Source of the DNA: an uncultured virus (IMG/VR IMGVR_UViG_3300038825_001787)
Taxonomy: Duplodnaviria; Heunggongvirae; Uroviricota; Caudoviricetes
Reading direction: 5' to 3' (one strand)
IMG/VR virus record: IMGVR_UViG_3300038825_001787
DNA: 64,000 nucleotides
The translations under genes were made by a program, and so were the position numbers. Under the pieces are notes generated by a model. It was not told where the DNA came from, searched no databases, and was given only the letters and a program-made list of their open reading frames with translations. Below, one piece after another: positions 1 through 64,000 of this stretch. Each line of letters starts with the position of its first letter. Within the stretch, counting starts at the first letter, position 1.

Positions 1-699
1 TTAAGTAAATATTTCGTCATAGAGTTCCTGTGGATTTTCTACACCATTGAAATGATACATACCGCGCATCTTATCTAACTTATACAACTGGACTTCTGAA
101 TCATCCATATTCACTGCAGTCTTCAAAAGTTTCTTGACACTTGCAGGCATTTCGTATTCGTCCGGTATAATGCCCTTCTTCCTAAGACTATAATTCATCA
201 CTGCAGTGTGTTCACTCAAGTATGTTTTCAAGTCGTCAATGATTTTGATGACAATGTCTTCATCAGTCATGCCCTCGTAAGACTCCTTGTTCTTATTACG
301 CTCAGGGACTGGTGCAGTGAATCCATCATTAACGATAATCATCTCTTCTGCAATCACTAGTGAGTCGTCTTCATCAATTGAATCTTCGACGGGTCTACTG
401 GGTGCCTCTATATTCAAATCGTCTAAGGATAGAAACGACGTGACAGACTTATCGTCGTAGTTACCAGAGGCCATTCTTCTATAATCCGTCAGGAAATTAC
501 TGTTCATGACACTTACTTCACTTCTTAGTTCACCAATTACTTTGTGAATATCAATAATTGCATTTAGAATATCTGTTTGTTGTTTAGAAAGAAATTGTAT
601 CCGTTCGCTTATTTTTACCAAGTGAGAACTACCGCCACCGAGGTTCGACCATGAGAAAGTATCGTCTGTCATATTACATCGTGACATTACAATACACAT
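1..699 (-). CDS. Hypothetical protein (coiled-coil N-terminal part, acidic linker)
   Basis: 232-aa ORF with stop at 1-3, divergent from the 733 gene; no recognisable motif; true start could be the later ATG (MTDDTF). Confidence 0.7.
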   Translation of the reverse strand: MCIVMSRCNMTDDTFSWSNLGGGSSHLVKISERIQFLSKQQTDILNAIIDIHKVIGELRSEVSVMNSNFLTDYRRMASGNYDDKSVTSFLSLDDLNIEAPSRPVEDSIDEDDSLVIAEEMIIVNDGFTAPVPERNKNKESYEGMTDEDIVIKIIDDLKTYLSEHTAVMNYSLRKKGIIPDEYEMPASVKKLLKTAVNMDDSEVQLYKLDKMRGMYHFNGVENPQELYDEIFT

Positions 700-732
700 A
701 AAAGTTAATGCTGTAACCCACCTCGGACAAGT

Positions 733-960
733 GTGTTGCCGTTACTAGTAGGTGTGGAAGATTCAGTATCTACTGCCAAAACAATACAATTGCTAGCAGA
801 CGCTGGTGTTAGGTATCGGTATCAAGATATGTTGAATACAGATTCTGTCTATGCTGATATGTTGCTAGCAATATCTGGTTCAGTAGAAGTACCGCAATTA
901 TTTGTTGGAGGTGATGTTTATATCGGCAACGACAAGATTTCCAGATATATTAGGAACTGA
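733..960 (+). CDS. Glutaredoxin-fold protein lacking the CxxC active site
   Basis: SGSVEVPQLFVGGDVYIG matches the glutaredoxin cis-Pro motif (TVPQIFxxGxxIG); 75 aa; no cysteines; TTAATG 28 nt upstream of the GTG start. Confidence 0.65.
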   Translation: MLPLLVGVEDSVSTAKTIQLLADAGVRYRYQDMLNTDSVYADMLLAISGSVEVPQLFVGGDVYIGNDKISRYIRN

Positions 961-1783
961 TTGGCAGTGTAAAGCAGAACCACCTTTCGGTGTCAAAGAA
1001 TGTCCAAATTACGACTATCCCGGTCCAGAGTTGGATAATTCAACAGGTGAATGGATTTGTAGAAAGTGTTTTAGAGTAATTGGTAATCAAAACTCTACCG
1101 ACGATGAAATACATAGTGATGATGCAATAGACGATGAAAACGCCGAAGAAGTGGAAATAGCATACGTAAGTGAAGGCGAAAAGAACATCGATCAGACACC
1201 TAGGCAAAAGCAAGAAATAAGAATTAGACGAGTGATTGAGGGAGTAATAGTACAAATAGATCCAGTAGATCAAGACTTTGCGGTATCCTTAACCAAGAAC
1301 CAATTTGAAATAATAAACATGATTCTTAGTCTGGCGGATGATGACATACCGCTTTTCAAAGGTGGTAAGAATTACAAACCAAGGGTGATTGCAGTAAATT
1401 CTTACTTTATCAGAAGATTACCAAATACAAAGGCAATGCTTGCCATGAAGATAAAACCCAAACAAGTAATTTCTAGAAAAACTATACTAGACAATATGTA
1501 TAGAACAGATGTAGATAATCCTATACATAGAAGTATAGACGATATAGGTAAACAATTAGGTATTCTTAGTACTATAATTGCACTTGCTATAGAAGAACAC
1601 GGTAGACTGAAACCTACCAACAAAGAACCTAAACCATTAGCACAAGCAGCCGCTTGGCTTTACATACAATGTAAAAAGAGCAAATATAAGATAACTAAGA
1701 AAGAATTCTATAAAATACCTAATCTTTCCAGAGATGCTATGAATAGAGCAATTGAATCTTACAGAGATCTTCCGCAATCTTAA
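902..1783 (+). CDS. tfb: TFB/TFIIB-like transcription initiation factor (divergent)
   Basis: Zn-ribbon-like CPNY...DNSTGEWICRKCFRVIG, acidic linker, two cyclin-like repeats (KPRVIAV; PLAQAAAWLYIQCK...ITKKEF...LSRDAMNRAI); start codon uncertain. Confidence 0.7.
   Translation: MLEVMFISATTRFPDILGTDWQCKAEPPFGVKECPNYDYPGPELDNSTGEWICRKCFRVIGNQNSTDDEIHSDDAIDDENAEEVEIAYVSEGEKNIDQTPRQKQEIRIRRVIEGVIVQIDPVDQDFAVSLTKNQFEIINMILSLADDDIPLFKGGKNYKPRVIAVNSYFIRRLPNTKAMLAMKIKPKQVISRKTILDNMYRTDVDNPIHRSIDDIGKQLGILSTIIALAIEEHGRLKPTNKEPKPLAQAAAWLYIQCKKSKYKITKKEFYKIPNLSRDAMNRAIESYRDLPQS
1482..1595. other. TpA-rich island inside CDS
   Basis: Dense TAG/CTA/TATA (actatactag...ctatacatagaagtatagacgatatagg); boundaries by eye. 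Confidence 0.55.
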
Positions 1784-1821
1784 AGACTCTTAGAAAGTAC
1801 CGTAGGTCTGAGGAAGTCAAT

Positions 1822-2442
1822 ATGGTAGACAAGGTTGCTTGGGCAGAATTTAGAAAAATACACAGTGGAATTAGTAGAGAGATTAAGTCAATGGCTTGGA
1901 ATGCTTACAAAACAGATGACTTCAAAGAGTATCTAAGTCTTTGTGAAGAAGCGAACTTTACTACACCACTAGATGTAGGTGTTACCGAGAATGCGGAAGA
2001 AACACCTGATGCGGTTCCAGAAGATAATATATTTGTAGAATATGCTAAGTTAAGCAGAAGGCTAAACCGATTCGGTATCAGTATGACAGTCGAAGAAAAA
2101 AGAACAATAGAAAAAAGACTAGGAGAAATAGCAAGAGAAACAATTCCAGATAACTATCATTGTACACCAACTGATGGTTGGCAGATTTGGTTCGGACCAA
2201 CACAACAGTGTTTGCTAATCAACACAACTAGGAAACTAGCATTTACGTGCTCACGTTCTTGGTGGCAAAAAAGATATCTAAACGCAATGTATGTACAACG
2301 CGAGTTAGTCAATGACGAAAAACAAATAGCAAGAATGCGTTCTAGTTATGAAATGAGAAAGAAATTAGTCAAGAGGGCACCATTGCCAGACGTAGAAATC
2401 ATGCTACCAACATCCGCAGCAGAATACCGAATGCGAGGTTGA
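1822..2442 (+). CDS. Hypothetical protein
   Basis: 206-aa ORF with genome-typical codon usage. Confidence 0.75.
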   Translation: MVDKVAWAEFRKIHSGISREIKSMAWNAYKTDDFKEYLSLCEEANFTTPLDVGVTENAEETPDAVPEDNIFVEYAKLSRRLNRFGISMTVEEKRTIEKRLGEIARETIPDNYHCTPTDGWQIWFGPTQQCLLINTTRKLAFTCSRSWWQKRYLNAMYVQRELVNDEKQIARMRSSYEMRKKLVKRAPLPDVEIMLPTSAAEYRMRG

Positions 2443-2461
2443 TACCATCTCTGATGACAAT

Positions 2462-2908
2462 TTGGTTTCTGAATTAGCCGCGCTCAAAGCACAAATGGCT
2501 ATGTTGATGAGTAGTAATACAGAATTAGCACCAAGTGTTTCTTCCATATGGGTTGTTTACGATGCATCTAAGATATCAGTGTGGTGTAGTAAAACAGATT
2601 GCCCACTATTGGGAAGAGAAGTAACATATGATGTAGTCAAAGAAGAAAAAGGCGATGACGGCGAATTAGAGTCAATCATTAAAACAGGACTCTCAGAAGA
2701 AGAATCAAACAGTGGAGATTATGATGCTAGAGTAATGCGATTAAGTTCTCCGAAGATAAAACACCATGATTTAGGTGTAATAGCATCTTTCACTTCCAAA
2801 AAGAAAGCAACTACTTTCATAGAAGACTACTTTCGGATGAATAGAGCAACTCTCAGTGGTAAAGATGCACCAGAAATTGGTTTATCAGAAATAGTCATTA
2901 CTGCATGA
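2462..2908 (+). CDS. Hypothetical protein
   Basis: 148-aa ORF directly following the previous gene; start uncertain. Confidence 0.7.
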   Translation: MVSELAALKAQMAMLMSSNTELAPSVSSIWVVYDASKISVWCSKTDCPLLGREVTYDVVKEEKGDDGELESIIKTGLSEEESNSGDYDARVMRLSSPKIKHHDLGVIASFTSKKKATTFIEDYFRMNRATLSGKDAPEIGLSEIVITA

Positions 2909-3013
2909 GTTTTGGAAAGTTAATTCTTTCCACAGTATACTTTAAGGACCTAACCTACGTCGTCAAACTTACCCACTAAATGTTTAGTCACATTTGTGGT
3001 AGGAATGACATAG

Positions 3014-4948
3014 ATGACACCTGACAGAAGCATACTTAGCGACATAACAGTACACATGAAATACGCCAGATTTTTACCCGACAAACAACGTAGGGAAACG
3101 TGGTCAGAAATAGTTGAAAGGAACAAAGCGATGCATGTTTCCAAATTCAATCTACTGTATAATAATAATATAGAATTCAAAAGTATGTTGGATAATACTT
3201 ACAAACTAATCGAACAGAAAAAAGTTTTACCATCCATGAGGTCAATGCAGTTTGGTGGTAAAGCAATAGAAGTATCCAACAACAGAGTTTACAACTGTGC
3301 ATTCATGCCAGTAGAATCAATAAACTCTTTTTCGGAAGCAATGTTCTTGCTACTAGGTGGAACAGGTGTTGGATATTCGGTACAATATGATAACGTCAAC
3401 AAACTACCATCAAAACAAGCGATGCAAGATATGATACCGATAAAACACGAAATTGCCGACAGTATTGAGGGTTGGGCAGATTCAGTAAAGATGGTGGTTC
3501 TAAGTCAACTTTATGGATTCCCAATAGAATTCGACTATGGTCAAATACGCCCAAAGGGAGCAATTTTAAAGACATCTGGGGGTAGAGCGCCAGGTCACGA
3601 ACCACTAAAACTATGCCTAGAAAAAATAGAAAGCGTTTTACAAAGTGTCGAAGTTGGAGAAAAAATGTCATCACTAAATGCGCACGACATCATGTGTTAC
3701 CTAGCAGATGCTGTTTTGTCAGGCGGCATTAGGAGAGCAGCGATGATTAGTTTGTTCGACAAAGGTGACGAAGAAATGTTACTATCAAAGTGGTCCGATG
3801 GTGAGGACGGATTTTGGACAGAAAATCCACAGCGCATGAGAGCAAATAATTCAGTAGTCCTAGACAGAGCAACAGTAACCAAAGAAGATTTTGAAAAGGT
3901 TTGGGCCGTTGCACGCGATAATAATTCTGGAGAACCAGGGTTTTATTTTACTAATGATACAACATGGGGTACTAATCCTTGTGTGGAAATTGGATTGAAA
4001 AAATATCAGTTCTGCAATTTGTCAGAGATTAATGTTAGTGACGTAGAAGATAAAATAGATTTAGCAGAAAGAGTAACTGCTGCAACTTTCTTAGGTACAC
4101 TACAAGCATCTTATACAGACTTCCATTATCTTAGAGAAATATGGAAAACAACTACAGAAGAAGATGCGTTGATAGGAGTCAGTATGACTGGTATTGCCTC
4201 TGGTAAAATACTCAATCACGACTTAGAAGAAATGTCAGAACTAGTAAAAGAAGTAAATAAGAAGTGTGCAGATATGATAGGAATAAACGCAGCAGCAAGA
4301 ACAACTTGTGTTAAACCCGCAGGAACAACAAGTCTGACACTAGGTACTTCTTCGGGCATTCACGCATGGCACAATGATTACTATATCAGAAGAATGAGAG
4401 TTAAGAAGAACGAACCAATCTACAATCATCTCTACATGAATCATCCTGAGTTAATAGAAGACGATTTGTACGATACCAATGGTGCCGTAATATCTGTTCC
4501 ACAGCGAGCACCACCTGGCTCTATCTTAAGGACAGAATCATCTTTGGATTTACTAAATAGAGTAAAGAAGTTTAGTTCTGAGTGGATTAAACCTGGTCAC
4601 GTTGGTGGAATTAATTCACATAATGTTTCTGCTACCGTATCAGTAAGACCCGATGAATGGGATGAAGTAAGTGAATGGATGTGGGAGAACAGAGATGTCT
4701 ACAATGGTATCGCTGTGTTACCATATGACGGTGGTGGTTACGAACAAGCACCGTTTGAAGATTGTGACGAAGATAAGTATCATGAGATGTATAAGACACT
4801 TAGCACAATAGACCTTACACAAATATGGGAAGCAGAGGACCAAACATCTCTACAAGGAGAAATCGCTTGTGCAGGTGGAGTATGTGAGATAGATATGGTT
4901 TACGAAGAAGACACTAAAATTCAAGATCTTCATCCATTAGACCACTGA
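3014..4948 (+). CDS. nrdJ: Class II (adenosylcobalamin-dependent) ribonucleotide reductase, monomeric RTPR-like
   Basis: VYNCAF, GGIRRAAMI, TNPCVEI (thiyl Cys), FCNLSEIN, CVKPAGTTS, C-terminal CAGGVCE redox pair; no NrdB gene nearby. Confidence 0.93.
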   Translation: MTPDRSILSDITVHMKYARFLPDKQRRETWSEIVERNKAMHVSKFNLLYNNNIEFKSMLDNTYKLIEQKKVLPSMRSMQFGGKAIEVSNNRVYNCAFMPVESINSFSEAMFLLLGGTGVGYSVQYDNVNKLPSKQAMQDMIPIKHEIADSIEGWADSVKMVVLSQLYGFPIEFDYGQIRPKGAILKTSGGRAPGHEPLKLCLEKIESVLQSVEVGEKMSSLNAHDIMCYLADAVLSGGIRRAAMISLFDKGDEEMLLSKWSDGEDGFWTENPQRMRANNSVVLDRATVTKEDFEKVWAVARDNNSGEPGFYFTNDTTWGTNPCVEIGLKKYQFCNLSEINVSDVEDKIDLAERVTAATFLGTLQASYTDFHYLREIWKTTTEEDALIGVSMTGIASGKILNHDLEEMSELVKEVNKKCADMIGINAAARTTCVKPAGTTSLTLGTSSGIHAWHNDYYIRRMRVKKNEPIYNHLYMNHPELIEDDLYDTNGAVISVPQRAPPGSILRTESSLDLLNRVKKFSSEWIKPGHVGGINSHNVSATVSVRPDEWDEVSEWMWENRDVYNGIAVLPYDGGGYEQAPFEDCDEDKYHEMYKTLSTIDLTQIWEAEDQTSLQGEIACAGGVCEIDMVYEEDTKIQDLHPLDH

Positions 4949-5543
4949 AATCGAATTCAGAATCATCTTCGTAATCGTAGGCTTTGTCAAACTCTGCTGC
5001 GCGTTGTACAGAGTTGGTCATTCTTTTCATACCTATCTTGTGTAGGTCAACGGAAAGATAAGAACGCATAGCCCTGCTCATGTATGGGTCTAAACCCATT
5101 AGGTAAAGACGCATTACCTCTAAAGACATTCTTACCAAAGCAGTCGTCGTCCATGGTCTTGCTTTAGGGTCGTTACTAAACGCCGCATCTTTATCGAATG
5201 GTAAATTATACGCACCTGTTCGTAAGAATGATTCGCGTACCGACAAAGGCAAGTATCTGAAAGCACCGAGTTTATACATTGCTTGCATATCTGCTACCGT
5301 ATCTAACATAGTCTGATCTAATTGCACACCTACTTTGTTACCTTCAAGGTGTGCGGTGCGCTCCCGAAGCCATAACTTCTTTGGAGAAGTAACAACCTTG
5401 CTTCCCATCAATACATCCTTTATTTGCATTTCACGTGCTAATCTTCTTTTGTCATTGGCAGGCCATGTATCTGGGTCAAAAGGATCTATCTTATTCTTAT
5501 CCCCAACCGGCCTACCACTGCCCTTTCCGCCCATGTTTGGCAC
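4914..5543 (-). CDS. Hypothetical protein, possibly DNA-binding
   Basis: 209-aa ORF, N-terminal GGKGSGRP (AT-hook-like); AGGAG upstream on the minus strand. Confidence 0.65.
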   Translation of the reverse strand: MPNMGGKGSGRPVGDKNKIDPFDPDTWPANDKRRLAREMQIKDVLMGSKVVTSPKKLWLRERTAHLEGNKVGVQLDQTMLDTVADMQAMYKLGAFRYLPLSVRESFLRTGAYNLPFDKDAAFSNDPKARPWTTTALVRMSLEVMRLYLMGLDPYMSRAMRSYLSVDLHKIGMKRMTNSVQRAAEFDKAYDYEDDSEFDFSGLMDEDLEF

Positions 5544-5651
5544 TTGACTACTCCTTAACCAAATACCTTACGCAAAATCACTTGTACTCAATAAGAAGTT
5601 TTAGTTTAAATCTCCGCATCACTTAATACTAATTGCAAATCATCTTGTCTT

Positions 5652-6029
5652 ATGCAACAGAAGGCTAACGAGATACACTTGCTATTGAATAATGAAGTTT
5701 TGTTACTCAAAGACGTAAAGATAATCGAGACCGAAGACGGTCTTTACGTTGAAGACTCTTTCAAACTAGGAACCGACGACGATGGTAAAGATATCATTCA
5801 AAGACGATTGACATACTATAGGAGAGAGACAATCCTAAAGATAGTCTGGACAGAAAATTCTTTAGTTGATTCGATTAAAGAAAATGTTTTGGCAGAAATA
5901 ATTCAAGACAAGTTTGAACATCTTATGGATACTTACGAAGATTACGAGGAAGAAGAAATGGTTGGTACACCTAAAGCAGATAGGAGAGACGACCCAGAGT
6001 TCAACCCATATGGTAAGAAGGATGAGTGA
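5652..6029 (+). CDS. Hypothetical acidic protein
   Basis: 125-aa ORF, TTAATA 29 nt upstream, first gene of a tight operon. Confidence 0.75.
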   Translation: MQQKANEIHLLLNNEVLLLKDVKIIETEDGLYVEDSFKLGTDDDGKDIIQRRLTYYRRETILKIVWTENSLVDSIKENVLAEIIQDKFEHLMDTYEDYEEEEMVGTPKADRRDDPEFNPYGKKDE

Positions 6030-6033
6030 TTAG

Positions 6034-6534
6034 ATGTCAGACCCAGTAGAAGAAGCATATAGAAAGTCCCAAGAGAATAGGACAGAATACGTTGAAGTAG
6101 AATCAGAAGGTATCGTTGACAAACAATTGATATCCGATTTGAAAGAAATCAAAGGCGAGATTAACTTAGTGTATTCAAAGTTAATAGCGAATCCTTACAT
6201 GGCACCAGACCTTGTAGATGATGCAAGAAGTTCCCTAGTTAGAACTGTTGGTTTGCTAATGGAATATAATATTCCACTACAACACGAAGGCAAGAAGAGG
6301 ACAGCAGATGATATTATCAGAGAGTCTTTAGCCGAATTAGGTGGTTTACTTGGTGCGAAGGGTGCAATAGCGGCTCTTAGAGCAAAAAGAAGTTTCCAAC
6401 AGACTTGGGAAGATTACCGTAATAGCGATGACTTCGAAGTGTATCACGATCCAGAAACAGATGATTACTACTTTATCGACCCCGATACAGGTGATGAGAT
6501 AGATTGTGATGTTAATGGAAACCCATTGGAGTGA
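6034..6534 (+). CDS. Hypothetical protein with acidic aromatic C-terminal motif
   Basis: 166 aa, 4-nt gap; ends YHDPETDDYYFIDPDTGDEIDCD. Confidence 0.75.
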   Translation: MSDPVEEAYRKSQENRTEYVEVESEGIVDKQLISDLKEIKGEINLVYSKLIANPYMAPDLVDDARSSLVRTVGLLMEYNIPLQHEGKKRTADDIIRESLAELGGLLGAKGAIAALRAKRSFQQTWEDYRNSDDFEVYHDPETDDYYFIDPDTGDEIDCDVNGNPLE

Positions 6535-6539
6535 TTTGA

Positions 6540-8111
6540 ATGGAAGAGTACGACGAATACGATAATTTTGACGACGAACAAAAAGAAGATAAGACCAACC
6601 CACAGTGGAGAACACTTTCACCAAAAGAAAGAAAACTATTGATGAAAAATGTTTTTGGGAATCCAGATTGGTACGACGAATCACATGGTTCGCCAGTCTT
6701 TGAGGGTGGTCAAGCAAACCCAATGTTCGAAGAGATTTCTGAAAAAGCAGGTGCACCTGTTAGAGAAGTAAAAAGATATTATGCGGCATGGTTAAAGAGT
6801 CAAGGTTTTAGTCCAGCAGAGGCATTGAAGTCAAATGACAATATACAACAAAGCCACACACCAGCATCTTACTCAACAGCAACTTCACCACCACCAATGA
6901 GTTCACCACAGCCACAAGCAGTACAATTACCGACTTTACAACCACCCCCGTCGACAGATGGTGGCGGCAATGAAATGTGGGCTATGATGCAGTTCCTTAC
7001 ACAACAACAAGCAATGCAGATGCAACAACAACAGTTTCAAATGCAGATGATGATGGAACAACGCAGACTCGACCAACAGAAAGAAGGTGACACACGAAGA
7101 GAAGCGATGGCTCGTGACCAACAATTTATGAACCAACAAATGGCTTTTATGCGTGATATCACAAAGAGGGCAGGAGATGGAGACGGGTTCTTTGATTCTG
7201 AGTTCAAAGGCATTTTCAAAGAAAAAGTACTAGATAGTTTCATGGGTGAAAAAGACGACTCTTGGAAAGACTCAATCAAAGACGTGCTTGGTAGTGACAC
7301 GATGAAAGCAGCAGTTGGCGGTCTTGGTACGGCATTGGCGACAAGAGGTGGACCTCAGATACCAGCAGGTTACGATAATCCCGACTACAATCCATATGCA
7401 CAAACTGCAATGATTCAGCAACCGATTGCCGAAGCACAACCTGTACCACAAGCAATCCCACAACCTGTACCACAAGCAATCCCACAACCTGTACCACAAC
7501 CGGAAACACAGTTGGACGGTGTTTTCTTCGGTGACGAAGCACCCGTAGCAGAGCAACTACAAGCAACTCCAGAACCAGTTGTTCAACCACCACCACAGTT
7601 CAACGATGATGAATATAGAAAAATTCTATTCTCAGCGTTTGTAGAAGCAATGGGTCCCGTAGCACAAGACCAACAAGTTTTGGTTGCATTACAGCAACAA
7701 GTAGACGTAGCAGTTGATAATACTTTAAGAGAAATGCCACAAGCATTACCACAAATAAAACTACAAGCAATGAACGAAAAACTATTGTTAATTAGGAATC
7801 TAAGAGACATTGGAATGGGAATGATGGATTTGAGAGAAAGAACCCCAGCGGGTGAAGCACCATCTACTTTAGTAACCGCAGCAGTGATTGGCGAATTAAG
7901 AAAGAATCCTGAATTTTACAAGATATTTGCAGAAAACACATATGATGAGTTGATGGCAAAGATTGAACCATTCAAGCATACTGGTGCAGTAGAACAAGAC
8001 TACAGTTATCTACTACAACCACAAGTACAAGAGGTTTGCAGACCTCTATTGGCTGCAGTAACAAACGATGCAAAAATAAACGGTATGCCTAGCGTACCTA
8101 CTCTAGCGTAG
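6540..8111 (+). CDS. Gln/Met/Pro-rich low-complexity protein
   Basis: 523 aa; MMQFLTQQQAMQMQQQQFQMQMMMEQ tract and QPVPQAIP repeats. Confidence 0.85.
   Translation: MEEYDEYDNFDDEQKEDKTNPQWRTLSPKERKLLMKNVFGNPDWYDESHGSPVFEGGQANPMFEEISEKAGAPVREVKRYYAAWLKSQGFSPAEALKSNDNIQQSHTPASYSTATSPPPMSSPQPQAVQLPTLQPPPSTDGGGNEMWAMMQFLTQQQAMQMQQQQFQMQMMMEQRRLDQQKEGDTRREAMARDQQFMNQQMAFMRDITKRAGDGDGFFDSEFKGIFKEKVLDSFMGEKDDSWKDSIKDVLGSDTMKAAVGGLGTALATRGGPQIPAGYDNPDYNPYAQTAMIQQPIAEAQPVPQAIPQPVPQAIPQPVPQPETQLDGVFFGDEAPVAEQLQATPEPVVQPPPQFNDDEYRKILFSAFVEAMGPVAQDQQVLVALQQQVDVAVDNTLREMPQALPQIKLQAMNEKLLLIRNLRDIGMGMMDLRERTPAGEAPSTLVTAAVIGELRKNPEFYKIFAENTYDELMAKIEPFKHTGAVEQDYSYLLQPQVQEVCRPLLAAVTNDAKINGMPSVPTLA
7437..7499 (+). 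repeat. 24-bp in-frame tandem repeat (2.6 copies)
   Basis: CAACCTGTACCACAAGCAATCCCA x2 plus a 15-nt partial copy; encodes QPVPQAIP. Confidence 0.95.
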
Positions 8112-8120
8112 GTGAATTAA

Positions 8121-8270
8121 ATGATGCTAGAAGATGATCATATAGAAGATAAGTATAGTAATGATAGATATAATATAGATAGGTTAGTAATACCTACATG
8201 GGGATTTATATTATTATTCTTAGGGCCTTCTATACTTACTCTAGGTTATCTATCGTATAGTACAACATTG
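8121..8270. other. TpA-rich island inside CDS
   Basis: tatagaagataagtatagtaatgatagatataatatagataggttagtaatacctac...ctaggttatctatcgtatagtac. Confidence 0.65.
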
Positions 8271-8891
8271 GATACCACCGCTACGGCCATCATTGCTCTA
8301 GCAGTAATGAATGGTTCAATTAATTCGGTTATTGCTTGGATGACAATTAGACTGGATGGGCACTCTAATGACGCCATTGAACACATGGATGAAATAATGT
8401 TGGGCATGGAAAATCTAGATGATACAATGGAAGCAGCGAGTGAAATGGTCACTAATTTTAACACAGACTTAGAAGAAGCAAAAGCAGTTTTCGCAAAAGT
8501 AGGTGTTGACTTAACAGAATTAGATTTAGATCCACTAGCAGAAGTTGTGGAGAAACTAAAGGAAAACAAAGACGGTTTCACAGAAATACTTGATAACCTA
8601 AAAGAAATAGATGTTACACATTACATCAACCAAGCAAAGAGAATTGATTGGCAAGCAATGTTGGACTCAGCAGAAGAAATCATGGGATTCATACAAGCAA
8701 GAAATGATGGCACTCTGAACGTACCAAAACCAGCAGTCTCTTCTATAAACTTACCAGACATTGGTATAAATTTTGAAGCAGAGGATGACGACGATGATTT
8801 CTTTAGTAGCGGTCCCGAGACCCCAGCATTGACATTAACACCACCAAGTACTAGGTCATTAAACCTAACACCACCTAGAAGAAGAAACTAA
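8121..8891 (+). CDS. Membrane protein (2 TM) with coiled-coil cytoplasmic domain
   Basis: Two hydrophobic segments then an acidic heptad-like region; GGTGA SD upstream. Confidence 0.8.
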   Translation: MMLEDDHIEDKYSNDRYNIDRLVIPTWGFILLFLGPSILTLGYLSYSTTLDTTATAIIALAVMNGSINSVIAWMTIRLDGHSNDAIEHMDEIMLGMENLDDTMEAASEMVTNFNTDLEEAKAVFAKVGVDLTELDLDPLAEVVEKLKENKDGFTEILDNLKEIDVTHYINQAKRIDWQAMLDSAEEIMGFIQARNDGTLNVPKPAVSSINLPDIGINFEAEDDDDDFFSSGPETPALTLTPPSTRSLNLTPPRRRN

Positions 8892-9328
8892 TTTATTTCT
8901 TCTAACTCAAAGAATCTGACTTTGGTAAACGGTGCTTCTCCTTGTGCGCATTGTATTTTTTCTGCTGACATCTTGACAATTTGATTATCATCTAAGAATA
9001 CAATACCTGAACAAGCATCTTTTACTAGTTTAATCATGTTGTCTAAGTCTGGTTTTTTAATTCGCCATTTTCTAGGAACAGGTGTTCTCTTACGTTCTTG
9101 GCTTTTTGGTAATTTAATTCCGAACTGTATTTGCATTCCTATTGGTCCAATCAACACTCCTATGCCAGCATCTAACATTGCTGCATCTGCAAAATACTTT
9201 ACAGATTGTTTACCTTCTCTACTTTTCTTAGGATCGTACGCTCTAGCGAAACCACCGTGCGTACTAAAGCGAGGTCTACCTTGAGACACCGGTTCACCCG
9301 GGATTACTATCGTGAGTTCTTTCTTCAT
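8888..9328 (-). CDS. rusA: RusA-family Holliday junction resolvase
   Basis: IPGEPVSQGRPRF, KPDLDNMIKLVKDACSG, FLDDNQIV. Confidence 0.92.
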   Translation of the reverse strand: MKKELTIVIPGEPVSQGRPRFSTHGGFARAYDPKKSREGKQSVKYFADAAMLDAGIGVLIGPIGMQIQFGIKLPKSQERKRTPVPRKWRIKKPDLDNMIKLVKDACSGIVFLDDNQIVKMSAEKIQCAQGEAPFTKVRFFELEEIN

Positions 9329-9399
9329 GTCACTAACTACAACTACTTAGTATTCAAGGTTGTGAAAGGCGTTAAAGTATTGTACCCTCTCCGAGCACT

Positions 9400-10095
9400 A
9401 TGGAAGAGGGTCAGGTGTATCACATCAAGTATGGGGCAAATGTCCCTATACAGAAGAGATTTGAGAGCATCGTTAGAATTATAGTCGATATGATAGAAGA
9501 TGGTATGCGTGACCAAGCAGTAAGACAAAAAGCAATACAGATTGTGCAAGCAGCAAATGTTAGAGGACATGATGAAGTCGGAGAAATAAGAGCAATTGTA
9601 AAGTGGGTACAGACACACATGGTCTATCGCAAAGAACCAATTGGCGTGGAGTACTTTCACACGGCAAGAAGGCTACTACGTGACATAGACAATGGGATGT
9701 CTGCCGGTGATTGTGATGATTTCGTTATATTAGGTGGTTCATTATTGGGTTCTCTAGGTTATCCAGTTGGTGCATTAATTGTTGATTCATCTGGCGACGG
9801 TGTTTTCAATCATGTAATGTTAGTTACAAAGACATTCTCACCAAACAGAGAGTTTGGAGACAATTGGATTCCTTGTGAGTTAATTTATCCAGAATTCAAG
9901 TTAGGACAAAGTGTACCTATATCAAAAGTGTACCCATTGATGGCAGATGCAAAAACAATACGGTCACCAATTACACGTAACACAATTAGTGGACTCGGCA
10001 GTGCTAATGTTGTTAGAACACTAAAACCACAAGGAAATAAATTTGGAGATATGCTTGCAAAGCATCCACTAGTCAAACTATTTAATAGGAAGTAA
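9400..10095 (+). CDS. Transglutaminase-like cysteine protease, candidate virion maturation protease
   Basis: WVQTHMVYRKEP.GVE, GDCDDF (catalytic Cys), FNHV (His), WIPCE (acidic residue); first gene of the structural block. Confidence 0.8.
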   Translation: MEEGQVYHIKYGANVPIQKRFESIVRIIVDMIEDGMRDQAVRQKAIQIVQAANVRGHDEVGEIRAIVKWVQTHMVYRKEPIGVEYFHTARRLLRDIDNGMSAGDCDDFVILGGSLLGSLGYPVGALIVDSSGDGVFNHVMLVTKTFSPNREFGDNWIPCELIYPEFKLGQSVPISKVYPLMADAKTIRSPITRNTISGLGSANVVRTLKPQGNKFGDMLAKHPLVKLFNRK

Positions 10096-10099
10096 TTTT

Positions 10100-10282
10100 A
10101 TGCCAATACCCAAAAACGACTCTGCTTACAGGATACTACAAGCACCTCGTTATAATAGAATAAGTGGTTATTCTAACGTCGGTGACATAAGTTGGTCAAG
10201 CAACGAATTTTGGGGAACCCTATTAAGCGGTGCCATAGTGGGAGTAATGGCAGTGACCCTGTTTAACCGATACTACAAATGA
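10100..10282 (+). CDS. Small protein with C-terminal TM helix
   Basis: 60 aa; FWGTLLSGAIVGVMAVTLF followed by basic tail. Confidence 0.7.
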   Translation: MPIPKNDSAYRILQAPRYNRISGYSNVGDISWSSNEFWGTLLSGAIVGVMAVTLFNRYYK

Positions 10283-10293
10283 GATGATTAAGA

Positions 10294-10722
10294 ATGCCAG
10301 CAATGAATATATCCCTACAACGAAGAATAGGAAAACTACCTAAAAGCCCAGACTATTTAGATAATATTAGGCCATCAATATTTGAAAATAGCCATGCAGG
10401 TTATGGTTCGAGAGTACCAACGCCTACACAAAAAGGGTTTTTTGGAATAGGTAAAGCACACAAGACACAGCATTTGGGTAACGAACACGGTGACGGCAAG
10501 ATGACTGCTATATATGGTAATGATGGAACAAGGTCTTTACCAGCACCAGGAATATATGGAATCGGTTCAGCACCAGGTGAAGAAACAATGATGACATCAT
10601 CTATGGACAACAAACCTGCACACTGGAACACACCAGGATTATTCGGTGCTAAGGCATTCGTTTCTCAGAATATCATACCAATAGCACTTGTTGGTGGTAT
10701 GCTTTACTATCTGAGAAAGTGA
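10294..10722 (+). CDS. Gly-rich protein with C-terminal TM anchor (putative virion membrane protein)
   Basis: FFGIG, IYGIG, LFGA motifs; ends IIPIALVGGMLYYLRK. Confidence 0.75.
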   Translation: MPAMNISLQRRIGKLPKSPDYLDNIRPSIFENSHAGYGSRVPTPTQKGFFGIGKAHKTQHLGNEHGDGKMTAIYGNDGTRSLPAPGIYGIGSAPGEETMMTSSMDNKPAHWNTPGLFGAKAFVSQNIIPIALVGGMLYYLRK

Positions 10723-10728
10723 TATGGA

Positions 10729-10812
10729 ATGTTAAACAATAAAAATAGTTGGTTCTTGGTTGGTCTTATTGGGTCAATCTTTGCGCTATCTATAATTGGG
10801 AGAGTGGAATAA
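10729..10812 (+). CDS. 27-aa single-TM microprotein (not in ORF track)
   Basis: MLNNKNSWFLVGLIGSIFALSIIGRVE; its stop overlaps the next ATG (TAATG). Confidence 0.6.
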   Translation: MLNNKNSWFLVGLIGSIFALSIIGRVE

Positions 10813-11678
10813 TGGCTAAAAAAAACTACGGGCCTTACATGGCAGGTGGATTATTACTTGGTGGCCTATATCTTTTAACAAAAAATAATAACTCACTTGG
10901 ACCAACTAATGCAGCAAGACAGTCTGTAGCACAAGACCCATCTTACGCAGGGGTTACACCAGGTTTATTCCATTACATTTCAGAATCAACAGAATGGAAT
11001 GATTACCAAATTGTCCAAACAGCACTATCTCCAGATGTGCCAACAATAATAATTCCCTACACATACAATTCAACAGTTACACACTTGATGGCTCGCGGTA
11101 TGCCACAGAACGTATCAGAAAGCGAAGCAACCAAAATAAGAAACCAAGGATACCCTAGTGTAGTAAATAGATTAGAGAACCTATATAATAGTAGGAATAT
11201 GACTGTAGGAGATAGAAGAGAAATATATGCACATCTATTACCTATCTATAATGTAATGCAAATACCTAACGAACAACGTGTGCCACTACCAGGAGCGACT
11301 GTTTCGACAACCACACCAACAGCAGAGTCAGTGCAAGGCATGGCAATACGCCAAAACATTGCAGGTCATTACGACCCAGGAGTTGGAATAAATGGTAGAC
11401 AATCGACTAACCTTGCAGGTAACAGAAGAACTCGTACAATAAGTGGCATGAAAGCGTGGAGTAAAAATGCAGCAAAACAAATTTACGACCAACGGCAACT
11501 ATCTGCAACAAGGGAAATGACATTAAGAAATATGAAAAGTGGTATGGACATTAACCTCTACGAACCAGTAGACACTTTAGACATCATGTCAGAAACACCT
11601 AAACCAACTATGAATCAGGTAGAAAACGTAGGAAGCGCATTCGTTAAAACGAGAGGCGCTATGCGAAGGCTACTGTGA
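10812..11678 (+). CDS. Putative virion membrane protein with N-terminal TM anchor
   Basis: Start reassigned to ATG 10812 (MAKKNYGPYMAGGLLLGGLYLL) because of the TAATG coupling. Confidence 0.75.
   Translation: MAKKNYGPYMAGGLLLGGLYLLTKNNNSLGPTNAARQSVAQDPSYAGVTPGLFHYISESTEWNDYQIVQTALSPDVPTIIIPYTYNSTVTHLMARGMPQNVSESEATKIRNQGYPSVVNRLENLYNSRNMTVGDRREIYAHLLPIYNVMQIPNEQRVPLPGATVSTTTPTAESVQGMAIRQNIAGHYDPGVGINGRQSTNLAGNRRTRTISGMKAWSKNAAKQIYDQRQLSATREMTLRNMKSGMDINLYEPVDTLDIMSETPKPTMNQVENVGSAFVKTRGAMRRLL
11151..11270. other. TpA-rich island inside CDS
   Basis: taccctagtgtagtaaatagattagagaacctatataatagtagg...ctattacctatctataatg. Confidence 0.6.
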
Positions 11679-11682
11679 TTGA

Positions 11683-14600
11683 ATGACAATGCGACAGCGT
11701 CACCAAAGAACTCGAGATGTATTCGATACGGGTCCATTTGGTGGTTACCGTTCTTTAGGTAATACAGAAGGTATGACACCTTACAATGGGTACTATTACA
11801 CATATGCTGTAAGCACTTGGTCAGTATATGATTCAGAAGGTACGCTTTTGCAAACAGGCGGCGGTCCAAATACAACCAGAAATAGACAAAAAGCCATACA
11901 GTGGATAGATTCTGGAGAACCCCCAACTTACCCGGATAAAGAATTTAATGAGATAGAAAATTATGAACAGAATACTACAACAACGCTACCAAAAGAAGAC
12001 ATTGTTTATGAATCGTTTAGAGATGTATATTATGCTCAAGTGGTAATGGAAGTCATCACTCCAGACGAAGGATATAGTTTAGCATATGAAATGCTTGGGC
12101 ATCGGGCCATGCAGCACGCAAGTTGGCCTACGGCTTACAGACAAGGCATGTCTGATTACGACCCTACTAATTTCTTAGAACAGTTCGAAGCATACGAAAG
12201 AGCAGAAGAACTAGACGCCGCATATAACCCAGGAAAGGCACCAAATCCGTATACAGCCGGAGAGTATCTTGTTCCAAATGTAGGGCAGGCTTTGCTTCCC
12301 GATGAAAAGGTACCAGGAAGTAGTTATCACTACTGGGACGGTAATTTAGATACACACAATTGGGCTTGGCACGGTATTAGTACAAGTATCACAGTAGGTA
12401 AAACTGGAGATACTTCAGACAATACTGAGCCGTACCCCACACCAATATGTGATGCAATCGGTGGTTACGCAATGAGTATCACTCATTACATTGCATCTTA
12501 CAATGAAGAAGGTGGTTTCAATGGATACAGAGTGCTAGCCCAATCAGAATTAGATGGCGGTATACCAGCAGGAATACCCATAGCAACAGTGATGCAGATG
12601 TTCACAAAACCAGCAAAAACTAGAAATGGTAAAGACTTCGGCAAATTTTCATTGGGTGGAGCCCATTTTTATTATGACACAGAGAAGAATCCAATATGGA
12701 GGAAATCTATTGGTATGCCGATGAGTCCGTCATCTTTCTTTTTACTAGAACCAGAACTAGCCACCAAGAACAAGATTAAAAAAATAACTAACACTTTAAT
12801 GAATTCGGACCTTCTCCAAGGAACACACTACATATCTGCAAACGATGCAGAATCAACCAAATCATCTGGCCATAATAGTGTAAAGGGTATATTTACCAAA
12901 GGTCAACTAAGTCGCCAAGATACATTAAACAGAGATTTCGGTGGTCTAGGTTTTGGTTCATATAGAGTAGCAGAAAAGTCCAAACTACCATTTGCCGCCA
13001 GGGTAGAATGGTTGGGAGAAGGTGGTGAGTTTGGTACATATTCAAAACACCCAACAAGCATACCAGATTGTAACGGAGAAGGTAAAACAATGGTAGTTTA
13101 CCGTTTCCCAAGACAACTAGACCCTGTTGCCGATAGAGTAGAACTAGAAAATAATAATAAGAATCAGATGCCAAATTATGACGTGACAACCGCAACAAAA
13201 TATTGTTATCCATACCCTGGAAAAAGCGCAGACAAGAACAGTTACGCATTAATGGGAAGGCTGTTACCAAAGGGGTCATCTGACGATATAGGTTCTGACA
13301 AATTTACCACAGAAATAAACGGTGAAGTATTTGGTGGAAGAAGGTCAATTAAATTCATACCAATGGTAACCCCTTCACTACCACCGTCGAGTAGCCATCG
13401 ACCATATCACGTAGGCGCGGTAGGTTTGGATCAAATAGCGGCTAGTGCCGGTAACACTGCCCAACGAATGTTATTTGACAAAGTAGATCGTTTTTGTTTT
13501 GATACCGCTTCCATGAAAGGTGCAACGATTGCAGTTGCAGACCCGTTAAAGACTGCGTATTTCAATAACTCAATGATTACAAATGCCTACTTTATAGACA
13601 GAGACTTTGATGTTGGAAGCACCGCTTTCGTAATCGGTCAATGTATGTTGTCGTATGAAATGGATTCCGCATCAATAGATACTAAGTTAGGTTTAGTTGA
13701 TGCATCTGAAAGAATGATATTGACAACACGATATAGTAATGCGTTTGGTGGACCAATAAATAGTGGGGACGTTGGACAGCGTTCTGATAAGTTACAACCA
13801 AGAAGCCCAAGAGATGGGACTAACGCTGGTAAGTTTACCGATGATTATTTAATTCCAACCATGACTATGACAACAGAAGACATGGTTAGAAACGAAGAAC
13901 CAATGGGTGCATTAGCAGTTAGAGAGACATTCAAGAAAATATTTGGTTACGAGTTGACACCAGAATGGTTTGGTACATTGAGATTACCTAACCAAGACCC
14001 TAATGATCCTACTAGATATATAGTAGATACTGACTATGGTAAGTTTAGTTATCCCTATAGTATAGTAGGGTTTACTATACCTGGTTATTATAACGGACCT
14101 GTACTAAGATATGGAGAAGATGGAGAGCCACTCGGTGCAACAGATACACACCCAGGTTTTATCGGTAAGAGAAAAGCCTATGTCAATTATCAAAGCCCAT
14201 TTGGTACATTACATCGCCACACTATTAATTTCTCAGAAGAGATAGAAATACAGAACGAAATCATTGATACAGGTGGTTCGGTAACGGACGTATATGAAAA
14301 CCAAACAGATTCAGATAGTGGTGCATTTGGAGAAAAAATAGAAGATGTCACACAGTTAAAAGCAGAAACAATACAATTCGAAGAATGGTTAAGAGGTAGG
14401 TTAATGAACGACTACGGTGATGTGAGATTCACCGATAACGAATATAAGGCTTACTTTAGATTTTGGAATAAAGATTATGTTACAGGGAGAATGTTACTCG
14501 AAGCAGGTTATACAATACCTAATATCAACATGACAGCGTATGAAAACGAAGCAAGAAATCTTGGAATACCAGTTAGTGCTGCAGAACTCGAAGAATCAGA

Positions 14601-15021
14601 ACCAACACAAGTGGGACTTGGGGCATTTACCGACGCATCCGGATTTACAATAACAGACGTTACCGCTAAGTGGGGTGCAATAGGTTCTGCAAGTCCTCGT
14701 TACACAGGAGATGTCGGGATGTCCATGGTACCATACGACGCAGACGTTGTTGGTGAAGAAATGGGTTACATGGCAATGAGTAACTTAGATGGACTAGGAT
14801 ATCCAGGGGAAGGTATAGTTGATTCTGCCTTAAATACTAGCAAAGACTTAGCGATGGAAGGTGCTAAATGGAGTGCTATAGCAGTAGGTGCCCCAATTGG
14901 TATAAGCGCAGGATTGTCAGTAATTATGTTAGCAGGAACAGTATGTGTTGCGATAGGCTCAGCAGCAGCAATAGATCAGTTAACAAAAGTCGTTAGTAAG
15001 AAAAAACAACCTCTAAGTTAA
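11683..15021 (+). CDS. Large putative virion protein with C-terminal TM anchor
   Basis: 1112 aa, Gly/Tyr/Pro-rich; FGGLG, VGLG, LDGLG motifs; hydrophobic C-terminus then KKK. Confidence 0.8.
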   Translation: MTMRQRHQRTRDVFDTGPFGGYRSLGNTEGMTPYNGYYYTYAVSTWSVYDSEGTLLQTGGGPNTTRNRQKAIQWIDSGEPPTYPDKEFNEIENYEQNTTTTLPKEDIVYESFRDVYYAQVVMEVITPDEGYSLAYEMLGHRAMQHASWPTAYRQGMSDYDPTNFLEQFEAYERAEELDAAYNPGKAPNPYTAGEYLVPNVGQALLPDEKVPGSSYHYWDGNLDTHNWAWHGISTSITVGKTGDTSDNTEPYPTPICDAIGGYAMSITHYIASYNEEGGFNGYRVLAQSELDGGIPAGIPIATVMQMFTKPAKTRNGKDFGKFSLGGAHFYYDTEKNPIWRKSIGMPMSPSSFFLLEPELATKNKIKKITNTLMNSDLLQGTHYISANDAESTKSSGHNSVKGIFTKGQLSRQDTLNRDFGGLGFGSYRVAEKSKLPFAARVEWLGEGGEFGTYSKHPTSIPDCNGEGKTMVVYRFPRQLDPVADRVELENNNKNQMPNYDVTTATKYCYPYPGKSADKNSYALMGRLLPKGSSDDIGSDKFTTEINGEVFGGRRSIKFIPMVTPSLPPSSSHRPYHVGAVGLDQIAASAGNTAQRMLFDKVDRFCFDTASMKGATIAVADPLKTAYFNNSMITNAYFIDRDFDVGSTAFVIGQCMLSYEMDSASIDTKLGLVDASERMILTTRYSNAFGGPINSGDVGQRSDKLQPRSPRDGTNAGKFTDDYLIPTMTMTTEDMVRNEEPMGALAVRETFKKIFGYELTPEWFGTLRLPNQDPNDPTRYIVDTDYGKFSYPYSIVGFTIPGYYNGPVLRYGEDGEPLGATDTHPGFIGKRKAYVNYQSPFGTLHRHTINFSEEIEIQNEIIDTGGSVTDVYENQTDSDSGAFGEKIEDVTQLKAETIQFEEWLRGRLMNDYGDVRFTDNEYKAYFRFWNKDYVTGRMLLEAGYTIPNINMTAYENEARNLGIPVSAAELEESEPTQVGLGAFTDASGFTITDVTAKWGAIGSASPRYTGDVGMSMVPYDADVVGEEMGYMAMSNLDGLGYPGEGIVDSALNTSKDLAMEGAKWSAIAVGAPIGISAGLSVIMLAGTVCVAIGSAAAIDQLTKVVSKKKQPLS
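14008..14115. other. TpA-rich island inside CDS
   Basis: cctactagatatatagtagatactgactatgg...ccctatagtatagtagggtttactatacc. Confidence 0.65.
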
Positions 15022-15060
15022 GCAACACACTCTTAACAAACCACCTAGTGCGGATAGACG

Positions 15061-16329
15061 ATGGTAGTCAGTCCCGACTTTGCTGATGGAGTTATTTATG
15101 ACTTCAAGGAGAAGTCTAAAGAAATTATCGATGCATATTCACTAAGTCACTTAAGAGGAACAGCCGCAATGGATCCGGTGTCTAGGCTAGGTGAAGAATT
15201 CATAAAATTAGCACAAGGTAGCACAACAAGCCAAACAATGACTGAATCAATGTTAGAGTCAGAAAAAAGATTGTACTTGAGAACAATTGAGCAAAAAGTG
15301 CTGGAAGTGTCCAGAAACCAAAGTGCTACCTTAAACGGAATTGCATCAGCACACGCTAAACAAGCACCAATTAAAGATGCTAATTGGGATAGGACAATCA
15401 CATCTGTTGCTAGGGAAGTAGACAGAATAGCAATGAAAAATGCCGACTTGGTAAATATGTTACCCAAAGAACAACAGCAAGTTATGGATGGTATGTTTTC
15501 AACCGTTGTTGACCAAGTTAGATTCAAACACAGCAGAGACCCATCTGCAGAAAGTTCTATGCTAGCAGAAAAGGCAGCATTGAAAGAATTACGCAAAGTA
15601 GAGTCACACTTGGAAAAAGTTAGCAAAAACACATTAAAAGCAAAGCAAGATATGATTTACAATGATTTTAATGAGCAACTAAGACGTTACATGGCATCTT
15701 TTGCACAACTTCGCAAAGCAATGAAGCCCCAAGAAGTAAAGGCAACAAATGCACACATCTCTTCAATCAAAGCAATGATAAGAGAAATCAAAACCAACAG
15801 AAGATTGGTTAGTGACGAAGAGTTGCTGAAAGCACATATTGGTGCATTACAAGATCAGTTTAGAATACTAAATGATATGGAAGGTAGTGTTAGTGAAACA
15901 GTTTCTGCTGTTGCAGGCATATTTGGTTCAACACATAGAAGAACCAACAAAACACATTTTGCATTAGATGGTTTTGGTGCAATGGTCTCAGCCCAGGAGA
16001 TTGCCAACAAACACCCAGAAAGAACAAATCCAGCACACATTCGTTCAATGCAGTATTTTATGAATCAAGGGCAAACATTTGAAGAAGCACACGAGTCAGC
16101 AATAGCATATGGGTTCGAACCCGATGGTGGAGTAATGGCAATGGATTTAGACCGCAGAGTAAATTATCTCGGACAAGTACCAGTCACCGATGCAACAGCA
16201 GCATCTCATACAATTAAAGAAAACTCTGATTTTGTTAAGGGATTGACGTCTGGTGGCACGCTTTTGGGTTTAGGAACTGTCCTTGCTATAGGAAGTGTAG
16301 TCGGATTAGTAGTAATATCAAGTAGGTGA
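15061..16329 (+). CDS. Coiled-coil protein with C-terminal TM anchor
   Basis: 422 aa, helical/charged; LDGFG and YLG motifs; hydrophobic C-terminus; TTAACA 28 nt upstream. Confidence 0.8.
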   Translation: MVVSPDFADGVIYDFKEKSKEIIDAYSLSHLRGTAAMDPVSRLGEEFIKLAQGSTTSQTMTESMLESEKRLYLRTIEQKVLEVSRNQSATLNGIASAHAKQAPIKDANWDRTITSVAREVDRIAMKNADLVNMLPKEQQQVMDGMFSTVVDQVRFKHSRDPSAESSMLAEKAALKELRKVESHLEKVSKNTLKAKQDMIYNDFNEQLRRYMASFAQLRKAMKPQEVKATNAHISSIKAMIREIKTNRRLVSDEELLKAHIGALQDQFRILNDMEGSVSETVSAVAGIFGSTHRRTNKTHFALDGFGAMVSAQEIANKHPERTNPAHIRSMQYFMNQGQTFEEAHESAIAYGFEPDGGVMAMDLDRRVNYLGQVPVTDATAASHTIKENSDFVKGLTSGGTLLGLGTVLAIGSVVGLVVISSR

Positions 16330-18332
16330 ACAAAATGAATTTTATAAGAAATAATGGTGAAGTAGTAGAAGTTAATGACAGAGATGTCCAAACTCTTGAA
16401 AAGGGAAACGGCTACACACTTTATGGGGCAAGACACAATCCAAGTGGTGAACAGATGGTAGGCGTAGTATATGACGGTAGCAATATAGCAAAACAAGAAG
16501 CAGAATATGCTGACAACGATATAGGTGAAGCATACGACCCAAATGACACCATAACGGCAAATCCACCAAAAACCAAAGTAATAAGTTGGAAAAATCTTAG
16601 ACTCCAAAGTGCAATATCCGGTGAGAAAGCAGTCAGAAAGGGTGTAACTGGTATAGACATTGGAGGCAGTACGGCATCACTAGCAAGAAAACTAGGAAGT
16701 TTCATTGCGTCAGGACAAGTTTCTACAGGGGTTTCAATCAGAGACGATCCGTTATTGTTTGTTACTACCGCAGAAAATTGGTATAGTTACATTAAAAATA
16801 TGAATACAGTTGATATTGGCGCAGAGTTTGCTGCCGGTGTTTCGCACGCACAAAGATCTTCAAATGCATTATTCGCTCACGAGTGGGAAAGTGACCCAGG
16901 TCATCACAACTTGATGAGTCGTTTACTACCAGGAGTTGATACACAAGATGCAATTGCAAAGGGGCAAATTGCTTACGATATATTGACAAGAGGTCGAGAA
17001 ATACTTTCACAACAAGGATACGGTGCTACACAACAAGAAGTTATGCACAGACTTGTTTTCGACATACTGCGCTCAATGCCAGTAAAGCAATACAACTATT
17101 ACACACTCTATCAACTACATCCAGATGAAGGAAACGAAGTGTACGCAGAATTCAAAAGCAGATACATTCCTTTGGAAACAGCAGAAGTAGAAATGGTTTT
17201 AGAAATGCAGAGAGCGTTAGAATCAGAAGGTGATGCATATGCTTTTAGAACCACAACAAACGAACAAACCGGAATACTTTCTTCCAAGTTGATGAGAGCA
17301 GCAGTTGCTGATTACTCAGTGGGTGACACAGTGAATGTTAGAACCTTGTTGATGACACTACAAGCACCACCATATAACTACAGACCAAGAGCAGTCGATA
17401 TAGCAATGGCATCAGGTCAAAGTGGTGCAGCAGTGGCTAGTGGTACAACGTTTTTGGAATTTAATGTACAAAACAAATCAGCAGTTGACCTAGTTGTAAA
17501 TGCTGGTTCTGGTAGAAAATTAAGTAATGAAAAAATCGGCGCCTATGCACTAAATATAGATCCTCAGCATTTAGATAGGAATAATAATTTAAGAATAAGT
17601 AAAGCCCATGCTGATAATTACGAAACCATATTAATCGCTACAAGTCAATACAATACCGCACCAAAGTTCGTCGCAGTGAGAGTTGGTGGTGGCGGTAATA
17701 ATAATAAAGGTGGTAAATTCAAGATAATTGCGTACAATGAAGAGTATCTAAGACTTGGTGGTAACGACAGACCAGACCAAAGAGCAAGAGGAATTAGAAG
17801 AGGTCTTGGCAAACAAAATCCTGCCAAGAAAGCAAAGAAGAATCCAAGCGGTAAAGGCAGAGGAAACTTTCACTTTGTTCAACTATGGCCAACAACACAA
17901 TTAGATATTAAGAAAAGAGAACCAGTCGGTGGAATGGCAGGTGGTACTAGACATGGCACAGGCAAGTCAAAGAAAGGCCAAGGATATTGGACCAGAGGTC
18001 TAAACAAAGCAACCAAAGATATGCAAAACAAACAACTACTGATGATGGGAACACACAAGAAAACAGGCGAAGAAGCACCTTACAGAATTAAATTCCCAGT
18101 CTCTTTGTTCAAAATTGTTAACCATCCAACAGCAGGATACAAAACACTAATGCCCAAGAAAGATTTACAAAACAAGAAATTCATCGCAGCATACCAAGAT
18201 TTCATAAATCATTATGGATTACCAAAACACGCACCTTCGAAAGATACTTATAACCGATTTATTATACCGAAGTCAGAAAGAGCAAAGAGTCCTTACTACA
18301 TAGATATGCGTAAAAAAAGCGGTAAAAAGTGA
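16326..18332 (+). CDS. Multidomain hypothetical protein with Asn-Pro delimiters and basic C-terminal domain
   Basis: 668 aa; RHNPS, TANPP, KQNPAKKAKKNPSG. Confidence 0.8.
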   Translation: MNKMNFIRNNGEVVEVNDRDVQTLEKGNGYTLYGARHNPSGEQMVGVVYDGSNIAKQEAEYADNDIGEAYDPNDTITANPPKTKVISWKNLRLQSAISGEKAVRKGVTGIDIGGSTASLARKLGSFIASGQVSTGVSIRDDPLLFVTTAENWYSYIKNMNTVDIGAEFAAGVSHAQRSSNALFAHEWESDPGHHNLMSRLLPGVDTQDAIAKGQIAYDILTRGREILSQQGYGATQQEVMHRLVFDILRSMPVKQYNYYTLYQLHPDEGNEVYAEFKSRYIPLETAEVEMVLEMQRALESEGDAYAFRTTTNEQTGILSSKLMRAAVADYSVGDTVNVRTLLMTLQAPPYNYRPRAVDIAMASGQSGAAVASGTTFLEFNVQNKSAVDLVVNAGSGRKLSNEKIGAYALNIDPQHLDRNNNLRISKAHADNYETILIATSQYNTAPKFVAVRVGGGGNNNKGGKFKIIAYNEEYLRLGGNDRPDQRARGIRRGLGKQNPAKKAKKNPSGKGRGNFHFVQLWPTTQLDIKKREPVGGMAGGTRHGTGKSKKGQGYWTRGLNKATKDMQNKQLLMMGTHKKTGEEAPYRIKFPVSLFKIVNHPTAGYKTLMPKKDLQNKKFIAAYQDFINHYGLPKHAPSKDTYNRFIIPKSERAKSPYYIDMRKKSGKK

Positions 18333-20464
18333 TTAAAATGAGAGTAAAGGTACCAAGAGATTTGGCTGGTGGCTCGCTACTTAAAGCACACCAGTGGGCT
18401 AAATCCCAAACTGTCAGTTCTAACCCAGGTCATTCATCTAACGATTATAAGATACAAGGCGTAGATGGTACACCATTAACTCTTAGCGATTTGACAAGTA
18501 GAACATTTGATGAAGTATTGATAATATCCGGTGCAAAAAACAACCCACCAAGTGGGTATCCTTTGGAACCAACATATGGATATCCTTCCTTCAAGAAAAA
18601 TAGACTCGGTAACAAACCAACTGTATTGTTGGCTAAAGATGTAGACCCCTCAATGGTAGAAAGACTCGCCATGCAGAACGGTATGTTTAGCGCATTGAAT
18701 ACTGTAACCAAATTATTATACGCAGAAGAAAACATGGAGTCTGGTACAGACCCAAAAATAGCGGCATTATTGCAAACATATGCAAATGCTACCATGAAAG
18801 TTAAACATAACCCGGGTGGTAGGGCTTTCTTTGCAACAGATATCAACGATAGGTTTGCCGGAGTTGTTTCTCCCCAAGAGGCAGTTCGTTCATTCATTTC
18901 ATCTCAATATGGAATAGACCCAGACCCCGGCCGGTTTTCCCCAGACGGCAACACAGCAACTGGATATATGATTGAGAAAGCAAGAATATTAGATATGTAC
19001 AACCTAAATGACTCGTCAATTTTAGACGAATTTCAAGATAATGTACTGACACCTTTCTTGGTTTCATCAATTGCAAACGCTAAGTTGTTGAAAGCAATGC
19101 AGCATCAAGATTACATAGATATAACAAATACACAGTTGAAGATGCCAGCATCTGGAGAAACGTGGAAAAAATTCAATTTGCTATTACCAACCCAAGCAGA
19201 GGATTACTACGATGGTAGAGATTATGCTTTGATTGCGCATCCTTTGTTTATGCGGGATTCAATAGGGTTGGCAGTGATGAGCGAAAAACTTGTTAAACAT
19301 ATATCAAAAATAGTTAAGGAGTATCCTAGAAACACATCAAAAGCAAAGAATAGTAGAACTATGAAGCACCAACGAACAATAATTGACTCATTCAGAGGAG
19401 CCATAGAGACAGATTTAGTATTTAACATGGCGATTAGCCAAGCCGATGTAATGAGAGATGGTACAACACCAGAAGAAGTTTTAGAGGCATTGAATAGCAT
19501 ATTCTCATCAACAACCAGAGATACGGATCTAATTCGATTTACACAAAACCTAAAGCCGGATTTTCTTGTTTCTTACCAAAGAGATGTCGCAGGATTTAGA
19601 CCAACTGCACCTCCGTATTGGCCTAAACCAGTTGTCTTGGCTTTAATGGACGCCATTAGAAATAACATACAACCTATAATTAAAAAAGAATTAGATCTTT
19701 CTACAGCATTTGCTCCATACATATCAAAACCTTCTGAAATGACCGAAGATCAGATTAAACTAGCCGAGGCATACAGAACCAAAATATTAGAAGAAAAAAA
19801 TATTGATATAGCAATAAGTAACCTAAATGCAGGACCTAATTCTACCCTCTATAAACTTTGGAAAAAGGATTCGAAGAAATTCAAAAGCAATGAAATAACA
19901 ACTGATAACCGGAAAGAAGCAATTCAAGAAATACAAGCGTTATTGGCAACAAAACCTAAAGTAGAGAGAGTAGACTCAGAAACTATACATATACTAAGTA
20001 TATTTATGGAGATAGAAGATACTTGTAGAGGTAAGTATAGATATACTATGACAGAGAATGATAGAGCCTTTGCCCTATATCTATTAGACGATGTAATAAG
20101 AAGAATCACAAAGAAAACTGGTGCCAGTGAGGAACCAGCCGACCCAGACGACTCAGAAGTAAATAATAGGGTAATGAGAATATTGGAAGGATATAGAGAT
20201 GACACTGGTGGTAGCGATGCTAAACAACTTGCTAACAGAATTGGTTTTGAAGCAAAGTTAGATGCCATAGTAGCACAAGCAAGGCGAGAAATACTCGCGG
20301 CAGATGATGACAAAAAAGCCGATGTGGTACGTCGTTATAGAGATAGATTGTTTAAACTGTCTAATAAGAAGGGGTTGCCAATGTGGGCTGTGGAAAAAAT
20401 TAGGGGTTTAAGGGTTGACGAATCGTATAACTTTATGGCAACTGATTTTGGTTTGAGGGAATGA
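18329..20464 (+). CDS. Multidomain hypothetical protein with Asn-Pro delimiters
   Basis: 711 aa, GTGA overlap with previous gene; SSNPG, KNNPP, KHNPG. Confidence 0.8.
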   Translation: MIKMRVKVPRDLAGGSLLKAHQWAKSQTVSSNPGHSSNDYKIQGVDGTPLTLSDLTSRTFDEVLIISGAKNNPPSGYPLEPTYGYPSFKKNRLGNKPTVLLAKDVDPSMVERLAMQNGMFSALNTVTKLLYAEENMESGTDPKIAALLQTYANATMKVKHNPGGRAFFATDINDRFAGVVSPQEAVRSFISSQYGIDPDPGRFSPDGNTATGYMIEKARILDMYNLNDSSILDEFQDNVLTPFLVSSIANAKLLKAMQHQDYIDITNTQLKMPASGETWKKFNLLLPTQAEDYYDGRDYALIAHPLFMRDSIGLAVMSEKLVKHISKIVKEYPRNTSKAKNSRTMKHQRTIIDSFRGAIETDLVFNMAISQADVMRDGTTPEEVLEALNSIFSSTTRDTDLIRFTQNLKPDFLVSYQRDVAGFRPTAPPYWPKPVVLALMDAIRNNIQPIIKKELDLSTAFAPYISKPSEMTEDQIKLAEAYRTKILEEKNIDIAISNLNAGPNSTLYKLWKKDSKKFKSNEITTDNRKEAIQEIQALLATKPKVERVDSETIHILSIFMEIEDTCRGKYRYTMTENDRAFALYLLDDVIRRITKKTGASEEPADPDDSEVNNRVMRILEGYRDDTGGSDAKQLANRIGFEAKLDAIVAQARREILAADDDKKADVVRRYRDRLFKLSNKKGLPMWAVEKIRGLRVDESYNFMATDFGLRE
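19960..20100. other. TpA-rich island inside CDS
   Basis: aactatacatatactaagtatatttatggagatagaagatacttgtagaggtaagtatagatatactatg. Confidence 0.65.
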
Positions 20465-20470
20465 TGTAAT

Positions 20471-21574
20471 ATGTCAGAATTAGAAGCAATGGGCGACTTA
20501 GAAAACTTCCTTAATGGCTTAGACTTAGAAGCCGGTGATTTAGGGCAACCAATGTATTTAGATGCAGATGTGCTGGAATTAAAGAAAAACATAAACTTAA
20601 TTGAGCAAAGGCAACCAGCGTTGAAAGAAATAGCAAACATTGTAGATGAGCATACAAAAGAAGTTTTACAAAAACTAAGTAACGGTGCAAAAAGTATACA
20701 AAAAGAAGCAGATGATGTTTGGGCATCATTTGATGATTTTGTACAAAATGGTCCGGTAGAGATAAAAAATATACGAGCCCCAGACGCTGAAATTAAAGAA
20801 AAGTTTTTAGAAAAACAAGCAGACTATGCACAGACCATTATTACTTTAACAAAACAAGCAATTTTGTTTGGCACAATAGAGCACCAGTTTGAATCAGCAA
20901 AGAATACACTAGAACTACAAACAAGGTTGGCTGGACAAGATGATTTATTTTCTAGTGATAGGAAACCATATTCCATTCAAAGTATGTTAAAGCAGACCAA
21001 GAAACTAACAAAGGAGATTAAATCTTTGAGAGACAGAATTGATAAAACTGTGTCATTGATTAGAGAGTTTGGTAATTATGACACAAAAGCAGGTGATACA
21101 TTGTATTTCAAAATACTAGTTGCCTATCTAGACTATATAAATGCAGTTTACAAACTAGAGTATAGGGCTAGAGAAATAGAAGCAACGATTGTGCAGATGA
21201 ATGCACCACCAGTAAACAAAGTGTTGGAAGAAAGCAGTATCGAGCGAGCCAGGAAGATTGTTGGCGAAAAAGCAAAGAGTTTCGGTAAAGAAGCGGTAAA
21301 AATAGGGCAGAAGTATGGGCCGATGTTGCTTAACGAATTCCAGAGAGGACCTATGGAACCAGTTGAAAGGATAATTGAAAAGTATAGAAAAGACATGGTG
21401 GCAACAGACAAAAAGATTTTCAAATCTTACAAAAAAATAGACTCTCAAGCAACGTCTGCTTCAAAGGATTATAAACCTGTTAAAGCACTAAACCAAGTCA
21501 AACTTAGCACCAATAAAGGTCTTTTACAAAGTACAAATAGAGCACTCAGATCAGCGTTGCAAGATGCCTTCTAG
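20471..21574 (+). CDS. Alpha-helical/coiled-coil hypothetical protein
   Basis: 367 aa, K/E/L/A-rich. Confidence 0.8.
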   Translation: MSELEAMGDLENFLNGLDLEAGDLGQPMYLDADVLELKKNINLIEQRQPALKEIANIVDEHTKEVLQKLSNGAKSIQKEADDVWASFDDFVQNGPVEIKNIRAPDAEIKEKFLEKQADYAQTIITLTKQAILFGTIEHQFESAKNTLELQTRLAGQDDLFSSDRKPYSIQSMLKQTKKLTKEIKSLRDRIDKTVSLIREFGNYDTKAGDTLYFKILVAYLDYINAVYKLEYRAREIEATIVQMNAPPVNKVLEESSIERARKIVGEKAKSFGKEAVKIGQKYGPMLLNEFQRGPMEPVERIIEKYRKDMVATDKKIFKSYKKIDSQATSASKDYKPVKALNQVKLSTNKGLLQSTNRALRSALQDAF

Positions 21575-21613
21575 AAACACTACCTGTATAAGTAGCGACC
21601 CTGTCCGACAAGC

Positions 21614-23059
21614 ATGACTAGCGCAGTCTATTGTGACAATTGCGGTATAAAGAATAACCCAAGTCATATGCACTGTAAAATGTGTGCTAGCGAATTACCC
21701 ACCCCTGTAAGACAAAATCCCTTGTATTCTAAGTTAACAAGAGACCGACCCAAAGCAGTCGTTTTTGACTTAGACATGACTTTGTTTGACAATTCACAAA
21801 GATTCACAGACGCACGACGCGCAGGTCTTGTCGATAAAGAAGGCAAGGCAATTGTTAAGAGATTGACAAGCAAAGAAAAAGCAATGAAGAAAAGAAATAA
21901 GTTTCTTTATTCACAAAAAGAATTGTCAAAAGATGTCGTGATTCCGGGCGCAACCCAGTTGGTAAGTGATTTGAAAAACGATGGTTACACTGTGATTTAT
22001 CTTACTGCAAGACCAGACAAGTATCAAGAGCAAACAATTAAACAACTGGAAAGTAAAGGCTTTCCATTATTTAGAGACATGGATGGAAACCCATTGGTCT
22101 TTTCTAAACCGGCAAGCAGGACACAAGTTCCTGCCTTTAAGGGAAACAAAGTTAGAGAACTACTTGGTAACTATAAGATAGAAATGGTCTTCGATGACAG
22201 TAAGAACAATCTAGAAGAAATTGCTAAGTTAAAAATACCAGGACTATACGCTAGTATTTCAGACCACGTTAAACACAATCCAGATCGTAGCGAGTTTGCT
22301 TATGTAGCAGAAGATGGAGCAAAAGGCCCGTTTGTAACTAGTGACCTTAGTGAACCCGACATTGACAAAGCGTACGAAGTTATGCCCGAACGTGACGGCG
22401 ATCCTAACAACAGAGATTCTACCGTTGAAGATACGGCACATTTAGAAGAAGAACGTATGAAACAAATGACACTGGACGACTTCTCACTAATAAACCCAAT
22501 AGGACCAAGAGCATTACCAAACCCACTACCAAAACCAAAGAAAAAGAAACTTTCAAACGGTAAGTATCGCAAAGAACCAAGGAAAGTTTACATCACTAGA
22601 ATGATGGATAAGAACAAGAAGATGAAAACCGACTTCCCAGATAGAAAGCAAAGATATGCAGTTACTATGACACTTGTGGAAAAGTTCTATGGTAAAACAA
22701 AAGCAAACCCAGTCAAAACAAACCCAGCACATCCAAGTAAAGTAGAGAAGGCTAAAAAACTTTACAAACATATGAATGGTAAAGAACCAGCAAAGATCGA
22801 GAAAAAGAAACTTGACTTAGGTGATGTATGGTATCAAGTTGGTGAAGGTGGATGTTGGCAAATTGGTTACATATCTGGTAAAGATAACGGCAGAGATGAC
22901 CAAAAGTACACCCATGTTTTCAATGAAGAGAGCAAAGACGGCAACTTCCCTAAGTTGTACGCAACAATGCCAGAAAACGGCAAACCAATGCTAGTCATTA
23001 CTGGTGGTTCATGGAAGATTAAAACAGATAGCGAAGGAGTCGCTTGGATATACGATTGA
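21614..23059 (+). CDS. Multidomain protein: Zn ribbon + HAD phosphatase (PNKP 3'-phosphatase-like) + small phage-type domains, Asn-Pro delimited
   Basis: CDNC/CKMC; HAD motifs VVFDLDMTLFD, YLTARP, K, VFDD; KTDFPDRKQRYAV domain; C-terminal KLYKHMNGKEP...YTHVF...PKLY...ITGG domain; 7 delimiter-like NP motifs. Confidence 0.8.
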   Translation: MTSAVYCDNCGIKNNPSHMHCKMCASELPTPVRQNPLYSKLTRDRPKAVVFDLDMTLFDNSQRFTDARRAGLVDKEGKAIVKRLTSKEKAMKKRNKFLYSQKELSKDVVIPGATQLVSDLKNDGYTVIYLTARPDKYQEQTIKQLESKGFPLFRDMDGNPLVFSKPASRTQVPAFKGNKVRELLGNYKIEMVFDDSKNNLEEIAKLKIPGLYASISDHVKHNPDRSEFAYVAEDGAKGPFVTSDLSEPDIDKAYEVMPERDGDPNNRDSTVEDTAHLEEERMKQMTLDDFSLINPIGPRALPNPLPKPKKKKLSNGKYRKEPRKVYITRMMDKNKKMKTDFPDRKQRYAVTMTLVEKFYGKTKANPVKTNPAHPSKVEKAKKLYKHMNGKEPAKIEKKKLDLGDVWYQVGEGGCWQIGYISGKDNGRDDQKYTHVFNEESKDGNFPKLYATMPENGKPMLVITGGSWKIKTDSEGVAWIYD

Positions 23060-23068
23060 GGTGATTAA

Positions 23069-23371
23069 GTGGATTACAAATTAGGCATATCTGAAAAGAC
23101 ATGGACATACATTGGTGTAGCATCCGGTACACTACTTTTGATTAGTTCTTTGCGCACAGCAGCCAATGTTATTGGCAGCGATGGTATCTTTGGTTACGGG
23201 AAGAGTCAAAAACTTGCAACCTATGGCAAGGGTAAGGAGAAGACGTGGTCATCGATACAAGCACTTTCATTAGGACTGGTTGCATTAACAATGGTAGAGA
23301 ACAGTCACGACAATTTAGTCAAACTAGCAGAAATAAGAGAACAAGGAAAAGAAGTAATACAATTTTGGTGA
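23069..23371 (+). CDS. Small membrane protein (2 hydrophobic segments)
   Basis: 100 aa; GAGGTGA SD before GTG. Confidence 0.75.
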   Translation: MDYKLGISEKTWTYIGVASGTLLLISSLRTAANVIGSDGIFGYGKSQKLATYGKGKEKTWSSIQALSLGLVALTMVENSHDNLVKLAEIREQGKEVIQFW

Positions 23372-23375
23372 TATA

Positions 23376-23582
23376 ATGGCAGAAATATGGAATCCCTTTG
23401 ACGCGAAAAACCCCGTCTATAAACAACTAGCAAAGAAAACAGCGATAAATAACAAAACGTGGAGAATTGTTGGTAGTGTTGCAGTTGTGATGATTTTAGC
23501 AGACTACGCTGGTAAGAAGGGGTACAAAATACCAGGATTAAACGGGGTCAAAAATAACCCATATGGAATAATCCGCAAGTGA
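23376..23582 (+). CDS. Small single-TM protein with three NP motifs
   Basis: 68 aa; GGTGA SD; WNPF, KNPV, NNPY. Confidence 0.7.
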   Translation: MAEIWNPFDAKNPVYKQLAKKTAINNKTWRIVGSVAVVMILADYAGKKGYKIPGLNGVKNNPYGIIRK

Positions 23583-23591
23583 GGCGGAGGT

Positions 23592-26500
23592 ATGAGTAAG
23601 TATGCTTTTTCTGAATCATTCGGTGAACTAACCGACAAAGATACAGAAAACGCAGTATTAAGTTACAAACCACACGTAGTTGACCACATTTTACAACACT
23701 ATGAAATACACGTCAATAGCCACGATCGTGAAAAATTAACTTCTCCGCAACTACTGTACTATCATGTCTACGGCGACTATCGTTTAGTATTAGACGACAA
23801 AAAGCCTAAGTTCGTTTACAAAACCACACCAGTCACCGACGATGAAGCAATACTAAACAACATAATCGTAAGTAATCGATACTACTTGAACCGATTTTTA
23901 CAAGGAGAGCAGGAAGGCATCATCAACGGCATATATGATGAAGTACAAAATGACGGTGCATTGGTTCACCGAATTGAGGCAGTAGACTGGATGAACACAG
24001 AACTGAAAGAAAAAGGTGCAGGCACTAAATTCACACTTCCAAGCATTGGTACAGAGATTGTGAAAATGCACGCATATGGAAACGCTTCCGATGGTATCAA
24101 AAAAGGACTCGCAGACGAAATGTATGTCCTTAGTGAGTTTTTAGATTCAGACTACGAGAATCATGAGTATCCAGTAATTTATCAAGAAGATTCAAATGTT
24201 ATAGTTAATCGCATATTAGGTAGCGCAGATAGAATTGCTATGGACGACTTCAATGGAGAGGTATCAAAGTCGATTGCAATATTTATTGAAGCATTTTTGT
24301 CAAATATCGAGTTTGTAGAATTGAACAATAGGTACGCAAGTGACCTTCCAGATATAAGCGGCACCAATAATAGCATACATACGGCGCTAAGAGAAGTGTA
24401 TCTTTCGTCAAATGATTATGACACAGAAAGAGCGATTAAAAGAATAACATCTGCTTTGTTTGGAAAATCCACGCAAAGATTTGATATTGGAGACAGAGTG
24501 ATGTTGTCAGAAAATTTGGCAAATGAGAAGCGTTCAGAAATAGCGACTTTAATTGGTGCCGACGAAGACGATGTTATGGGAGCAGAGTATGTGGTTTATG
24601 GATTTAATGAAGTATCAGGGTACATCCTACAAACCGTGGATTTAGTTGGTGGTGCGCCATTTACTGTAGATTTGTCGAATGCACCGATAGATATAACATT
24701 AGACGATAATGATTTGATTAAAACAGCAGTTCCAACATTTGACTACGAAAACGATTCAGGAGATGTCACCACTACTGGCGGTAAGAAAAAGAAAAAGGGT
24801 GGTTCGGTAGTTTTAAACCCAATTCAAATTGCCTTCCAAAGAATACTTCTTGACACATTTGCTTCGATTCAAATACTATGCCATATAAATGAGTGGGCAA
24901 AGCAAAGAGGTGACAACGCAAATGCTAAGACAGAAGCAAAGATGCGATTTCTTTCTAGAGGAGTCAATGTTTATACTCCGACCAAAGATAACAACCAGAA
25001 GAAAAAACAAGGCGATAACAGCGACAAGACCAAATTAAAACCACATCAAGTTTACAATTCGTTTCCTAACGTTGCACACTTTGACGCAACACGTATAGTT
25101 GGTATACCACCGAGCACTAGCAGTAAAACAACGTTAGCAAAACGTGGACTATTAGACGAAATGGCAGATTGGAGAGCATACTACACCTTGTCTATACTAA
25201 GCAAAATACGAAAGAAAACACTAGACAGACAAACAATGGATAACTTTTACAAATCTAATATAATGATAAAAGAAATCGCTTGGATGGCAACTGCACTAAG
25301 TGATGGCGCTAAAGTACTTTCTAAGAAAGAAGACATGAGAGAAAGAGACCTGATGGCTCAAATTCAATATAGATCAGTGGCAAGGACAGACGGTAGTATC
25401 TCTCAAACAGCCGTTGCACCAAAGGAAACTGTTTTCTACGAAGTTGATGTACCATTATTGAAAGAAGTAATAATGACTTACACAGAGGTGTACAATAAGT
25501 CCGTTATCTATCGTGCGTACAATACAGCAGTCGATAGGCCGGAAAGTACTACCTTTACAGCAAACAGCAACGTAGAACAATTAGTTAGAGATGCATACAA
25601 GGCAAACAAAGAAGATAATAAAGACTTGAAAAATCAACTACTAGGTCAAGCAATGGCATTACAACCAGACGCGTTCAAAGTAGATCAACCGTATGGCTGG
25701 GATTCCGAGACTAAGAAAGCAAAAACAAGAGACGACGCATCACCATATCCTGGGATTACTTATATCCCAAGAAACTTTACTTACCACGTAGAAAAATCAA
25801 GAATCCCTAGAAATATAGATGGTGCAGATAAAATCCTAGGCTACCCCGATGCATTAGCACCCGATGCCACTGGTGACCCGTTGGGAGTGAAAACCACAAA
25901 GGAAAAGAAAAAACCAGTTAGAGAGGCAGACCTAGCAAAGCAAATATGGACGTCTGTTAGAACAAGAACAACTGGGTTATTTGACTTAGAAGGTGCAAGA
26001 CCACACGAATTTATGCTTCAACTGTTTAACCAAATGGACGACACACTATCACGCTCTAAATTGATTAAATCTCCATATCCTGATTCTTGGTTGGGAACGA
26101 ATATAATTGACAAATTGACAACCGACCCTATGCAATTAGGAGAGTCTGTCGAAACAAGATTCTACGAAGAAAAACTAGCAGAATACATTACTGCGCTAGA
26201 AAAAAGATACATTAGCAATTATTTAGTTCCATCAGTCTTATTGACACAAACACAAATGGGTCGAATCAAATACAGTAAGAATCCAGAGAAATTGAAAATG
26301 GCTTTTATGGAAAGACTTGCAAAAGATGCAGCAAAGCCAAGATTGGTGACTACCAATTATATTCTCAGACCATATGCAATAACAGTATCAATCATGCGCG
26401 CTATACTACAAATACCTAAATTAGAACAATCGAATTACGTTGCGAAAGAAATAGACGAAGATATGCGCACGGAGATACGCAAACACATGTACCACAATGA

Positions 26501-26801
26501 CATTAGACCATTGCTACCTAAGGAACACCCATTGTGGCAACCAAGAGATGACATTCCAACACCAGCAGTAGCAACAGGAACAGCAGCAGGAGCAGCAGTG
26601 GGAACACCAGCAGCAACACCGGCAGAAATACCGGCAGCAACACCGGCAGAAATACCGGCAGCAACACCAGAACGAAGAGAACGACCACTTCCATCACCAG
26701 AACCTAGAAGAGTACGAGTCCCAGAACTACCAACTACACCAGACCTATCGCTATTTGATGAGTTTGACGAGGCTCTAGAAGACTTTGGAGGTGAGATGTA
26801 A
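23592..26801 (+). CDS. Large hypothetical protein with Pro/Ala-rich C-terminal tail
   Basis: 1069 aa; Lys-run linkers; PAATPAEI repeats. Confidence 0.85.
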   Translation: MSKYAFSESFGELTDKDTENAVLSYKPHVVDHILQHYEIHVNSHDREKLTSPQLLYYHVYGDYRLVLDDKKPKFVYKTTPVTDDEAILNNIIVSNRYYLNRFLQGEQEGIINGIYDEVQNDGALVHRIEAVDWMNTELKEKGAGTKFTLPSIGTEIVKMHAYGNASDGIKKGLADEMYVLSEFLDSDYENHEYPVIYQEDSNVIVNRILGSADRIAMDDFNGEVSKSIAIFIEAFLSNIEFVELNNRYASDLPDISGTNNSIHTALREVYLSSNDYDTERAIKRITSALFGKSTQRFDIGDRVMLSENLANEKRSEIATLIGADEDDVMGAEYVVYGFNEVSGYILQTVDLVGGAPFTVDLSNAPIDITLDDNDLIKTAVPTFDYENDSGDVTTTGGKKKKKGGSVVLNPIQIAFQRILLDTFASIQILCHINEWAKQRGDNANAKTEAKMRFLSRGVNVYTPTKDNNQKKKQGDNSDKTKLKPHQVYNSFPNVAHFDATRIVGIPPSTSSKTTLAKRGLLDEMADWRAYYTLSILSKIRKKTLDRQTMDNFYKSNIMIKEIAWMATALSDGAKVLSKKEDMRERDLMAQIQYRSVARTDGSISQTAVAPKETVFYEVDVPLLKEVIMTYTEVYNKSVIYRAYNTAVDRPESTTFTANSNVEQLVRDAYKANKEDNKDLKNQLLGQAMALQPDAFKVDQPYGWDSETKKAKTRDDASPYPGITYIPRNFTYHVEKSRIPRNIDGADKILGYPDALAPDATGDPLGVKTTKEKKKPVREADLAKQIWTSVRTRTTGLFDLEGARPHEFMLQLFNQMDDTLSRSKLIKSPYPDSWLGTNIIDKLTTDPMQLGESVETRFYEEKLAEYITALEKRYISNYLVPSVLLTQTQMGRIKYSKNPEKLKMAFMERLAKDAAKPRLVTTNYILRPYAITVSIMRAILQIPKLEQSNYVAKEIDEDMRTEIRKHMYHNDIRPLLPKEHPLWQPRDDIPTPAVATGTAAGAAVGTPAATPAEIPAATPAEIPAATPERRERPLPSPEPRRVRVPELPTTPDLSLFDEFDEALEDFGGEM
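26607..26669 (+). repeat. 24-bp in-frame tandem repeat (2.6 copies)
   Basis: CC(A/G)GCAGCAACACCGGCAGAAATA x2 plus partial; encodes PAATPAEI. Confidence 0.95.
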
Positions 26802-27412
26802 TGATAATCCCATTTTACACAAGTAGTGGTCAGGCAGGAAAACGCGATGCGGAGGGTATCTTATTCGGAGTTGGCGAGTTCTTTCCGTTCTGGGGTTATG
26901 GCCCTGATTGGTTTAATAAAACTAATTACACTTGGAAGGGCCATCCCGAAGAAACAGCCATAGCAAACGATGACCGATCCAAATACTATGGTTCCACTAA
27001 ACTCCGAAGAATAGCAAATGAGTTAGATGCTTTGCTTCCAGATTTCAAGACAATGGTAAACCAGATGGAGAATCAGATACCTAGTGAAAATATCAACTTC
27101 CTGACGAGAAGTAACTTGATTAACAAATTAGCAAGCAGGGAGTTCGGAGCCAAAGACGAAGAGTTCAATCAGGGGTTAATTGCTAACGGCATAGTTCCCA
27201 CTGATCACGCAGGAAGCAAAGGTGGAAAAGTTGATGAGAATATTAGAAAGGCAAAGAAGATCATCGGTGTTGATGGGCCAATAACTTACAAGTTGGTTCC
27301 TTTCCAAAACGGACATAACTTTGCGTATCAGCCTGTTACCGATACAAACAGCGGCAGATTTTTTGTTCTAGTCGATATCAACCCTGCGAGTGAGAGGGAG
27401 GAACTAAAATGA
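26801..27412 (+). CDS. Hypothetical protein
   Basis: 203 aa; GGAGGTGA SD; TAATG and ATGA overlaps on both sides. Confidence 0.8.
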   Translation: MIIPFYTSSGQAGKRDAEGILFGVGEFFPFWGYGPDWFNKTNYTWKGHPEETAIANDDRSKYYGSTKLRRIANELDALLPDFKTMVNQMENQIPSENINFLTRSNLINKLASREFGAKDEEFNQGLIANGIVPTDHAGSKGGKVDENIRKAKKIIGVDGPITYKLVPFQNGHNFAYQPVTDTNSGRFFVLVDINPASEREELK

Positions 27413-30400
27413 GTGACAACGCATTACTATTCCGTGAGTTCGACAAGTTCGCTCAGTTAGAAACTGTTGACAAAGAAACTTTGACAGAAGACGACATCAC
27501 CTTCTTTTTAGACAACTTCCTTTCACCCAATGTGTTCTTTTGGCATAAAGGCCAAAGCATACTTTGTGCAAATGCAGAAGATAGAGAAACCGGACAAAAA
27601 CCATTTGATATGTCGGGTAAATCATTTACAGAAGCAGTTAACGAACTAAAGCCACTATTAACTAAGAAAATAAAAGACAGTTATGGTAGTGTCTCACAAG
27701 AAGCAAATGCGTTTGGATACGACCCTGCACCAAAGACCGTAAAACAACTAGCGGAAGCACTTGCTTACGATGCAGGAATGAATACGGAAAAATGGAAAGG
27801 TATGTCGGAAATAGAAAGATTACAACACCCTGTAACAACAAATGCGCAGGTAAGAGCCAATGCAATCAAAAGTAGATTAGCACAATACCACGAAAGAGTC
27901 TTACCTTTCATGCTAAGAAAAACAATGCATCACCCAATTTCATTCATTAGATACAGTCAAACTAGAGGACACATACCAACTCCATTGAGAGACACCAAAG
28001 ACGTAATGGAGGTAACATTACGCTCAGAAGACGATTTACAAGAAATATTGAGTAGTAAAAGATACAAAGATACAGACTTCCCTGGCGCACTGGATGAAGA
28101 AATAAGAGGAATGGTTTGGGATCCAGCACCAACTAGAAAAAACCTAAAAATGGCTGTAATAGATATCGATAACCCTGCAAAGTTGAAAAAAGAAAAACTC
28201 AGAGACGTCACTTACAAGGCAGCAACTAGGATTGTGGATGCAGGACATCCATACATCATAATGTATACTGGAAAGAATTTTCAAATATGGATGGGAGCAA
28301 ATGCAGAACAACCATTGGGTGACGCACCAGATGTTATCGATTATCTTAGAGGACTGTTAAACGGACTAGGGAACTTTGAGGGTAAAAATCAAGCAATCGC
28401 TGCAAATGAGATATGGTTTGATGAAGGTGTATTGGCAAATAGAATGGAACCAACTAGAATGTTCTTTAGTCTACACTATCCTTTGAGAGACTTACAAAAA
28501 ACTTACAGTGGGCTGGCTGCAGTTCCAGTTAGTATTGATGAAATTAAAACATTTGACCCGTTAATGCACGCACACCCAGAAACTGTTTTATTAAACTTTG
28601 ATACATATGCAAGTGTAATATCTGCGTTCTATGATGCTGTCAAGATAGGACAAGATTATGGAATGGATACAGAAACAGATCCAGAGTGTATTAGATTAGA
28701 AGAAAAATATCCAGATCACCAATCAATATCTCTAATAGATAATAGTAGTAATAGTATAGGTGTTAAGTTAGAAGATATATCTAGTAAAGTAGCAGATGAA
28801 GAGTCAGCATTTGTTTATGCTAAAGCAAGAGGAATAGACGCAGTAATAACATATAACGAAAGAGGTGGCATTCGATTTGGTGGGAATACCCTATCAGCAA
28901 CAAAGATATCAGGAACGGGTGTTTCAAAGATAGAAAGTAGAGAAAACACACTATCGACACTGATTACCAGAACTGGTATTGTTATACATCAAGATTACAT
29001 TACTAGAGACTTGCAGAGATTTTGCCAGTCTAAAAAGATATCAGAAATAACACTGGTCGGCCAGTTAGTTAGCACAGATTATGTTGGTGCTCAATTAGAA
29101 GAAAAAGAAATACGTGGTGTGATAGCACGGAAAGGGGAGATACTACCAGAAGAGTTTAAGCGACTTAGATTTGTAGCAAATAAAATAGTGTCTTATAACA
29201 ACGATGAAGTTCCATTAGAAGTTATGAGCAAGGAACTAGGTAAGATAAACACAGGGAGAATATCACCTTCTCCTAATGCATATTACACGCAACCAATTGG
29301 AACCAAAGTCAAGAAGTTGTATCAACAGATTAGGAATCAAAGAACCGGTAGAGAGTTAGTCGTATTGGGTGAAGAAAAATATATTATTACATCTAGACAG
29401 ACAATGAATATGGTAGTCTTAGGAATGGATCCTAAAACAACGTCATACCAACAAAATTCTAGAGAAATAGGCAATGTGTATGTTGGTGTCATAAAGACTG
29501 ATAGGAATAGAGGACCAATATATTATGTTCTAGGGAAAGCAGAAATTGCGTTAAAGAAAGAAGATAGAATCAAATTAAAACAACTAGTAGTCGGCGAAAA
29601 CAACGAAAACATTGTTCCCATTAATCTTAGAAATGACGATTTCGTCAAAGATATCGTCTTGACAGAACCATCGATAGTAGTAGAAGTAGCATACGAAGAT
29701 ATAGGAAAAAGAATGACGGAAGGTCTGCCCTCTCACTTTTTACCAGGAACACAGGCAGGAAGACCCTCGATATACAGGATAGTACCAGTAAAAAGATATG
29801 TTACCAAAATGCTTGGAGCAAGAATAATAGGAATAAAAGAAGATCTGAATCCACTAAGAGAAACAGATGTGTCTTACAAGCAAGATAATTTGATTAAAAT
29901 ACAAGGTACAGCACCAAAAGGTGGTTTCTCTATTGTACAGTCTTTGCCTAATCCGATTAAAAGACACAACTTGCATTTCCCTTACGACAGGTATTTAGGT
30001 GAAGAAATAGATACCAAAGTTCCCTGGAAAATGTCAGAAAAGGCATTTGACAAACTGAGTAGATTAACTAAGAACAAGTCACTTATCGGATATGTTGATG
30101 GTAAAAGAATTTATTATGACGAGGCCGACTATTGGGTAATGCATGGTAGTAACGAAGACTTTTTCTGGGCATCTATGACGTTCAGGTCTATACAATCTCC
30201 ATTCAAATTACGAGGCATTGACATAATGACCTCAGCAAAGATGTGTGCGGAGTATGGAATAAACTGGCATTTGGTTATAGCAGAAGGAACTTTCTATTGG
30301 TTATATTGTAACATAGAAAACGACGAGATTCGTAAAAAACACGCTAAATACATCAAAGATGAAGACCACAAAGGCAATATCGAAGAAATACTATCTGACT

Positions 30401-31560
30401 TATTACATACAGTAAACTCCACATACTCTCCCAAAGAAAAGGTAAATGATGCAAAAGTTCCAGGCTTTGTGTTTGACGTAGTTGTAGTTGAAAAGATAAA
30501 AACCAATCCCGCGTTCTTTGGTGTCCCTAAGAAACTAAATTCATGGATGGATGTTTATGTGGACTCACAACCATTGGGTCTCGATGATGACGGCAATCAA
30601 AAATATAAAGACGTAATAGTACAAGGAACATTAGTTAGAATGCCAGTGTATGGTGGTAGAAAAGCAGACGTTCCTTTGTTGAGTAAAGGTTGGGAGTCTG
30701 AGAGCGTTGAAAAGCGTATACCGGGAGAATTTGACAAAGCAGCAAGAAGACACTTGCGTGGAGAGTCCGGATACTCAGTTTGGCTTGACGAAAAAAGTGC
30801 AAACAGTATTAGCAAAGTAACACCACATTATACACAAACTAGTTTACCACTTTCTTATTCGACTGCAGTTGACGACGCATTTGGTTATGGTAAAGATGGT
30901 AACAGAGTCTTATTTGGTAAAGAACCGAACAAAATAACTCAAATAACTGATAGGTACAACACCAAGTCGTATAAGACACAAGTAGATTTACACGACATGA
31001 CTAACAAAGAACAGGCAGAAGAAGATGCCAAAGTACTTATGAAAATGTTCAATTATGTGCCAGGTGGGAAAATATTAGACCCAAATAAAAAAGAAGTAGA
31101 AGTGAGACCTGGTAGTGGACTTAGTTTAGAATATCAAGAAGCATTCGAGGCAGACAACGAACGCTTGCGTAAAGCACTAAAACCAACAGAGTTTGCACAC
31201 TTTGGTGCAAGAATTAATCCACCAATTAAACAACAAGCATGGTCTGCATACGTCGATAAATATGTAAAGACCCACGCTAAATGGGAGTCTGAACCAGAAC
31301 CTAAAGAAAGTTGGGAAAGATACAGTGTAGGAGAATTTCCAATCCACTTTGTAGATATGTTAGAAAAGGAAAGATTATTGTTGAAAGCCCAGTCCGAACA
31401 TTCGTTAACAGAAGATGAGTTGCGAATAGTCAACGAAACTTTTAGTGCTGAACCAACAAGCGACTTATTAGAAAGTCCACTTGATGACTTATTTGAAACG
31501 GAAGAAGAGGAGGAGGCAGTCGAATATGAACCAAGTGACGAAGACTACGACGTCGAGTGA
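27409..31560 (+). CDS. LigD-like fusion: AEP primase-polymerase + degenerate ATP-dependent ligase core + ligase OB domain, followed by NP-delimited unknown domains
   Basis: AEP: MAVIDID, MYTGKNFQIW, IWFD, FFSLH, AVPVSIDEI; ligase-like YAKARGID, TLVGQL; OB: MVVLG, IGNVYVGV, YVLGKA, TEPSIVVEVAYED. Confidence 0.7.
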   Translation: MSDNALLFREFDKFAQLETVDKETLTEDDITFFLDNFLSPNVFFWHKGQSILCANAEDRETGQKPFDMSGKSFTEAVNELKPLLTKKIKDSYGSVSQEANAFGYDPAPKTVKQLAEALAYDAGMNTEKWKGMSEIERLQHPVTTNAQVRANAIKSRLAQYHERVLPFMLRKTMHHPISFIRYSQTRGHIPTPLRDTKDVMEVTLRSEDDLQEILSSKRYKDTDFPGALDEEIRGMVWDPAPTRKNLKMAVIDIDNPAKLKKEKLRDVTYKAATRIVDAGHPYIIMYTGKNFQIWMGANAEQPLGDAPDVIDYLRGLLNGLGNFEGKNQAIAANEIWFDEGVLANRMEPTRMFFSLHYPLRDLQKTYSGLAAVPVSIDEIKTFDPLMHAHPETVLLNFDTYASVISAFYDAVKIGQDYGMDTETDPECIRLEEKYPDHQSISLIDNSSNSIGVKLEDISSKVADEESAFVYAKARGIDAVITYNERGGIRFGGNTLSATKISGTGVSKIESRENTLSTLITRTGIVIHQDYITRDLQRFCQSKKISEITLVGQLVSTDYVGAQLEEKEIRGVIARKGEILPEEFKRLRFVANKIVSYNNDEVPLEVMSKELGKINTGRISPSPNAYYTQPIGTKVKKLYQQIRNQRTGRELVVLGEEKYIITSRQTMNMVVLGMDPKTTSYQQNSREIGNVYVGVIKTDRNRGPIYYVLGKAEIALKKEDRIKLKQLVVGENNENIVPINLRNDDFVKDIVLTEPSIVVEVAYEDIGKRMTEGLPSHFLPGTQAGRPSIYRIVPVKRYVTKMLGARIIGIKEDLNPLRETDVSYKQDNLIKIQGTAPKGGFSIVQSLPNPIKRHNLHFPYDRYLGEEIDTKVPWKMSEKAFDKLSRLTKNKSLIGYVDGKRIYYDEADYWVMHGSNEDFFWASMTFRSIQSPFKLRGIDIMTSAKMCAEYGINWHLVIAEGTFYWLYCNIENDEIRKKHAKYIKDEDHKGNIEEILSDLLHTVNSTYSPKEKVNDAKVPGFVFDVVVVEKIKTNPAFFGVPKKLNSWMDVYVDSQPLGLDDDGNQKYKDVIVQGTLVRMPVYGGRKADVPLLSKGWESESVEKRIPGEFDKAARRHLRGESGYSVWLDEKSANSISKVTPHYTQTSLPLSYSTAVDDAFGYGKDGNRVLFGKEPNKITQITDRYNTKSYKTQVDLHDMTNKEQAEEDAKVLMKMFNYVPGGKILDPNKKEVEVRPGSGLSLEYQEAFEADNERLRKALKPTEFAHFGARINPPIKQQAWSAYVDKYVKTHAKWESEPEPKESWERYSVGEFPIHFVDMLEKERLLLKAQSEHSLTEDELRIVNETFSAEPTSDLLESPLDDLFETEEEEEAVEYEPSDEDYDVE
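28685..28800. other. TpA-rich island inside CDS
   Basis: tctaatagataatagtagtaatagtataggtgttaagttagaagatatatctagtaaagtagc. Confidence 0.6.
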
Positions 31561-34500
31561 TGTTGCTTCTATTCTGAGTTTTCCAGAAAGGGGAGAAATA
31601 CTTTCTGGGAACAAAATTTTGGACACAGAAACCAAGTACCAAAATGGTGTATTCAAATATAGAATCAACTTTACAAGAGATGTAAGAAGAAGTGATGTAC
31701 CAAATATTTTAAGAGCGTTTTTCAATAACGGAATGGTATCAATAAATGGAGTAGACCACATAGTAGAGAACCATGATTACCAAACAAGAACTACTAGAAA
31801 GAACACAGTGGTTATTGGCTCTATGCAAATTACCCCGTTAAGTATGGCTAATCCTGTGCAAAAGAAACTAACTGCTTTGCAAGACTTTGACAATGAATAC
31901 GAAAAGATGGTGTTGACATCACCAGAAACTTATTTCCGAGCATTTTCATACAGAGGTTTTGACGGTCCAGCATTTAGGTCAAAGTTGTTTTCTTTTGTAT
32001 CTAACATGGGTGAAAACTACGGCTATTGTGACGATAAAACAATTTACCATCGTAGAGCATCGTTAGTGATGCCCAAAATTAAAATCACAAAGGCACCAGA
32101 AAATGCAAAGATGTTTTATCACACTCACCCAAAAAGAGACGAACCCTCACTTAGTTCTGCTGACGACTATCTTATTTATTTTGATATGAGTCACAAACCA
32201 AGAAACATTAGGCACTTCTACACAGTTATGGCAGACAGAATGGATTACTTTCACATAGTCCCAAAGCATTCTAAGAAGAAAGATTATGTCAAGATAAATG
32301 AAGACAAATTTTTGGAAGAAGTAGACAATCAAATTGACGAAGCAGGTAAAAGATTAGATGAAGTAATGTCCAATGAGACCTACCAGGACGACTTGGTATA
32401 TTGTGAAAAAGTAACTAGAGAAGTAGTCAAGTGGCTAAATAAAAAGTACGAAAAATATTTTACAATAACTTACAAATGCCATTACAAGGTAAAAAAGAAT
32501 CCAGAAGAACCGAGCAGCGATGACTTGCACTTGGGTGATGAGTTCATCGGTAAAGCACTAAACGATTTGAAAACAGGTGAAGCATCGTGGCCTGAATTCA
32601 AACCAAAAGATAGACCACAAGAAAAATATGCGTATTGGCACTCAAAATACTTTGCGATGAATAAAGATGCAAAAGGACTTGGATACATGGGTTTGATGCC
32701 AGGAGACGATAGAAGGTTTGCTCATTTCCTACATTCCCCCTATAGAGGTAGTAACTATACTTACGATGATATACTAAGTATACTATGTATAAGTAATGAT
32801 ATAAAGATTAGAGATGCTAAGATAAGAGATGGTAAAGAGATTGCCAGTAGAATAGAGGATATCTTAGATTACCTAGAGATAGATAACGAAGAGATCAGAG
32901 GAGATATTATTCTCTATGATGCAGTAGTAGCAGTAGATGCTTATGGTGACTTAGCGCAAGGAATTGGTGAAGAACATAATTTTATTTTACCCATAGCAGA
33001 TTTTTCAATAAAAAGTGTAGAAGCAATGAATGACGTTGATAGCGGTAAGAAAGATTTGGAACGGGCAAAACACGACATAATGTTCGTTCTAAAAGAAAAG
33101 ATGGCCAAGACCGTTACAAAGGCATTGGGAAAAAAGAATAAGCAATTAGAAGTTATGCGAGAGCCGGTGCCAGTCTATGGACAAGACGGACCAGCAGTAT
33201 CCAAAGTAGGAATCAATCCTCCCGTTCAAAGAAGCAAGAGAGAGTACCAGATGACGCTACCGTCTAAGATATTTGACAATCCGGAACTGTTATCCGAAAT
33301 CTTAGAGCCTTTCAAAAAAAATGAACAATTAAGAAACGCTAAAAATGCTTACACGGTTATCATACCAGTAGATAATTCTGCAACCACCTTTGTCATACAA
33401 AGTACAGGAACGGTGCAAGTAATCAGTCCGTCAAAAGGATACCCAAGAGCAGACGACCCAGATGAGGCAACATTGCAAGCAGTAAGAAAATTGGTTGACA
33501 AGTTAAACGAGTTTGGTTTTGAAATGAACACAGATGACATAGCATTTGGTACAACAGAACCGATGCGTAACCCGCGTTCTGGAGTTATCATCGCAGTAAC
33601 TGGACCAATCCGTTCAACTAAAAACAAGTTTATAGATTCATTGTCAAAGAGAATCAATGCCAATGTAGTTACAACATTTACTACAAAGACTTTGAAAGAG
33701 TACGAAAAAAGGTCAGACATCGTAGAAGTCACGGATGAAATATTTGACAGAATGGAAATCAACGGAGAATTAGTCGTAGTAACAAAGTCTTACGATGGCC
33801 ATAGAAGAGGGTTTAGCAAGAAAGACATGAAAGAAAAAGACTTCATGTTAGTTAATGCAAGAATAAAAGATTTACATTTTTTAATCAGCGCAAGTCCGTC
33901 TGTAATCAGTTTCTACCTGCACCCGACTAACACAGAGGCTGTAATAGAATCGTATCTTTCGGATAGCGTATCACCACAAGAAGCAAGACGTGTCGCAGGT
34001 ATGATTGACGACACGTTAGACGCAGCAGAAGGTGAAGTAGAGCATATCATTGAATATGATATTGAAAGACCTGCTGCCGCGATTGAAGAAGTTTACAATA
34101 CAATCCCAAAACCAAATCCAATGCCCAAACCAATTGGTTCTATAATGGGTTCTTCACATGGAAACTATTATCTGCGAGTTAGAAACAATCCTTCACACAA
34201 TAGTTGTCCAGCAGTAACGCAGAACTTGGAGATGAACACTAAGAATAGAAACTCTGCAATAAAAGCAGATTACATAAAATATGGCCCACTTAATTTAGCA
34301 GATGAAGATTACTGGGTTAAAGCAGCAGAACACTGGAACACAACACCAGAAGTTGCTAAGGAATCAAAGTGTGGTAACTGTGTTGCATTTGACATATCAC
34401 CAAGAATGTTAGATTGTATGCCAGGATCTGTACAAGATGACGGGCAATTAGGAATGTGTTGGATGCACAATTTCAAGTGCCATTCTGCTAGGACTTGTTA

Positions 34501-37500
34501 CACTTGGGCAGCAGGTGGGCCAATAACAGAGGATTCTGTTTCTTACGATTGGCAAGAAAGGTCAGCAAAATCCAACCCTCAAAAAAAAATTTCAATTAGA
34601 ATAGATGAAAGCACAAACCCAGAAAAGAAGTTGATGGCTGTATTTACCAAACCAAATGGTAGAACAAAGACTGTCCACTTCGGTGCTAGAGGAATGAGTG
34701 ATTATACTCAACACAAAGATAAAGACCGAATGAAGAACTACCTTGCACGTCACGGTGGAATGGGAGAAGATTGGAATGACCCAATGACAGCAGGTGCGTT
34801 GTCAAGATGGATTCTATGGGGCAAACCAAGTCTCAGAGAATCGTTTAACGACTTCAAGAAGAGATTCAACTTGGAAGGAGTCATGGCTGTGACTAACACA
34901 AAGATGAATCCAAGAATTCCAAAGAAGTATGAAGGGCAAGACCCAAGCGAGCATTCTGACCTTTACACAGACGAAGACCCAGAAGGAACAATCCAAGGCT
35001 TGGGGTTTAAAGACAAAACAACAGCAAAGAAATCAATTCAATTGATTAAGAAGTCAGGAAAAACCCACGCACATAAGATACAAGCAGCAATGGCTATGGA
35101 ACAAAGAGCAAGATTCCATCCACACGCAACAAAGGGAATCAAAGAGGCTCAGAAGATATATGCAGAGTTCATCGAAGAAATGAAAGAGAAGACAAAGAGC
35201 AATCCAGCATTTATCGTAGGGCAAGGAGGCAATACATTCGATGTAAGAGTAGTAGCGCCCACCCGTGACCCTATTATGATTGAGTCATTGAGAGCAGCAA
35301 CCGATAAGTCGTTCAAACATCACAAGTGGTATGTTAAGCACCATCTTGATTACGTCATGGCAATCATGAAAAGAATGCCAAAAGTAATGGGCAATTGGGA
35401 TAAACAAATGGTTGATATGGTTTGGATGCACGACTATCCGAAAATGATGGGCAAGGGCCAAGATTTGTCAGTTGTTAACGATTTACTAACAACTCATCGG
35501 GGAGAAGACTATGCACATCAAGTCGTTCATCAACTTCACTTAATGGAGAGACTCAAGAAGTCTGATTGGAACCCGCTCACAGAATATTCTATGGTAGCCG
35601 CCAATCTTTCTACCGCAGACGCCTTATCACATTACTATGGCCCATTCTTCCAAATATACATTGACGAGAACCCTGATATGTCGATGGAAGAAATAAAGAA
35701 AAGCAATCGCCAAAAGTTAGCGAAAGACAAACTCAAACTACGAGCAGGGCCAATGAAAGATGGATTGGATTCAATTAGGTTCCAATACAAAGGACGTAAA
35801 GTCAAGATAGTTGGTAATGAACACATCAAGGCATTAATTGAAAAGAAGAACCCAAGCAAAACTCCCGAAGGCAGAAAAATTCCAAAGAAGTATCTCAAGG
35901 GATTAAACAAGGAAGAGATGGCGATAGCCGCTAAGGAAATCGACAAGGGATACAAGTATGACATAGACGATCCAAAAGCATACGAGTATTGGAAGTCAGA
36001 TATTCAAGCAACCGCAAGAGGATACAAGACCGTACCAAGTAAGTACAAAAAGAAGTTTATACAAATGTACGGCCCACTTCCCGAAGAAGGAAAGTTCCTA
36101 GATAAGATGGCAAAGGCCACCAAGATAAAGAAGTCAATTCTGGAAAAGGTCTACGACAAGGGACTAGCAGCATGGAGAGGTGGACACAGACCTGGCGTTC
36201 AACAACATCAATGGGCTGCAGGTAGAGTTTATTCTTTCGTCACACTTGGTAACACGGTGAAGAAAGGAAACAAGAAGATGCCAGATTACTCTTTGGCAAT
36301 AGAGGCTGGAATAATTAAAGACAACCCACCATCATTTATTGCCGCTAGAGACCCTAAAAAATGGGCAAAGAGATATGATAGAATAATTAAAATGAGTGGT
36401 AAAGAACTCATGGAAGAGGCTAACGAACAAGCAGCAGAAAGGGGATTAACGATTCAATTAACCATAACCGAACCAAATATGAAAGAAATGATGAAAGGGC
36501 GTAAGAACTTCCCACTACAACCAAAGTACGAAAAACTGTATAAAGCGTATCTTGCATCCAACAAGACCGCCATGATTTCGATTGCCAAAGGAGGAACAAT
36601 TATTGAGAGTCTTGAGTTTACATTAGTCGAAGAATCAGCAAAGGAATTAATAGATTACCTTGAGTCTCGTCAAAGGTGGCCTAAGAAAAAAGCAGTTTTG
36701 CCGCTCATAGGAAAGATTGTTGTTGAAGACGGGCACGCATTTTTTGAAACAGATATTTTCCCTAAATTAGAAAGTTTACAGAGAAAAAGCAGATTCCCAA
36801 TAGCAATTGGTGGTTTGGGTGGGTATGAAATGTCAGAAGGACAACAAGGAAAGGGATACTATGGAATCATTAAGATGTATCAAGCAGGTTTCTTAGAAGA
36901 CAATGGGATTGAAGCATTTGGCTCAGGCGAAAGCCCAATGCGCTCAGACTTGTACCAGTCATACGGCTGGCTTACACCGTACTCGTACAAAGAAAACTAT
37001 CCCTATCCATCAACTGCAGCAGAGTATTATTTGAATCTGAATAAGAAAGACAAGTTACCAAACAAATCCGCCTATTACGACAGTATCTACCGGCCAGTTT
37101 ACTCAGGAACAAAATCAAATCCAAATCCATATTACAATGCACACCTTTATGCAAGTGGTAGCACAGACCCATTTTTCCCAGGAGACGTACCTGTAGCCCC
37201 ACCAGCATTGTTAAAGAATCCACCAAGTAAAGTAATCATCGTAAGTGGCCCATCTGGTTCTGGAAAATCAACCATATCCAAAGCAATAGCAAAAGAACTT
37301 GGCGGCACTCTTGTACCAACTGTTACAACAAGACCCAGAAGGCCAAAAGAGAAAGAAGGAGAAGATAGAATCTTCGTTTCTAAAGATGAATTCAAAGAAA
37401 TGATAAACAACAACGAGTTTGTTGAATACAAGCAACACAAAGATGGAGTCTTTTACGGCAGAAGGAAAGTAGATATGGACGACATATCAATTGTAGAAGT

Positions 37501-37837
37501 TAGCCTAAAAGGAATGAAAGAATATAAAAAACTTTATCCAGATTCGTTTGCAGTGTTCTTAGAACCAGACAAGTCTCCGAGAGAGATAGAACAAAGATTA
37601 TTGTCAAGAGGCGGAATGTCGGAAGCAAACGCAAAAGCCAGAGCAAGCATAATTCCTAAGCAAGTTGCAGCAGCGAAAACAATGCCATATGATTTATTCA
37701 CTAAATCAAGAACAGGTAAGTATTCAGAAGTAGCAAAAGAAATCATCAGTCAAATACCAATGGCTAATCCAGGTTGGCGACACGGAGAAGCGATGGATGA
37801 AGAAGACGACCCATTTGCAGATCAGTTTGAAGCATAG
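31526..37837 (+). CDS. Giant polyvalent/polyprotein: JAB-like, two guanylate-kinase-like, Cys-rich, DUF5754-like, HD-like, DUF5824-like and GNAT-like domains
   Basis: About 2100 aa; start moved to ATG 31526 after GAGGAGG; FYHTHP..SLSSADD; SGPSGSGKST..TTRPRRPKEKEGED; CGNC/CWMH/CHSARTC; VHFGARGMSDYTQH; H..MHD..AD; GLAAWRGGHRPG; QGKGY. Confidence 0.85.
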   Translation: MNQVTKTTTSSDVASILSFPERGEILSGNKILDTETKYQNGVFKYRINFTRDVRRSDVPNILRAFFNNGMVSINGVDHIVENHDYQTRTTRKNTVVIGSMQITPLSMANPVQKKLTALQDFDNEYEKMVLTSPETYFRAFSYRGFDGPAFRSKLFSFVSNMGENYGYCDDKTIYHRRASLVMPKIKITKAPENAKMFYHTHPKRDEPSLSSADDYLIYFDMSHKPRNIRHFYTVMADRMDYFHIVPKHSKKKDYVKINEDKFLEEVDNQIDEAGKRLDEVMSNETYQDDLVYCEKVTREVVKWLNKKYEKYFTITYKCHYKVKKNPEEPSSDDLHLGDEFIGKALNDLKTGEASWPEFKPKDRPQEKYAYWHSKYFAMNKDAKGLGYMGLMPGDDRRFAHFLHSPYRGSNYTYDDILSILCISNDIKIRDAKIRDGKEIASRIEDILDYLEIDNEEIRGDIILYDAVVAVDAYGDLAQGIGEEHNFILPIADFSIKSVEAMNDVDSGKKDLERAKHDIMFVLKEKMAKTVTKALGKKNKQLEVMREPVPVYGQDGPAVSKVGINPPVQRSKREYQMTLPSKIFDNPELLSEILEPFKKNEQLRNAKNAYTVIIPVDNSATTFVIQSTGTVQVISPSKGYPRADDPDEATLQAVRKLVDKLNEFGFEMNTDDIAFGTTEPMRNPRSGVIIAVTGPIRSTKNKFIDSLSKRINANVVTTFTTKTLKEYEKRSDIVEVTDEIFDRMEINGELVVVTKSYDGHRRGFSKKDMKEKDFMLVNARIKDLHFLISASPSVISFYLHPTNTEAVIESYLSDSVSPQEARRVAGMIDDTLDAAEGEVEHIIEYDIERPAAAIEEVYNTIPKPNPMPKPIGSIMGSSHGNYYLRVRNNPSHNSCPAVTQNLEMNTKNRNSAIKADYIKYGPLNLADEDYWVKAAEHWNTTPEVAKESKCGNCVAFDISPRMLDCMPGSVQDDGQLGMCWMHNFKCHSARTCYTWAAGGPITEDSVSYDWQERSAKSNPQKKISIRIDESTNPEKKLMAVFTKPNGRTKTVHFGARGMSDYTQHKDKDRMKNYLARHGGMGEDWNDPMTAGALSRWILWGKPSLRESFNDFKKRFNLEGVMAVTNTKMNPRIPKKYEGQDPSEHSDLYTDEDPEGTIQGLGFKDKTTAKKSIQLIKKSGKTHAHKIQAAMAMEQRARFHPHATKGIKEAQKIYAEFIEEMKEKTKSNPAFIVGQGGNTFDVRVVAPTRDPIMIESLRAATDKSFKHHKWYVKHHLDYVMAIMKRMPKVMGNWDKQMVDMVWMHDYPKMMGKGQDLSVVNDLLTTHRGEDYAHQVVHQLHLMERLKKSDWNPLTEYSMVAANLSTADALSHYYGPFFQIYIDENPDMSMEEIKKSNRQKLAKDKLKLRAGPMKDGLDSIRFQYKGRKVKIVGNEHIKALIEKKNPSKTPEGRKIPKKYLKGLNKEEMAIAAKEIDKGYKYDIDDPKAYEYWKSDIQATARGYKTVPSKYKKKFIQMYGPLPEEGKFLDKMAKATKIKKSILEKVYDKGLAAWRGGHRPGVQQHQWAAGRVYSFVTLGNTVKKGNKKMPDYSLAIEAGIIKDNPPSFIAARDPKKWAKRYDRIIKMSGKELMEEANEQAAERGLTIQLTITEPNMKEMMKGRKNFPLQPKYEKLYKAYLASNKTAMISIAKGGTIIESLEFTLVEESAKELIDYLESRQRWPKKKAVLPLIGKIVVEDGHAFFETDIFPKLESLQRKSRFPIAIGGLGGYEMSEGQQGKGYYGIIKMYQAGFLEDNGIEAFGSGESPMRSDLYQSYGWLTPYSYKENYPYPSTAAEYYLNLNKKDKLPNKSAYYDSIYRPVYSGTKSNPNPYYNAHLYASGSTDPFFPGDVPVAPPALLKNPPSKVIIVSGPSGSGKSTISKAIAKELGGTLVPTVTTRPRRPKEKEGEDRIFVSKDEFKEMINNNEFVEYKQHKDGVFYGRRKVDMDDISIVEVSLKGMKEYKKLYPDSFAVFLEPDKSPREIEQRLLSRGGMSEANAKARASIIPKQVAAAKTMPYDLFTKSRTGKYSEVAKEIISQIPMANPGWRHGEAMDEEDDPFADQFEA
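32740..32940. other. TpA-rich island inside CDS
   Basis: ctatagaggtagtaactatacttacgatgatatactaagtatactatgtataagt...cttagattacctagagatagata. Confidence 0.7.
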
Positions 37838-37877
37838 AGTCAAAACAATGATATAGAGGCGGTGTAGTTTTTACACC

Positions 37878-37964
37878 ATGACAAAAACAACAGCAGATAG
37901 ACGACACCATAATGGCGAGTGCAAGTTCTTCAAAGACTTCATGAAATCGGCATTTGACGAGTAA
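37878..37964 (+). CDS. Possible 28-aa microprotein
   Basis: MTKTTADRRHHNGECKFFKDFMKSAFDE; GATATA about 28 nt upstream; small inverted repeat GGTGTA-N5-TACACC abuts the ATG. Confidence 0.35.
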   Translation: MTKTTADRRHHNGECKFFKDFMKSAFDE

Positions 37965-38010
37965 ATTACAACAACAAGTTAAAATCAATTAGGTAATCAT
38001 TGATGTATAT

Positions 38011-38715
38011 ATGCGTCTGACAGGAAGGTTCATTGAATCATTCAAACACAGGCATGGTGTTGTACTAGGTATTACTAGAAGTGGTAAGACTTTCTTGGCC
38101 GCAAAGGTCTTACAACGAATACAAGAAACAGGTGGTCACACATTGTTTATTGACCCGAAGCATGATGACGGATATTCCCATCTTGGTACAATTTGTCATT
38201 CACCAATAGAAGTTTACGAGCAACTTTTATTGAAGAATCCAGCAATTATTTTTAGAACACCCGGAACATCAGAAGAAAGAATAGAAGCATTAGATAGAGT
38301 AGTAGAGTTAATGTTTACATTACAAAGGACAGCAGGATTCAAAAGAATCCGACGTGTTATTGCAATTGACGAAATACAGTTATTCGTTAAGAAAGGTAAC
38401 TCTCGTGCAGTAGAAATGATTTGGACAATTGGAGCAGGTATTGGAATCGTAGGTATGGCATTGACACAAAGAATCCAATTGCTTAACGAAACTGCATGGT
38501 CACAATCAGACAATAAAGTAATTTTCAGAATAGAAGATAGACCAGAGTATCTTAGAAGTAGAAACTTGGAACACTATGTTGAGCAATTAGATTTCTTTAC
38601 CGACCCAATGAATAAATATTGGTTTTACTATACACAAGGCGGAGGAAAGTGGAAGAAGCATGAACCAGTTCCGTTGGTTGACAAGACCAAATCACTAAAT
38701 CTAAGTCGTTTTTAA
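38011..38715 (+). CDS. A32/FtsK-HerA-superfamily genome packaging ATPase
   Basis: Walker A GITRSGKT, LFIDPK, Walker B IAIDEIQ, ALTQR, SQSD; 234 aa, as in tailless icosahedral viruses. Confidence 0.82.
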   Translation: MRLTGRFIESFKHRHGVVLGITRSGKTFLAAKVLQRIQETGGHTLFIDPKHDDGYSHLGTICHSPIEVYEQLLLKNPAIIFRTPGTSEERIEALDRVVELMFTLQRTAGFKRIRRVIAIDEIQLFVKKGNSRAVEMIWTIGAGIGIVGMALTQRIQLLNETAWSQSDNKVIFRIEDRPEYLRSRNLEHYVEQLDFFTDPMNKYWFYYTQGGGKWKKHEPVPLVDKTKSLNLSRF

Positions 38716-38755
38716 TTGAAAGGCATAATAAGAACCAACCCCTCACGAGGCTTAG

Positions 38756-39292
38756 ATGGCCATCACTATTAGCACACCCCACTTCAAAGAATCAGTAGAT
38801 GACCCTAATATCAAAACATTTCTTACCCAACTAGAATCTTTTTTAGACGCAAAGAATATGCCCTACTATAGTGTAAGAGGTCAGTCTTTGAAAACAATGT
38901 TGGATTTATCCACATCTGAAGCAAGAGGTACTACTTACAATAACGAACTCGCAGCAGCACTAACTGTTAGTGATATACACATTGAATTAAGAGCGTATGA
39001 TTTCGATACACATGAAGATTGGTCTGACTCCGATTTTGTTTTTGGTAAATTAATAGGATATACTGATGAAGAGTTATTGAAGAACTTCGAAGATACTATT
39101 GGTTCTAGAGCATCATATGAAACAAACATAATAACACCGATTGGTCATTATTCTAGCGCATTGAGTGAGTTTGTTTATCAAATACCTAGTATAGTAATAT
39201 ATGTTAATGTAGATAGTAGTAATCTATACCCTACTATAACAGAAAGTATAACAGATATTATTTTGGATTACGAGGAGCGTAGAACTTCATAG
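38756..39292 (+). CDS. Hypothetical acidic protein
   Basis: 178-aa ORF with alpha/beta pattern; no confident family. Confidence 0.7.
   Translation: MAITISTPHFKESVDDPNIKTFLTQLESFLDAKNMPYYSVRGQSLKTMLDLSTSEARGTTYNNELAAALTVSDIHIELRAYDFDTHEDWSDSDFVFGKLIGYTDEELLKNFEDTIGSRASYETNIITPIGHYSSALSEFVYQIPSIVIYVNVDSSNLYPTITESITDIILDYEERRTS
39180..39260. other. TpA-rich island inside CDS
   Basis: tacctagtatagtaatatatgttaatgtagatagtagtaatctataccctactataac. Confidence 0.65.
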
Positions 39293-39467
39293 GTTCGTTC
39301 TTGATAGTCCATCGCAAGAAATCTACAGCAGCGTTGATAGCGTGTGACCTATCTTTGAATATTTTTTGGTCAATCATATCGTCAACCATATCGTAGAGTT
39401 CTTTGTTCATCGTGAATGAAACAGGAACTTTACGACTGAAATCTCTTTCAGTCTGGCGTCGAGACAC
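39258..39467 (-). CDS. Ribbon-helix-helix (CopG-like) transcription regulator
   Basis: VPVSFTMNKELYDMVDDMI...FKDRSHAINAAV. Confidence 0.85.
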   Translation of the reverse strand: MSRRQTERDFSRKVPVSFTMNKELYDMVDDMIDQKIFKDRSHAINAAVDFLRWTIKNEPMKFYAPRNPK

Positions 39468-39540
39468 ATGTTTCCCAACCTACACATACTTATCACAGTT
39501 TTTGAAGCGGTTATAATACCACATCGTAATCTATAGATAT

Positions 39541-40674
39541 ATGACACGAGCATATACCAATACACGTCCCTTATATCCTACCCCACTGTCGGGTAGTTTA
39601 GATCGCATGCCACTAGCCGAAGTAGTAATACTCAATCCGCGAAGACCTGCAGCAAAGCGCAAGTCTTCAAAGAGGAAGAAAAGTGTGCGTTCGAAAAACA
39701 AAGGAATGAATAAAATGGCAAGAAGAAAATCTGCAAAAAGAGTAAAGTCAACCAGAAGGAAGACTACTACTCGTCGACGCGCTTCTCCGAAGCGTAAAGC
39801 AACAACTCGCCGCCGAAAAGTAACCCGTAGGAAGGCTGCTCCAAAGAGAAGAAAGACTACACGTAGAAAGACTGCACGTCGAAAGACTGCTCGCAGAAAG
39901 ACTACACGTAGGAAGGCTGCTCCAAAGAGAAGGAAGACTACACGTAGAAAAAAGACTACAAGAAGGAAGGCTGCTCCAAAGAGACGCCGAACTACACGTA
40001 GAAAAAAGACTACAAGAAGGAAGTCATCTCCAAAGAGAAAGACTACTAGAAGGCGTAGAGTTAAGAGACGTGCTGCACCTAAGAGAAGAAAATCAACTCG
40101 AAGGAAAACTGCACGTAGGAAGACTGCAAGAAGAAAGAGCACAACTCGTGTTCGTCGAAGCCGTTCATCAAAGAAGATGAGTTTCAAGGGATACACATCA
40201 TTCGTAAAGGACCACATGGACCTACGCGGATTAGGTGTAGTAGTTCTTGGTCTATCTCTACCTTCAATGGCAGGTTACCTCGCATCAACTACTGTTGGTA
40301 TGAGAGCAATGTCCTACGTGGATATGGTACCTGGTATGACAACAAACGTCGGAAAAGCAGCACTTGCTGTTGGTCTGACTGCTGCTGTATCATACGGAAT
40401 GATGGGCTTAGGTGTCATTAACGCTAAGGAAGCATTGTCAGCAAACATGATCGCTCTAGGTCTTGTAACTGTTGGTGCATTGCAAACTATGAATCTACCA
40501 TACGGTAACAGCATGGTTTCATCTCTACCAAGTGCTGGCGGTCTCGCTGGTCTAGGTAGTGCTTCCTACGGATACATTGGGAACTACCACGATACAGGTA
40601 TGGGTGTAGGAGCAGAAATGCTTCCAGCACCACAGTCCCAACAGTTATTCGGCGTTAGGGCTAACATATTCTAA
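39541..40674 (+). CDS. Putative core protein: protamine/histone-H1-like basic region + multi-TM domain
   Basis: About 180 aa of R/K/T/A repeats (TTRRKAAPKRRK), then 3 hydrophobic segments and LAGLG; start may be 39607. Confidence 0.85.
   Translation: MTRAYTNTRPLYPTPLSGSLDRMPLAEVVILNPRRPAAKRKSSKRKKSVRSKNKGMNKMARRKSAKRVKSTRRKTTTRRRASPKRKATTRRRKVTRRKAAPKRRKTTRRKTARRKTARRKTTRRKAAPKRRKTTRRKKTTRRKAAPKRRRTTRRKKTTRRKSSPKRKTTRRRRVKRRAAPKRRKSTRRKTARRKTARRKSTTRVRRSRSSKKMSFKGYTSFVKDHMDLRGLGVVVLGLSLPSMAGYLASTTVGMRAMSYVDMVPGMTTNVGKAALAVGLTAAVSYGMMGLGVINAKEALSANMIALGLVTVGALQTMNLPYGNSMVSSLPSAGGLAGLGSASYGYIGNYHDTGMGVGAEMLPAPQSQQLFGVRANIF
39826..40140 (+). repeat. Degenerate in-frame repeats encoding the basic tract
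   Basis: Repeated AGGAAGGCTGCTCCAAAGAGA and ACTACACGTAGAAAAAAGACTACAAGAAGGAAG blocks. Confidence 0.85.
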
Positions 40675-40712
40675 TTACGTAAAAAATAATTAAGAGTCTT
40701 TACGAAAGCATC

Positions 40713-40737
40713 CTGGGGGGTCATCGCGACCTCCCAG
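40713..40737. terminator. GC-rich hairpin between convergent genes
   Basis: CTGGGGGGTC-atcgc-GACCTCCCAG, 10-bp stem with one G-U pair; no adjacent U tract. Confidence 0.55.
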
Positions 40738-40755
40738 CGATGTACTAATATAAAA

Positions 40756-40986
40756 TTAAAAAGTCCCTCTCTCATCGAGAGTCTTCATAGTTATGTTTCT
40801 TCTAACATATTCATCTTCTGTAATCTTCTTTTCAACCAAGTCACCTGCTAATCGCATCAGTGCGCACGAACGAATATATGCAGACACTGTTATCTTGGTT
40901 CGGTTTGCTTCTCGTAGTATTTCTTGGTACTCTGCTTGAGTGAACCTTAGTGTAACCACTTTTGATGTACTAGTCTTATTGCCCAC
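40756..40986 (-). CDS. Ribbon-helix-helix (MobC-like) DNA-binding protein
   Basis: KVVTLRFTQAEYQEILREANRTKITVSAYIRSCAL. Confidence 0.85.
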   Translation of the reverse strand: MGNKTSTSKVVTLRFTQAEYQEILREANRTKITVSAYIRSCALMRLAGDLVEKKITEDEYVRRNITMKTLDERGTF

Positions 40987-41163
40987 GCACTATCCAGCAT
41001 GCATTCAGTAATAACCTTGTTGTAGCATTTTGTATGACAAACGAATACAACGTAATCAAACTCCTTATACACAAGAGGTGAGTGGCTCGTAATAACTCGA
41101 ACGTTGACAGCGTAGTGACAGTGAACTACTAACGAATTAATAAAACATGGAAGTGAAAAAAAT

Positions 41164-41778
41164 ATGGAACTAAGACCTTACTATGACCGACCTACTGGTC
41201 AAATTAAGAATTATCTAAGCCTTATTGAGCAAAAAATTGCAAGCAACTTTCCACACTGGGGTCGAGGATCTCAGGGTGTCTGGCCGAAAGGCGACTACGG
41301 TAAGGGAATCCTACGTGCTGATCAATTCAGTATATTAGGAACTTACGGGCAATGGTTAATCCCATCATCCGGTTCATCCGGAAACCCGTCCTCTGCATCT
41401 GTAGACTCCTTTGGTTGGTCATCTAAGACCTTGAACTTTAAGTCACTAGAAGAATTTTTCTACTTGACTATGGGTATTCAATATCCGGTTACGCCGCTTT
41501 TGATAACAGAACATCAATGGCAAATTTCCGGGATCGAAACACCCGTGATCGATCAGCAAATCTTCGAAGTACTTGAGGAACCTTTCGTGTGGTATGAATC
41601 ACCTATTGTTATTGAACCTGAGAAGAACATCGTCTGCAACCACCGTGTGGTTGGAGGGGCTGCTAATTTCGGTAACTCTACAATAAGTGGCGCAGAAAAG
41701 TGGCGTGTAATTGGATCTGTTGTGGGACAACACCACGAATTGATCCAACTCACACAGAACATCGGAGAATTGAGTTAA
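41164..41778 (+). CDS. Candidate single-jelly-roll major capsid protein, small (sphaerolipovirus VP7-like)
   Basis: 204 aa, beta-rich; YLTMGI...ITEHQWQISG...WYESPIVIEP...WRVIGSVVG resembles the small SJR MCP pattern from memory; close to the packaging ATPase. Confidence 0.55.
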   Translation: MELRPYYDRPTGQIKNYLSLIEQKIASNFPHWGRGSQGVWPKGDYGKGILRADQFSILGTYGQWLIPSSGSSGNPSSASVDSFGWSSKTLNFKSLEEFFYLTMGIQYPVTPLLITEHQWQISGIETPVIDQQIFEVLEEPFVWYESPIVIEPEKNIVCNHRVVGGAANFGNSTISGAEKWRVIGSVVGQHHELIQLTQNIGELS

Positions 41779-41809
41779 TCCTTTTGGATTGGCATTGGAG
41801 TGAACAAAT

Positions 41810-42652
41810 ATGACATCAATAGGTGGATTAGACGTTGCTTTCGGTGCTAGGATGCAAGTCGTTCGTACGAACGTCATGTGCCTCGCTCTAGCAAGTACTG
41901 GTCTGGCAAATGCAACCACTGTACCTAAGTTCATCCTTAACACATATAAGGAAGCACTAAAAGGTACTGTGATTGAGCCTGACTTCTTGTATATCTATGA
42001 AGTAGCAGACCTAGATGGTAGCGGTTACACAACTGCTGCTGTTGCTAATGGTCTGTTTAATCAGGATAACTCCGGCGATGGTACAGCCGACACCACTGCT
42101 TTGGAAGTTAATGGAATCCTTAGGGATATCCAACAATGCCCTCTAGCAGTTAACAGTGCGTTCGCAGACACTACAGCAACTAACGCTGCTGAGGGTGAAG
42201 CACACACACTGCACACGTATGATAACATACATGGTAACCTGGCTCTCGAATCTGTTCTAAGCCTTTCTGCTATGGGACTCGCAGACACAGCCGCAGACTT
42301 AACTGCTGGTGTGTTCTCAGATGCTGCTGATGCTGACGTTGACGCTGAATCTGGTTTATTCCCACAGCAAATTCAGGCTTTGGCTTTTAAAGAAGTATAT
42401 GACAACGCAACAGCGTCAACTGGTGGAAACCTAGACGCTGGTAGCAAATACACTGGTATGCACAAAGGACCGTTTACGGTCAACCTATTACCGGCTCTAA
42501 CTCAGTTAGAAACAGGTGCAGGTATTGCTAATGGTGCTGCTGCTGCAACTGTTGACGCATATACTGCTTCGACTACCTTTGGCACAATGGCTGCTGACCT
42601 ATCTAGCGACGCTGGAATAATCAGTTTGACATCTTTTGCTAAAGTAGTCTGA
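41810..42652 (+). CDS. Ala/Thr/Asp-rich putative abundant capsid-associated protein
   Basis: 280 aa, co-transcribed with the candidate MCP, GCT/GGT-biased codons, followed by a strong terminator. Confidence 0.7.
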   Translation: MTSIGGLDVAFGARMQVVRTNVMCLALASTGLANATTVPKFILNTYKEALKGTVIEPDFLYIYEVADLDGSGYTTAAVANGLFNQDNSGDGTADTTALEVNGILRDIQQCPLAVNSAFADTTATNAAEGEAHTLHTYDNIHGNLALESVLSLSAMGLADTAADLTAGVFSDAADADVDAESGLFPQQIQALAFKEVYDNATASTGGNLDAGSKYTGMHKGPFTVNLLPALTQLETGAGIANGAAAATVDAYTASTTFGTMAADLSSDAGIISLTSFAKVV

Positions 42653-42673
42653 GACTTAAAACTCTCAACAATC

Positions 42674-42709
42674 GGCGTTGGCCCCAATTCTGGGGTCAGC
42701 GCCTTTTTT
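42674..42709 (+). terminator. Intrinsic terminator (hairpin + T6)
   Basis: GGCGTTGGCCCCA-attc-TGGGGTCAGCGCC, 13-bp stem with two G-U pairs, followed by TTTTTT. Confidence 0.85.
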
Positions 42710-42768
42710 CTATTTTAAAATCAGAAAATATAGCGCATCTTATAATGGTGGGGTTTTTGTTATAGATT

Positions 42769-42897
42769 ATGTTATGTTGCTACAACTGCAAACTGCCTAT
42801 ACTAGAACTAGAACACATCGTGATAAAAGACCTATACGAAAAGCCCGTAGACTTTTGTGCTACGTGTGAATTAGAGTTAGAAATAGCATGGCTTTAA
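42769..42897 (+). CDS. 42-aa zinc-finger microprotein (not in ORF track)
   Basis: MLCCYNCKLPILELEHIVIKDLYEKPVDFCATCELELEIAWL: two CxxC pairs; TTATAA 29 nt upstream. Confidence 0.65.
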   Translation: MLCCYNCKLPILELEHIVIKDLYEKPVDFCATCELELEIAWL

Positions 42898-42969
42898 TCG
42901 ACTGACTTATAATCAAGCACTATCTCGCATAGACTGGTCCCAGACCAACCAGACAAAGAAGTGGTATAA

Positions 42970-43959
42970 ATGGCAAACCTAAATCAAGGATATAGAAGTG
43001 GAAACGCCTTCGGGCGACTAGCAAATGTAAGTTACGATAACAACTACGGCGAAGACATAGCGTTGAAGCCTGGTTACTTACTAAGAATACGCGACACATA
43101 CGCGTTAGTAACAGGTGTAGAAGCAATGAGCGTCGACCTGTGGTTTACAGATACAGTCAATGTTGGTATTACTGCAGTAACTAGCGATGTAGCAACTGAC
43201 TTTGATGGTACACATGGTGAAGCACTAGAACAATACGGTCTAGCATCAATCAGTGCTTACTATGACCTAGGAAAAACAACTGTCGCAGAAACAGACAAGA
43301 CTGGTAACATTCTTGCACCTGACTACGATTCCGGTTTTATTACCTTCAAGGCTCTTGAGCCATATGCAGGTAACTTATACCACTTATGTCCTACACTACC
43401 TCTACAACCAAAGTTCATGAATGCTGAGACAGGCGACTGGCACTCAAGAAGTGCATTCCCACCTAACACTACAGCAGCAACCGATGGTGGAATACCTATC
43501 GGATTCAAGGGTGACGGAACAGCAGAGCACCTAAAACAAGTTGGTAGCGTATCTGCAAAATTGTACTTAAAACAGCCTAGCGGTGTGGCCAAGCATACAC
43601 TGGATGAAGCAAGCGATGGTGAATCTGCAAGGTCAACTGCAAGCGAAACAGCAATCGAAGGTATCTCTGGTTTCTTAGATGGAGAAATGTCTCCTCTAGC
43701 AAATCCAAACTGGGCTTACGGAATGATTGTTGAACACGGTGAAGCATCATTACCTGCATTTAGAGTAGTCAACGATTCTGACGAATATATTCTAGATGGC
43801 CGCGTAAGATTGGTTGGATGGAAATACAAAATCTTAGAACTGTCACAAGAGCAACTTGCTACATTAAAGGCAAAGGCTGGTGGCAGACTTCGATTCATGT
43901 ACTACAACCCAGTTACTTACCAGTCGTCTGGATTCCTTAGCGATTACCTCGCTATGTAA
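42970..43959 (+). CDS. Candidate single-jelly-roll major capsid protein, large (sphaerolipovirus VP4-like)
   Basis: 329 aa; C-terminal PAFRVVNDSDEYILDGRVRLVGWKYKI resembles large SJR MCP endings from memory; own TTATAA box at 42908. Confidence 0.5.
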   Translation: MANLNQGYRSGNAFGRLANVSYDNNYGEDIALKPGYLLRIRDTYALVTGVEAMSVDLWFTDTVNVGITAVTSDVATDFDGTHGEALEQYGLASISAYYDLGKTTVAETDKTGNILAPDYDSGFITFKALEPYAGNLYHLCPTLPLQPKFMNAETGDWHSRSAFPPNTTAATDGGIPIGFKGDGTAEHLKQVGSVSAKLYLKQPSGVAKHTLDEASDGESARSTASETAIEGISGFLDGEMSPLANPNWAYGMIVEHGEASLPAFRVVNDSDEYILDGRVRLVGWKYKILELSQEQLATLKAKAGGRLRFMYYNPVTYQSSGFLSDYLAM

Positions 43960-43980
43960 TTAAGACGGTGGGAAAAATAA

Positions 43981-45606
43981 ATGGCATTATTTGATTATGA
44001 CAGAGACGAACTTAAGCCGTCTATAATTTCGGCTCATGGTTTGAAGCAAGAAGTCCTAAGTGGCGCTTCGCGTAAATTAAACCAAAAAAGCAAGAACGCA
44101 CAGGTTTTGCAAAATGTGGCCTCTAACATATACAAGTATGGTTCAGGCGGTAATGCTAATACTCCAGACATTGAGTTAAGAACAGATAAGTTCACTAATC
44201 TAAATATAGACAGTGGTGAAACATTAGAAATACTTTCTAAGAAAGGTGCAGGTCTACTACATACCTTAGAAGTAGTATTAGATAATCCCTATGGAGCAGT
44301 ATATCTAGAGGTAGACGGATATAAGAATACCGCAGATGGTATAGGTGAGACCCCAGCGGAGTTATTATTGAATAATAGAACTACTAGAGTAGATGGGCAG
44401 TTTTGGGTAAAGACTGTTGCAACAGACGGTACTTTCACAATGATGTACACACCTCAGAAACCAGAACCTTACACAGAACAACTGAAAGTAATGGTCTCTA
44501 ACAGAATCAAACCATCACGAGATGTTTTCGGACACAGTCTAAACTACACTAGTCGAGGCGGAATACCTACACCGATTAAAACAGATTTTATGGGTGGCGG
44601 CTTTTATTCGCACACTGGTTTGAAAGAAGCAAGTTTATCCACCATAGAAAAAGCAATAGCCAAACCTGTTGGTTCTTCTGTTTATTCTGTTGACGATACT
44701 TACAACCAGTCAGTCTTTGATTCAAACAACCGACTACTAGGTACGGGTCATCCGTATCAAGGTCAAGCAGGTAAACCAACGCTAACTAAAAACTCCGAGT
44801 TCGATGTGACAACAGGAACAATAGAATTTGCAACAGTTGCAAATGTTGGTGCAGATGCCAACGCAGTAGCGGGTCCAACGTTGGCTGGCTCAGCAAATTT
44901 CCCAGGAACTCCCGCTACACCATCGTATCAAAATATATTCATCTACAAAGACACATCAAAAGACGTAACAGAAGTTGCGACACTTAATTTCGATGAGGCT
45001 ACGGGTGTTTTGCTTAACGAGACTAGTATTAGCGCAGATGCTCAAACAACACTGACAGTTGATACAGTAGATCCAACTACCAAGTTCACTGTCGGAGATG
45101 TTTTATTAGACGACACAGGACAAAGAGTTGGAATTATTCAAAATATAAATTCAAACTACGATGCAAATGGAGACTTTACTACAGGTGTGATCACACTAAC
45201 AGCAAACAACATTGTAGCGGTTGCAGAAAACGAAAACCTACGAAGAAAAACACCAACCATACCAAAGATTGGAGACAGAATGTTCCTTAGAAATAAGGGT
45301 TCAGTTTACTTCCCAGGGATTGTACAAAATGTTTTCCGATACAGTCGTACCGCCGATTCCGGCGGAGCAGGAGCAAATGCTTGGGTAGATGAAACCAACG
45401 CAAAGTATGGAGGCGCAACCGGAGCACATTGTTTCCAAGTATACCCAGGATTGAGGGCATCTGCATCAGTATTTAGTAAAACAAGTGATAGTAGCGACGA
45501 CACTATTTCAATAGGGACAGTAACCACTAATGCAGACAGCAATCCCAAGATATACGTAAAATCATTGTTCATTAAGCGACAAATAGTTGTTGGTTCGGAG
45601 AGTTAA
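43981..45606 (+). CDS. Putative vertex/spike structural protein
   Basis: 541 aa, Thr/Gly/Asn-rich beta pattern, directly after the candidate MCP. Confidence 0.65.
   Translation: MALFDYDRDELKPSIISAHGLKQEVLSGASRKLNQKSKNAQVLQNVASNIYKYGSGGNANTPDIELRTDKFTNLNIDSGETLEILSKKGAGLLHTLEVVLDNPYGAVYLEVDGYKNTADGIGETPAELLLNNRTTRVDGQFWVKTVATDGTFTMMYTPQKPEPYTEQLKVMVSNRIKPSRDVFGHSLNYTSRGGIPTPIKTDFMGGGFYSHTGLKEASLSTIEKAIAKPVGSSVYSVDDTYNQSVFDSNNRLLGTGHPYQGQAGKPTLTKNSEFDVTTGTIEFATVANVGADANAVAGPTLAGSANFPGTPATPSYQNIFIYKDTSKDVTEVATLNFDEATGVLLNETSISADAQTTLTVDTVDPTTKFTVGDVLLDDTGQRVGIIQNINSNYDANGDFTTGVITLTANNIVAVAENENLRRKTPTIPKIGDRMFLRNKGSVYFPGIVQNVFRYSRTADSGGAGANAWVDETNAKYGGATGAHCFQVYPGLRASASVFSKTSDSSDDTISIGTVTTNADSNPKIYVKSLFIKRQIVVGSES
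44200..44400. other. TpA-rich island inside CDS
   Basis: ctactacataccttagaagtagtattagataatccctatggagcagtatatctagaggtagacggatataag. Confidence 0.6.
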
Positions 45607-45608
45607 AT

Positions 45609-46013
45609 ATGAAACTAGGAAAGAAAGTTATGAAATTCGCAGACGATTACCCACTAGCAGTGCTAGCATTAGGTACGGTTGGAATAATGTATGCTTTCGA
45701 GAATGTCGGACAGATGAACGGTCTAGGTCAAGCAAAATTCAAGACTGGTGGCAGCAACATGGATGATTTGTTTAGAAAAACCGGACACACAGGAAGCGCA
45801 GCACCAGGAACAGGAAGATGGGATACAGTAATGCCTTCTCCATCTGGACCACAAGTGCGCTACGATGCAGACTATCACACTCAACCACTTATGATGGATC
45901 CACAACTAGAAAAGATGTTACAGGAAAGAGGCAAGAGACCTCTTGTGCAAAGCGCATCTATTAGACACGGGTATGAACCAGTCATCTTTGCAGGATTAAG
46001 ACAAACACTGTGA
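45609..46013 (+). CDS. Small virion membrane protein, N-terminal TM
   Basis: KFADDYPLAVLALG..., MNGLG motif. Confidence 0.75.
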   Translation: MKLGKKVMKFADDYPLAVLALGTVGIMYAFENVGQMNGLGQAKFKTGGSNMDDLFRKTGHTGSAAPGTGRWDTVMPSPSGPQVRYDADYHTQPLMMDPQLEKMLQERGKRPLVQSASIRHGYEPVIFAGLRQTL

Positions 46014-46023
46014 GGATAAAGAT

Positions 46024-46401
46024 ATGAATTGGGAATCAGCAAAAAAGCAACTAAAAGCGGCTGGACCATTTGCTGTAACAGGCGCATTTGTTGGTAGTAC
46101 TGGCTTTATCTTAGTAGAGTACTTAGATGGTAGCGACATGTCATTGTCTTCTTTATTATTAGGTGCTGGCGTAGGTGCATTAGTTGGTGGCGGTATGGGT
46201 ATGTTAGTTAACGCTGCAAGGGACCAAAGAATTGAAAATTATACGGTTGTAGCACCTGTTATAGCAACAGGACTTACAATGGGTGCACTCAAAGCATACC
46301 CACGCACACGCGGTATGTCAAACAAATCACTTATATCCGCTGGCCTAGTCGGTGGTACAGTCGGTTTGACACTAGGTGGAAGTATCGATTATTTAACATG
46401 A
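46024..46401 (+). CDS. Gly-zipper multi-TM membrane protein
   Basis: Four GxxxG-rich hydrophobic segments. Confidence 0.8.
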   Translation: MNWESAKKQLKAAGPFAVTGAFVGSTGFILVEYLDGSDMSLSSLLLGAGVGALVGGGMGMLVNAARDQRIENYTVVAPVIATGLTMGALKAYPRTRGMSNKSLISAGLVGGTVGLTLGGSIDYLT

Positions 46402-46410
46402 GGAATTACA

Positions 46411-46677
46411 ATGAAGTTAACAAAAAAAGTAAAAGGTTTCTATAAAAGAAATACCGCATTATCTATAGGCATTATGGGCGCTGCGGCGTACATGTATATG
46501 AAAAGAAATGGAATGACAACAAGCCTTGCACCAGCACCTGTCAAATCAGCGACAAGTAGCGCACCGGTAGCAAGATATGCGTATGACGCATACCCTCCAG
46601 TGAGAAATGAGCCGTACACAAATTCGTCTCACTTCTTCGGACCTGCAGACGGAGACCCCGTCTTCTACGGATTCTGA
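46411..46677 (+). CDS. Small membrane protein, N-terminal TM
   Basis: 88 aa; GAGGA SD; ends HFFG...VFYGF. Confidence 0.75.
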   Translation: MKLTKKVKGFYKRNTALSIGIMGAAAYMYMKRNGMTTSLAPAPVKSATSSAPVARYAYDAYPPVRNEPYTNSSHFFGPADGDPVFYGF

Positions 46678-46687
46678 GGTGTTTTGA

Positions 46688-47029
46688 ATGTCAGGATGGT
46701 ACGGCTCTATGGATATGGGTGGCTTAGGTCATCCACATATGAGTGATGGAGATTTCTTTAGAAGCCATAATATGAGTCAAGAACAGGCAGCAGGAATGAC
46801 TGATGCTCAATTACACCCACCGTCAACAGTGGTAACAACTAGTTCTAGTGGGTCATCTATGCGCAGTGTTGCTAAAAAAGCCGGATATGGTTTAGTAGCA
46901 GGTGCCGTTGTTGGAATGGTATTGTTAAAAGTCCCAGCATATAGTAAGATGATGAGCAAGGGCAAGTCATGGCAAGCAGCAGCAATTGGTGCAGCAGTGG
47001 CCGTTCCTTTAGCAACAATGTACGCGTGA
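46688..47029 (+). CDS. Small membrane protein, 2 C-terminal TM
   Basis: MGGLG motif, Ser/Thr linker, GAGGTG SD. Confidence 0.75.
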   Translation: MSGWYGSMDMGGLGHPHMSDGDFFRSHNMSQEQAAGMTDAQLHPPSTVVTTSSSGSSMRSVAKKAGYGLVAGAVVGMVLLKVPAYSKMMSKGKSWQAAAIGAAVAVPLATMYA

Positions 47030-47040
47030 GGTGAAAAAAT

Positions 47041-47277
47041 ATGTATCCAGATCATTTAGGAGAAGTTACCGCACCAAAAGTGGCGGCTAGTACTTTAATA
47101 ATCGGTGGCGCAGTAGTTGCATTCGCTGTAGGCGGTGTAATGCAAGCATTTGCTGACGGTTATTTCTTAGGTCGAGCACAAAAGAAAGGTGTTACTTACA
47201 AAACTATAGCAAAGAGAAATGCTGCACTCGGTGGAGCAATAGGTGCGATAGCAGCAGCAGGAATTCTATCGGCGTGA
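47041..47277 (+). CDS. Small membrane protein, 2 TM
   Basis: 78 aa; GAGGTGA SD; begins MYPDHLG. Confidence 0.75.
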   Translation: MYPDHLGEVTAPKVAASTLIIGGAVVAFAVGGVMQAFADGYFLGRAQKKGVTYKTIAKRNAALGGAIGAIAAAGILSA

Positions 47278-47283
47278 TTACAC

Positions 47284-47451
47284 ATGGGAATACAGAAGGA
47301 TGTTAAAACGGCTTGGAAAGATTCTAAGAAGTTTGCAAACAAGCATCCACTTGTATCTTTAGTAGTCGGTGGTGCAGCAGCATACACTGCATTAAATATT
47401 TATTTCACTAGTTATGTAATGACTAAAGCATTTGAAAAGGGGAATCAATAA
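47284..47451 (+). CDS. 55-aa single-TM protein (not in ORF track)
   Basis: MGIQKDVKTAWKDSKKFANKHPLVSLVVGGAAAYTALNIYFTSYVMTKAFEKGNQ; TAATG overlap with next gene. Confidence 0.7.
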   Translation: MGIQKDVKTAWKDSKKFANKHPLVSLVVGGAAAYTALNIYFTSYVMTKAFEKGNQ

Positions 47452-48104
47452 TGGCTAGAAAGAAAGGTGTAATTAAGCAAATCAGCAATTACGGTGAGAA
47501 ACACCCGTACGTTACTCTAGCACTTGCCGGAACTTTTGGTTATTATTTATATGATATGATTAAGGTACAACCAGTAGCCCCACTTACCGAAAGACAAAAA
47601 GTGCGACAGGAAGTTTTGGCAAATGATGGCTATGTTGATCACATACAGCGAGAGCGAATGAAAATGGCTGGACTAGGTGCAACAACTTCAACTTCAACCA
47701 CATCATCATCTTCACACAGGATGCCGGGACCAGGCGATGGCGAGACGTCCATGTATATCGATCCTACAAAATCAGGAATGTTTGGAATAGGTGCTGCAAG
47801 GAACCCTCCAGCGCATTTGATGTTTGATAAATCACAAGGACTTGGAGCCTGTCATAAATGTGGAACAAGAAGCAACCCTCACTGTCATTGTGGTGGTTCC
47901 CATGGAATGAACGGCTTTTCACCTTCTGCTCGTAGAAGAGTAGGTCATGCTGGAATCGGTATGGCAACTGAATCTTACGAAGCAACACTTGATACTCAGT
48001 TTTCCAACCAGGAAGCAATGATCGCTGGAGATCTAAAGAAACACCAAGACATTCTCGGCTTCTCAGGGCTAGCACCCTTAGCAGGCGGAGACTGGTACGA
48101 ATGA
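47451..48104 (+). CDS. Membrane protein with multiple Gly-motif sites and a small Cys/His cluster
   Basis: N-terminal TM; MAGLG, MFGIG, SQGLG, HAGIG; CHKC...HCHC. Confidence 0.8.
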   Translation: MARKKGVIKQISNYGEKHPYVTLALAGTFGYYLYDMIKVQPVAPLTERQKVRQEVLANDGYVDHIQRERMKMAGLGATTSTSTTSSSSHRMPGPGDGETSMYIDPTKSGMFGIGAARNPPAHLMFDKSQGLGACHKCGTRSNPHCHCGGSHGMNGFSPSARRRVGHAGIGMATESYEATLDTQFSNQEAMIAGDLKKHQDILGFSGLAPLAGGDWYE

Positions 48105-48538
48105 TGCATAAGCACGCTCGTAAAGTCCCACGATATCATCCTGATTTAGAATGGGAAAGACGTACGTTAAGTAATGATTTTATTGACATCAATCGCATGG
48201 CTTTGGATGATAGTTTTAGTGGAAAGAATGCAGCACCACTAAGTAAGCGTAGAAATGGTGTAGGATTCACAGATAATAAGACACCAGGATTGTTTGGCTT
48301 AGGTGCAGCCGACAAGCCTAATATGAATTTTACAGACCCTAAAATGACTTTCTTGCTAGGAAGTTTGGTTGCAGTAGGGGCTTATACTACAGTTGATTGG
48401 ATTTTGCATAAACCTAATTTATCTAGACTTGATAGAATGTTAGGAAGAACGCCAGCCTCCCTTCTAGTGGGAGGCATAGCATTCGTATTATTTTCAACGA
48501 GTACTAGGGATCTTATAGACGGTGCTCAGTACCAATAG
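48101..48538 (+). CDS. Membrane protein, 2 C-terminal TM
   Basis: TPGLFGLG precedes the TM part. Confidence 0.75.
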   Translation: MMHKHARKVPRYHPDLEWERRTLSNDFIDINRMALDDSFSGKNAAPLSKRRNGVGFTDNKTPGLFGLGAADKPNMNFTDPKMTFLLGSLVAVGAYTTVDWILHKPNLSRLDRMLGRTPASLLVGGIAFVLFSTSTRDLIDGAQYQ

Positions 48539-48551
48539 ACCCTTTATTTAT

Positions 48552-48707
48552 TTACTCGTTTAGGTTAGATTCTAAAAGAATCGCAGAGTTTAGAAGTGCG
48601 GCTACGCCTTCTTCTAATTCGTGATTGCTTACTGCTTGAGCAAGTTTCACTTCTTTGCCTATTAGTTCTACCTTAATTGTTACCATTGTTGTCTTATCTT
48701 CACGCAT
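48552..48707 (-). CDS. 51-aa hypothetical protein (not in ORF track)
   Basis: MREDKTTMVTIKVELIGKEVKLAQAVSNHELEEGVAALLNSAILLESNLNE; AGGTGA SD and TATAAG box upstream on the minus strand. Confidence 0.55.
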   Translation of the reverse strand: MREDKTTMVTIKVELIGKEVKLAQAVSNHELEEGVAALLNSAILLESNLNE

Positions 48708-48757
48708 CTGTGTCACCTTCCGGTAATCTATAGATTACTTGCACTTATACTTATAGG

Positions 48758-49345
48758 TTATGATTCTGGTGCATCTCTGAACTTGGGTAATTTTTTCTCT
48801 TCTTTAGTCGGAATCCACTCTAGTTTCCCCTGACCTTCCGTTCTTTCCTTGGTAATCTTACGTTCTGCACGGTGTCCTTTACCATAAAGTTCGTCTTCTT
48901 TGTTATATTTGTCCAACCCACCGCGAAGCCCCACCGCTTGCTCGTTTGACCAAGAAATAGCGTGTTCTTGATTTTCAGTCTGCTCTAGTTTTCTTTTGAA
49001 ACCAAAGACTTCATCCCAAGGTTCACCCAAACAAACATGATTTTGTACAACGTGCGACCAATTACAACTTTCACACTCGACTTTGAACAAATGATTCCAA
49101 GGTTGTGTATCACCCCTAGCACCAGTGCGCTTACTTTCGATAACTACTTTATGGAACATTTTGGTTTCTGGATAATCACACATAGGACAATGTAGTGGCT
49201 CACCTGTATTGGGATGCAACATTACTTCTCCGTCGAGATTGATTTTCTTGTCAGCAATGTCACTACAGATAGGACATTTTCTTCTAGTATCCCATTCATT
49301 CGCTGTAATCTTCTCGTCTGCCAACGTCCATCTCTCCTGCATCAT
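48758..49345 (-). CDS. Zinc-finger protein
   Basis: CPIC, CPMC, CESC pairs. Confidence 0.75.
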   Translation of the reverse strand: MMQERWTLADEKITANEWDTRRKCPICSDIADKKINLDGEVMLHPNTGEPLHCPMCDYPETKMFHKVVIESKRTGARGDTQPWNHLFKVECESCNWSHVVQNHVCLGEPWDEVFGFKRKLEQTENQEHAISWSNEQAVGLRGGLDKYNKEDELYGKGHRAERKITKERTEGQGKLEWIPTKEEKKLPKFRDAPES

Positions 49346-49538
49346 GGTCTATCGAGTCAAACATTGCATTCATCAATGCCGACATCGCAAGGAAGCATAC
49401 TCCTCTTGGGTCTCCGTCATATTGGATGGCTAATAATCCTGCCGAACTACCTGCCGCAAATATAAAATCCTCAACACCTAATTCTTTAAGTTCTAAAGCA
49501 AAAGCATTTACTTTCGCCATCACCATTTCGTCGCTCAT
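49296..49538 (-). CDS. Small hypothetical protein
   Basis: 80 aa, ATGA overlap with upstream gene. Confidence 0.6.
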   Translation of the reverse strand: MSDEMVMAKVNAFALELKELGVEDFIFAAGSSAGLLAIQYDGDPRGVCFLAMSALMNAMFDSIDHDAGEMDVGRREDYSE

Positions 49539-49948
49539 TGCTTTACTGACTCCTTCATAATAGATATCAAGTATCGCATTGCCTTGAGTTCAGTCGGGAA
49601 GTCATAAGCATGACATATTTCAGTTACCATATGTATTTTTGAAAAATATTTTTGAGGATTCTTTTCCCATTTTTGATAGTCTTTTGCCAACATTACTTTG
49701 ATTTCATCATGTCGCTTCAACCAACAACTATGACAAGCAACAACTGCTTCTGTGGCCTGTCTGATTTTTGTAACCTCTTCGGTTTCTTCCCAAGAACTAT
49801 TAGCGTAATCATCAGACCTTGCAGTTACTACTTCGGCAGTATATTCTTCATACTTTGCCTTCTCTAAAACATGACTTCTTGTGTCTCTACTGCAAGTTAC
49901 ACAGCGCCCATATTTGGTTGCTACGTCGTCTCTCTCAAACAATGCCAT
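49535..49948 (-). CDS. Zinc-finger protein
   Basis: CVTC ... CHSC; TTAAG box about 27 nt upstream on the minus strand. Confidence 0.7.
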   Translation of the reverse strand: MALFERDDVATKYGRCVTCSRDTRSHVLEKAKYEEYTAEVVTARSDDYANSSWEETEEVTKIRQATEAVVACHSCWLKRHDEIKVMLAKDYQKWEKNPQKYFSKIHMVTEICHAYDFPTELKAMRYLISIMKESVKQ

Positions 49949-50019
49949 ACACTAACGGTGCTTTCTTTTTCACTTAAGTCATGCGGAATCCTTTTGTTTA
50001 AGTGTAAGTTGGAACATAC

Positions 50020-50448
50020 GTGGCGCAGGGAGGTAACTCAGAAAGAAGCCAAGTGCACGGCACTACTGGCTCTGGTAATATTTTACCGATTTCTGCAGTT
50101 ACACAAGAAGATACCACATCTTTACTTTTTACAAAACAAGGCAGAGAAGACTTTGCCTCAACCAGCCATCCTAGAATGACTATCAGTAGTCATACTGTGA
50201 AAAAGCAACTACCTTCACTATGTGGACTACAAGAAGTAGTGGCACGAACTGGGTTTTTGATAACCGCCGATAATAGCAATACCGTTACCGTTATGATTGG
50301 TGGAAGGACAGTTAGCGCAACAGATGGCATACCGTTAGTCGCTGGACAATCTATAATGATAGATATAGTAAGACTATCTAAGATATATGCTATAGCAGCA
50401 AGCGACCCTAGTGGTGGTACCTGTAACTTATTTTGGTTAGATATGTGA
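50020..50448 (+). CDS. Candidate penton/minor jelly-roll structural protein
   Basis: ITADNSNTVTVMIGG..V...GIPLVAGQSIMIDI...KIYAI small beta-sandwich pattern; heads the spike operon. Confidence 0.55.
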   Translation: MAQGGNSERSQVHGTTGSGNILPISAVTQEDTTSLLFTKQGREDFASTSHPRMTISSHTVKKQLPSLCGLQEVVARTGFLITADNSNTVTVMIGGRTVSATDGIPLVAGQSIMIDIVRLSKIYAIAASDPSGGTCNLFWLDM

Positions 50449-50465
50449 TACTATGGGATATATGA
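50350..50465. other. TpA-rich island spanning a gene junction
   Basis: ctataatgatagatatagtaagactatctaagatatatgctatagc. Confidence 0.65.
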
Positions 50466-51499
50466 CATCACCTCCAGCATTAGCCGACATTGATGGTGAC
50501 GGTGATTTTGACGGTACACTGCGTCGAATAAAAGCCGGCACTGGTATAACAATGAGCCTTAGTAATAACATATTAACAATAAACTCAACTGCTAGTGGTG
50601 GTGGAGGAGTAAATTTTTCTGATGGCGCACCTTCTGATAGTGACGGCGATAATGGTGACATCAATATAGATTACACTAACGGCGACATATATCGTAAAAC
50701 AGGTGGTGCTTGGTCGTTAATTGACACAATCCCCTCGATAGGAAGAACACGTAGATTTGTGGCAACTTACAATGTTTCGTCTTGGGGTGCTGGGAAGTTT
50801 GGAATAAACTCAGGCAAGTATTATTTTCATAAAGCAAGTTTTCCAGGCTGCACAACAGTAGCACACGCAGAGGCTTATTTGGCAACAACTGGTTTTACAG
50901 TAGGTACAAGATTTATCTTTCAAAACATTGACAACCTAGACAGCATAGCAGTGTATAGAGTCACTGATTCAACTATACACACTAACGGTGATGCAGGTTA
51001 CGACAATGGAACGGTTGGAACAGAACATGTCGCTTTAACACTAACAAAAGAATCTGGAGATGATTTTAGTGCAGATGCAAAATACGCTATTACAACAACT
51101 ATTCCTTTAAACTTCCTTTTCGACTCTAGCGGTAATGCTACCATATCTGCCGACTTAACTATAAAAGAGTTTATACTAACTACAGCAGAAGGTGCTACTA
51201 GCAATACCAACATAACCACAATAGACTCGTGGGCTATTACTACTTACCGTAGCGCAAAATATGAATATCACATAACAGATACCGGCGCAGACCCAGATGA
51301 ATATCAAACGGGAGAAATTATGGTAATACATGACGGAAGTAACTCAAAACACAACTCATATGGGGTAATCTTTACAGGCACGGCTGCTTTAGGGACGTTC
51401 AGTACAGACGTGTCGTCAGGTAACTGTCGACTCAGATTTACTGCGGCAAACACGAACGCAATGGCGATTAAAGTAGCAAGAAAAGCAATCAAGGTGTGA
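50453..51499 (+). CDS. Spike/fibre protein
   Basis: IKAGTGITMS...LTINST, GAPSDSDGDNGD..ID...GDIYRK fibre motifs; C-terminal IDSW..YRSAKY...GEIMVIHDG domain. Confidence 0.75.
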   Translation: MGYMTSPPALADIDGDGDFDGTLRRIKAGTGITMSLSNNILTINSTASGGGGVNFSDGAPSDSDGDNGDINIDYTNGDIYRKTGGAWSLIDTIPSIGRTRRFVATYNVSSWGAGKFGINSGKYYFHKASFPGCTTVAHAEAYLATTGFTVGTRFIFQNIDNLDSIAVYRVTDSTIHTNGDAGYDNGTVGTEHVALTLTKESGDDFSADAKYAITTTIPLNFLFDSSGNATISADLTIKEFILTTAEGATSNTNITTIDSWAITTYRSAKYEYHITDTGADPDEYQTGEIMVIHDGSNSKHNSYGVIFTGTAALGTFSTDVSSGNCRLRFTAANTNAMAIKVARKAIKV

Positions 51500-51502
51500 T
51501 GA

Positions 51503-54500
51503 ATGGCAAACGAATTCCGTGTAAAAGAAGGTCTCATAGTTGATGGGGTAAGTGGCTCGGGAGTCAATCCAGTAAAAATTTCAGACGCGGTTATTTCTTC
51601 TGAATCTGCTTTAGAAGTTAGGTCAACGGCTAATGCAAATCCTGCAGTGTTAATTCACGCTAATGCTGGAACTGATGAAACAGTTAAAATTCACTCAAAT
51701 CAAGGAACAGGTACAGATTCTATTATTTTATTGTCAGACGTTGGCGGAATAGATGTTGATGCTGCCAAAGCAATATCACTCACAACAACTGGTGCTGCCG
51801 GAGATATTTCTTTAGTATCTGCTCACACAGCAGGAGTCGCTTTCCATATAGATGCCAATGCTGATGCTGCTTCTGAGGTACAGATTGATGCAGGTATTTT
51901 GGACATTGATGTGACAGCAGGTATCACAATTGATGGTACAACAATGTCAATCGACGGAACAGATGACTCTAACATTACAGTTACAGGTTCTGGTAAAGAT
52001 TTAGACATTGCAGTTGCAGGTGGAGGTACACAAGAACTAAGAATTGCTTCTGCTGGTACAGGGGCTTCTGCTCTACATTTGAATGCAAGTGCAGGTGGAA
52101 TCAACATTGATTCTGCTGACATGATTGACATTGACGCTGCTGATGAGATTACACTCACAACAACTTCTGCTGACGGACATATTTCTTTAGTATCTGCTCA
52201 CACAGCAGGAGTTGCTTTCCACCTTGATGCTGACGCTAACGCTGGATCTATTGTTGATATTGACGCAGGAATACTACAAATTGATACTGCCGGAACTATG
52301 ACTCTCGCCTCTGGTGGGGCACTCTTTATCACTTCTGGCGCCGATATGACTTTCAATGATGGTACTAATGATACCTTTTTCCAAACAAATAATTTCCTGA
52401 TAGCCCCGAAGGCAGGTGTAACGGGGCAAGATGCAGTAGTGGATTTAACTCTTGGAGATAATAGCAGTTCTAACCACGATAATGATAGAAGACTTCTATA
52501 CGCAACGAGCGAAGCCATTTTCCGTGCGGCATTGAACATGGACGGCTCTGGTAGCATGAGCGCACCAATATGGGAACTAGGAGTTGGTGGAACGCTTACT
52601 GCTAATACCACTACCGCTTTACCGACTCAAGCGCAATATACTACTGCTGCTACCGCCTTTGCCTTTGGTGCACAAGGTTCAGTTTACAGAATCGGTAGTG
52701 ACAACGCAACAAGTGGCCAAGTTCTTACTTTCGACGGAACAGAATGGCTCGCTGAAGACGTATCAGGAACAGGGGACGTATCTGCTTCAAGCAACTTCGG
52801 TACAGACAATGTTCTAATTAAATCCGATGGTACTAGCAAAGGTGTTGAGGCAAGTGGAATCACTGTTGCAGACACCACAAACAACATGAGTGGCGTGGGG
52901 TCTATTAGTTCAAAGCAAATCGCAATCGCACCGGCTAACGACGCTGGAGTAGCGGCACTTCTGATAACACCGATAGATGTAGATCAACATGGTATAGATA
53001 TAAATTCCAGCATCACTACTGCTGACGTATTAAACATTACTGCCGATGCTACTACAACAGGCCATGTTATCGACATAAGTGCTGATGGACTGACACATAC
53101 AGGTGGATTCATGAAACTGGCGAGCACCGGTCTTACTATTCAAGATACTGGTACTTCTGCTCTTGTTGACATGGTTGTAACAAACGACAGCGTTGGTTCA
53201 CAAACTGCCTACGGAATGTTAATTGATTACAACAAGTCTGGTATAACGGCCTCCGGAAAAACAACAGTACTTGCCGGTCTTGCTGTCGACGTGGATGATG
53301 CTGCAACAAATGTAGGTACTGCAACTATTTATGGAGGAATTTTTACTTCTAATTCAGCAAATGCCGGTGGAACCGTCAAAAATATTGGTATTTACGCGTC
53401 AGCAGGAGGTGGAGATACCAACTATGCGGGTGAGTTTGCTGGAGATATGCTTTTCACCTCAGACACAGCAACATTCACTTCATCAAATGCAAACGATCCA
53501 CTGGTAGTCATTGAAAATACCACGAATGATGTCAATGGTGCCACTCTACGTTTCGTCAAAGACAAAGGCGCTGCTGGTGCAGACGGGGACGACATAGGTA
53601 CCATTTCATTCTTCGGAGACAATGCTGCTCAAGAACAGACTGCTTTTGCTAGTATAGTAGCAGAAGTTGCAACAGCAGCAGATACGGACGAAGCAGGTAA
53701 ACTATCTTTATTCGTTTCAGAGAGTAACGGTACTTCTGCTCAACTAACAGCAGGTTTGGTTCTTGTAGGACAATCGACTGACGACGGCGAAGTAGACGTA
53801 ACCATTGGTGCTGGTGCAGCGTCTACGGCAACAGTCGCTGGGCATCTAAATGTTACAGGTGATTTAACTGTAACAGGGACAACGACCACTGTTCATGTTG
53901 AAACCACAACGACTTCGAGTGGTATTATTTTCGAAGGCACTACTGGAGACGGTCACGATGCAACACTCAAGTCGGTTGTTGCAGGCGGAGATGTAACCTA
54001 TACGTTGCCAAACGTTGGTGGTTTCGTTGCTTTATTCGATGCAGATCCAGGCACGACAACAATAACTTCAACCCCAGGAGAGTTAAATTTACTCGATGGA
54101 TCTACTGCAAACAGCGTAGTAAACTCTAAAGCAGTTATTTACGGCAGTAGCGGCGAAATAGCAGGAACACTATCTACTGCCGCACAAACCAACGTTACTT
54201 CCCTTGGTACTCTAACTGCTTTGACTGTTGACGATGTTGCCGTTGATGGAAAGGTCATAACAATGACTGGTTCTACAAACGACACCGTAACAATGACAGC
54301 AGCAACCAATGGTGAATTTACTATCGCGACAGTCGATACCGCTGCCGCAGCAGGCCACATGAACCTAGATGCTGATGGAAAGATTGTTCTCAACACAGCA
54401 GATAACGAACACGTTGTGTTCGAAACAGCAGGAACTTCTATGTTCAATATAGGAGTTGCAACAGAAGCAAAGGGTAATGGTGCAACTGCAATAGGAGAAG

Positions 54501-54811
54501 CAGACGGTGCAACTGCAATAGACGTTTTCGATTGCTCAGTATATCAAGCCACCAAGTATTTCATAATCGTTGAAGATACAGTCAATGATGACTTTATGAC
54601 TACAGAGATACTATTGTTAGGAGATGACTACCCAACCGATTGTGAGGCATTTATGACAATCTATGCAGTTGTTTTCAACAACGTAGAACTTGGAACATTC
54701 ACTACGAGTGTCTCCGGCAATGATGTCACATTAAATTTCGTACCCGCTGACGTAGCAGGAACAGGGTCGTTTAAGGTAAGGGCGGTGACACAAAGAATAT
54801 CAGCGATATGA
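51503..54811 (+). CDS. Long spike/fibre protein
   Basis: 1102 aa, A/T/G/D-rich beta repeats, MANEFRVK start, internal duplication. Confidence 0.8.
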   Translation: MANEFRVKEGLIVDGVSGSGVNPVKISDAVISSESALEVRSTANANPAVLIHANAGTDETVKIHSNQGTGTDSIILLSDVGGIDVDAAKAISLTTTGAAGDISLVSAHTAGVAFHIDANADAASEVQIDAGILDIDVTAGITIDGTTMSIDGTDDSNITVTGSGKDLDIAVAGGGTQELRIASAGTGASALHLNASAGGINIDSADMIDIDAADEITLTTTSADGHISLVSAHTAGVAFHLDADANAGSIVDIDAGILQIDTAGTMTLASGGALFITSGADMTFNDGTNDTFFQTNNFLIAPKAGVTGQDAVVDLTLGDNSSSNHDNDRRLLYATSEAIFRAALNMDGSGSMSAPIWELGVGGTLTANTTTALPTQAQYTTAATAFAFGAQGSVYRIGSDNATSGQVLTFDGTEWLAEDVSGTGDVSASSNFGTDNVLIKSDGTSKGVEASGITVADTTNNMSGVGSISSKQIAIAPANDAGVAALLITPIDVDQHGIDINSSITTADVLNITADATTTGHVIDISADGLTHTGGFMKLASTGLTIQDTGTSALVDMVVTNDSVGSQTAYGMLIDYNKSGITASGKTTVLAGLAVDVDDAATNVGTATIYGGIFTSNSANAGGTVKNIGIYASAGGGDTNYAGEFAGDMLFTSDTATFTSSNANDPLVVIENTTNDVNGATLRFVKDKGAAGADGDDIGTISFFGDNAAQEQTAFASIVAEVATAADTDEAGKLSLFVSESNGTSAQLTAGLVLVGQSTDDGEVDVTIGAGAASTATVAGHLNVTGDLTVTGTTTTVHVETTTTSSGIIFEGTTGDGHDATLKSVVAGGDVTYTLPNVGGFVALFDADPGTTTITSTPGELNLLDGSTANSVVNSKAVIYGSSGEIAGTLSTAAQTNVTSLGTLTALTVDDVAVDGKVITMTGSTNDTVTMTAATNGEFTIATVDTAAAAGHMNLDADGKIVLNTADNEHVVFETAGTSMFNIGVATEAKGNGATAIGEADGATAIDVFDCSVYQATKYFIIVEDTVNDDFMTTEILLLGDDYPTDCEAFMTIYAVVFNNVELGTFTTSVSGNDVTLNFVPADVAGTGSFKVRAVTQRISAI
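51804..52212 (+). repeat. Internal duplication, 375-bp period
   Basis: Identical 34-mer ATATTTCTTTAGTATCTGCTCACACAGCAGGAGT at 51804 and 52179, with similar flanks. Confidence 0.9.
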
Positions 54812-54855
54812 TATTAATGTGTTAAAACCCTTGCACTGGGGAAAGTGAACCGTGC

Positions 54856-57294
54856 ATGGCAAATGAGTTTAGAATAAAAAATGGATTAATTGTTGGTAAC
54901 ACCAAGCAGATGTCCTTCAGTGGAACCACTGGGAAACTAACCATAGGTAGCGACTTAACCACCACAATCGATGAAACTGTTCGAGATGAGGCTTTACTTC
55001 ATCTAATTACAAACAACGATGACAGCGACGGCGACGGTGTTGTTTCCTACGATATGATTATCGAGAGGCTGATGGGGGACGCAGACAGTCCCAACCAAGG
55101 TCCAGTATTAGCCCTGATGTCGTCCAATACTGACAACTCCGGCAGTGGTTCAACCGATATGATTGATGACACCGACATAGGTCAACTTCTATGGAGAGCA
55201 CATACAGATTCTAGTGAAGCCAACTTCGGTACGATAAGAGTCAATATTCAGGATGCTTCCAATGCTGCCAAAGATTCAAAGATGTTCTTCAAGGTGCAAA
55301 AAGCCAACTCCATTACCGAATTACTTACCCTAGATGGGGGTAATGACAAGGTAGTGGTACCTAACAGTGGATTCCAAATCGGTAGTGGGGCGACTGTCAC
55401 CACAATAGCCACAAGTACTAGCCTCGGCACTTCAAACACCACGTTGTCGACCACTGGTGCAATCAAATCCTACGTTGACGCAAACGCAGGTGGTTCAGTT
55501 GGTGGTAGTGATACTGAATTATTGTATAATGATGGTGGAACAGAAAATGGTATAGCATCTTTAACTTGGACTGATACGGCAGGTTCAGAACAATTATTAC
55601 TTTCAGATGCTAGTGATACATCATTATTCAAAATTATTCAAACAGGTACAGGTGATGCTTTAGAGGTTCATGACGAAGGATCAGATACAACAGTTTTCAA
55701 AGTTGACCAATCGGGTCATGTTCAGATAGGTACGACAAGTGAAACCATTGGTGCATTAAGAGTTAAAGGTTATCAAGGTGCTAGTTCAGTTAGTAGTGTC
55801 TCGACTTATAGAATATCAAGATTAGAAGATGGTGTTACAGGCAGTTTAGAAATAACAAGTTCTCAATCTGATGGTGATATGTATGTGGGTGCGGGAAGTA
55901 CGGGTGCTGACTTAATTTTTCACACTAGAAGAAGTTCACCTTCAGTAGCGAATTATGAAAATATAAGACTGACATCAAATGGGGAAATAGGTATTGAAGG
56001 TTCAAACTTCGGAAGTTCAGGTCAAGTTCTCACGTCAGGAGGCTCAGGAGCAGCCGTTTCTTGGAGCACAATTAGTGGCGGTGCTTCTGCTATTGATGAC
56101 TTATCAGATGCAATTACTACTGCTACTTCTAACATAGGATTAGGTAGCGGTGCTTTAGATTCTTTGACTGCAAGTAGTGGTAATTACAACGTAGCATTAG
56201 GTATTAATGCCGGAACAGCAATTACAACAGGAGATAGAAATATCTCTATTGGTTATGGTGCAGGTGATGGTTATGATGCAGAATCAGATAACATAGCAAT
56301 AGGTTACGATGCTTTAGGTGGTACATCAACAGCCGCAGCAAAGACAATAGCGATAGGAAATTATGCGGCAGACGCACTAACAACTGCCTCTGAAATAATA
56401 GCAATAGGATATAACGCCGCAGGTTCATTAACAACAGGCTATAGTAATACGGGTGAGTCAGTTTATATTGGTAATGAAGCAGGTGCAGCAATTACAAATG
56501 GAACTGCAAATGTAGTAGTAGGTCATAAAGCGGGCCAAAACCTAAGCACCTATACTTCGGGAACTTTGAGATGTTCCTACAATGTCCTCATCGGCTTTGA
56601 AGCGGGGCAACAGCAGACCATAGGTGGAAGAAATCTCGCCATTGGAACAAGGGCGATGTGGTTAGAACAAGAAACAGGTTATAACACCTATGTTGGTAAT
56701 TATTCGGGGCTTTATGCGAGAGGGGCTGAGAAGAATACTGCATTAGGATATGGCGCATTACAAGGTCAATCTAACTACCTAACGGGCGACTACAATACAG
56801 GTATAGGTTACAATTCACTAAGTTACATTTCATCGGGAGCAACCAATATAGCCATAGGACACGAAGCAGGAAATAACATCACTTCAGGTTCTAACAATGT
56901 CGTTATTGGTGCGGCTGATGTTTCAAGTGCAACAGGTGATGACCAACTATCAATAAGTTCCGGTGATGGTGGCGTTACTTGGATTACAGGTGATTCTGAT
57001 GGTGGTATTGCGTCTAAAGCACAAGTTGTAGCAGTAACAACAGGCACTACTGTCTTAACAGAAGCACAATCCGGTTCATACGTTTATGTAACAGGTGGTG
57101 CAGTAACATTACCTACAAGCGCAACTAAGGGAACACAATTTACTATATTCAATAACACAGGTTCAGATTTAACAGTAGGTCTTGGTACAAACAATTCTAT
57201 TGTAAGTAATTGGGCTACTAATGCAGCAGTATCAGACAATGAAGCAACATCATACATTTGCGTGTCTGCTACAAATTGGGTACAAGTAGGTTGA
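54856..57294 (+). CDS. Fibre/receptor-binding protein with YadA-head-like (NxAIG) beta-roll repeats
   Basis: MANEFRIK start; repeated NVALG/NIAIG/NTALG units; GSSGQVLTSGGSG linker. Confidence 0.82.
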   Translation: MANEFRIKNGLIVGNTKQMSFSGTTGKLTIGSDLTTTIDETVRDEALLHLITNNDDSDGDGVVSYDMIIERLMGDADSPNQGPVLALMSSNTDNSGSGSTDMIDDTDIGQLLWRAHTDSSEANFGTIRVNIQDASNAAKDSKMFFKVQKANSITELLTLDGGNDKVVVPNSGFQIGSGATVTTIATSTSLGTSNTTLSTTGAIKSYVDANAGGSVGGSDTELLYNDGGTENGIASLTWTDTAGSEQLLLSDASDTSLFKIIQTGTGDALEVHDEGSDTTVFKVDQSGHVQIGTTSETIGALRVKGYQGASSVSSVSTYRISRLEDGVTGSLEITSSQSDGDMYVGAGSTGADLIFHTRRSSPSVANYENIRLTSNGEIGIEGSNFGSSGQVLTSGGSGAAVSWSTISGGASAIDDLSDAITTATSNIGLGSGALDSLTASSGNYNVALGINAGTAITTGDRNISIGYGAGDGYDAESDNIAIGYDALGGTSTAAAKTIAIGNYAADALTTASEIIAIGYNAAGSLTTGYSNTGESVYIGNEAGAAITNGTANVVVGHKAGQNLSTYTSGTLRCSYNVLIGFEAGQQQTIGGRNLAIGTRAMWLEQETGYNTYVGNYSGLYARGAEKNTALGYGALQGQSNYLTGDYNTGIGYNSLSYISSGATNIAIGHEAGNNITSGSNNVVIGAADVSSATGDDQLSISSGDGGVTWITGDSDGGIASKAQVVAVTTGTTVLTEAQSGSYVYVTGGAVTLPTSATKGTQFTIFNNTGSDLTVGLGTNNSIVSNWATNAAVSDNEATSYICVSATNWVQVG

Positions 57295-57298
57295 TACT

Positions 57299-57931
57299 AT
57301 GAGTTTTATGGGTACAGTAGGTGTCGTAGCACAAGCGGGCCAAGCCGCAGCCGGCGGTGGTGGCGCAACAGACGTAAGCATAGCAACAACTTCCGGTACT
57401 GGCAATTATGACAATGCAGTTATTATTTCTCTTACACCAACAGGCTCTAGTGGAGAACAAGCACTTGCATCCAACGATGGTAGCGACTTCTCAAGTGGTG
57501 CGGGTACAATAGATTTGACTTACGGGGGAAATTACAACGCACAAGTTTTGGCAGGTAGTGGCAATCTTGTTTTCTTTACAAAAGCATTTTGTAGAGCAAC
57601 TGCCCCTGTCGGTGGAAGTATAGACACTTATACTTGGGATTTAGATAGTCCATCGAACAGCATATCAAATCAAGCCGGTACTTCAACCCCCGTTGCTACT
57701 CAGTCCTTTAGCGGTTCACCATTAAACGGGTCGGGCGAAGAAGGTGGTAACGATGGAACAGGAAGTACAGGAGTCGGTGAAAAAGTGGGTGTTGCCCACG
57801 CATCAGGTGGGCGAGGGTATCACCTAATGTCAGTAGGCGACCACGTTCAATGGAAGTGCCAATGTCAAGTATCTGCCGGAGGCGTTGATGTTGATGCTTC
57901 CGAAATAACAATAAAAATAGAGGTAGTTTGA
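57299..57931 (+). CDS. Gly/Ser-rich fibre-tip/accessory protein
   Basis: 210 aa; MSFMGTVGVVAQ...GGGG start, directly after the fibre gene. Confidence 0.7.
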   Translation: MSFMGTVGVVAQAGQAAAGGGGATDVSIATTSGTGNYDNAVIISLTPTGSSGEQALASNDGSDFSSGAGTIDLTYGGNYNAQVLAGSGNLVFFTKAFCRATAPVGGSIDTYTWDLDSPSNSISNQAGTSTPVATQSFSGSPLNGSGEEGGNDGTGSTGVGEKVGVAHASGGRGYHLMSVGDHVQWKCQCQVSAGGVDVDASEITIKIEVV

Positions 57932-58506
57932 TGGCTCGATGGGAAGTAACAGGAATCCCTAATGGGGAGAGTGGTGATTTCAAAATTGAGAGTTGCACAA
58001 CAACCACAGGCGAAGGTTCTTGGTTGAATTATGTAAACCATAAACAAATAACTGGCGGGCCTTACACAGTTCTGTATCAGAAAATGTATGGGCATTGGCT
58101 AAATATTATGCAAGATACAGAAGCAGAGTATACAGAACACGATTGGTTGATGTCTCGTTTGTCAGGAGATATTCTAATAGGTGGATTAGGTATAGGTATG
58201 ATACATATACCCTTACTAGCCTCTAGTGATGTAACTAGTGTAACTATAGTAGAGAAGAATCAAGATGTAATAGACCTAGTATGGGCTAACTGTGCTAAGG
58301 ATGATAGATTTACGCTAGTCTGTGATGACATTAACACATGGGATCCAGATGCTACAGATGGGCTACCTACAACAAGTTGGGATGTAGGATGGTTTGATAC
58401 TTGGTTAACTTTCGACGAGCAAATGCCAGATTATATTACACGAATAAATAATAAATACGGTTCGTATGTTTCAGAAATAGGCGGATGGGAATGGCCTGAC
58501 GAGTAG
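57928..58506 (+). CDS. Class I SAM-dependent methyltransferase / spermidine-synthase-like protein
   Basis: IMQDT..E, GDILIGGLGIG, VTIVEKNQDVI, WFDTW. Confidence 0.75.
   Translation: MMARWEVTGIPNGESGDFKIESCTTTTGEGSWLNYVNHKQITGGPYTVLYQKMYGHWLNIMQDTEAEYTEHDWLMSRLSGDILIGGLGIGMIHIPLLASSDVTSVTIVEKNQDVIDLVWANCAKDDRFTLVCDDINTWDPDATDGLPTTSWDVGWFDTWLTFDEQMPDYITRINNKYGSYVSEIGGWEWPDE
58170..58320. other. TpA-rich island inside CDS
   Basis: ttaggtataggtatgatacatatacccttactagcctctagtgatgtaactagtgtaactatagtag. Confidence 0.65.
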
Positions 58507-58526
58507 AATGATTTATATTAATACGA

Positions 58527-58850
58527 ATGGGGGCGACAATTAAGATGGCACTAAAAATTGAATACGAAACAAACTACGGGATAACTTGCGACTACGCTCA
58601 TTGTGTGATAGTTGACACTAGATGTAATAAAGAAGTAGATGAAGAAGGAAATAAAACATTCCCTGTACGATACAGTGGTAAAATATACGCATCGGATGAT
58701 GCATATGCTGATGGTGCATCTCCTATTGGTGGTTTCAATGGTAGATTTTTGATGAGTGAAGCGGGTGCTAAAACTCAATACAACATAATCAAACAATGCT
58801 ACATTGACTTAAAGACACAAGATGGCTTTACAGAAGGCGAAGATTGCTGA
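58527..58850 (+). CDS. Small fibre-associated phage-type protein
   Basis: MALKIEYETNYGI...AH; ends QCYIDLK...F..GEDC; real start probably MALK at 58545. Confidence 0.65.
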   Translation: MGATIKMALKIEYETNYGITCDYAHCVIVDTRCNKEVDEEGNKTFPVRYSGKIYASDDAYADGASPIGGFNGRFLMSEAGAKTQYNIIKQCYIDLKTQDGFTEGEDC

Positions 58851-58894
58851 TAACCTAGTAATCTTTATATCAAAAAGTAAGCCAAGTTTGCTTT

Positions 58895-59257
58895 ATGCCT
58901 GAAGATGCAGCACAAGCAGAAACACGATCAGAAAGCCCGCAGATAAATATACTGGACCCAGTATATCAAGAAGAGATTGATTTGAAACTGACGAGAGGTC
59001 AAGCACTTTTCGTTTACAACTTCTTAGAGGCAAACATCCAACCACGAGGAATGGCTATGGTAGAATTTTCTTTTGATATGATGAAGAGATTTCAGACTGC
59101 ACTAATAGTAGAAGAACCAGTCAGTGAACCACAAGTAACGGTTGAAACAGCAGAAGTAGTCGAAGAAACAAAAGAAACATTTACTTCAAAGAAGACAGCA
59201 GATGGTACAACAGTCTTTGAAAATAACGTAGCAATTAAAGAATTAATGGAGGAATAA
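58895..59257 (+). CDS. Acidic hypothetical protein upstream of chaperonin
   Basis: 120 aa; TTTATA box about 30 nt upstream. Confidence 0.75.
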   Translation: MPEDAAQAETRSESPQINILDPVYQEEIDLKLTRGQALFVYNFLEANIQPRGMAMVEFSFDMMKRFQTALIVEEPVSEPQVTVETAEVVEETKETFTSKKTADGTTVFENNVAIKELMEE

Positions 59258-59259
59258 GT

Positions 59260-60813
59260 ATGGCAACAGTAGTAGACGCAAAACAAAACGCACCAGTAGT
59301 ATCAGCACACGATATTAATATCCAAGTTGCAATACAATTGGCTAACTTAGTAAAATCAACTCTAGGACCGTATGGAATGGACAAAGAGATGGTAGACCCT
59401 GCTGGCGTAGTTGTTATGACAAATGACGGTGCAACAATTCTTAGAGAAACTAAACTACACCATCCAACCGCCAAAATAATTACAGAAGTAGCACGCACAC
59501 AAGAAGAAAACTGCTTCGACGGTACAACAAGTTCAGTTGTTATTACTGGTGAATTAATGTCTAAGGCAAAAGATTTGCTAAACATCAAGATACACCCTAC
59601 ACGTATTGCTAAAGGATACACTTTGGCTAACAAGAAAGCACAGACTCTCTTAGAAGAGATAGGCGTGGACGTCGATGACGACTTACTACTGAGTGTAGGC
59701 AAGACCGCTATGACAGGTAAGAGTGCAGAAGCAGAACAAGACCAACTAGCACAAATCGCACTAGATGTAATCAAGTCCACTACTTTAGACAATATCAATA
59801 TCGTAAAAAGACCAAATGGTAAAGTAAAGGATTCACTTGCTATTGCTGGGCTTCTTATTGACAGAGAAAAGATGGATCACAATATGCCTGACTCTGTTAA
59901 AGATGCAAAGATTGCTTTGATTAGTGTTGACGTTACATTGCCAGAGTTTGCGCAGCAGTTGCAGATTCAAGTAAACGATAACAACGCTGTAAAAGAGTTT
60001 ATCGAAAGCAGAAAGGCTCAGTTACAAGAAATTGCTGAGACCATACTTAACAGTGGAGCCAATGTTGTTCTTTGCAAGAGAGACATAGACCCATTTGTTG
60101 TGGAGATATTCGCACAGAAAGGAGTTTACGCAGCAAGAAGAGTTGCCATGAGCGACATGGAAGCGGTTGCCAAAGCAGGAAAGGGTAGAATGGTTTCTGC
60201 AATAGACGGTCTAAAAGAATCAGACCTTGCTACTGTTGGACTATTAGAAGAAGTTGCTGTTGGTGAGAAACCATTGATTAAATTAACTGAGACAGAAACT
60301 GCTGGCTCAGTTTCAGTATTACTAAGAGCACCAACCTTGCATTCTGTTGATGAAATTGGTAGAGCGTTTGATGATGCAATCGGTGTTATCAGCGTTGCTA
60401 TGGAGCATGGAAAAGTCCTTGCAGGTGGTGGTGCGCCTTACTTACACCTATCTAAAAACCTAAGAGAATTCGCTGCTACTGTTAGTGGAAGAGAGCAAAT
60501 GGCTGTTGAGGCTTATGCCCAAGCATTGGAAGTAATTCCTGCTGCTTTGGCTGAAAACAGTGGGTTAGACCCATTAGATACCCTTATCCGTCTACGCCAA
60601 CTCCATGCATCTGCAGCCGGCCACTCTCACGGAGTGGACGTGGAGAACGGAGGAGGAGTAAATATGCTAGAATTAGGTGTTATTGAACCACTAAGTGTAG
60701 TATCACAAGCACTAGACAGTGCTACTGATATTGCTTCCCAGTTACTCCGAATCGATAATATTATCGAAATGCAAAGAGGACCGGAGATTGGAGAAGATGG
60801 ATACCAATACTAA
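59260..60813 (+). CDS. ths: Group II chaperonin (thermosome subunit)
   Basis: STLGPYGMDK, TNDGATIL, DGTTS, IHPTRI, GGGA, GVIEP, LLRID; no GroES nearby. Confidence 0.95.
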   Translation: MATVVDAKQNAPVVSAHDINIQVAIQLANLVKSTLGPYGMDKEMVDPAGVVVMTNDGATILRETKLHHPTAKIITEVARTQEENCFDGTTSSVVITGELMSKAKDLLNIKIHPTRIAKGYTLANKKAQTLLEEIGVDVDDDLLLSVGKTAMTGKSAEAEQDQLAQIALDVIKSTTLDNINIVKRPNGKVKDSLAIAGLLIDREKMDHNMPDSVKDAKIALISVDVTLPEFAQQLQIQVNDNNAVKEFIESRKAQLQEIAETILNSGANVVLCKRDIDPFVVEIFAQKGVYAARRVAMSDMEAVAKAGKGRMVSAIDGLKESDLATVGLLEEVAVGEKPLIKLTETETAGSVSVLLRAPTLHSVDEIGRAFDDAIGVISVAMEHGKVLAGGGAPYLHLSKNLREFAATVSGREQMAVEAYAQALEVIPAALAENSGLDPLDTLIRLRQLHASAAGHSHGVDVENGGGVNMLELGVIEPLSVVSQALDSATDIASQLLRIDNIIEMQRGPEIGEDGYQY

Positions 60814-60943
60814 GAATAAAGTAAACGCTGCGCTAGTTGCGCTAAAGGAAACAGGCGTAAGTTATATTCTAATGGTCCAAGACGAGTCCGGTGTTGCTAT
60901 TTTTAGTAACGATAAGTCAGACCGATTATACATCATAGATTAG
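60797..60943 (+). CDS. 48-aa hypothetical protein
   Basis: MDTNTKNKVNAALVALKETGVSYILMVQ...; GGAG upstream; fills the gap after the chaperonin. Confidence 0.55.
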   Translation: MDTNTKNKVNAALVALKETGVSYILMVQDESGVAIFSNDKSDRLYIID

Positions 60944-60954
60944 GAGGAATAAAA

Positions 60955-61689
60955 ATGCCAATAGACCCAACAAGAAACCCGCTAGCAGACGCAATGTTTT
61001 CTGGAGCAAATACACAACAGTTCCAAGAAATGTCGAATGAAGATATTGTTCAATTACAGAAAGAACAAGAAAACAGACTCATCGGGTCAATGATGGTTCA
61101 GTCTATTTTTCTCGCATTAGCACTTATGCTGTATGAAAGTTGGTCATGGGGTAAATTTGACCAAGTATGGCAATCTGCTTTATTGTATGGTATGCTTGCA
61201 TTTACATTTCAAGCATCACTTTACTTACTTTACAGGTCTATGTTTGAAGACTCTACAAACTACCGCCGTCAAATTAAGCGAATGAAATCTAAGAACAAGC
61301 GTCGTATGGCTCAGATCAAGTATGAAGTAGACAAACAACGTACAGAGTGGATGTTAGACCAACAGGTACAACAGTTCCAAAATAATGCTATGATGGCACA
61401 AGCAGATGGTTTTGTCTCTCCTGCTGAACAAAATGTTTTACAACAACAGTATCAACAACTACAACAAACCGATCAGCAAGTACCTAGCGTGAATGCTAAT
61501 ATGCAATATGATTTAGCAGACTTAGCAAAGCAACTAGGACTAGACCGCCACAGAATCGGTCCAATACCAATGGGTCCATCTTTAACACCGACACCAATAA
61601 CTGTCACACAAGCCCCTTTAGGACAATTCCAGGTTCAGCAACCAGTGACTCAGAACACATTGGACCTGGATCCGACAGCGAGCAATTAA
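60955..61689 (+). CDS. Membrane protein (2 TM) + Gln-rich coiled coil
   Basis: AGGAGG SD; two hydrophobic segments then a charged helix and Q-rich tail. Confidence 0.8.
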   Translation: MPIDPTRNPLADAMFSGANTQQFQEMSNEDIVQLQKEQENRLIGSMMVQSIFLALALMLYESWSWGKFDQVWQSALLYGMLAFTFQASLYLLYRSMFEDSTNYRRQIKRMKSKNKRRMAQIKYEVDKQRTEWMLDQQVQQFQNNAMMAQADGFVSPAEQNVLQQQYQQLQQTDQQVPSVNANMQYDLADLAKQLGLDRHRIGPIPMGPSLTPTPITVTQAPLGQFQVQQPVTQNTLDLDPTASN

Positions 61690-61761
61690 TACAATGTCAA
61701 GCAATAACAGATATGGGAACACAGTGCGAGAGAATAACGAGGTCAGGATGGTGTCACCAAC

Positions 61762-61995
61762 ATGGGACTAATATTTCGTGATGAAAGAGATGACCAACAA
61801 GAAGCATTGATGCAAACAACTGCTGTTGGACTGACATGGCAATATCGCTATCTTACTATGAAGTGGATGGTTTACACTGTGCTGTCTGGAATCGGCTCAG
61901 GTTTAGGCGTAGCATTGACAGACTATGCTGTTATGAGAATGACTGACCATACTGGTCTAGTAGACTGGGCTTTGACTGCATTGATGGGGGCATAA
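61762..61995 (+). CDS. Small membrane protein
   Basis: 77 aa; hydrophobic WMVYTVLSGIGSGLGVAL. Confidence 0.7.
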   Translation: MGLIFRDERDDQQEALMQTTAVGLTWQYRYLTMKWMVYTVLSGIGSGLGVALTDYAVMRMTDHTGLVDWALTALMGA

Positions 61996-61998
61996 TAC

Positions 61999-62718
61999 AT
62001 GGGCTCAGCAGAAATCATCTTAGCACATGGTGTATGGAGAATCATGGCTGGTGTTTTGACATTAGTTCCTTATGAGATAAGTGTTATTGGCGCAAGTAAA
62101 AGTGGTAAGACGACACTTGATGGCCAACTAACCACTAGAGGAGAAATAAGAAAACTATACGAAAAAGATAGAACTCATCATAAAAAGGACTGGTTAGGTA
62201 GGTACAAGTTACCTGACGCAACTAAGAAGCGAATACGTTCAGATGGATTAGCAAGAACAGTTGTTTCTAGAGACTTGGGTGGACATATAGAGTACCATTC
62301 AACATGGTTGAGAGATATGATTAACCGTAACTGTAGTAGTGTAGTACTAGTAATAGATAATAGACACCTAATAGATACTAATAATATAGATAATCAAACT
62401 GCTCTAGGATACTTAGTAAGAGCATTAAGCGATAAGAATAACACTCCTAGAGGACTCACTTGGAGGGGATGGTGGCGAGCAAAGAAATACTATCCTAAGA
62501 GAGTCGTCGTACTTGCTAACAAAGCAGACGAGTGGATGACTGATGCTGACCACGCTACATGGGAGAAGGGTTTTATTGCCCGTCACCAAGTATTCGACGT
62601 ATTTAGAGAAGACTTTTACCGCTTGCAATCCATGAATGTTCCTGTATATATGGATGCAATCAGTGCAAAATATGGGTGGAACGTACAGGACGCTTTAATC
62701 AAGGGGTTATCAATATGA
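61999..62718 (+). CDS. Small GTPase, Arf/Ras-superfamily-like
   Basis: G1 GASKSGKTT, G2 RT, G3 DLGG, G4 NKAD, G5 SAK. Confidence 0.85.
   Translation: MGSAEIILAHGVWRIMAGVLTLVPYEISVIGASKSGKTTLDGQLTTRGEIRKLYEKDRTHHKKDWLGRYKLPDATKKRIRSDGLARTVVSRDLGGHIEYHSTWLRDMINRNCSSVVLVIDNRHLIDTNNIDNQTALGYLVRALSDKNNTPRGLTWRGWWRAKKYYPKRVVVLANKADEWMTDADHATWEKGFIARHQVFDVFREDFYRLQSMNVPVYMDAISAKYGWNVQDALIKGLSI
62330..62430. other. TpA-rich island inside CDS
   Basis: ctgtagtagtgtagtactagtaatagataatagacacctaatagatactaataatatagataat. Confidence 0.7.
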
Positions 62719-63458
62719 CAAACAGAGAAATATTAGACATGATGCAAAATCCTGCGCTCGACGCAGGTGGATATAACGACGTAGTAGCGCAAGTAGACTT
62801 TAGGATGTCGGCACATCCTGACCCCAGAAAGGCAAGAAGAGCAAACATCAAAGCAGCGATTAAGGCATTGAAGCCAAATAAGAGAAGTATGTTCTCACCA
62901 AAAAGACTTTTTAGAGGAAGGCATAGACATGTTAAACCACACGAATGTGTTTGTGACGGTATAGATTGCATAAAAGCAGACTATGGTGATTTGTTTGACC
63001 AATACTTTAGAGATCCAATCACATTAGAAATAGAAGCATTTAGACCAAATACGGGTGTGTTACCTGGAAGGGGTAGAAAAATGACTGGAACCTATTGCCC
63101 GCAACATATGATGCTGTATCATAATTTAATGGAGTGGATACAACAAGAAGAGAAAGAATCAGATCCTGGGTTCTTTGCTTCGATGGCAAAGAAAGGAATT
63201 GCATTCGTACCTATTGTCAGACAACCCGAAGAACCAGAGCATCCTTTAATCGTTAAATGGACACCTATTATACAAGAAGCAATGAAAGATGGTATACAAA
63301 TAGTGCATTATAAAAACCCAATCACAAAAGAAAACGACATTACTATGCTAGTGTTTGATAATAGGGTATTGCAGAACACTGCACCTAGACACAATACCAT
63401 GAAAACAATGGATATGGCAGAATATTACAAGGTCTTAGAAGAAATGCAGAGGCGATGA
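62715..63458 (+). CDS. Hypothetical protein with Cys/His cluster
   Basis: Start moved to ATG 62715 (ATGA overlap with the GTPase stop); CVCDG..C, YCPQH. Confidence 0.75.
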   Translation: MTNREILDMMQNPALDAGGYNDVVAQVDFRMSAHPDPRKARRANIKAAIKALKPNKRSMFSPKRLFRGRHRHVKPHECVCDGIDCIKADYGDLFDQYFRDPITLEIEAFRPNTGVLPGRGRKMTGTYCPQHMMLYHNLMEWIQQEEKESDPGFFASMAKKGIAFVPIVRQPEEPEHPLIVKWTPIIQEAMKDGIQIVHYKNPITKENDITMLVFDNRVLQNTAPRHNTMKTMDMAEYYKVLEEMQRR

Positions 63459-63500
63459 TTATGAGAAACGTTCAATACAAAGGACTAGGGTGGCTCTAAC

Positions 63501-64000
63501 ATGGGATTGTTTGGAAGAAGCAGCACGACCTCCCCTGCGGCGCTAATACCGCCAGGTGTAGGAGGTGGTATATCACAAGATCAAATGAACATGTTCGCTC
63601 AAGCAGCGAATGACTCGGGACTGACTGGATTAGGCATGGGAATGCTAGATCAGGTAACTGGTGGTGGAATAAACACAGATGAAGTAGAACTAATGTATCA
63701 TCTGATGGCTCGCCATCCTAACGAAGTAGACTTATTCTTCGTAGGAAATCCAGACTTCTTATCCGGTTTAGCAGAACTAATATCTACAATTATGAAAAGA
63801 GAATTGTATATATGGTTCAATTCGGAAGCAATAGCGGCAACAGTAAACGCTGCTACGGCAGCAGAATTAGGCTACTCAACTATTACACAAGAGAATATAG
63901 ACAATATCTTAAGCAAAATGTATTCAGCAGATGCTGGACAACAAAGAATCAACGCAGCAGATGCCGAAGCAATAAACCTAATTAATCAACACAAATATGG
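63501..64000 (+). CDS. Hypothetical protein, truncated by window end
   Basis: Open frame from ATG 63501 (MGLFGRSSTTSPAALIPPGVGGG...) to the end. Confidence 0.7.
   Translation, partial: MGLFGRSSTTSPAALIPPGVGGGISQDQMNMFAQAANDSGLTGLGMGMLDQVTGGGINTDEVELMYHLMARHPNEVDLFFVGNPDFLSGLAELISTIMKRELYIWFNSEAIAATVNAATAAELGYSTITQENIDNILSKMYSADAGQQRINAADAEAINLINQHKY

Follow-up and report, generated by a model that had tools for sequence, protein, structure and literature searches.

In the 64,000-nucleotide stretch of viral DNA analysed here (the window), one gene encodes a protein of 2103 residues in which the dipeptide Asn-Pro (NP) is the boundary between exchangeable cassettes. We consider the best explanation, at a probability of roughly 0.5, to be that the NP motifs are the processing sites of a self-contained polyprotein and that they are cut, most probably, by a JAB/MPN-like domain which it carries.

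A giant modular protein

A sequence-only reading of this DNA had described an ORF of ~2100 aa, and this ORF is real: it runs from an ATG at 31526 to a stop codon at 37835-37837 on the plus strand, and its product is identical to a database protein of 2103 aa on a 137,882-bp contig. A gene for a terminase-like ATPase (38011-38715) adjoins it directly downstream, and the same order is seen in a syntenic relative, L001. The virus also carries an archaeal-type thermosome gene; the polyprotein probably comes from a tailed marine virus with an archaeal host. Its modules are as follows.

31526..37837, +: whole polyprotein gene, 2103 aa plus stop
31526..31852, +: module 1, aa 1-109, beta-rich, N-terminal in every case, ends at invariant NP109
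31853..32500, +: JAB/MPN-like domain, aa 110-325, ends at invariant NP325
32501..33217, +: helical module, aa 326-564, closed by NP564 (conservation 94-95%)
33218..33571, +: alpha/beta module, aa 565-682, closed by invariant NP682; non-conserved NP585 inside
33572..34117, +: guanylate-kinase fold, degenerate P-loop, aa 683-864, ends at NP864
34118..34189, +: short spacer from NP864 to NP888, aa 865-888
34190..34576, +: Cys-rich module, aa 889-1017
34577..34909, +: DUF5754 module, aa 1018-1128, NP1031 inside
34910..35203, +: HSDLYTDE module, aa 1129-1226
35204..35851, +: module of unknown family (earlier called HD-like), aa 1227-1442, NP1349 and NP1382 inside
35852..36325, +: DUF5824 module, aa 1443-1600
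36326..37120, +: module of unknown family (earlier called GNAT-like), aa 1601-1865
37121..37219, +: spacer with tandem NPNP, aa 1866-1898
37220..37768, +: guanylate kinase, P-loop intact, aa 1899-2081
37769..37834, +: acidic C-terminal tail, conserved, after the last NP, aa 2082-2103

The domain labels first proposed for this protein fared unevenly. Guanylate kinase (GK), DUF5754 and DUF5824 were matched by Pfam, but "HD-like" and "GNAT-like" had no Pfam match at E<=5. The query holds two GK modules, DUF5754 and DUF5824 besides modules of unknown family. Pfam places HD and GNAT modules in relatives of the polyprotein, along with Ham1, SET, YbjQ, NUDIX, Grx, NDK, PAP2, Csx3 and DUF7831. The C-terminal guanylate kinase matches PF00625 at 78.1 bits (cut-off 25.2; E 8.6e-22; residues 1902-2050) and has the Walker A loop GPSGSGKS, and a GK fold was also aligned to residues 682..864. 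The N-terminus of a protein of cyanophage S-SM2 (708 aa) shares 56.6% identity with the HSDLYTDE module. In the C-terminal tail, R2085, D2095, P2096, F2097 and F2101 are conserved at 90% or more.

NP is enriched and conserved

The query polyprotein contains 19 NP dipeptides where 5.46 are expected from composition, and NP has the top z score (5.8) among the 400 dipeptides. All 14 of the NP sites which the sequence-only reading had listed were confirmed in place. NP stood clearly above compositional expectation: none of 20,000 shuffles reached 19 (maximum 17). Because the remaining 36 ORFs of the window combined have only 53 NPs versus 34.1 expected, the excess is gene-specific. The query and the 120 homologues listed together hold 1728 NPs versus 545 expected, each sequence being at least 2.2-fold enriched, and the excess is likewise 3.2-fold among the 120 homologues listed.

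Among 105 homologues with a median identity of 37%, NP109, NP325 and NP682 are 100% conserved, NP564 is 94-95% conserved and NP864 95/91%. The residues flanking the linker NPs are mostly variable (e.g. at most 30% at NP109). Moreover, the codons for NP differ among homologues (AAT or AAC, then CCA, CCT or CCG), which places the constraint at the level of protein and not of DNA. The linker NP is therefore under strict protein-level selection. NP is found at 11 junctions of the query, and 614 unique junction contexts gave the extended motif [P/T/V/I]-[K/R]-x-N-P-[S/P], with K/R at -2 in 65% of them and P/T/V/I at -3.

NP delimits swappable cassettes

Of the 845 internal endpoints of BLASTP alignments on the query, 62% are no more than 5 aa from an NP, compared with a mean of 9.8% and a maximum of 35% for 2000 random placements of 19 sites, and 203 of 471 alignment ends coincide exactly with the Pro of NP. 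Family-wide, 51.7% of 24,804 BLAST alignment starts fall at -5..0 of an NP and 54.2% of 34,853 internal alignment ends at +1..+5 (34.7% exactly on Pro), against 3-5% for random positions and at most 18% for ten other dipeptides; these endpoints are drawn from related sequences, and the events are not independent. When breakpoints were clustered, 698 of 840 clusters (83%) had an NP within 6 aa, versus 75 of 840 random positions (9%). About 17% of the clusters have no NP that close, and NA or NG stands in place of NP at a few sites.

Domain limits agree with these breakpoints. Pfam domains are bracketed by NPs with 1-10 aa to spare, and NP lies inside Pfam domain matches in 5 of 68 cases versus 39.4 expected. 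In 19 of 20 GK matches, the projected domain starts 1-4 aa after one flanking NP and stops 1-6 aa before the other. An AlphaFold model of residues 1-865 (pTM 0.41) has seven internal segments with pLDDT<50, four of which are 109-114, 324-330, 566-570 and 677-684; in this model, the NP linker sites are predicted to fall in low-confidence, flexible linkers. Some NPs do lie within domains, as the sequence-only reading had noticed: NP585 and NP888 are not conserved, and NP1031 is within the DUF5754 match.

The NP-to-NP segments form 165 clusters with variable positions; lengths vary little within the 71 clusters that have at least 3 members. Between the syntenic relative L001 and the query, NP-to-NP cassettes are the only difference: one cassette has been inserted between a pair of KMNP motifs, and the stretch from NP1226 to NP1865 has been replaced. 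Alignment of homologous contigs had been suggested beforehand as a way to see whether domain gains and losses end at NP, and they do. A second gene of the window belongs to the same system.

21614..23059, +: second NP-cassette protein, 481 aa, Zn-ribbon-like N-terminus and HAD phosphatase

This protein has 8 NPs versus 1.7 expected and no JAB-like domain. Its gene family has the same NP boundaries, and a Cys-rich cassette is common to both gene families. NP is the exact point at which cassettes are acquired, dropped and traded, and this applies between two different genes of the virus as well. Homology breakpoints, the edges of Pfam domains, the linkers of the AlphaFold model and the cassette differences between close relatives all coincide with NP, and the original proposal that NP delimits swappable modules holds: it is the boundary of a cassette. 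The Cys-rich module also has free-standing homologues (~140-150 aa), which contain no NP and end where the polyprotein reads AKSNP.

A candidate protease

The JAB/MPN-like domain (residues 110-325) is present throughout the homologues. E163, H199-T-H201-P, E206-P-S208, S211 and D214 are conserved at 95% or more, and an alignment of 19 sequences from two families shows no variation in GE, HTHP, EPS, S..D and DR.D.F. The best structural matches of its model (pLDDT 88.3, pTM 0.86) are the JAB/MPN+ (JAMM) proteins Rpn11, CSN5, AMSH, archaeal JAMM1 and CBASS Cap3. The JAMM catalytic motif is E...HxHx7Sx2D; the query has an invariant set made up of a Glu upstream, an HxH, and a Ser and an Asp in the next helix, with a spacing from HxH to S..D that is longer than x7. 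Residues 110-325 gave no JAB/MPN/RadC family match in Pfam or NCBIfam at E<=5, and an Atlas search provided only a weak lead, a cluster with a score of 0.76 in which 13% of members carry Prok-JAB. The label "JAB-like", first assigned from sequence, is moderately supported.

Only 75 representatives of this domain were found among 1.84 billion proteins. Fifteen distant relatives (21-33% identity, in proteins of 198-3387 aa, with the domain mostly near the C-terminus) contain, summed, 101 NPs versus 40.2 expected, with [K/R]-x-NPP motifs. In distant relatives, a pair of consecutive NPs encloses each of GK, DUF5754, DUF5824 and a complete DNA ligase of two domains. Across two deeply diverged families, the JAB-like domain is found together with modular proteins rich in NP.

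Processing and its alternatives

Several observations make cleavage at NP plausible: NPs are invariant in otherwise variable linkers, they belong to an extended motif, NP is absent from the free-standing module homologues, and a conserved JAB/MPN-like domain accompanies NP-rich modular proteins in a second, distant family. In the model we propose, the protein has a constant N-terminal core of five modules, including the JAB/MPN-like metallopeptidase-type domain, and a variable train of cassettes encoding mostly nucleotide-pool and modification enzymes. Each unit is bracketed by [P/T/V/I]-[K/R]-x-Asn-Pro-[S/P] in a flexible linker. We infer that NP is cut in cis or in trans, most probably by the JAB-like domain, and the second NP gene family, which lacks JAB, fits processing in trans. 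The scissile bond would be either N/P or NP/x (the slash marks the break), and a single translation product would give many separate small enzymes. Loading of the cargo into the virion, which the sequence-only reading also proposed, found no support, the neighbouring terminase-like ATPase gene being context only. Counting against the cleavage proposal, the JAB enzymes characterised so far cleave behind a Ub-like C-terminal tail, and few proteases are known to tolerate Pro at P1'. Also against it are the breakpoint clusters with no NP nearby (about 17%) and the relatedness of the sequences behind the endpoint counts. RadC-type JAB domains of phage polyvalent proteins have been argued to act on nucleic acids (PMC5512222).

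A more far-reaching version is possible but falls short of probable: tailed viruses of marine archaea may use a plug-and-play polyprotein, with an Asn-Pro delimiter ([K/R]-x-N-P) and a dedicated, highly diverged JAB/MPN endopeptidase, in which cassettes are swapped in at least two genes per genome and the products cut apart. This would mean a JAB enzyme with a so far undescribed specificity for linker Asn-Pro, polyprotein expression in prokaryotic dsDNA viruses, and an old system common to two families with 21-33% identity in the protease domain.

The strongest alternative, unlikely but deserving serious weight, is that the protein stays whole as a beads-on-a-string multi-enzyme, NP being a structural linker or domain cap that insulates folds and is kept because such cassettes recombine productively. 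Asn-Pro occurs commonly in turns and as a helix N-cap, and a helix (586-596) begins at the non-conserved NP585. The cyanophage S-SM2 homologue retains NP at residues 3-4 of its own N-terminus. The core GK copy has no P-loop, yet it is kept in 28 of 28 proteins that have two GK modules, which hints at a scaffold role for the core; this counts against the processing model in so far as the core need not be completely disassembled. However, a mere linker needs no exact dipeptide, whereas NP is invariant amid variable flanks, often follows a basic residue at -2, is missing from the free-standing Cys-rich homologues and tracks the protease-like domain across two distant families. The close bracketing of domains (1-10 aa to spare) would also leave little linker for a tethered multi-enzyme.

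It is improbable that NP is cut by another enzyme, such as a viral prohead protease or a host protease, with the JAB-like domain acting otherwise, e.g. on nucleic acids or nucleotides, a role suggested for RadC. Searches of the 36 window ORFs with PHROGs, Pfam and NCBIfam detected neither a prohead protease nor any other peptidase family, these proteins being very divergent, and the JAB-like domain and NP richness occur together in a second architecture.

Still less probable is protease-free breakage of the Asn-Pro bonds through cyclisation of the Asn side chain, as in the asparagine peptide lyases FlhB/YscU, reovirus mu1 and RsgI. A Pro after Asn blocks the competing deamidation route, which favours this chemistry. 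RsgI and the outer capsid proteins of reovirus and aquareovirus are broken between Asn and Pro (PMC10328401). The NPs of the query, however, lie between unrelated modules in low-confidence, unstructured stretches. The sequence-only reading had named FlhB/YscU and Pro-Pro endopeptidase as precedents, and neither survives as a family assignment: NPTH occurs 0 times among 1709 NPs counted, the sites are in flexible linkers and not in a strained fold, and Pfam scans found no FlhB-type or similar family and no domain of the Pro-Pro endopeptidase type.

A 2A/StopGo translational break, giving separate chains without proteolysis, is very remote: 2A peptides do end in NPG/P (consensus D(V/I)ExNPGP), and the ribosome and release factor of the probable, inferred archaeal host resemble eukaryotic ones, but NPGP accounts for 10 of the 1709 NPs in the family and for none of the 19 in the query, and upstream of NP are variable ends of unrelated domains with no conserved 2A-like peptide, so that on motif counts this reading appears close to refuted.

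Implications and comparison with known systems

If NP is cut, tailed prokaryotic viruses would have true polyprotein expression with a universal junction, a strategy known mainly from eukaryotic viruses, and a simple rule would let mature proteins be read from hundreds of giant unannotated marine viral ORFs. Such ORFs are labelled "hypothetical protein" or "guanylate kinase" in the sources. Cleavage would also add a new substrate class for JAB/MPN enzymes and provide a compact natural protease-plus-tag pair for protein co-expression. Even without it, NP-to-NP cassette exchange is clean natural domain shuffling with a defined joint. The cargo (GK, NDK, NUDIX, Ham1, HD, DNA ligase and, in a relative, a Csx3-like module) suggests that viruses of abundant ocean archaea manipulate the nucleotide pools of their hosts and possibly also defence signalling by cyclic nucleotides.

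With the asparagine peptide lyases (FlhB/YscU, mu1, RsgI), the query has in common the Asn-Pro pair, which there is the bond that breaks. Those proteins have a single site in one dedicated fold, whereas the query has many sites in flexible inter-domain linkers, no NPTH and no homology to those families.

In eukaryotic viruses (picorna-, flavi- and coronaviruses), the virus's own protease processes polyproteins at short consensus sequences, and African swine fever virus pp220/pp62, cut at Gly-Gly-X, is a dsDNA example. Like them, the query is one translation product with short conserved junctions and a candidate protease encoded within or beside it. Their gene order is fixed and their cargo structural or replicase, whereas the query carries shuffled small metabolic enzymes; it also differs in its Asn-Pro junction, its JAB/MPN-like candidate protease and its tailed prokaryotic virus.

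Polyvalent proteins are giant mobile-element proteins with 2-15 unrelated enzymatic domains, mosaic among relatives, whose parts a predicted built-in peptidase would release and in which JAB (RadC) is a recurrent domain (Iyer et al. 2017, PMC5512222, in the sections drawn on here). The query likewise joins many unrelated enzymatic domains in one mobile-element polypeptide, and the architectures of its relatives are mosaic and rapidly varying. In those same sections, the predicted processing enzyme is a zincin-like MPTase, no common cleavage motif is described, and examples above 1000 aa are almost all bacterial (PMC5512222). The query instead has a JAB-like domain (no zincin/MPTase family appeared in Pfam scans of it and 24 relatives), an NP motif, and a virus with the archaeal-type thermosome gene. 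Its repertoire also differs, with GK, NUDIX, Ham1, NDK, HD, glutaredoxin, SET, GNAT, DUF5754 and DUF5824. We rate the NP-cassette system as a variant of viral polyproteins and phage polyvalent proteins.

Asn-Pro is enriched across the polyprotein family

The polyprotein is encoded by a single open frame of 2103 codons, and an identical 2103-aa protein is recorded from a 137,882-bp contig. All of the Asn-Pro (NP) coordinates listed in the sequence-only reading were correct, and its expectation that NP exceeds chance held as well: the polyprotein contains 19 NPs against 5.46 expected from composition, which ranks NP first among the 400 dipeptides (z 5.8); a count of 19 was reached in 0 of 20,000 shuffles. 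A genome-wide NP bias is ruled out by the remaining 36 ORFs of the window, which when pooled contain 53 NPs against 34.1 expected. The excess is a trait of the family, with 1728 NPs against 545 expected in 121 sequences (3.17-fold) and every sequence at least 2.2-fold enriched.

At the NPs of the query, Asn is encoded by AAT 12 times and by AAC 7 times, and Pro by CCA (11), CCT (5) and CCG (3). Because these codons are not fixed, the constraint acts at the level of the protein. The use of both Asn and three Pro codons also rules out a DNA-level cause such as a recombination site or a joint conserved in the nucleotide sequence; the sole microhomology found was AAG ATG AAY CC, at one insertion.

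Individual NPs differ in conservation. Among 105 homologues of the constant N-terminal core (residues ~1-864; median identity 37%), NP109, NP325 and NP682 (numbered by residue) are conserved in 100%, NP564 in 94-95% and NP864 in 95/91%, and most residues beside the conserved core NPs vary. In this set, NP585 and NP888 lack conservation. Across 614 unique contexts the junction motif has P/T/V/I at -3, K/R at -2 (65%) and S/P at +2. The 2A-like sequence NPGP accounts for 10 of 1709 family NPs, and the FlhB-like NPTH for none of them.

NP marks the boundaries of modules

To locate the limits of homology independently of annotation, we used the endpoints of BLASTP alignments between family members. 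The proposal that NP sits at module edges was borne out in the query, where 62% of 845 internal endpoints were no more than 5 aa from an NP (for randomly placed sites: mean 9.8%, maximum 35% in 2000 trials) and 203 of 471 alignment ends fell exactly on the Pro. Family-wide, 51.7% of 24,804 starts were at -5 to 0 and 54.2% of 34,853 ends at +1 to +5 of an NP, compared with 3-5% for random positions and at most 18% for ten other dipeptides; the endpoints derive from related sequences and so are not independent events, a dependence that the random-position control retains. Conversely, an NP was found within 6 aa of 698 of the 840 breakpoint clusters (83%), against 75 for random positions. Some of the clusters without an NP nearby are variable starts of modules, 10-20 aa away from an NP; a few others are degenerate sites with NA or NG.

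Pfam domain annotation, which is independent of the endpoints, agrees with the NP boundaries: in 25 proteins, an NP fell inside 5 of 68 domain matches, against 39.4 expected. In 19 of 20 cases the projected guanylate kinase (GK) domain begins 1-4 aa past the NP on its N-terminal side and stops 1-6 aa short of the one on its C-terminal side; for DUF5824 the corresponding distances are roughly 10 and 9 aa in 14 of 16. In an AlphaFold model of residues 1-865 (pLDDT 79.9, pTM 0.41), seven internal stretches have pLDDT <50, four of which (109-114, 324-330, 566-570 and 677-684) coincide with conserved NPs. The labels "HD-like" and "GNAT-like", which had been attached to two modules of the query, found no confirmation, as single-module Pfam searches at E<=5 gave nothing useful.

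NP-to-NP cassettes are exchanged between relatives

When all family proteins were cut at NP, the segments formed 165 clusters, 71 of them with at least three members, that have narrow lengths (e.g. 152-162, 98-105 and 104-106 aa) and shifting positions along the proteins. The cargo that could be named in 24 relatives comprises GK, DUF5824, DUF5754, DUF7831, Ham1, SET, HD, YbjQ, NUDIX, GNAT, glutaredoxin, NDK and PAP2 domains and a Csx3-like match.

Among the relatives, P0286 carries a complete ATP-dependent DNA ligase cassette (1493-1847), P0093 a nucleoside diphosphate kinase cassette (1559-1695), and P0120 a Csx3-like match (1527-1575; E 2.3e-5). Csx3 proteins are CRISPR-associated.

Domain gains and losses had been predicted to end at NP, and they do so in L001, a syntenic relative contig with the same neighbours as the query and 76% identity across residues 1-1136. 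An extra cassette in L001 sits between ...TKMNP and ...AKMNP-RIPKK; further on, L001 swaps query residues 1227-1865 for one different cassette, and homology returns at a common NPNPYYNAH. L001 is the clearest single case of cassette exchange at NP.

Modules also occur on their own. Free-standing homologues of the Cys-rich module (residues 889-1017) are about 140-150 aa long, contain no NP and end where the polyprotein has AKSNP; they form one cluster of 32 sequences, and one is located on a 114,848-bp contig. The termini of 27 shorter homologues (contigs >20 kb) are mixed, with several (P0137, P0161, P0166, P0182 and P0238) starting or stopping no more than 3 aa from an NP and others starting inside modules and resembling broken gene calls, and were not used as a statistic. 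In the GenBank phage collection, no record spans at least 80% of the polyprotein, and 51 records match single modules only.

In a stretch of Synechococcus phage S-SM2, the N-terminal ~95 aa of SSM2_109 (708 aa; L002 595-1479) are 56.6% identical to the module at residues 1129-1226. SSM2_109 starts M-S-N-P-R-I-P and keeps the NP joint two residues past the start codon. This likeness hints at a cassette transfer between virus groups.

A second NP gene and the genomic neighbourhood

The polyprotein gene lies within a long same-strand gene series. Upstream of it are large ORFs without recognisable families, including a 481-aa HAD-phosphatase protein. The features discussed here are:

3014-4948, +, ribonucleotide reductase (RNR) large subunit (phrog_367, E 1.6e-125)
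21614-23059, +, HAD-phosphatase protein, the second NP-cassette protein
31526-37837, +, polyprotein
38011-38715, +, terminase-like ATPase (phrog_2666, E 1.8e-13), directly downstream of the polyprotein gene
54856-57294, tail-spike-like protein, downstream of the ATPase gene
59260-60813, +, group II chaperonin (thermosome), best solved relatives archaeal group II chaperonins (E 9e-116)

The second NP-cassette protein contains 8 NPs against 1.7 expected, and is built from a Zn-ribbon-like N-terminus, the HAD phosphatase and a C-terminal domain that is conserved. The boundary NPs, which follow the Zn-ribbon-like start and HAD and precede the C-terminal domain, are retained in its homologues P0180, P0187, P0198 and P0200; the internal NP159 is not. 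P0180, P0187 and P0200 have extra cassettes exactly at boundary NPs, including the Cys-rich module of the polyprotein. This second family is without the JAB-like domain described below, and no paralogues of the polyprotein family were found among the other window ORFs (blastp, 1e-3). Two ORFs without known families, 16326-18332 and 18329-20464 (+), bear [K/R]-x-NP at residues 38, 498 and 506 and at residues 72 and 161, respectively.

PHROGs, Pfam and NCBIfam named only the RNR, HAD phosphatase, terminase-like ATPase, tail-spike-like protein, a methyltransferase and the chaperonin in the window, and with these libraries none of its ORFs could be identified as coding for a capsid, portal or prohead protease. 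The RNR fits the nucleotide-metabolism theme of the element. The terminase-large-subunit-like ATPase has just 234 aa, and a distinct ORF of 178 aa comes after it (38756-39292, +); L001 has the same pair (13232-13936 and 13977-14513). The two genes may be the parts of a split terminase, or one may encode the ATPase and the other the nuclease. Magroviruses, which infect Marine Group II archaea, are known to carry thermosome genes (PMC5434244). Because of its thermosome gene, the window's sole host-domain clue, we consider the element a tailed virus whose hosts are probably marine archaea.

The core GK and the acidic tail

The core GK module (33572-34117, +) no longer has a Walker A loop, and the C-terminal GK cassette (37220-37768, +) is intact. 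Wherever family members carry two GK modules (28 of 28), the first likewise lacks the P-loop and the second has it; in members with one GK module the loop is kept in 55 of 79. The retention of a P-loop-less core GK beside an intact GK cassette counts against full cleavage, and suggests that the core serves as a scaffold and that its cutting may be incomplete.

After the last NP, most family members close with an acidic tail (37769-37834, +, in the query) of the form W/R-H-G ... D-P-F ... F, in which R2085, D2095, P2096, F2097 and F2101 are conserved at 90% or above. P0182, with 184 aa, is a DUF5824 module joined through an NP to the conserved tail. A tail-motif search of all window frames of at least 40 codons (stop to stop) returned only the polyprotein and one spurious 54-codon frame. 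Our guess is that the tail is a targeting or docking peptide. Complex prediction for the JAB-like domain with the C-terminal NP-tail (score 0.02, mark 0.32) counts neither for nor against binding.

A JAB/MPN-like domain accompanies the NP motif

Residues 110-325, the most conserved part of the polyprotein, fold alone with pLDDT 88.3 and pTM 0.86. Foldseek returned nothing at E<=0.001 for this model; its best rows were nearly all JAB/MPN (CSN5 at E 6.3e-3, then BRCC36, Rpn11 and AMSH). No Pfam JAB model matched these residues, and their motif spacing departs from the canonical JAB motif. A protein atlas search with residues 1-682 gave scores of at most 0.81, which we treat as leads only.

A HMMER scan of 1.84 billion representatives found the domain in only 75 proteins, 60 of which are polyprotein family members or close fragments. 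The other 15 are distant (21-33% identity; 198-3387 aa), with the domain mostly near the C-terminus, and in sum they contain 101 NPs against 40.2 expected, mostly as [K/R]-x-NPP. Their Pfam domains again lie between consecutive NPs. For instance, in P0290 GK (52-218) is bounded by NP35 and NP241, DUF5754 by NP241 and NP357, and DUF5824 by NP491 and NP657; in P0286 GK is bounded by NP1213 and NP1437, and a whole two-domain DNA ligase by NP1437 and NP1873. The two families have the same putative catalytic residues. The co-occurrence of domain and NP motif, a correlation among related mobile proteins, is the best argument that the two belong together.

NP as a putative processing site

We conclude that selection at the protein level maintains an NP-delimited cassette architecture, both in two genes of this virus and in another, distant family, and that the JAB-like domain is always somewhere in the NP-cassette system. 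We propose that the NP motifs would be processing sites at which the polyprotein is cut into separate enzymes, and put the probability that they are cleaved in some way at about 0.6. Pro at P1' is unusual for proteases, which counts against cleavage. The idea that the cargo is loaded into virions found no support; the one observation relevant to it is that the polyprotein gene adjoins that of the terminase-like ATPase.

That the JAB-like domain is the cleaving enzyme is a tentative assignment, to which we give slightly less than an even chance. Its fold scores are weak, and known JAB enzymes cut after ubiquitin-like tails, which counts against NP cleavage by this domain. The protease reading is also disfavoured by RadC-type JABs, proposed in passages of PMC5512222 to act on nucleic acids. 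Alternatively, the chain could break spontaneously at Asn-Pro, with Asn acting as a lyase. This has good precedents in RsgI and in VP5/mu1, as cited in the RsgI work (parts of PMC10328401), but there the site lies in a strained fold and here it lies in a flexible linker.

Comparison with known systems

Source labels for the polyprotein family read "hypothetical protein" or "guanylate kinase", and the openly accessible literature that we searched gave no account of a viral polyprotein delimited by NP. For the NP-cassette system, the sequence evidence is unusually clean. The closest concept is that of the polyvalent proteins of phages and plasmids, which likewise combine many domains in mosaic fashion and are predicted to contain a peptidase of their own. 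Going by passages of their description (PMC5512222), that peptidase is a zincin-like MPTase, whereas the candidate here is JAB-like; no common junction motif is described there, whereas the polyprotein has NP; the cargo is unlike that of the polyprotein; and large polyvalent proteins are reported to be almost all bacterial. The polyproteins of eukaryotic viruses differ in having no shuffled cargo, no NP motif and another enzyme, but share the logic of short junction motifs combined with a protease of their own.

Follow-up and report, generated by a model that had tools for sequence, protein, structure and literature searches.

The window analysed here, a 64,000-nt stretch assigned to an uncultured virus, carries on its plus strand a gene first read as a 377-aa open reading frame (ORF) at 39541-40674. 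The gene is real and starts at ATG 39607 (MPLAEVVILNP...), which gives a corrected coding sequence of 355 aa plus stop at 39607..40674 (+). We place the start there rather than at 39541 because the start peptide MPL[AS]EVV[IV][LM]NP is present in all 62 related loci that are complete at the 5′ end, because a stop codon falls 2-9 codons upstream of the conserved ATG in 26 of these 62, and because a conserved TATA box lies downstream of 39541. The corrected frame also begins with a conserved Met and shows an excess of third-position differences. The gene and frame of the original prediction are therefore retained, with a revised start. The features that it had listed (motifs, basic tract, TM-like segments, TATA-like boxes and hairpin) were all found where it had put them.

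Relatives came from a metagenome scan that used two patterns, EAL[TS]ANMI and YGYIG being among the scan patterns. The gene is carried by 77 metagenome loci, the longest contig reaching ~142 kb; locus L052, whose frame runs into ABC-ATPase-like sequence and which we took to be an assembly chimera, was left out of the counts. A three-part architecture of N-terminus, basic tract and Gly/Ala-rich tail is common to all 56 complete homologs. The polycationic tract is followed in frame by the hydrophobic domain in these 56 and in all three complete distant homologs. Two other gene calls were rejected. Forms of 165-175 aa that looked like a 'stand-alone' C-terminal domain are probably contig breaks within the repeats: one of them, P0019, matches locus L080 at 97%, and we dismissed a separate gene because L080 carries the full ORF with N-terminal peptide and basic tract. 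An antisense ORF at 39531-40217 stays open because of composition, and differences between relatives concentrate at third codon positions of the sense frame.

The N-terminal 11-mer MPLAEVVILNP (39607..39639, +) is almost invariant. Its first 14 residues, counted from the start Met, exist in 3 peptide versions against 25 nucleotide versions among the 56 complete homologs, and 78% of differing codon pairs in the peptide are synonymous. A third variant, MPLQEVVILNP, is found in the distant loci L080, L082 and L083. The peptide persists in all three complete distant loci, although identity to the window protein falls to ~35-45% in their C-terminal domains. ILNP, at residue 30 of the 377-aa ORF, had been proposed as a processing motif; rather than a recurring site, it is a piece of this invariant 11-mer. 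On the plus strand, [VILM][VILM]NP within ~20 residues of a Met occurs at only one other place, inside a 481-aa HAD/PNK-like ORF.

The peptide is followed by a polybasic repeat tract of ~180 aa (39640..40179, +), recognised by composition and repeats. It is built of RRK pentads and holds 18 RRK triplets and six [AS]PKR[RK] motifs, which we take to resemble the SPKK type. In residues 35-213 (numbering of the 377-aa ORF) the main amino acids are R (33.5%), K (22.9%), T (15.6%) and A (10.1%); D and E are absent and the net charge is +101. The tract of the window protein counts 103 K+R in all. The underlying DNA is tandemly repeated, at periods of 15, 54 and 81 nt. Repeat number varies among relatives, as the original prediction had anticipated: the tract spans 156-234 aa in the 56 complete homologs, with 85-127 Lys+Arg and 0-2 D/E, and is always in frame. 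The in-frame conservation on which that prediction had staked itself thus held in 56/56 complete homologs and 3/3 complete distant ones, and indels in contigs from RNA libraries are multiples of 3. Counted over all pairs of the 56 sequences (pairs that are not independent), differences at codon positions 1/2/3 number 58,407/46,661/115,523, and synonymous pairs make up 54% of the codon pairs that differ. Judged from sequence comparison, this codon-position pattern is that of selection on the protein.

The C-terminal part (147-169 aa in the 56 complete homologs) is Gly/Ala-rich. It contains three segments of moderate hydrophobicity, and its end is conserved. We scored hydrophobic peaks by Kyte-Doolittle hydropathy in a 19-residue window (KD19). 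Segment 1 (the LGVVVLGLSLPSMAGYLA region, 40228..40287, +) reaches 1.63 and contains an invariant GLxLP, segment 2 (40357..40419, +) reaches 1.75, and segment 3 (EALSANMIALGLVTVGAL, 40432..40491, +) is marginal at 1.44; the first two are conserved in position. EAL[TS]ANMI was a pattern of the metagenome scan, and its invariance there is partly by construction. Three segments lie in conserved positions in 46/56 near homologs (four segments in 10 more) and in 16/18 distant ones. Positional conservation supports the three TM-like segments originally described, but their hydrophobicity is only moderate. The peaks of the window protein extend up to 1.75, many homologs have KD19 maxima of 1.35-1.56, and 24/56 homologs contain no 19-residue window at or above 1.6. 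Given this moderate hydrophobicity, the domain could be interfacial, or seated in a protein shell, instead of membrane-spanning. Of its two flanks, only the N-terminal one bears a strong positive charge.

Beyond the segments, the C-terminal tail (40492..40671, +) carries SYGYIGNYH, replaced by GGYLGYLG in distant members, and ends in QLFGVRANIF. In the 377-aa ORF, LAGLG lies at residue 335, YGYIG at 343 and LFGV at 369. YGYIG, also a scan pattern, is present in 56/56 homologs and a C-terminal [LM]FGV[RK]AN[IV]F in 46/56, while in all 18 distant representatives an [LM][FY]G motif precedes a terminal N[VI]F.

The gene is flanked by conserved control signals. An archaeal-type TATA box, TTATAT (39571..39576, +), stands 36 nt upstream of the ATG, and the same hexamer is found at -35, -36 or -37 in 62/62 loci whose contigs extend 45 nt or more upstream. 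Of the tandem TATA-like boxes first proposed, this is the conserved one; the other, TTATAATA (39511-39518), is kept only in the closest relatives. A perfect palindrome, ATCTATAGAT (39529..39538), lies upstream of the promoter, between the target and a divergent ribbon-helix-helix (RHH)-like gene. It is kept in clade-1 loci and is a candidate operator. A bacterial promoter was rejected, since 6 sigma-70-like sites against 3.9 +/- 2.3 expected is not above chance. The downstream hairpin of the original prediction proved real. This conserved 3′ stem-loop (40708..40743, +), between the target and a convergent NikA-like gene, folds at -28.6 kcal/mol (z = -6.2), and 0/200 shuffles fold as well. Five of its 12 pairs show compensatory changes, 87.4% of cells are paired against 76.4% in shuffles, and covariation is 0.372 against 0.178, a value reached by 0/500 shuffles, with slid controls lower. 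The stem-loop has no match in Rfam. Contigs from four RNA libraries (four studies) fall on the target gene; DNA carry-over is possible in these, and contigs cannot rank expression. In these four runs the ATPase/p178 part was left uncovered, from which we draw no conclusion. All 14 DNA runs that contain the stretch are possible sources of it and do not count as independent support.

Gene order around the target is fixed. All 24 loci of at least 8 kb carry, as far as the contigs reach, an ATPase, p178, a small minus-strand gene, the target, p204, p280, p329, p541 and then small hydrophobic proteins; a NikA-like minus-strand gene follows the target in 15 of the 24. IMG/VR loci L080-L083 have the same order. 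The 234-aa P-loop ATPase (38011..38715, +) is probably of FtsK/HerA type and a candidate packaging ATPase. It matches AAA_22 at 29.1 bits (cut-off 27) and phrog_2666 at 1.8e-13, with DUF87/HerA below cut-off at 18.2 bits. PDB profiles of HerA match weakly over residues 8-42 and 118-191 (E 0.005-0.02), PADLOC HerA models also match weakly, and there is a weak similarity to TraD besides. The small divergent gene (39258..39467, -; 69 aa), which appears RHH-like by eye, is 51-100% identical in 57 loci and has no Pfam match. The NikA-like RHH gene convergent with the target (40756..40986, -) was identified by PF21983 (2.3e-9, 37.7 bits).

Downstream, p204 (41164..41778, +) is ultra-conserved, with 95-100% identity in 47 loci, within a wider family of 48 proteins that extends down to 41% identity. 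Searches of the ESM Atlas linked p204 and p329 only to unnamed viral clusters, and PDB profile searches with p204, p329 and p541 gave 0 matches. AlphaFold models of p329 (13 alignment rows; pLDDT 31) and p204 (24 rows; pLDDT 45, pTM 0.44) were unusable, and Foldseek with the low-confidence p204 model gave 0 matches at E <= 0.001 in PDB and BFVD. Eight small proteins of 134, 125, 88, 113, 78, 55, 217 and 145 aa (45609..48538, +) come next. Six contain hydrophobic segments, with KD19 maxima of 1.49-2.06, and several carry [MLIV]xG[LIV]G or [LM]FG motifs. Scans of the 51 window ORFs against Pfam, and of 24 of them against PHROGs, gave no HK97-type capsid, portal or terminase nuclease family. A block that joins an FtsK/HerA-like ATPase to many small membrane proteins fits a structural role beside a membrane, as read from these gene-level matches.

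Other genes in the window describe the element as a whole. A tail-spike-like protein matches virion structural PHROGs (phrog_4636 at 7.8e-21), and the repertoire includes RNR, RusA, PNK/HAD and a thermosome. NF041082 matches the thermosome at 502 bits, which exceeds the cut-off of that model; the eight confirmed cellular relatives of the thermosome are all archaeal, at only 39-41% identity. Because the element encodes a thermosome, its host is probably archaeal. Relatives of the window are kept in IMG/VR as viral contigs. One related IMG/VR record, of 61.5 kb and with completeness rated at 44%, contains no DNA polymerase B. Related contigs reach 139-143 kb, and we take the element to be ~140 kb.

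Homology searches with the target itself returned no family in Pfam (E <= 0.01), PHROGs, NCBIfam or PADLOC, no relative among PDB sequences (one chance-level row, E = 0.13) and no tblastn match in 50,697 phage and archaeal-virus records. The protamine/H1-like kinship of the original prediction consequently reduces to a likeness of composition and of [AS]PKR[RK] motifs: no Pfam, PHROG or NCBIfam family was matched, and in Pfam this includes the Linker_histone and protamine families. Kinship with adenovirus pVII/mu likewise found no backing, with 0 Pfam families for the target.

With moderate confidence, giving it about an even chance, we propose that the target is a structural, membrane-anchored DNA-condensing protein of an ~140-kb uncultured marine archaeal virus. 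We infer that it would bind DNA, insert into a membrane and reside in the virion. Its disordered tract of ~180 residues, with ~100 positive charges, would bind and neutralise viral dsDNA in the manner of protamines, H1 tails and adenovirus VII. By simple arithmetic, ~2,700 copies would neutralise the ~280,000 phosphates of 140 kb of dsDNA. Through two or three hydrophobic helices rich in Gly and Ala, the C-terminal domain would hold the protein in a viral lipid layer, and the genome would therefore be condensed on one membrane face. If all three segments span, the tail (GY..GYIG ... LFG ... NVF) would emerge on the opposite face and could contact a protein shell. The invariant N-terminal 11-mer may serve to dock the protein on another virion component or to target it there.

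Topology constrains this proposal. A +100 tract cannot cross a membrane and stays on the cytoplasmic face, which in PRD1-type assembly looks to the capsid, away from the packaged DNA. Open-sheet membranes have been described for STIV and giant viruses. With the tract confined to the cytoplasmic face, the model therefore needs a budded or wrapped envelope or an open-sheet membrane. Of the original suggestion that the protein tethers and condenses the genome on an inner membrane, the conserved polycation-plus-hydrophobic architecture and the membrane-protein context remain, but an inner membrane of PRD1 type meets this topology problem.

The target may instead lie outside any virion, as a DNA-handling factor of an element that is plasmid-like or moves in vesicles. 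Tethered to the host membrane, it would hold DNA there during replication or transfer, beside an FtsK/HerA/TraD-like pump. The weak similarity of the ATPase to TraD as well as HerA and the adjoining NikA-like, mobilisation-type RHH gene are consistent with such an element, as is the lack of a recognisable capsid gene in Pfam, PHROG and PDB profile searches. A plasmid-like nature has also been raised for the thermosome-bearing and possibly related 'magrovirus group D' contigs, in which no structural genes were recognised (PMC10160649). We nevertheless judge this unlikely. The window encodes the tail-spike-like protein (phrog_4636, 7.8e-21), its complement of RNR, RusA, PNK/HAD and thermosome is typical of a large virus, and its relatives are classed as viral contigs in IMG/VR. 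Moreover, ~100 charges per molecule is far above what a tether needs, and bulk neutralisation fits better.

Quite unlikely, in our estimate, is that the target is a tethered precursor which a viral maturation protease cleaves at the end of its N-terminal peptide (N↓P or LxE↓) and at C-terminal G-rich sites (LAGL↓G, LFG), freeing a soluble protamine-like peptide on the DNA. The LAGLG of the window protein does fit the adenovirus protease consensus (M/I/L)XGX↓G (PMC4246237). Adenovirus core protein VII, which sits in a hexon binding pocket (10.1101/857581), offers a parallel for a core protein that docks through a peptide. The 14 proteins of the module contain 8 instances of [MLIV]xG[LIV]G, where residue shuffles give 1.3 +/- 1.0 (0/200 reach 8), and 3 of [LM]FG[VILA], where they give 0.3 (0/200); this enrichment is overstated because shuffling takes no account of local Gly/Leu richness. 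Such motifs are kept in divergent neighbours ([MIV]xG[LI]G in 14/14 p134, PGLFG in 10/10 p145 and SG[ML]FG in 10/10 p217 sequences), and [LM][FY]G...N[VI]F closes the C-terminus of 18/18 distant representatives of the target. These conserved motifs could, however, equally be contact sites.

Cleavage at 'NP' and 'GLG' motifs, as first proposed, is not supported by the homologs. LAGLG occurs in only 20/56; the divergent clade has GLAGSS, and LRGLG and MMGLG vary too. LFGV↓R lacks Gly at P1′, and no adenain consensus site ((M/I/L)XGG↓X or (M/I/L)XGX↓G) separates the N-terminal peptide from the tract. The 51 window ORFs and 13 ORFs of an extra 8.3 kb of a relative (G001), which together cover about half of the ~140-kb genome, gave no match to a protease family. 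We give a still smaller chance to a full adenovirus-style maturation, in which the precursor would be docked by its N-terminal peptide and anchored in lipid, and a putative protease would cut the target and at least four small neighbours at [MLIV]xG[LIV]↓G and [LM]FG, freeing a histone-like core. If true, adenain-style maturation combined with a dedicated DNA-condensing core protein would be new among viruses of prokaryotes.

Two further readings are each very unlikely. In the first, the target would act in entry or DNA delivery, its polyarginine tract escorting the genome while the hydrophobic domain enters the host membrane, as membrane-tube or ejection proteins do. A nucleic-acid-binding polycation and a membrane-active domain in one protein, encoded among small membrane proteins, would suit that task, but the length and charge of the tract are on a scale that suits stoichiometric packing, and searches of Pfam, PHROGs and PADLOC gave no fusogenic or lytic family match. 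Such a function is also compatible with a membrane-anchored DNA-condensing protein and does not exclude it. In the second, a core protein would do without a membrane, its Gly/Ala/Met-rich C-terminal domain packing on the inner capsid face or self-associating in a nucleoprotein core; the moderate hydrophobicity (KD19 1.35-1.56 in many, with 24/56 never reaching 1.6) and the likeness of the Tyr/Gly-rich motif and conserved C-terminal peptide to protein-contact elements agree with it, while three ~20-residue segments with conserved spacing and helix-compatible small-residue patterns speak against it, and clearly hydrophobic small neighbours (KD19 up to 2.06) argue for lipid in the particle.

The target marks a morphogenetic block in widespread large marine archaeal viruses that lack a recognisable structural gene, a gap that the published 'magrovirus group D' contigs share (PMC10160649). 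If the block is structural, it would give a first handle on how particles of these viruses are built. FtsK/HerA-type packaging with lipid would then be known from ~140-kb genomes in archaea too.

Eukaryotic viruses offer well-known examples of virion proteins dedicated to DNA condensation (adenovirus VII/mu, baculovirus P6.9), and such proteins are also known from a few archaeal viruses. Protamines, histone H1 C-terminal tails (SPKK-type), baculovirus P6.9 and WSSV VP15 are low-complexity R/K/S/T/A/P proteins. The target shares their composition and, in repeated form, [AS]PKR[RK], and would be expected to act as they do, by charge neutralisation, but none of them is known to carry either an invariant N-terminal peptide or a hydrophobic domain of several segments. 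Our literature search returned no described DNA-condensing virion protein fused to a multi-segment hydrophobic anchor with an invariant terminal peptide. A basic nucleic-acid-binding domain also precedes a hydrophobic anchor in anchored capsid protein C of flaviviruses and in HCV core, which ties packaging to a membrane. These two proteins differ from the target in belonging to eukaryotic RNA viruses, in having a single anchor cut by known proteases, in being much smaller and in being unrelated in sequence.

Adenovirus pVII and pre-mu (pX) are likewise Arg-rich DNA-condensing proteins of a dsDNA virus with short terminal peptides; compared with them, the target has a several-fold longer, repetitive tract and an added C-terminal hydrophobic domain, and its host would be archaeal. 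Portogloboviridae (SPV1) enclose a nucleoprotein core inside a lipid layer, with a genome of 20 kb and no similar protein known. Among archaeal viruses, a further parallel is VP12, the major inner-membrane protein of the alphasphaerolipoviruses SH1, PH1 and HHIV-2. VP12 of the SH1/PH1 type is a 94-aa protein of pI 10.4 with two TM segments, encoded directly upstream of two capsid genes and near the ATPase gene (PMC3622292). The target would resemble VP12 as a putative basic membrane protein encoded near an FtsK/HerA-like ATPase, whereas it adds a polybasic repeat tract that VP12 lacks and belongs to a genome of ~140 kb rather than ~30 kb.

The open reading frame that the original prediction placed at 39541-40674 (+, 377 aa) is present in the window, but its start moves to 39607, giving a protein of 355 aa. 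A word-based protein search returned 10 relatives of this basic-tract protein; of its records in IMG/VR, one was close and five were distant. Scanning metagenome contigs with the patterns EAL[TS]ANMI and SYGYIG yielded 77 loci with C-terminal domains 40-96% identical to the window's; invariance of these two motifs among the 77 is partly by construction, since both were scan patterns. Contig ends cut 15 of the 77 loci at the 5' side, and these were left out of the start-codon count. MPL[AS]EVV[IV][LM]NP opens the protein in 62/62 remaining loci, with a stop codon 2-9 codons 5' of the conserved Met in 26 of the 62 and a TTATAT box 35-37 nt 5' of the ATG in every one. Together, the conserved peptide, upstream stops and box spacing place the start at 39607; the ATG at 39541 lies 5' of the promoter box.

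Both TATA-like boxes proposed in tandem exist, TTATAATA at 39511-39518 and TTATAT at 39571-39576 (+), but only the second is conserved in 62/62 loci; the 39511 box is kept in the nearest relatives only and may be used by the divergent small gene. A search for promoters of the bacterial sigma-70 type gave matches no commoner than chance. Approximately 35 nt 5' of the TATA box, the perfect palindrome ATCTATAGAT (39529-39538), conserved in the nearer clade, is a possible operator. The gene is flanked on either side by a small opposite-strand gene of ribbon-helix-helix type (39258-39467, a putative assignment, and 40756-40986).

In 377-aa numbering, ILNP (residue 30), LAGLG (335), YGYIG (343) and LFGV (369) all sit where they had been reported. 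The R/K-rich stretch is equally real: residues 35-213 comprise 33.5% Arg, 22.9% Lys, 15.6% Thr and 10.1% Ala, with no acidic residue and a net charge of +101. The gene's DNA is tandemly repetitive, at periods of 15, 54 and 81 nt. Gly, Ala, Leu, Val and Met abound in the final 164 residues, which contain the three anticipated TM-like segments (Kyte-Doolittle peaks 1.63, 1.75 and 1.44); their hydrophobicity is only moderate.

The comparison took in 56 complete proteins, the window's own and those of 55 loci, with total lengths of 327-398 aa. Repeat number varies among them: the basic tract is 156-234 aa long and contains 85-127 Lys+Arg and 0-2 Asp+Glu. The C-terminal part measures 147-169 aa. 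The first 14 residues occur in three peptide versions against 25 nucleotide versions; of the codon pairs that differ, 78% are synonymous in this stretch, compared with 54% for the tract and 41% for the C-terminal domain. Tract differences at codon positions 1/2/3 number 58,407 / 46,661 / 115,523 (all pairs, which are not independent). This third-position excess and the synonymous bias indicate that the tract is translated in the sense frame under purifying selection; it is kept in frame in all 56 proteins. An antisense ORF over the tract is open through composition alone, the differences fitting the sense frame.

Profile searching of 1.84 billion representatives retrieved 29 clusters at E <= 0.001. 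Distant members retain GF..FVKKH, GLALP and three hydrophobic stretches, carry GGYLGYLG where the window has SYGYIGNYH, and end in [LM][FY]G ... N[VI]F. Apparent 170-aa stand-alone forms among them are truncated gene calls: locus L080, 97% identical to the representative-search sequence P0019, encodes both MPLQEVVILNPRRP and a basic tract within one full ORF. One metagenome contig, L052, is an assembly chimera whose frame passes from ...SYGYIGNYSAG into ABC-transporter ATPase-like sequence. The window protein had no family match in Pfam, PHROG, NCBIfam, PADLOC or PDB sequences and no match among phage records.

The predicted downstream hairpin was found at 40708-40743 (-28.6 kcal/mol, z = -6.2, 0/200 shuffles equally stable). 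This stem-loop is conserved with compensatory changes: five of its 12 pairs have both sides changed, 87.4% of cells are paired versus 76.4% in shuffles, and the covariation score is 0.372 versus 0.178 in shuffles; 0.372 was reached in 0/500 shuffles and by none of the slid controls. It had no Rfam match. Contigs of four RNA libraries (four studies) cover the gene, p204 and p280 (neighbours are named by length in residues) and include 3-nt indels and repeat-length variants within the basic tract. These contigs establish presence in RNA libraries, not expression level, and DNA carry-over is possible.

Gene order was identical in 24/24 loci of at least 8 kb, as far as each contig extends: the end of a 2,118-aa gene, a 234-aa ATPase, p178, a small minus-strand gene, the basic-tract gene, a NikA-like RHH gene (minus strand, 15/24 loci), then p204, p280, p329 and p541, and eight small proteins. 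A divergent clade has a different small minus-strand gene in the NikA-like position. The 2,118-aa ORF (31481-37837), which ends just 5' of the ATPase gene, contains DUF5754 and DUF5824 along with a guanylate-kinase domain at its C-terminus. The ATPase matched AAA_22 above cut-off, HerA/DUF87 weakly across the Walker A region and a distal region, and a PHROG annotated as large terminase. Hydrophobic windows (KD 1.49-2.06) occur in six of these eight small proteins.

PDB profile searches with p204, p329 and p541 gave no matches, and no capsid fold was found; AlphaFold pLDDT was 31 for p329 and 45 for p204, whose low-confidence model had no Foldseek match. Across 47 related loci p204 (41164-41778) keeps 95-100% identity, where the ATPase drops to 69% and the C-terminal domain of the basic-tract protein to about 42%; for a viral protein, p204 is unusually conserved. 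Its wider family comprises 48 proteins, the most distant sharing 41% identity, and occurs on contigs as long as 143 kb; GQHHELIQ near the C-terminus is nearly invariant. In some clades a 2OG-Fe(II) oxygenase gene (PF13640, 9.5e-12; L055 10614-11156, L056, L057, L062, L066, L068, L070, L080 5105-5638 and L081-L084) lies directly 3' of the basic-tract gene or between p280 and p329 homologs; the window has none. The enzyme may hydroxylate Pro/Lys/Arg-rich putative virion proteins, a parallel being a chlorovirus prolyl hydroxylase whose substrates are PAPK repeats.

The original prediction also bracketed the protein with two processing motifs. Adenovirus protease cuts (M/I/L)XGG|X or (M/I/L)XGX|G (PMC4246237). 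In the 14-protein module around the gene, [MLIV]xG[LIV]G occurs 8 times versus 1.3 expected (0/200 shuffles reach 8) and [LM]FG[VILA] 3 times versus 0.3; the other 56 ORFs hold 13 [MLIV]xG[LIV]G versus 4.8 (0/200 shuffles). Divergent homologs of p134 (14/14), p145 (10/10) and p217 (10/10) keep the motifs. [MLIV]xG[LIV]G and [LM]FG recur in small hydrophobic proteins of 45609-48538 and 26801-27412, persisting in homologs just 35-40% identical. This recurrence is real, and the motifs may be common cleavage sites or common contact motifs. At their C-termini, p134 has [IV]FAG[LIM]... and p88 has FYGF.

Within the basic-tract protein itself the motifs are less well kept: LAGLG is in only 20/56 homologs, LRGLG and MMGLG are variable, and the one element retained generally is the terminal [LM]FG ... 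N[VI]F. ILNP does not recur as a processing site, E-V-V-x-x-N-P occurring just twice in all six window frames, at this protein's N-terminus (39619) and at p541 residues about 97-104 (44269), within the invariant LEVV[LV]DNPY. The 51 window ORFs scanned, and 13 more from a relative's adjoining 8.3 kb, gave no match to a protease family, so we regard cleavage as possible but unsupported.

A related 61.5-kb IMG/VR record rated 44% complete and related contigs of up to 139-143 kb indicate a genome of ~140 kb. The window encodes a thermosome (group II chaperonin; 59260-60813, 502 bits, above the equivalog cut-off), ribonucleotide reductase, RusA, a HAD/PNK-like protein and a tail-spike-like protein; no tRNA gene was found in it. 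In a genome scan, 8/8 confirmed cellular relatives of the thermosome were archaeal (39-41% identity), which, with the TATA box, points to an archaeal host.

The original interpretation is supported in part: its architecture, conservation and context hold, but processing and an inner membrane stay hypothetical. The best-supported reading, to which we give about an even chance, is a putative structural, membrane-anchored DNA-condensing protein. Its polycationic tract would neutralise the viral genome; 140 kb of DNA carries 280,000 phosphates, which by arithmetic ~2,700 copies would balance in full. The hydrophobic domain would anchor the protein in a lipid layer, and if it crosses that layer three times, the conserved tail would lie on the opposite face and could contact a shell. 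The invariant peptide at the N-terminus would be a docking site for a further component. The positive-inside rule predicts that the basic tract remains cytoplasmic, and the lumen of a PRD1-type vesicle is topologically outside the cytoplasm. On this general background, the topology would suit a budding or wrapping envelope or an open-sheet membrane, not a PRD1-type vesicle.

Thermosome-encoding marine archaeal viruses have been described, among them 'group D', reported with thermosome, resolvase, DNA polymerase and RNA polymerase A, and with structural genes not recognised in those accounts (PMC5434244, PMC10160649, PMC11706807). Judged from sequence, the protein is a new family, putatively acting like viral DNA-condensing proteins yet outside all their families; what is new is that a protein of DNA-condensing type is fused to a hydrophobic anchor and also has an invariant head. 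Its block resembles the morphogenetic blocks of membrane-containing viruses with FtsK/HerA-type packaging ATPases; in SH1/PH1, the basic two-TM protein VP12 is encoded just 5' of two capsid genes (PMC3622292).
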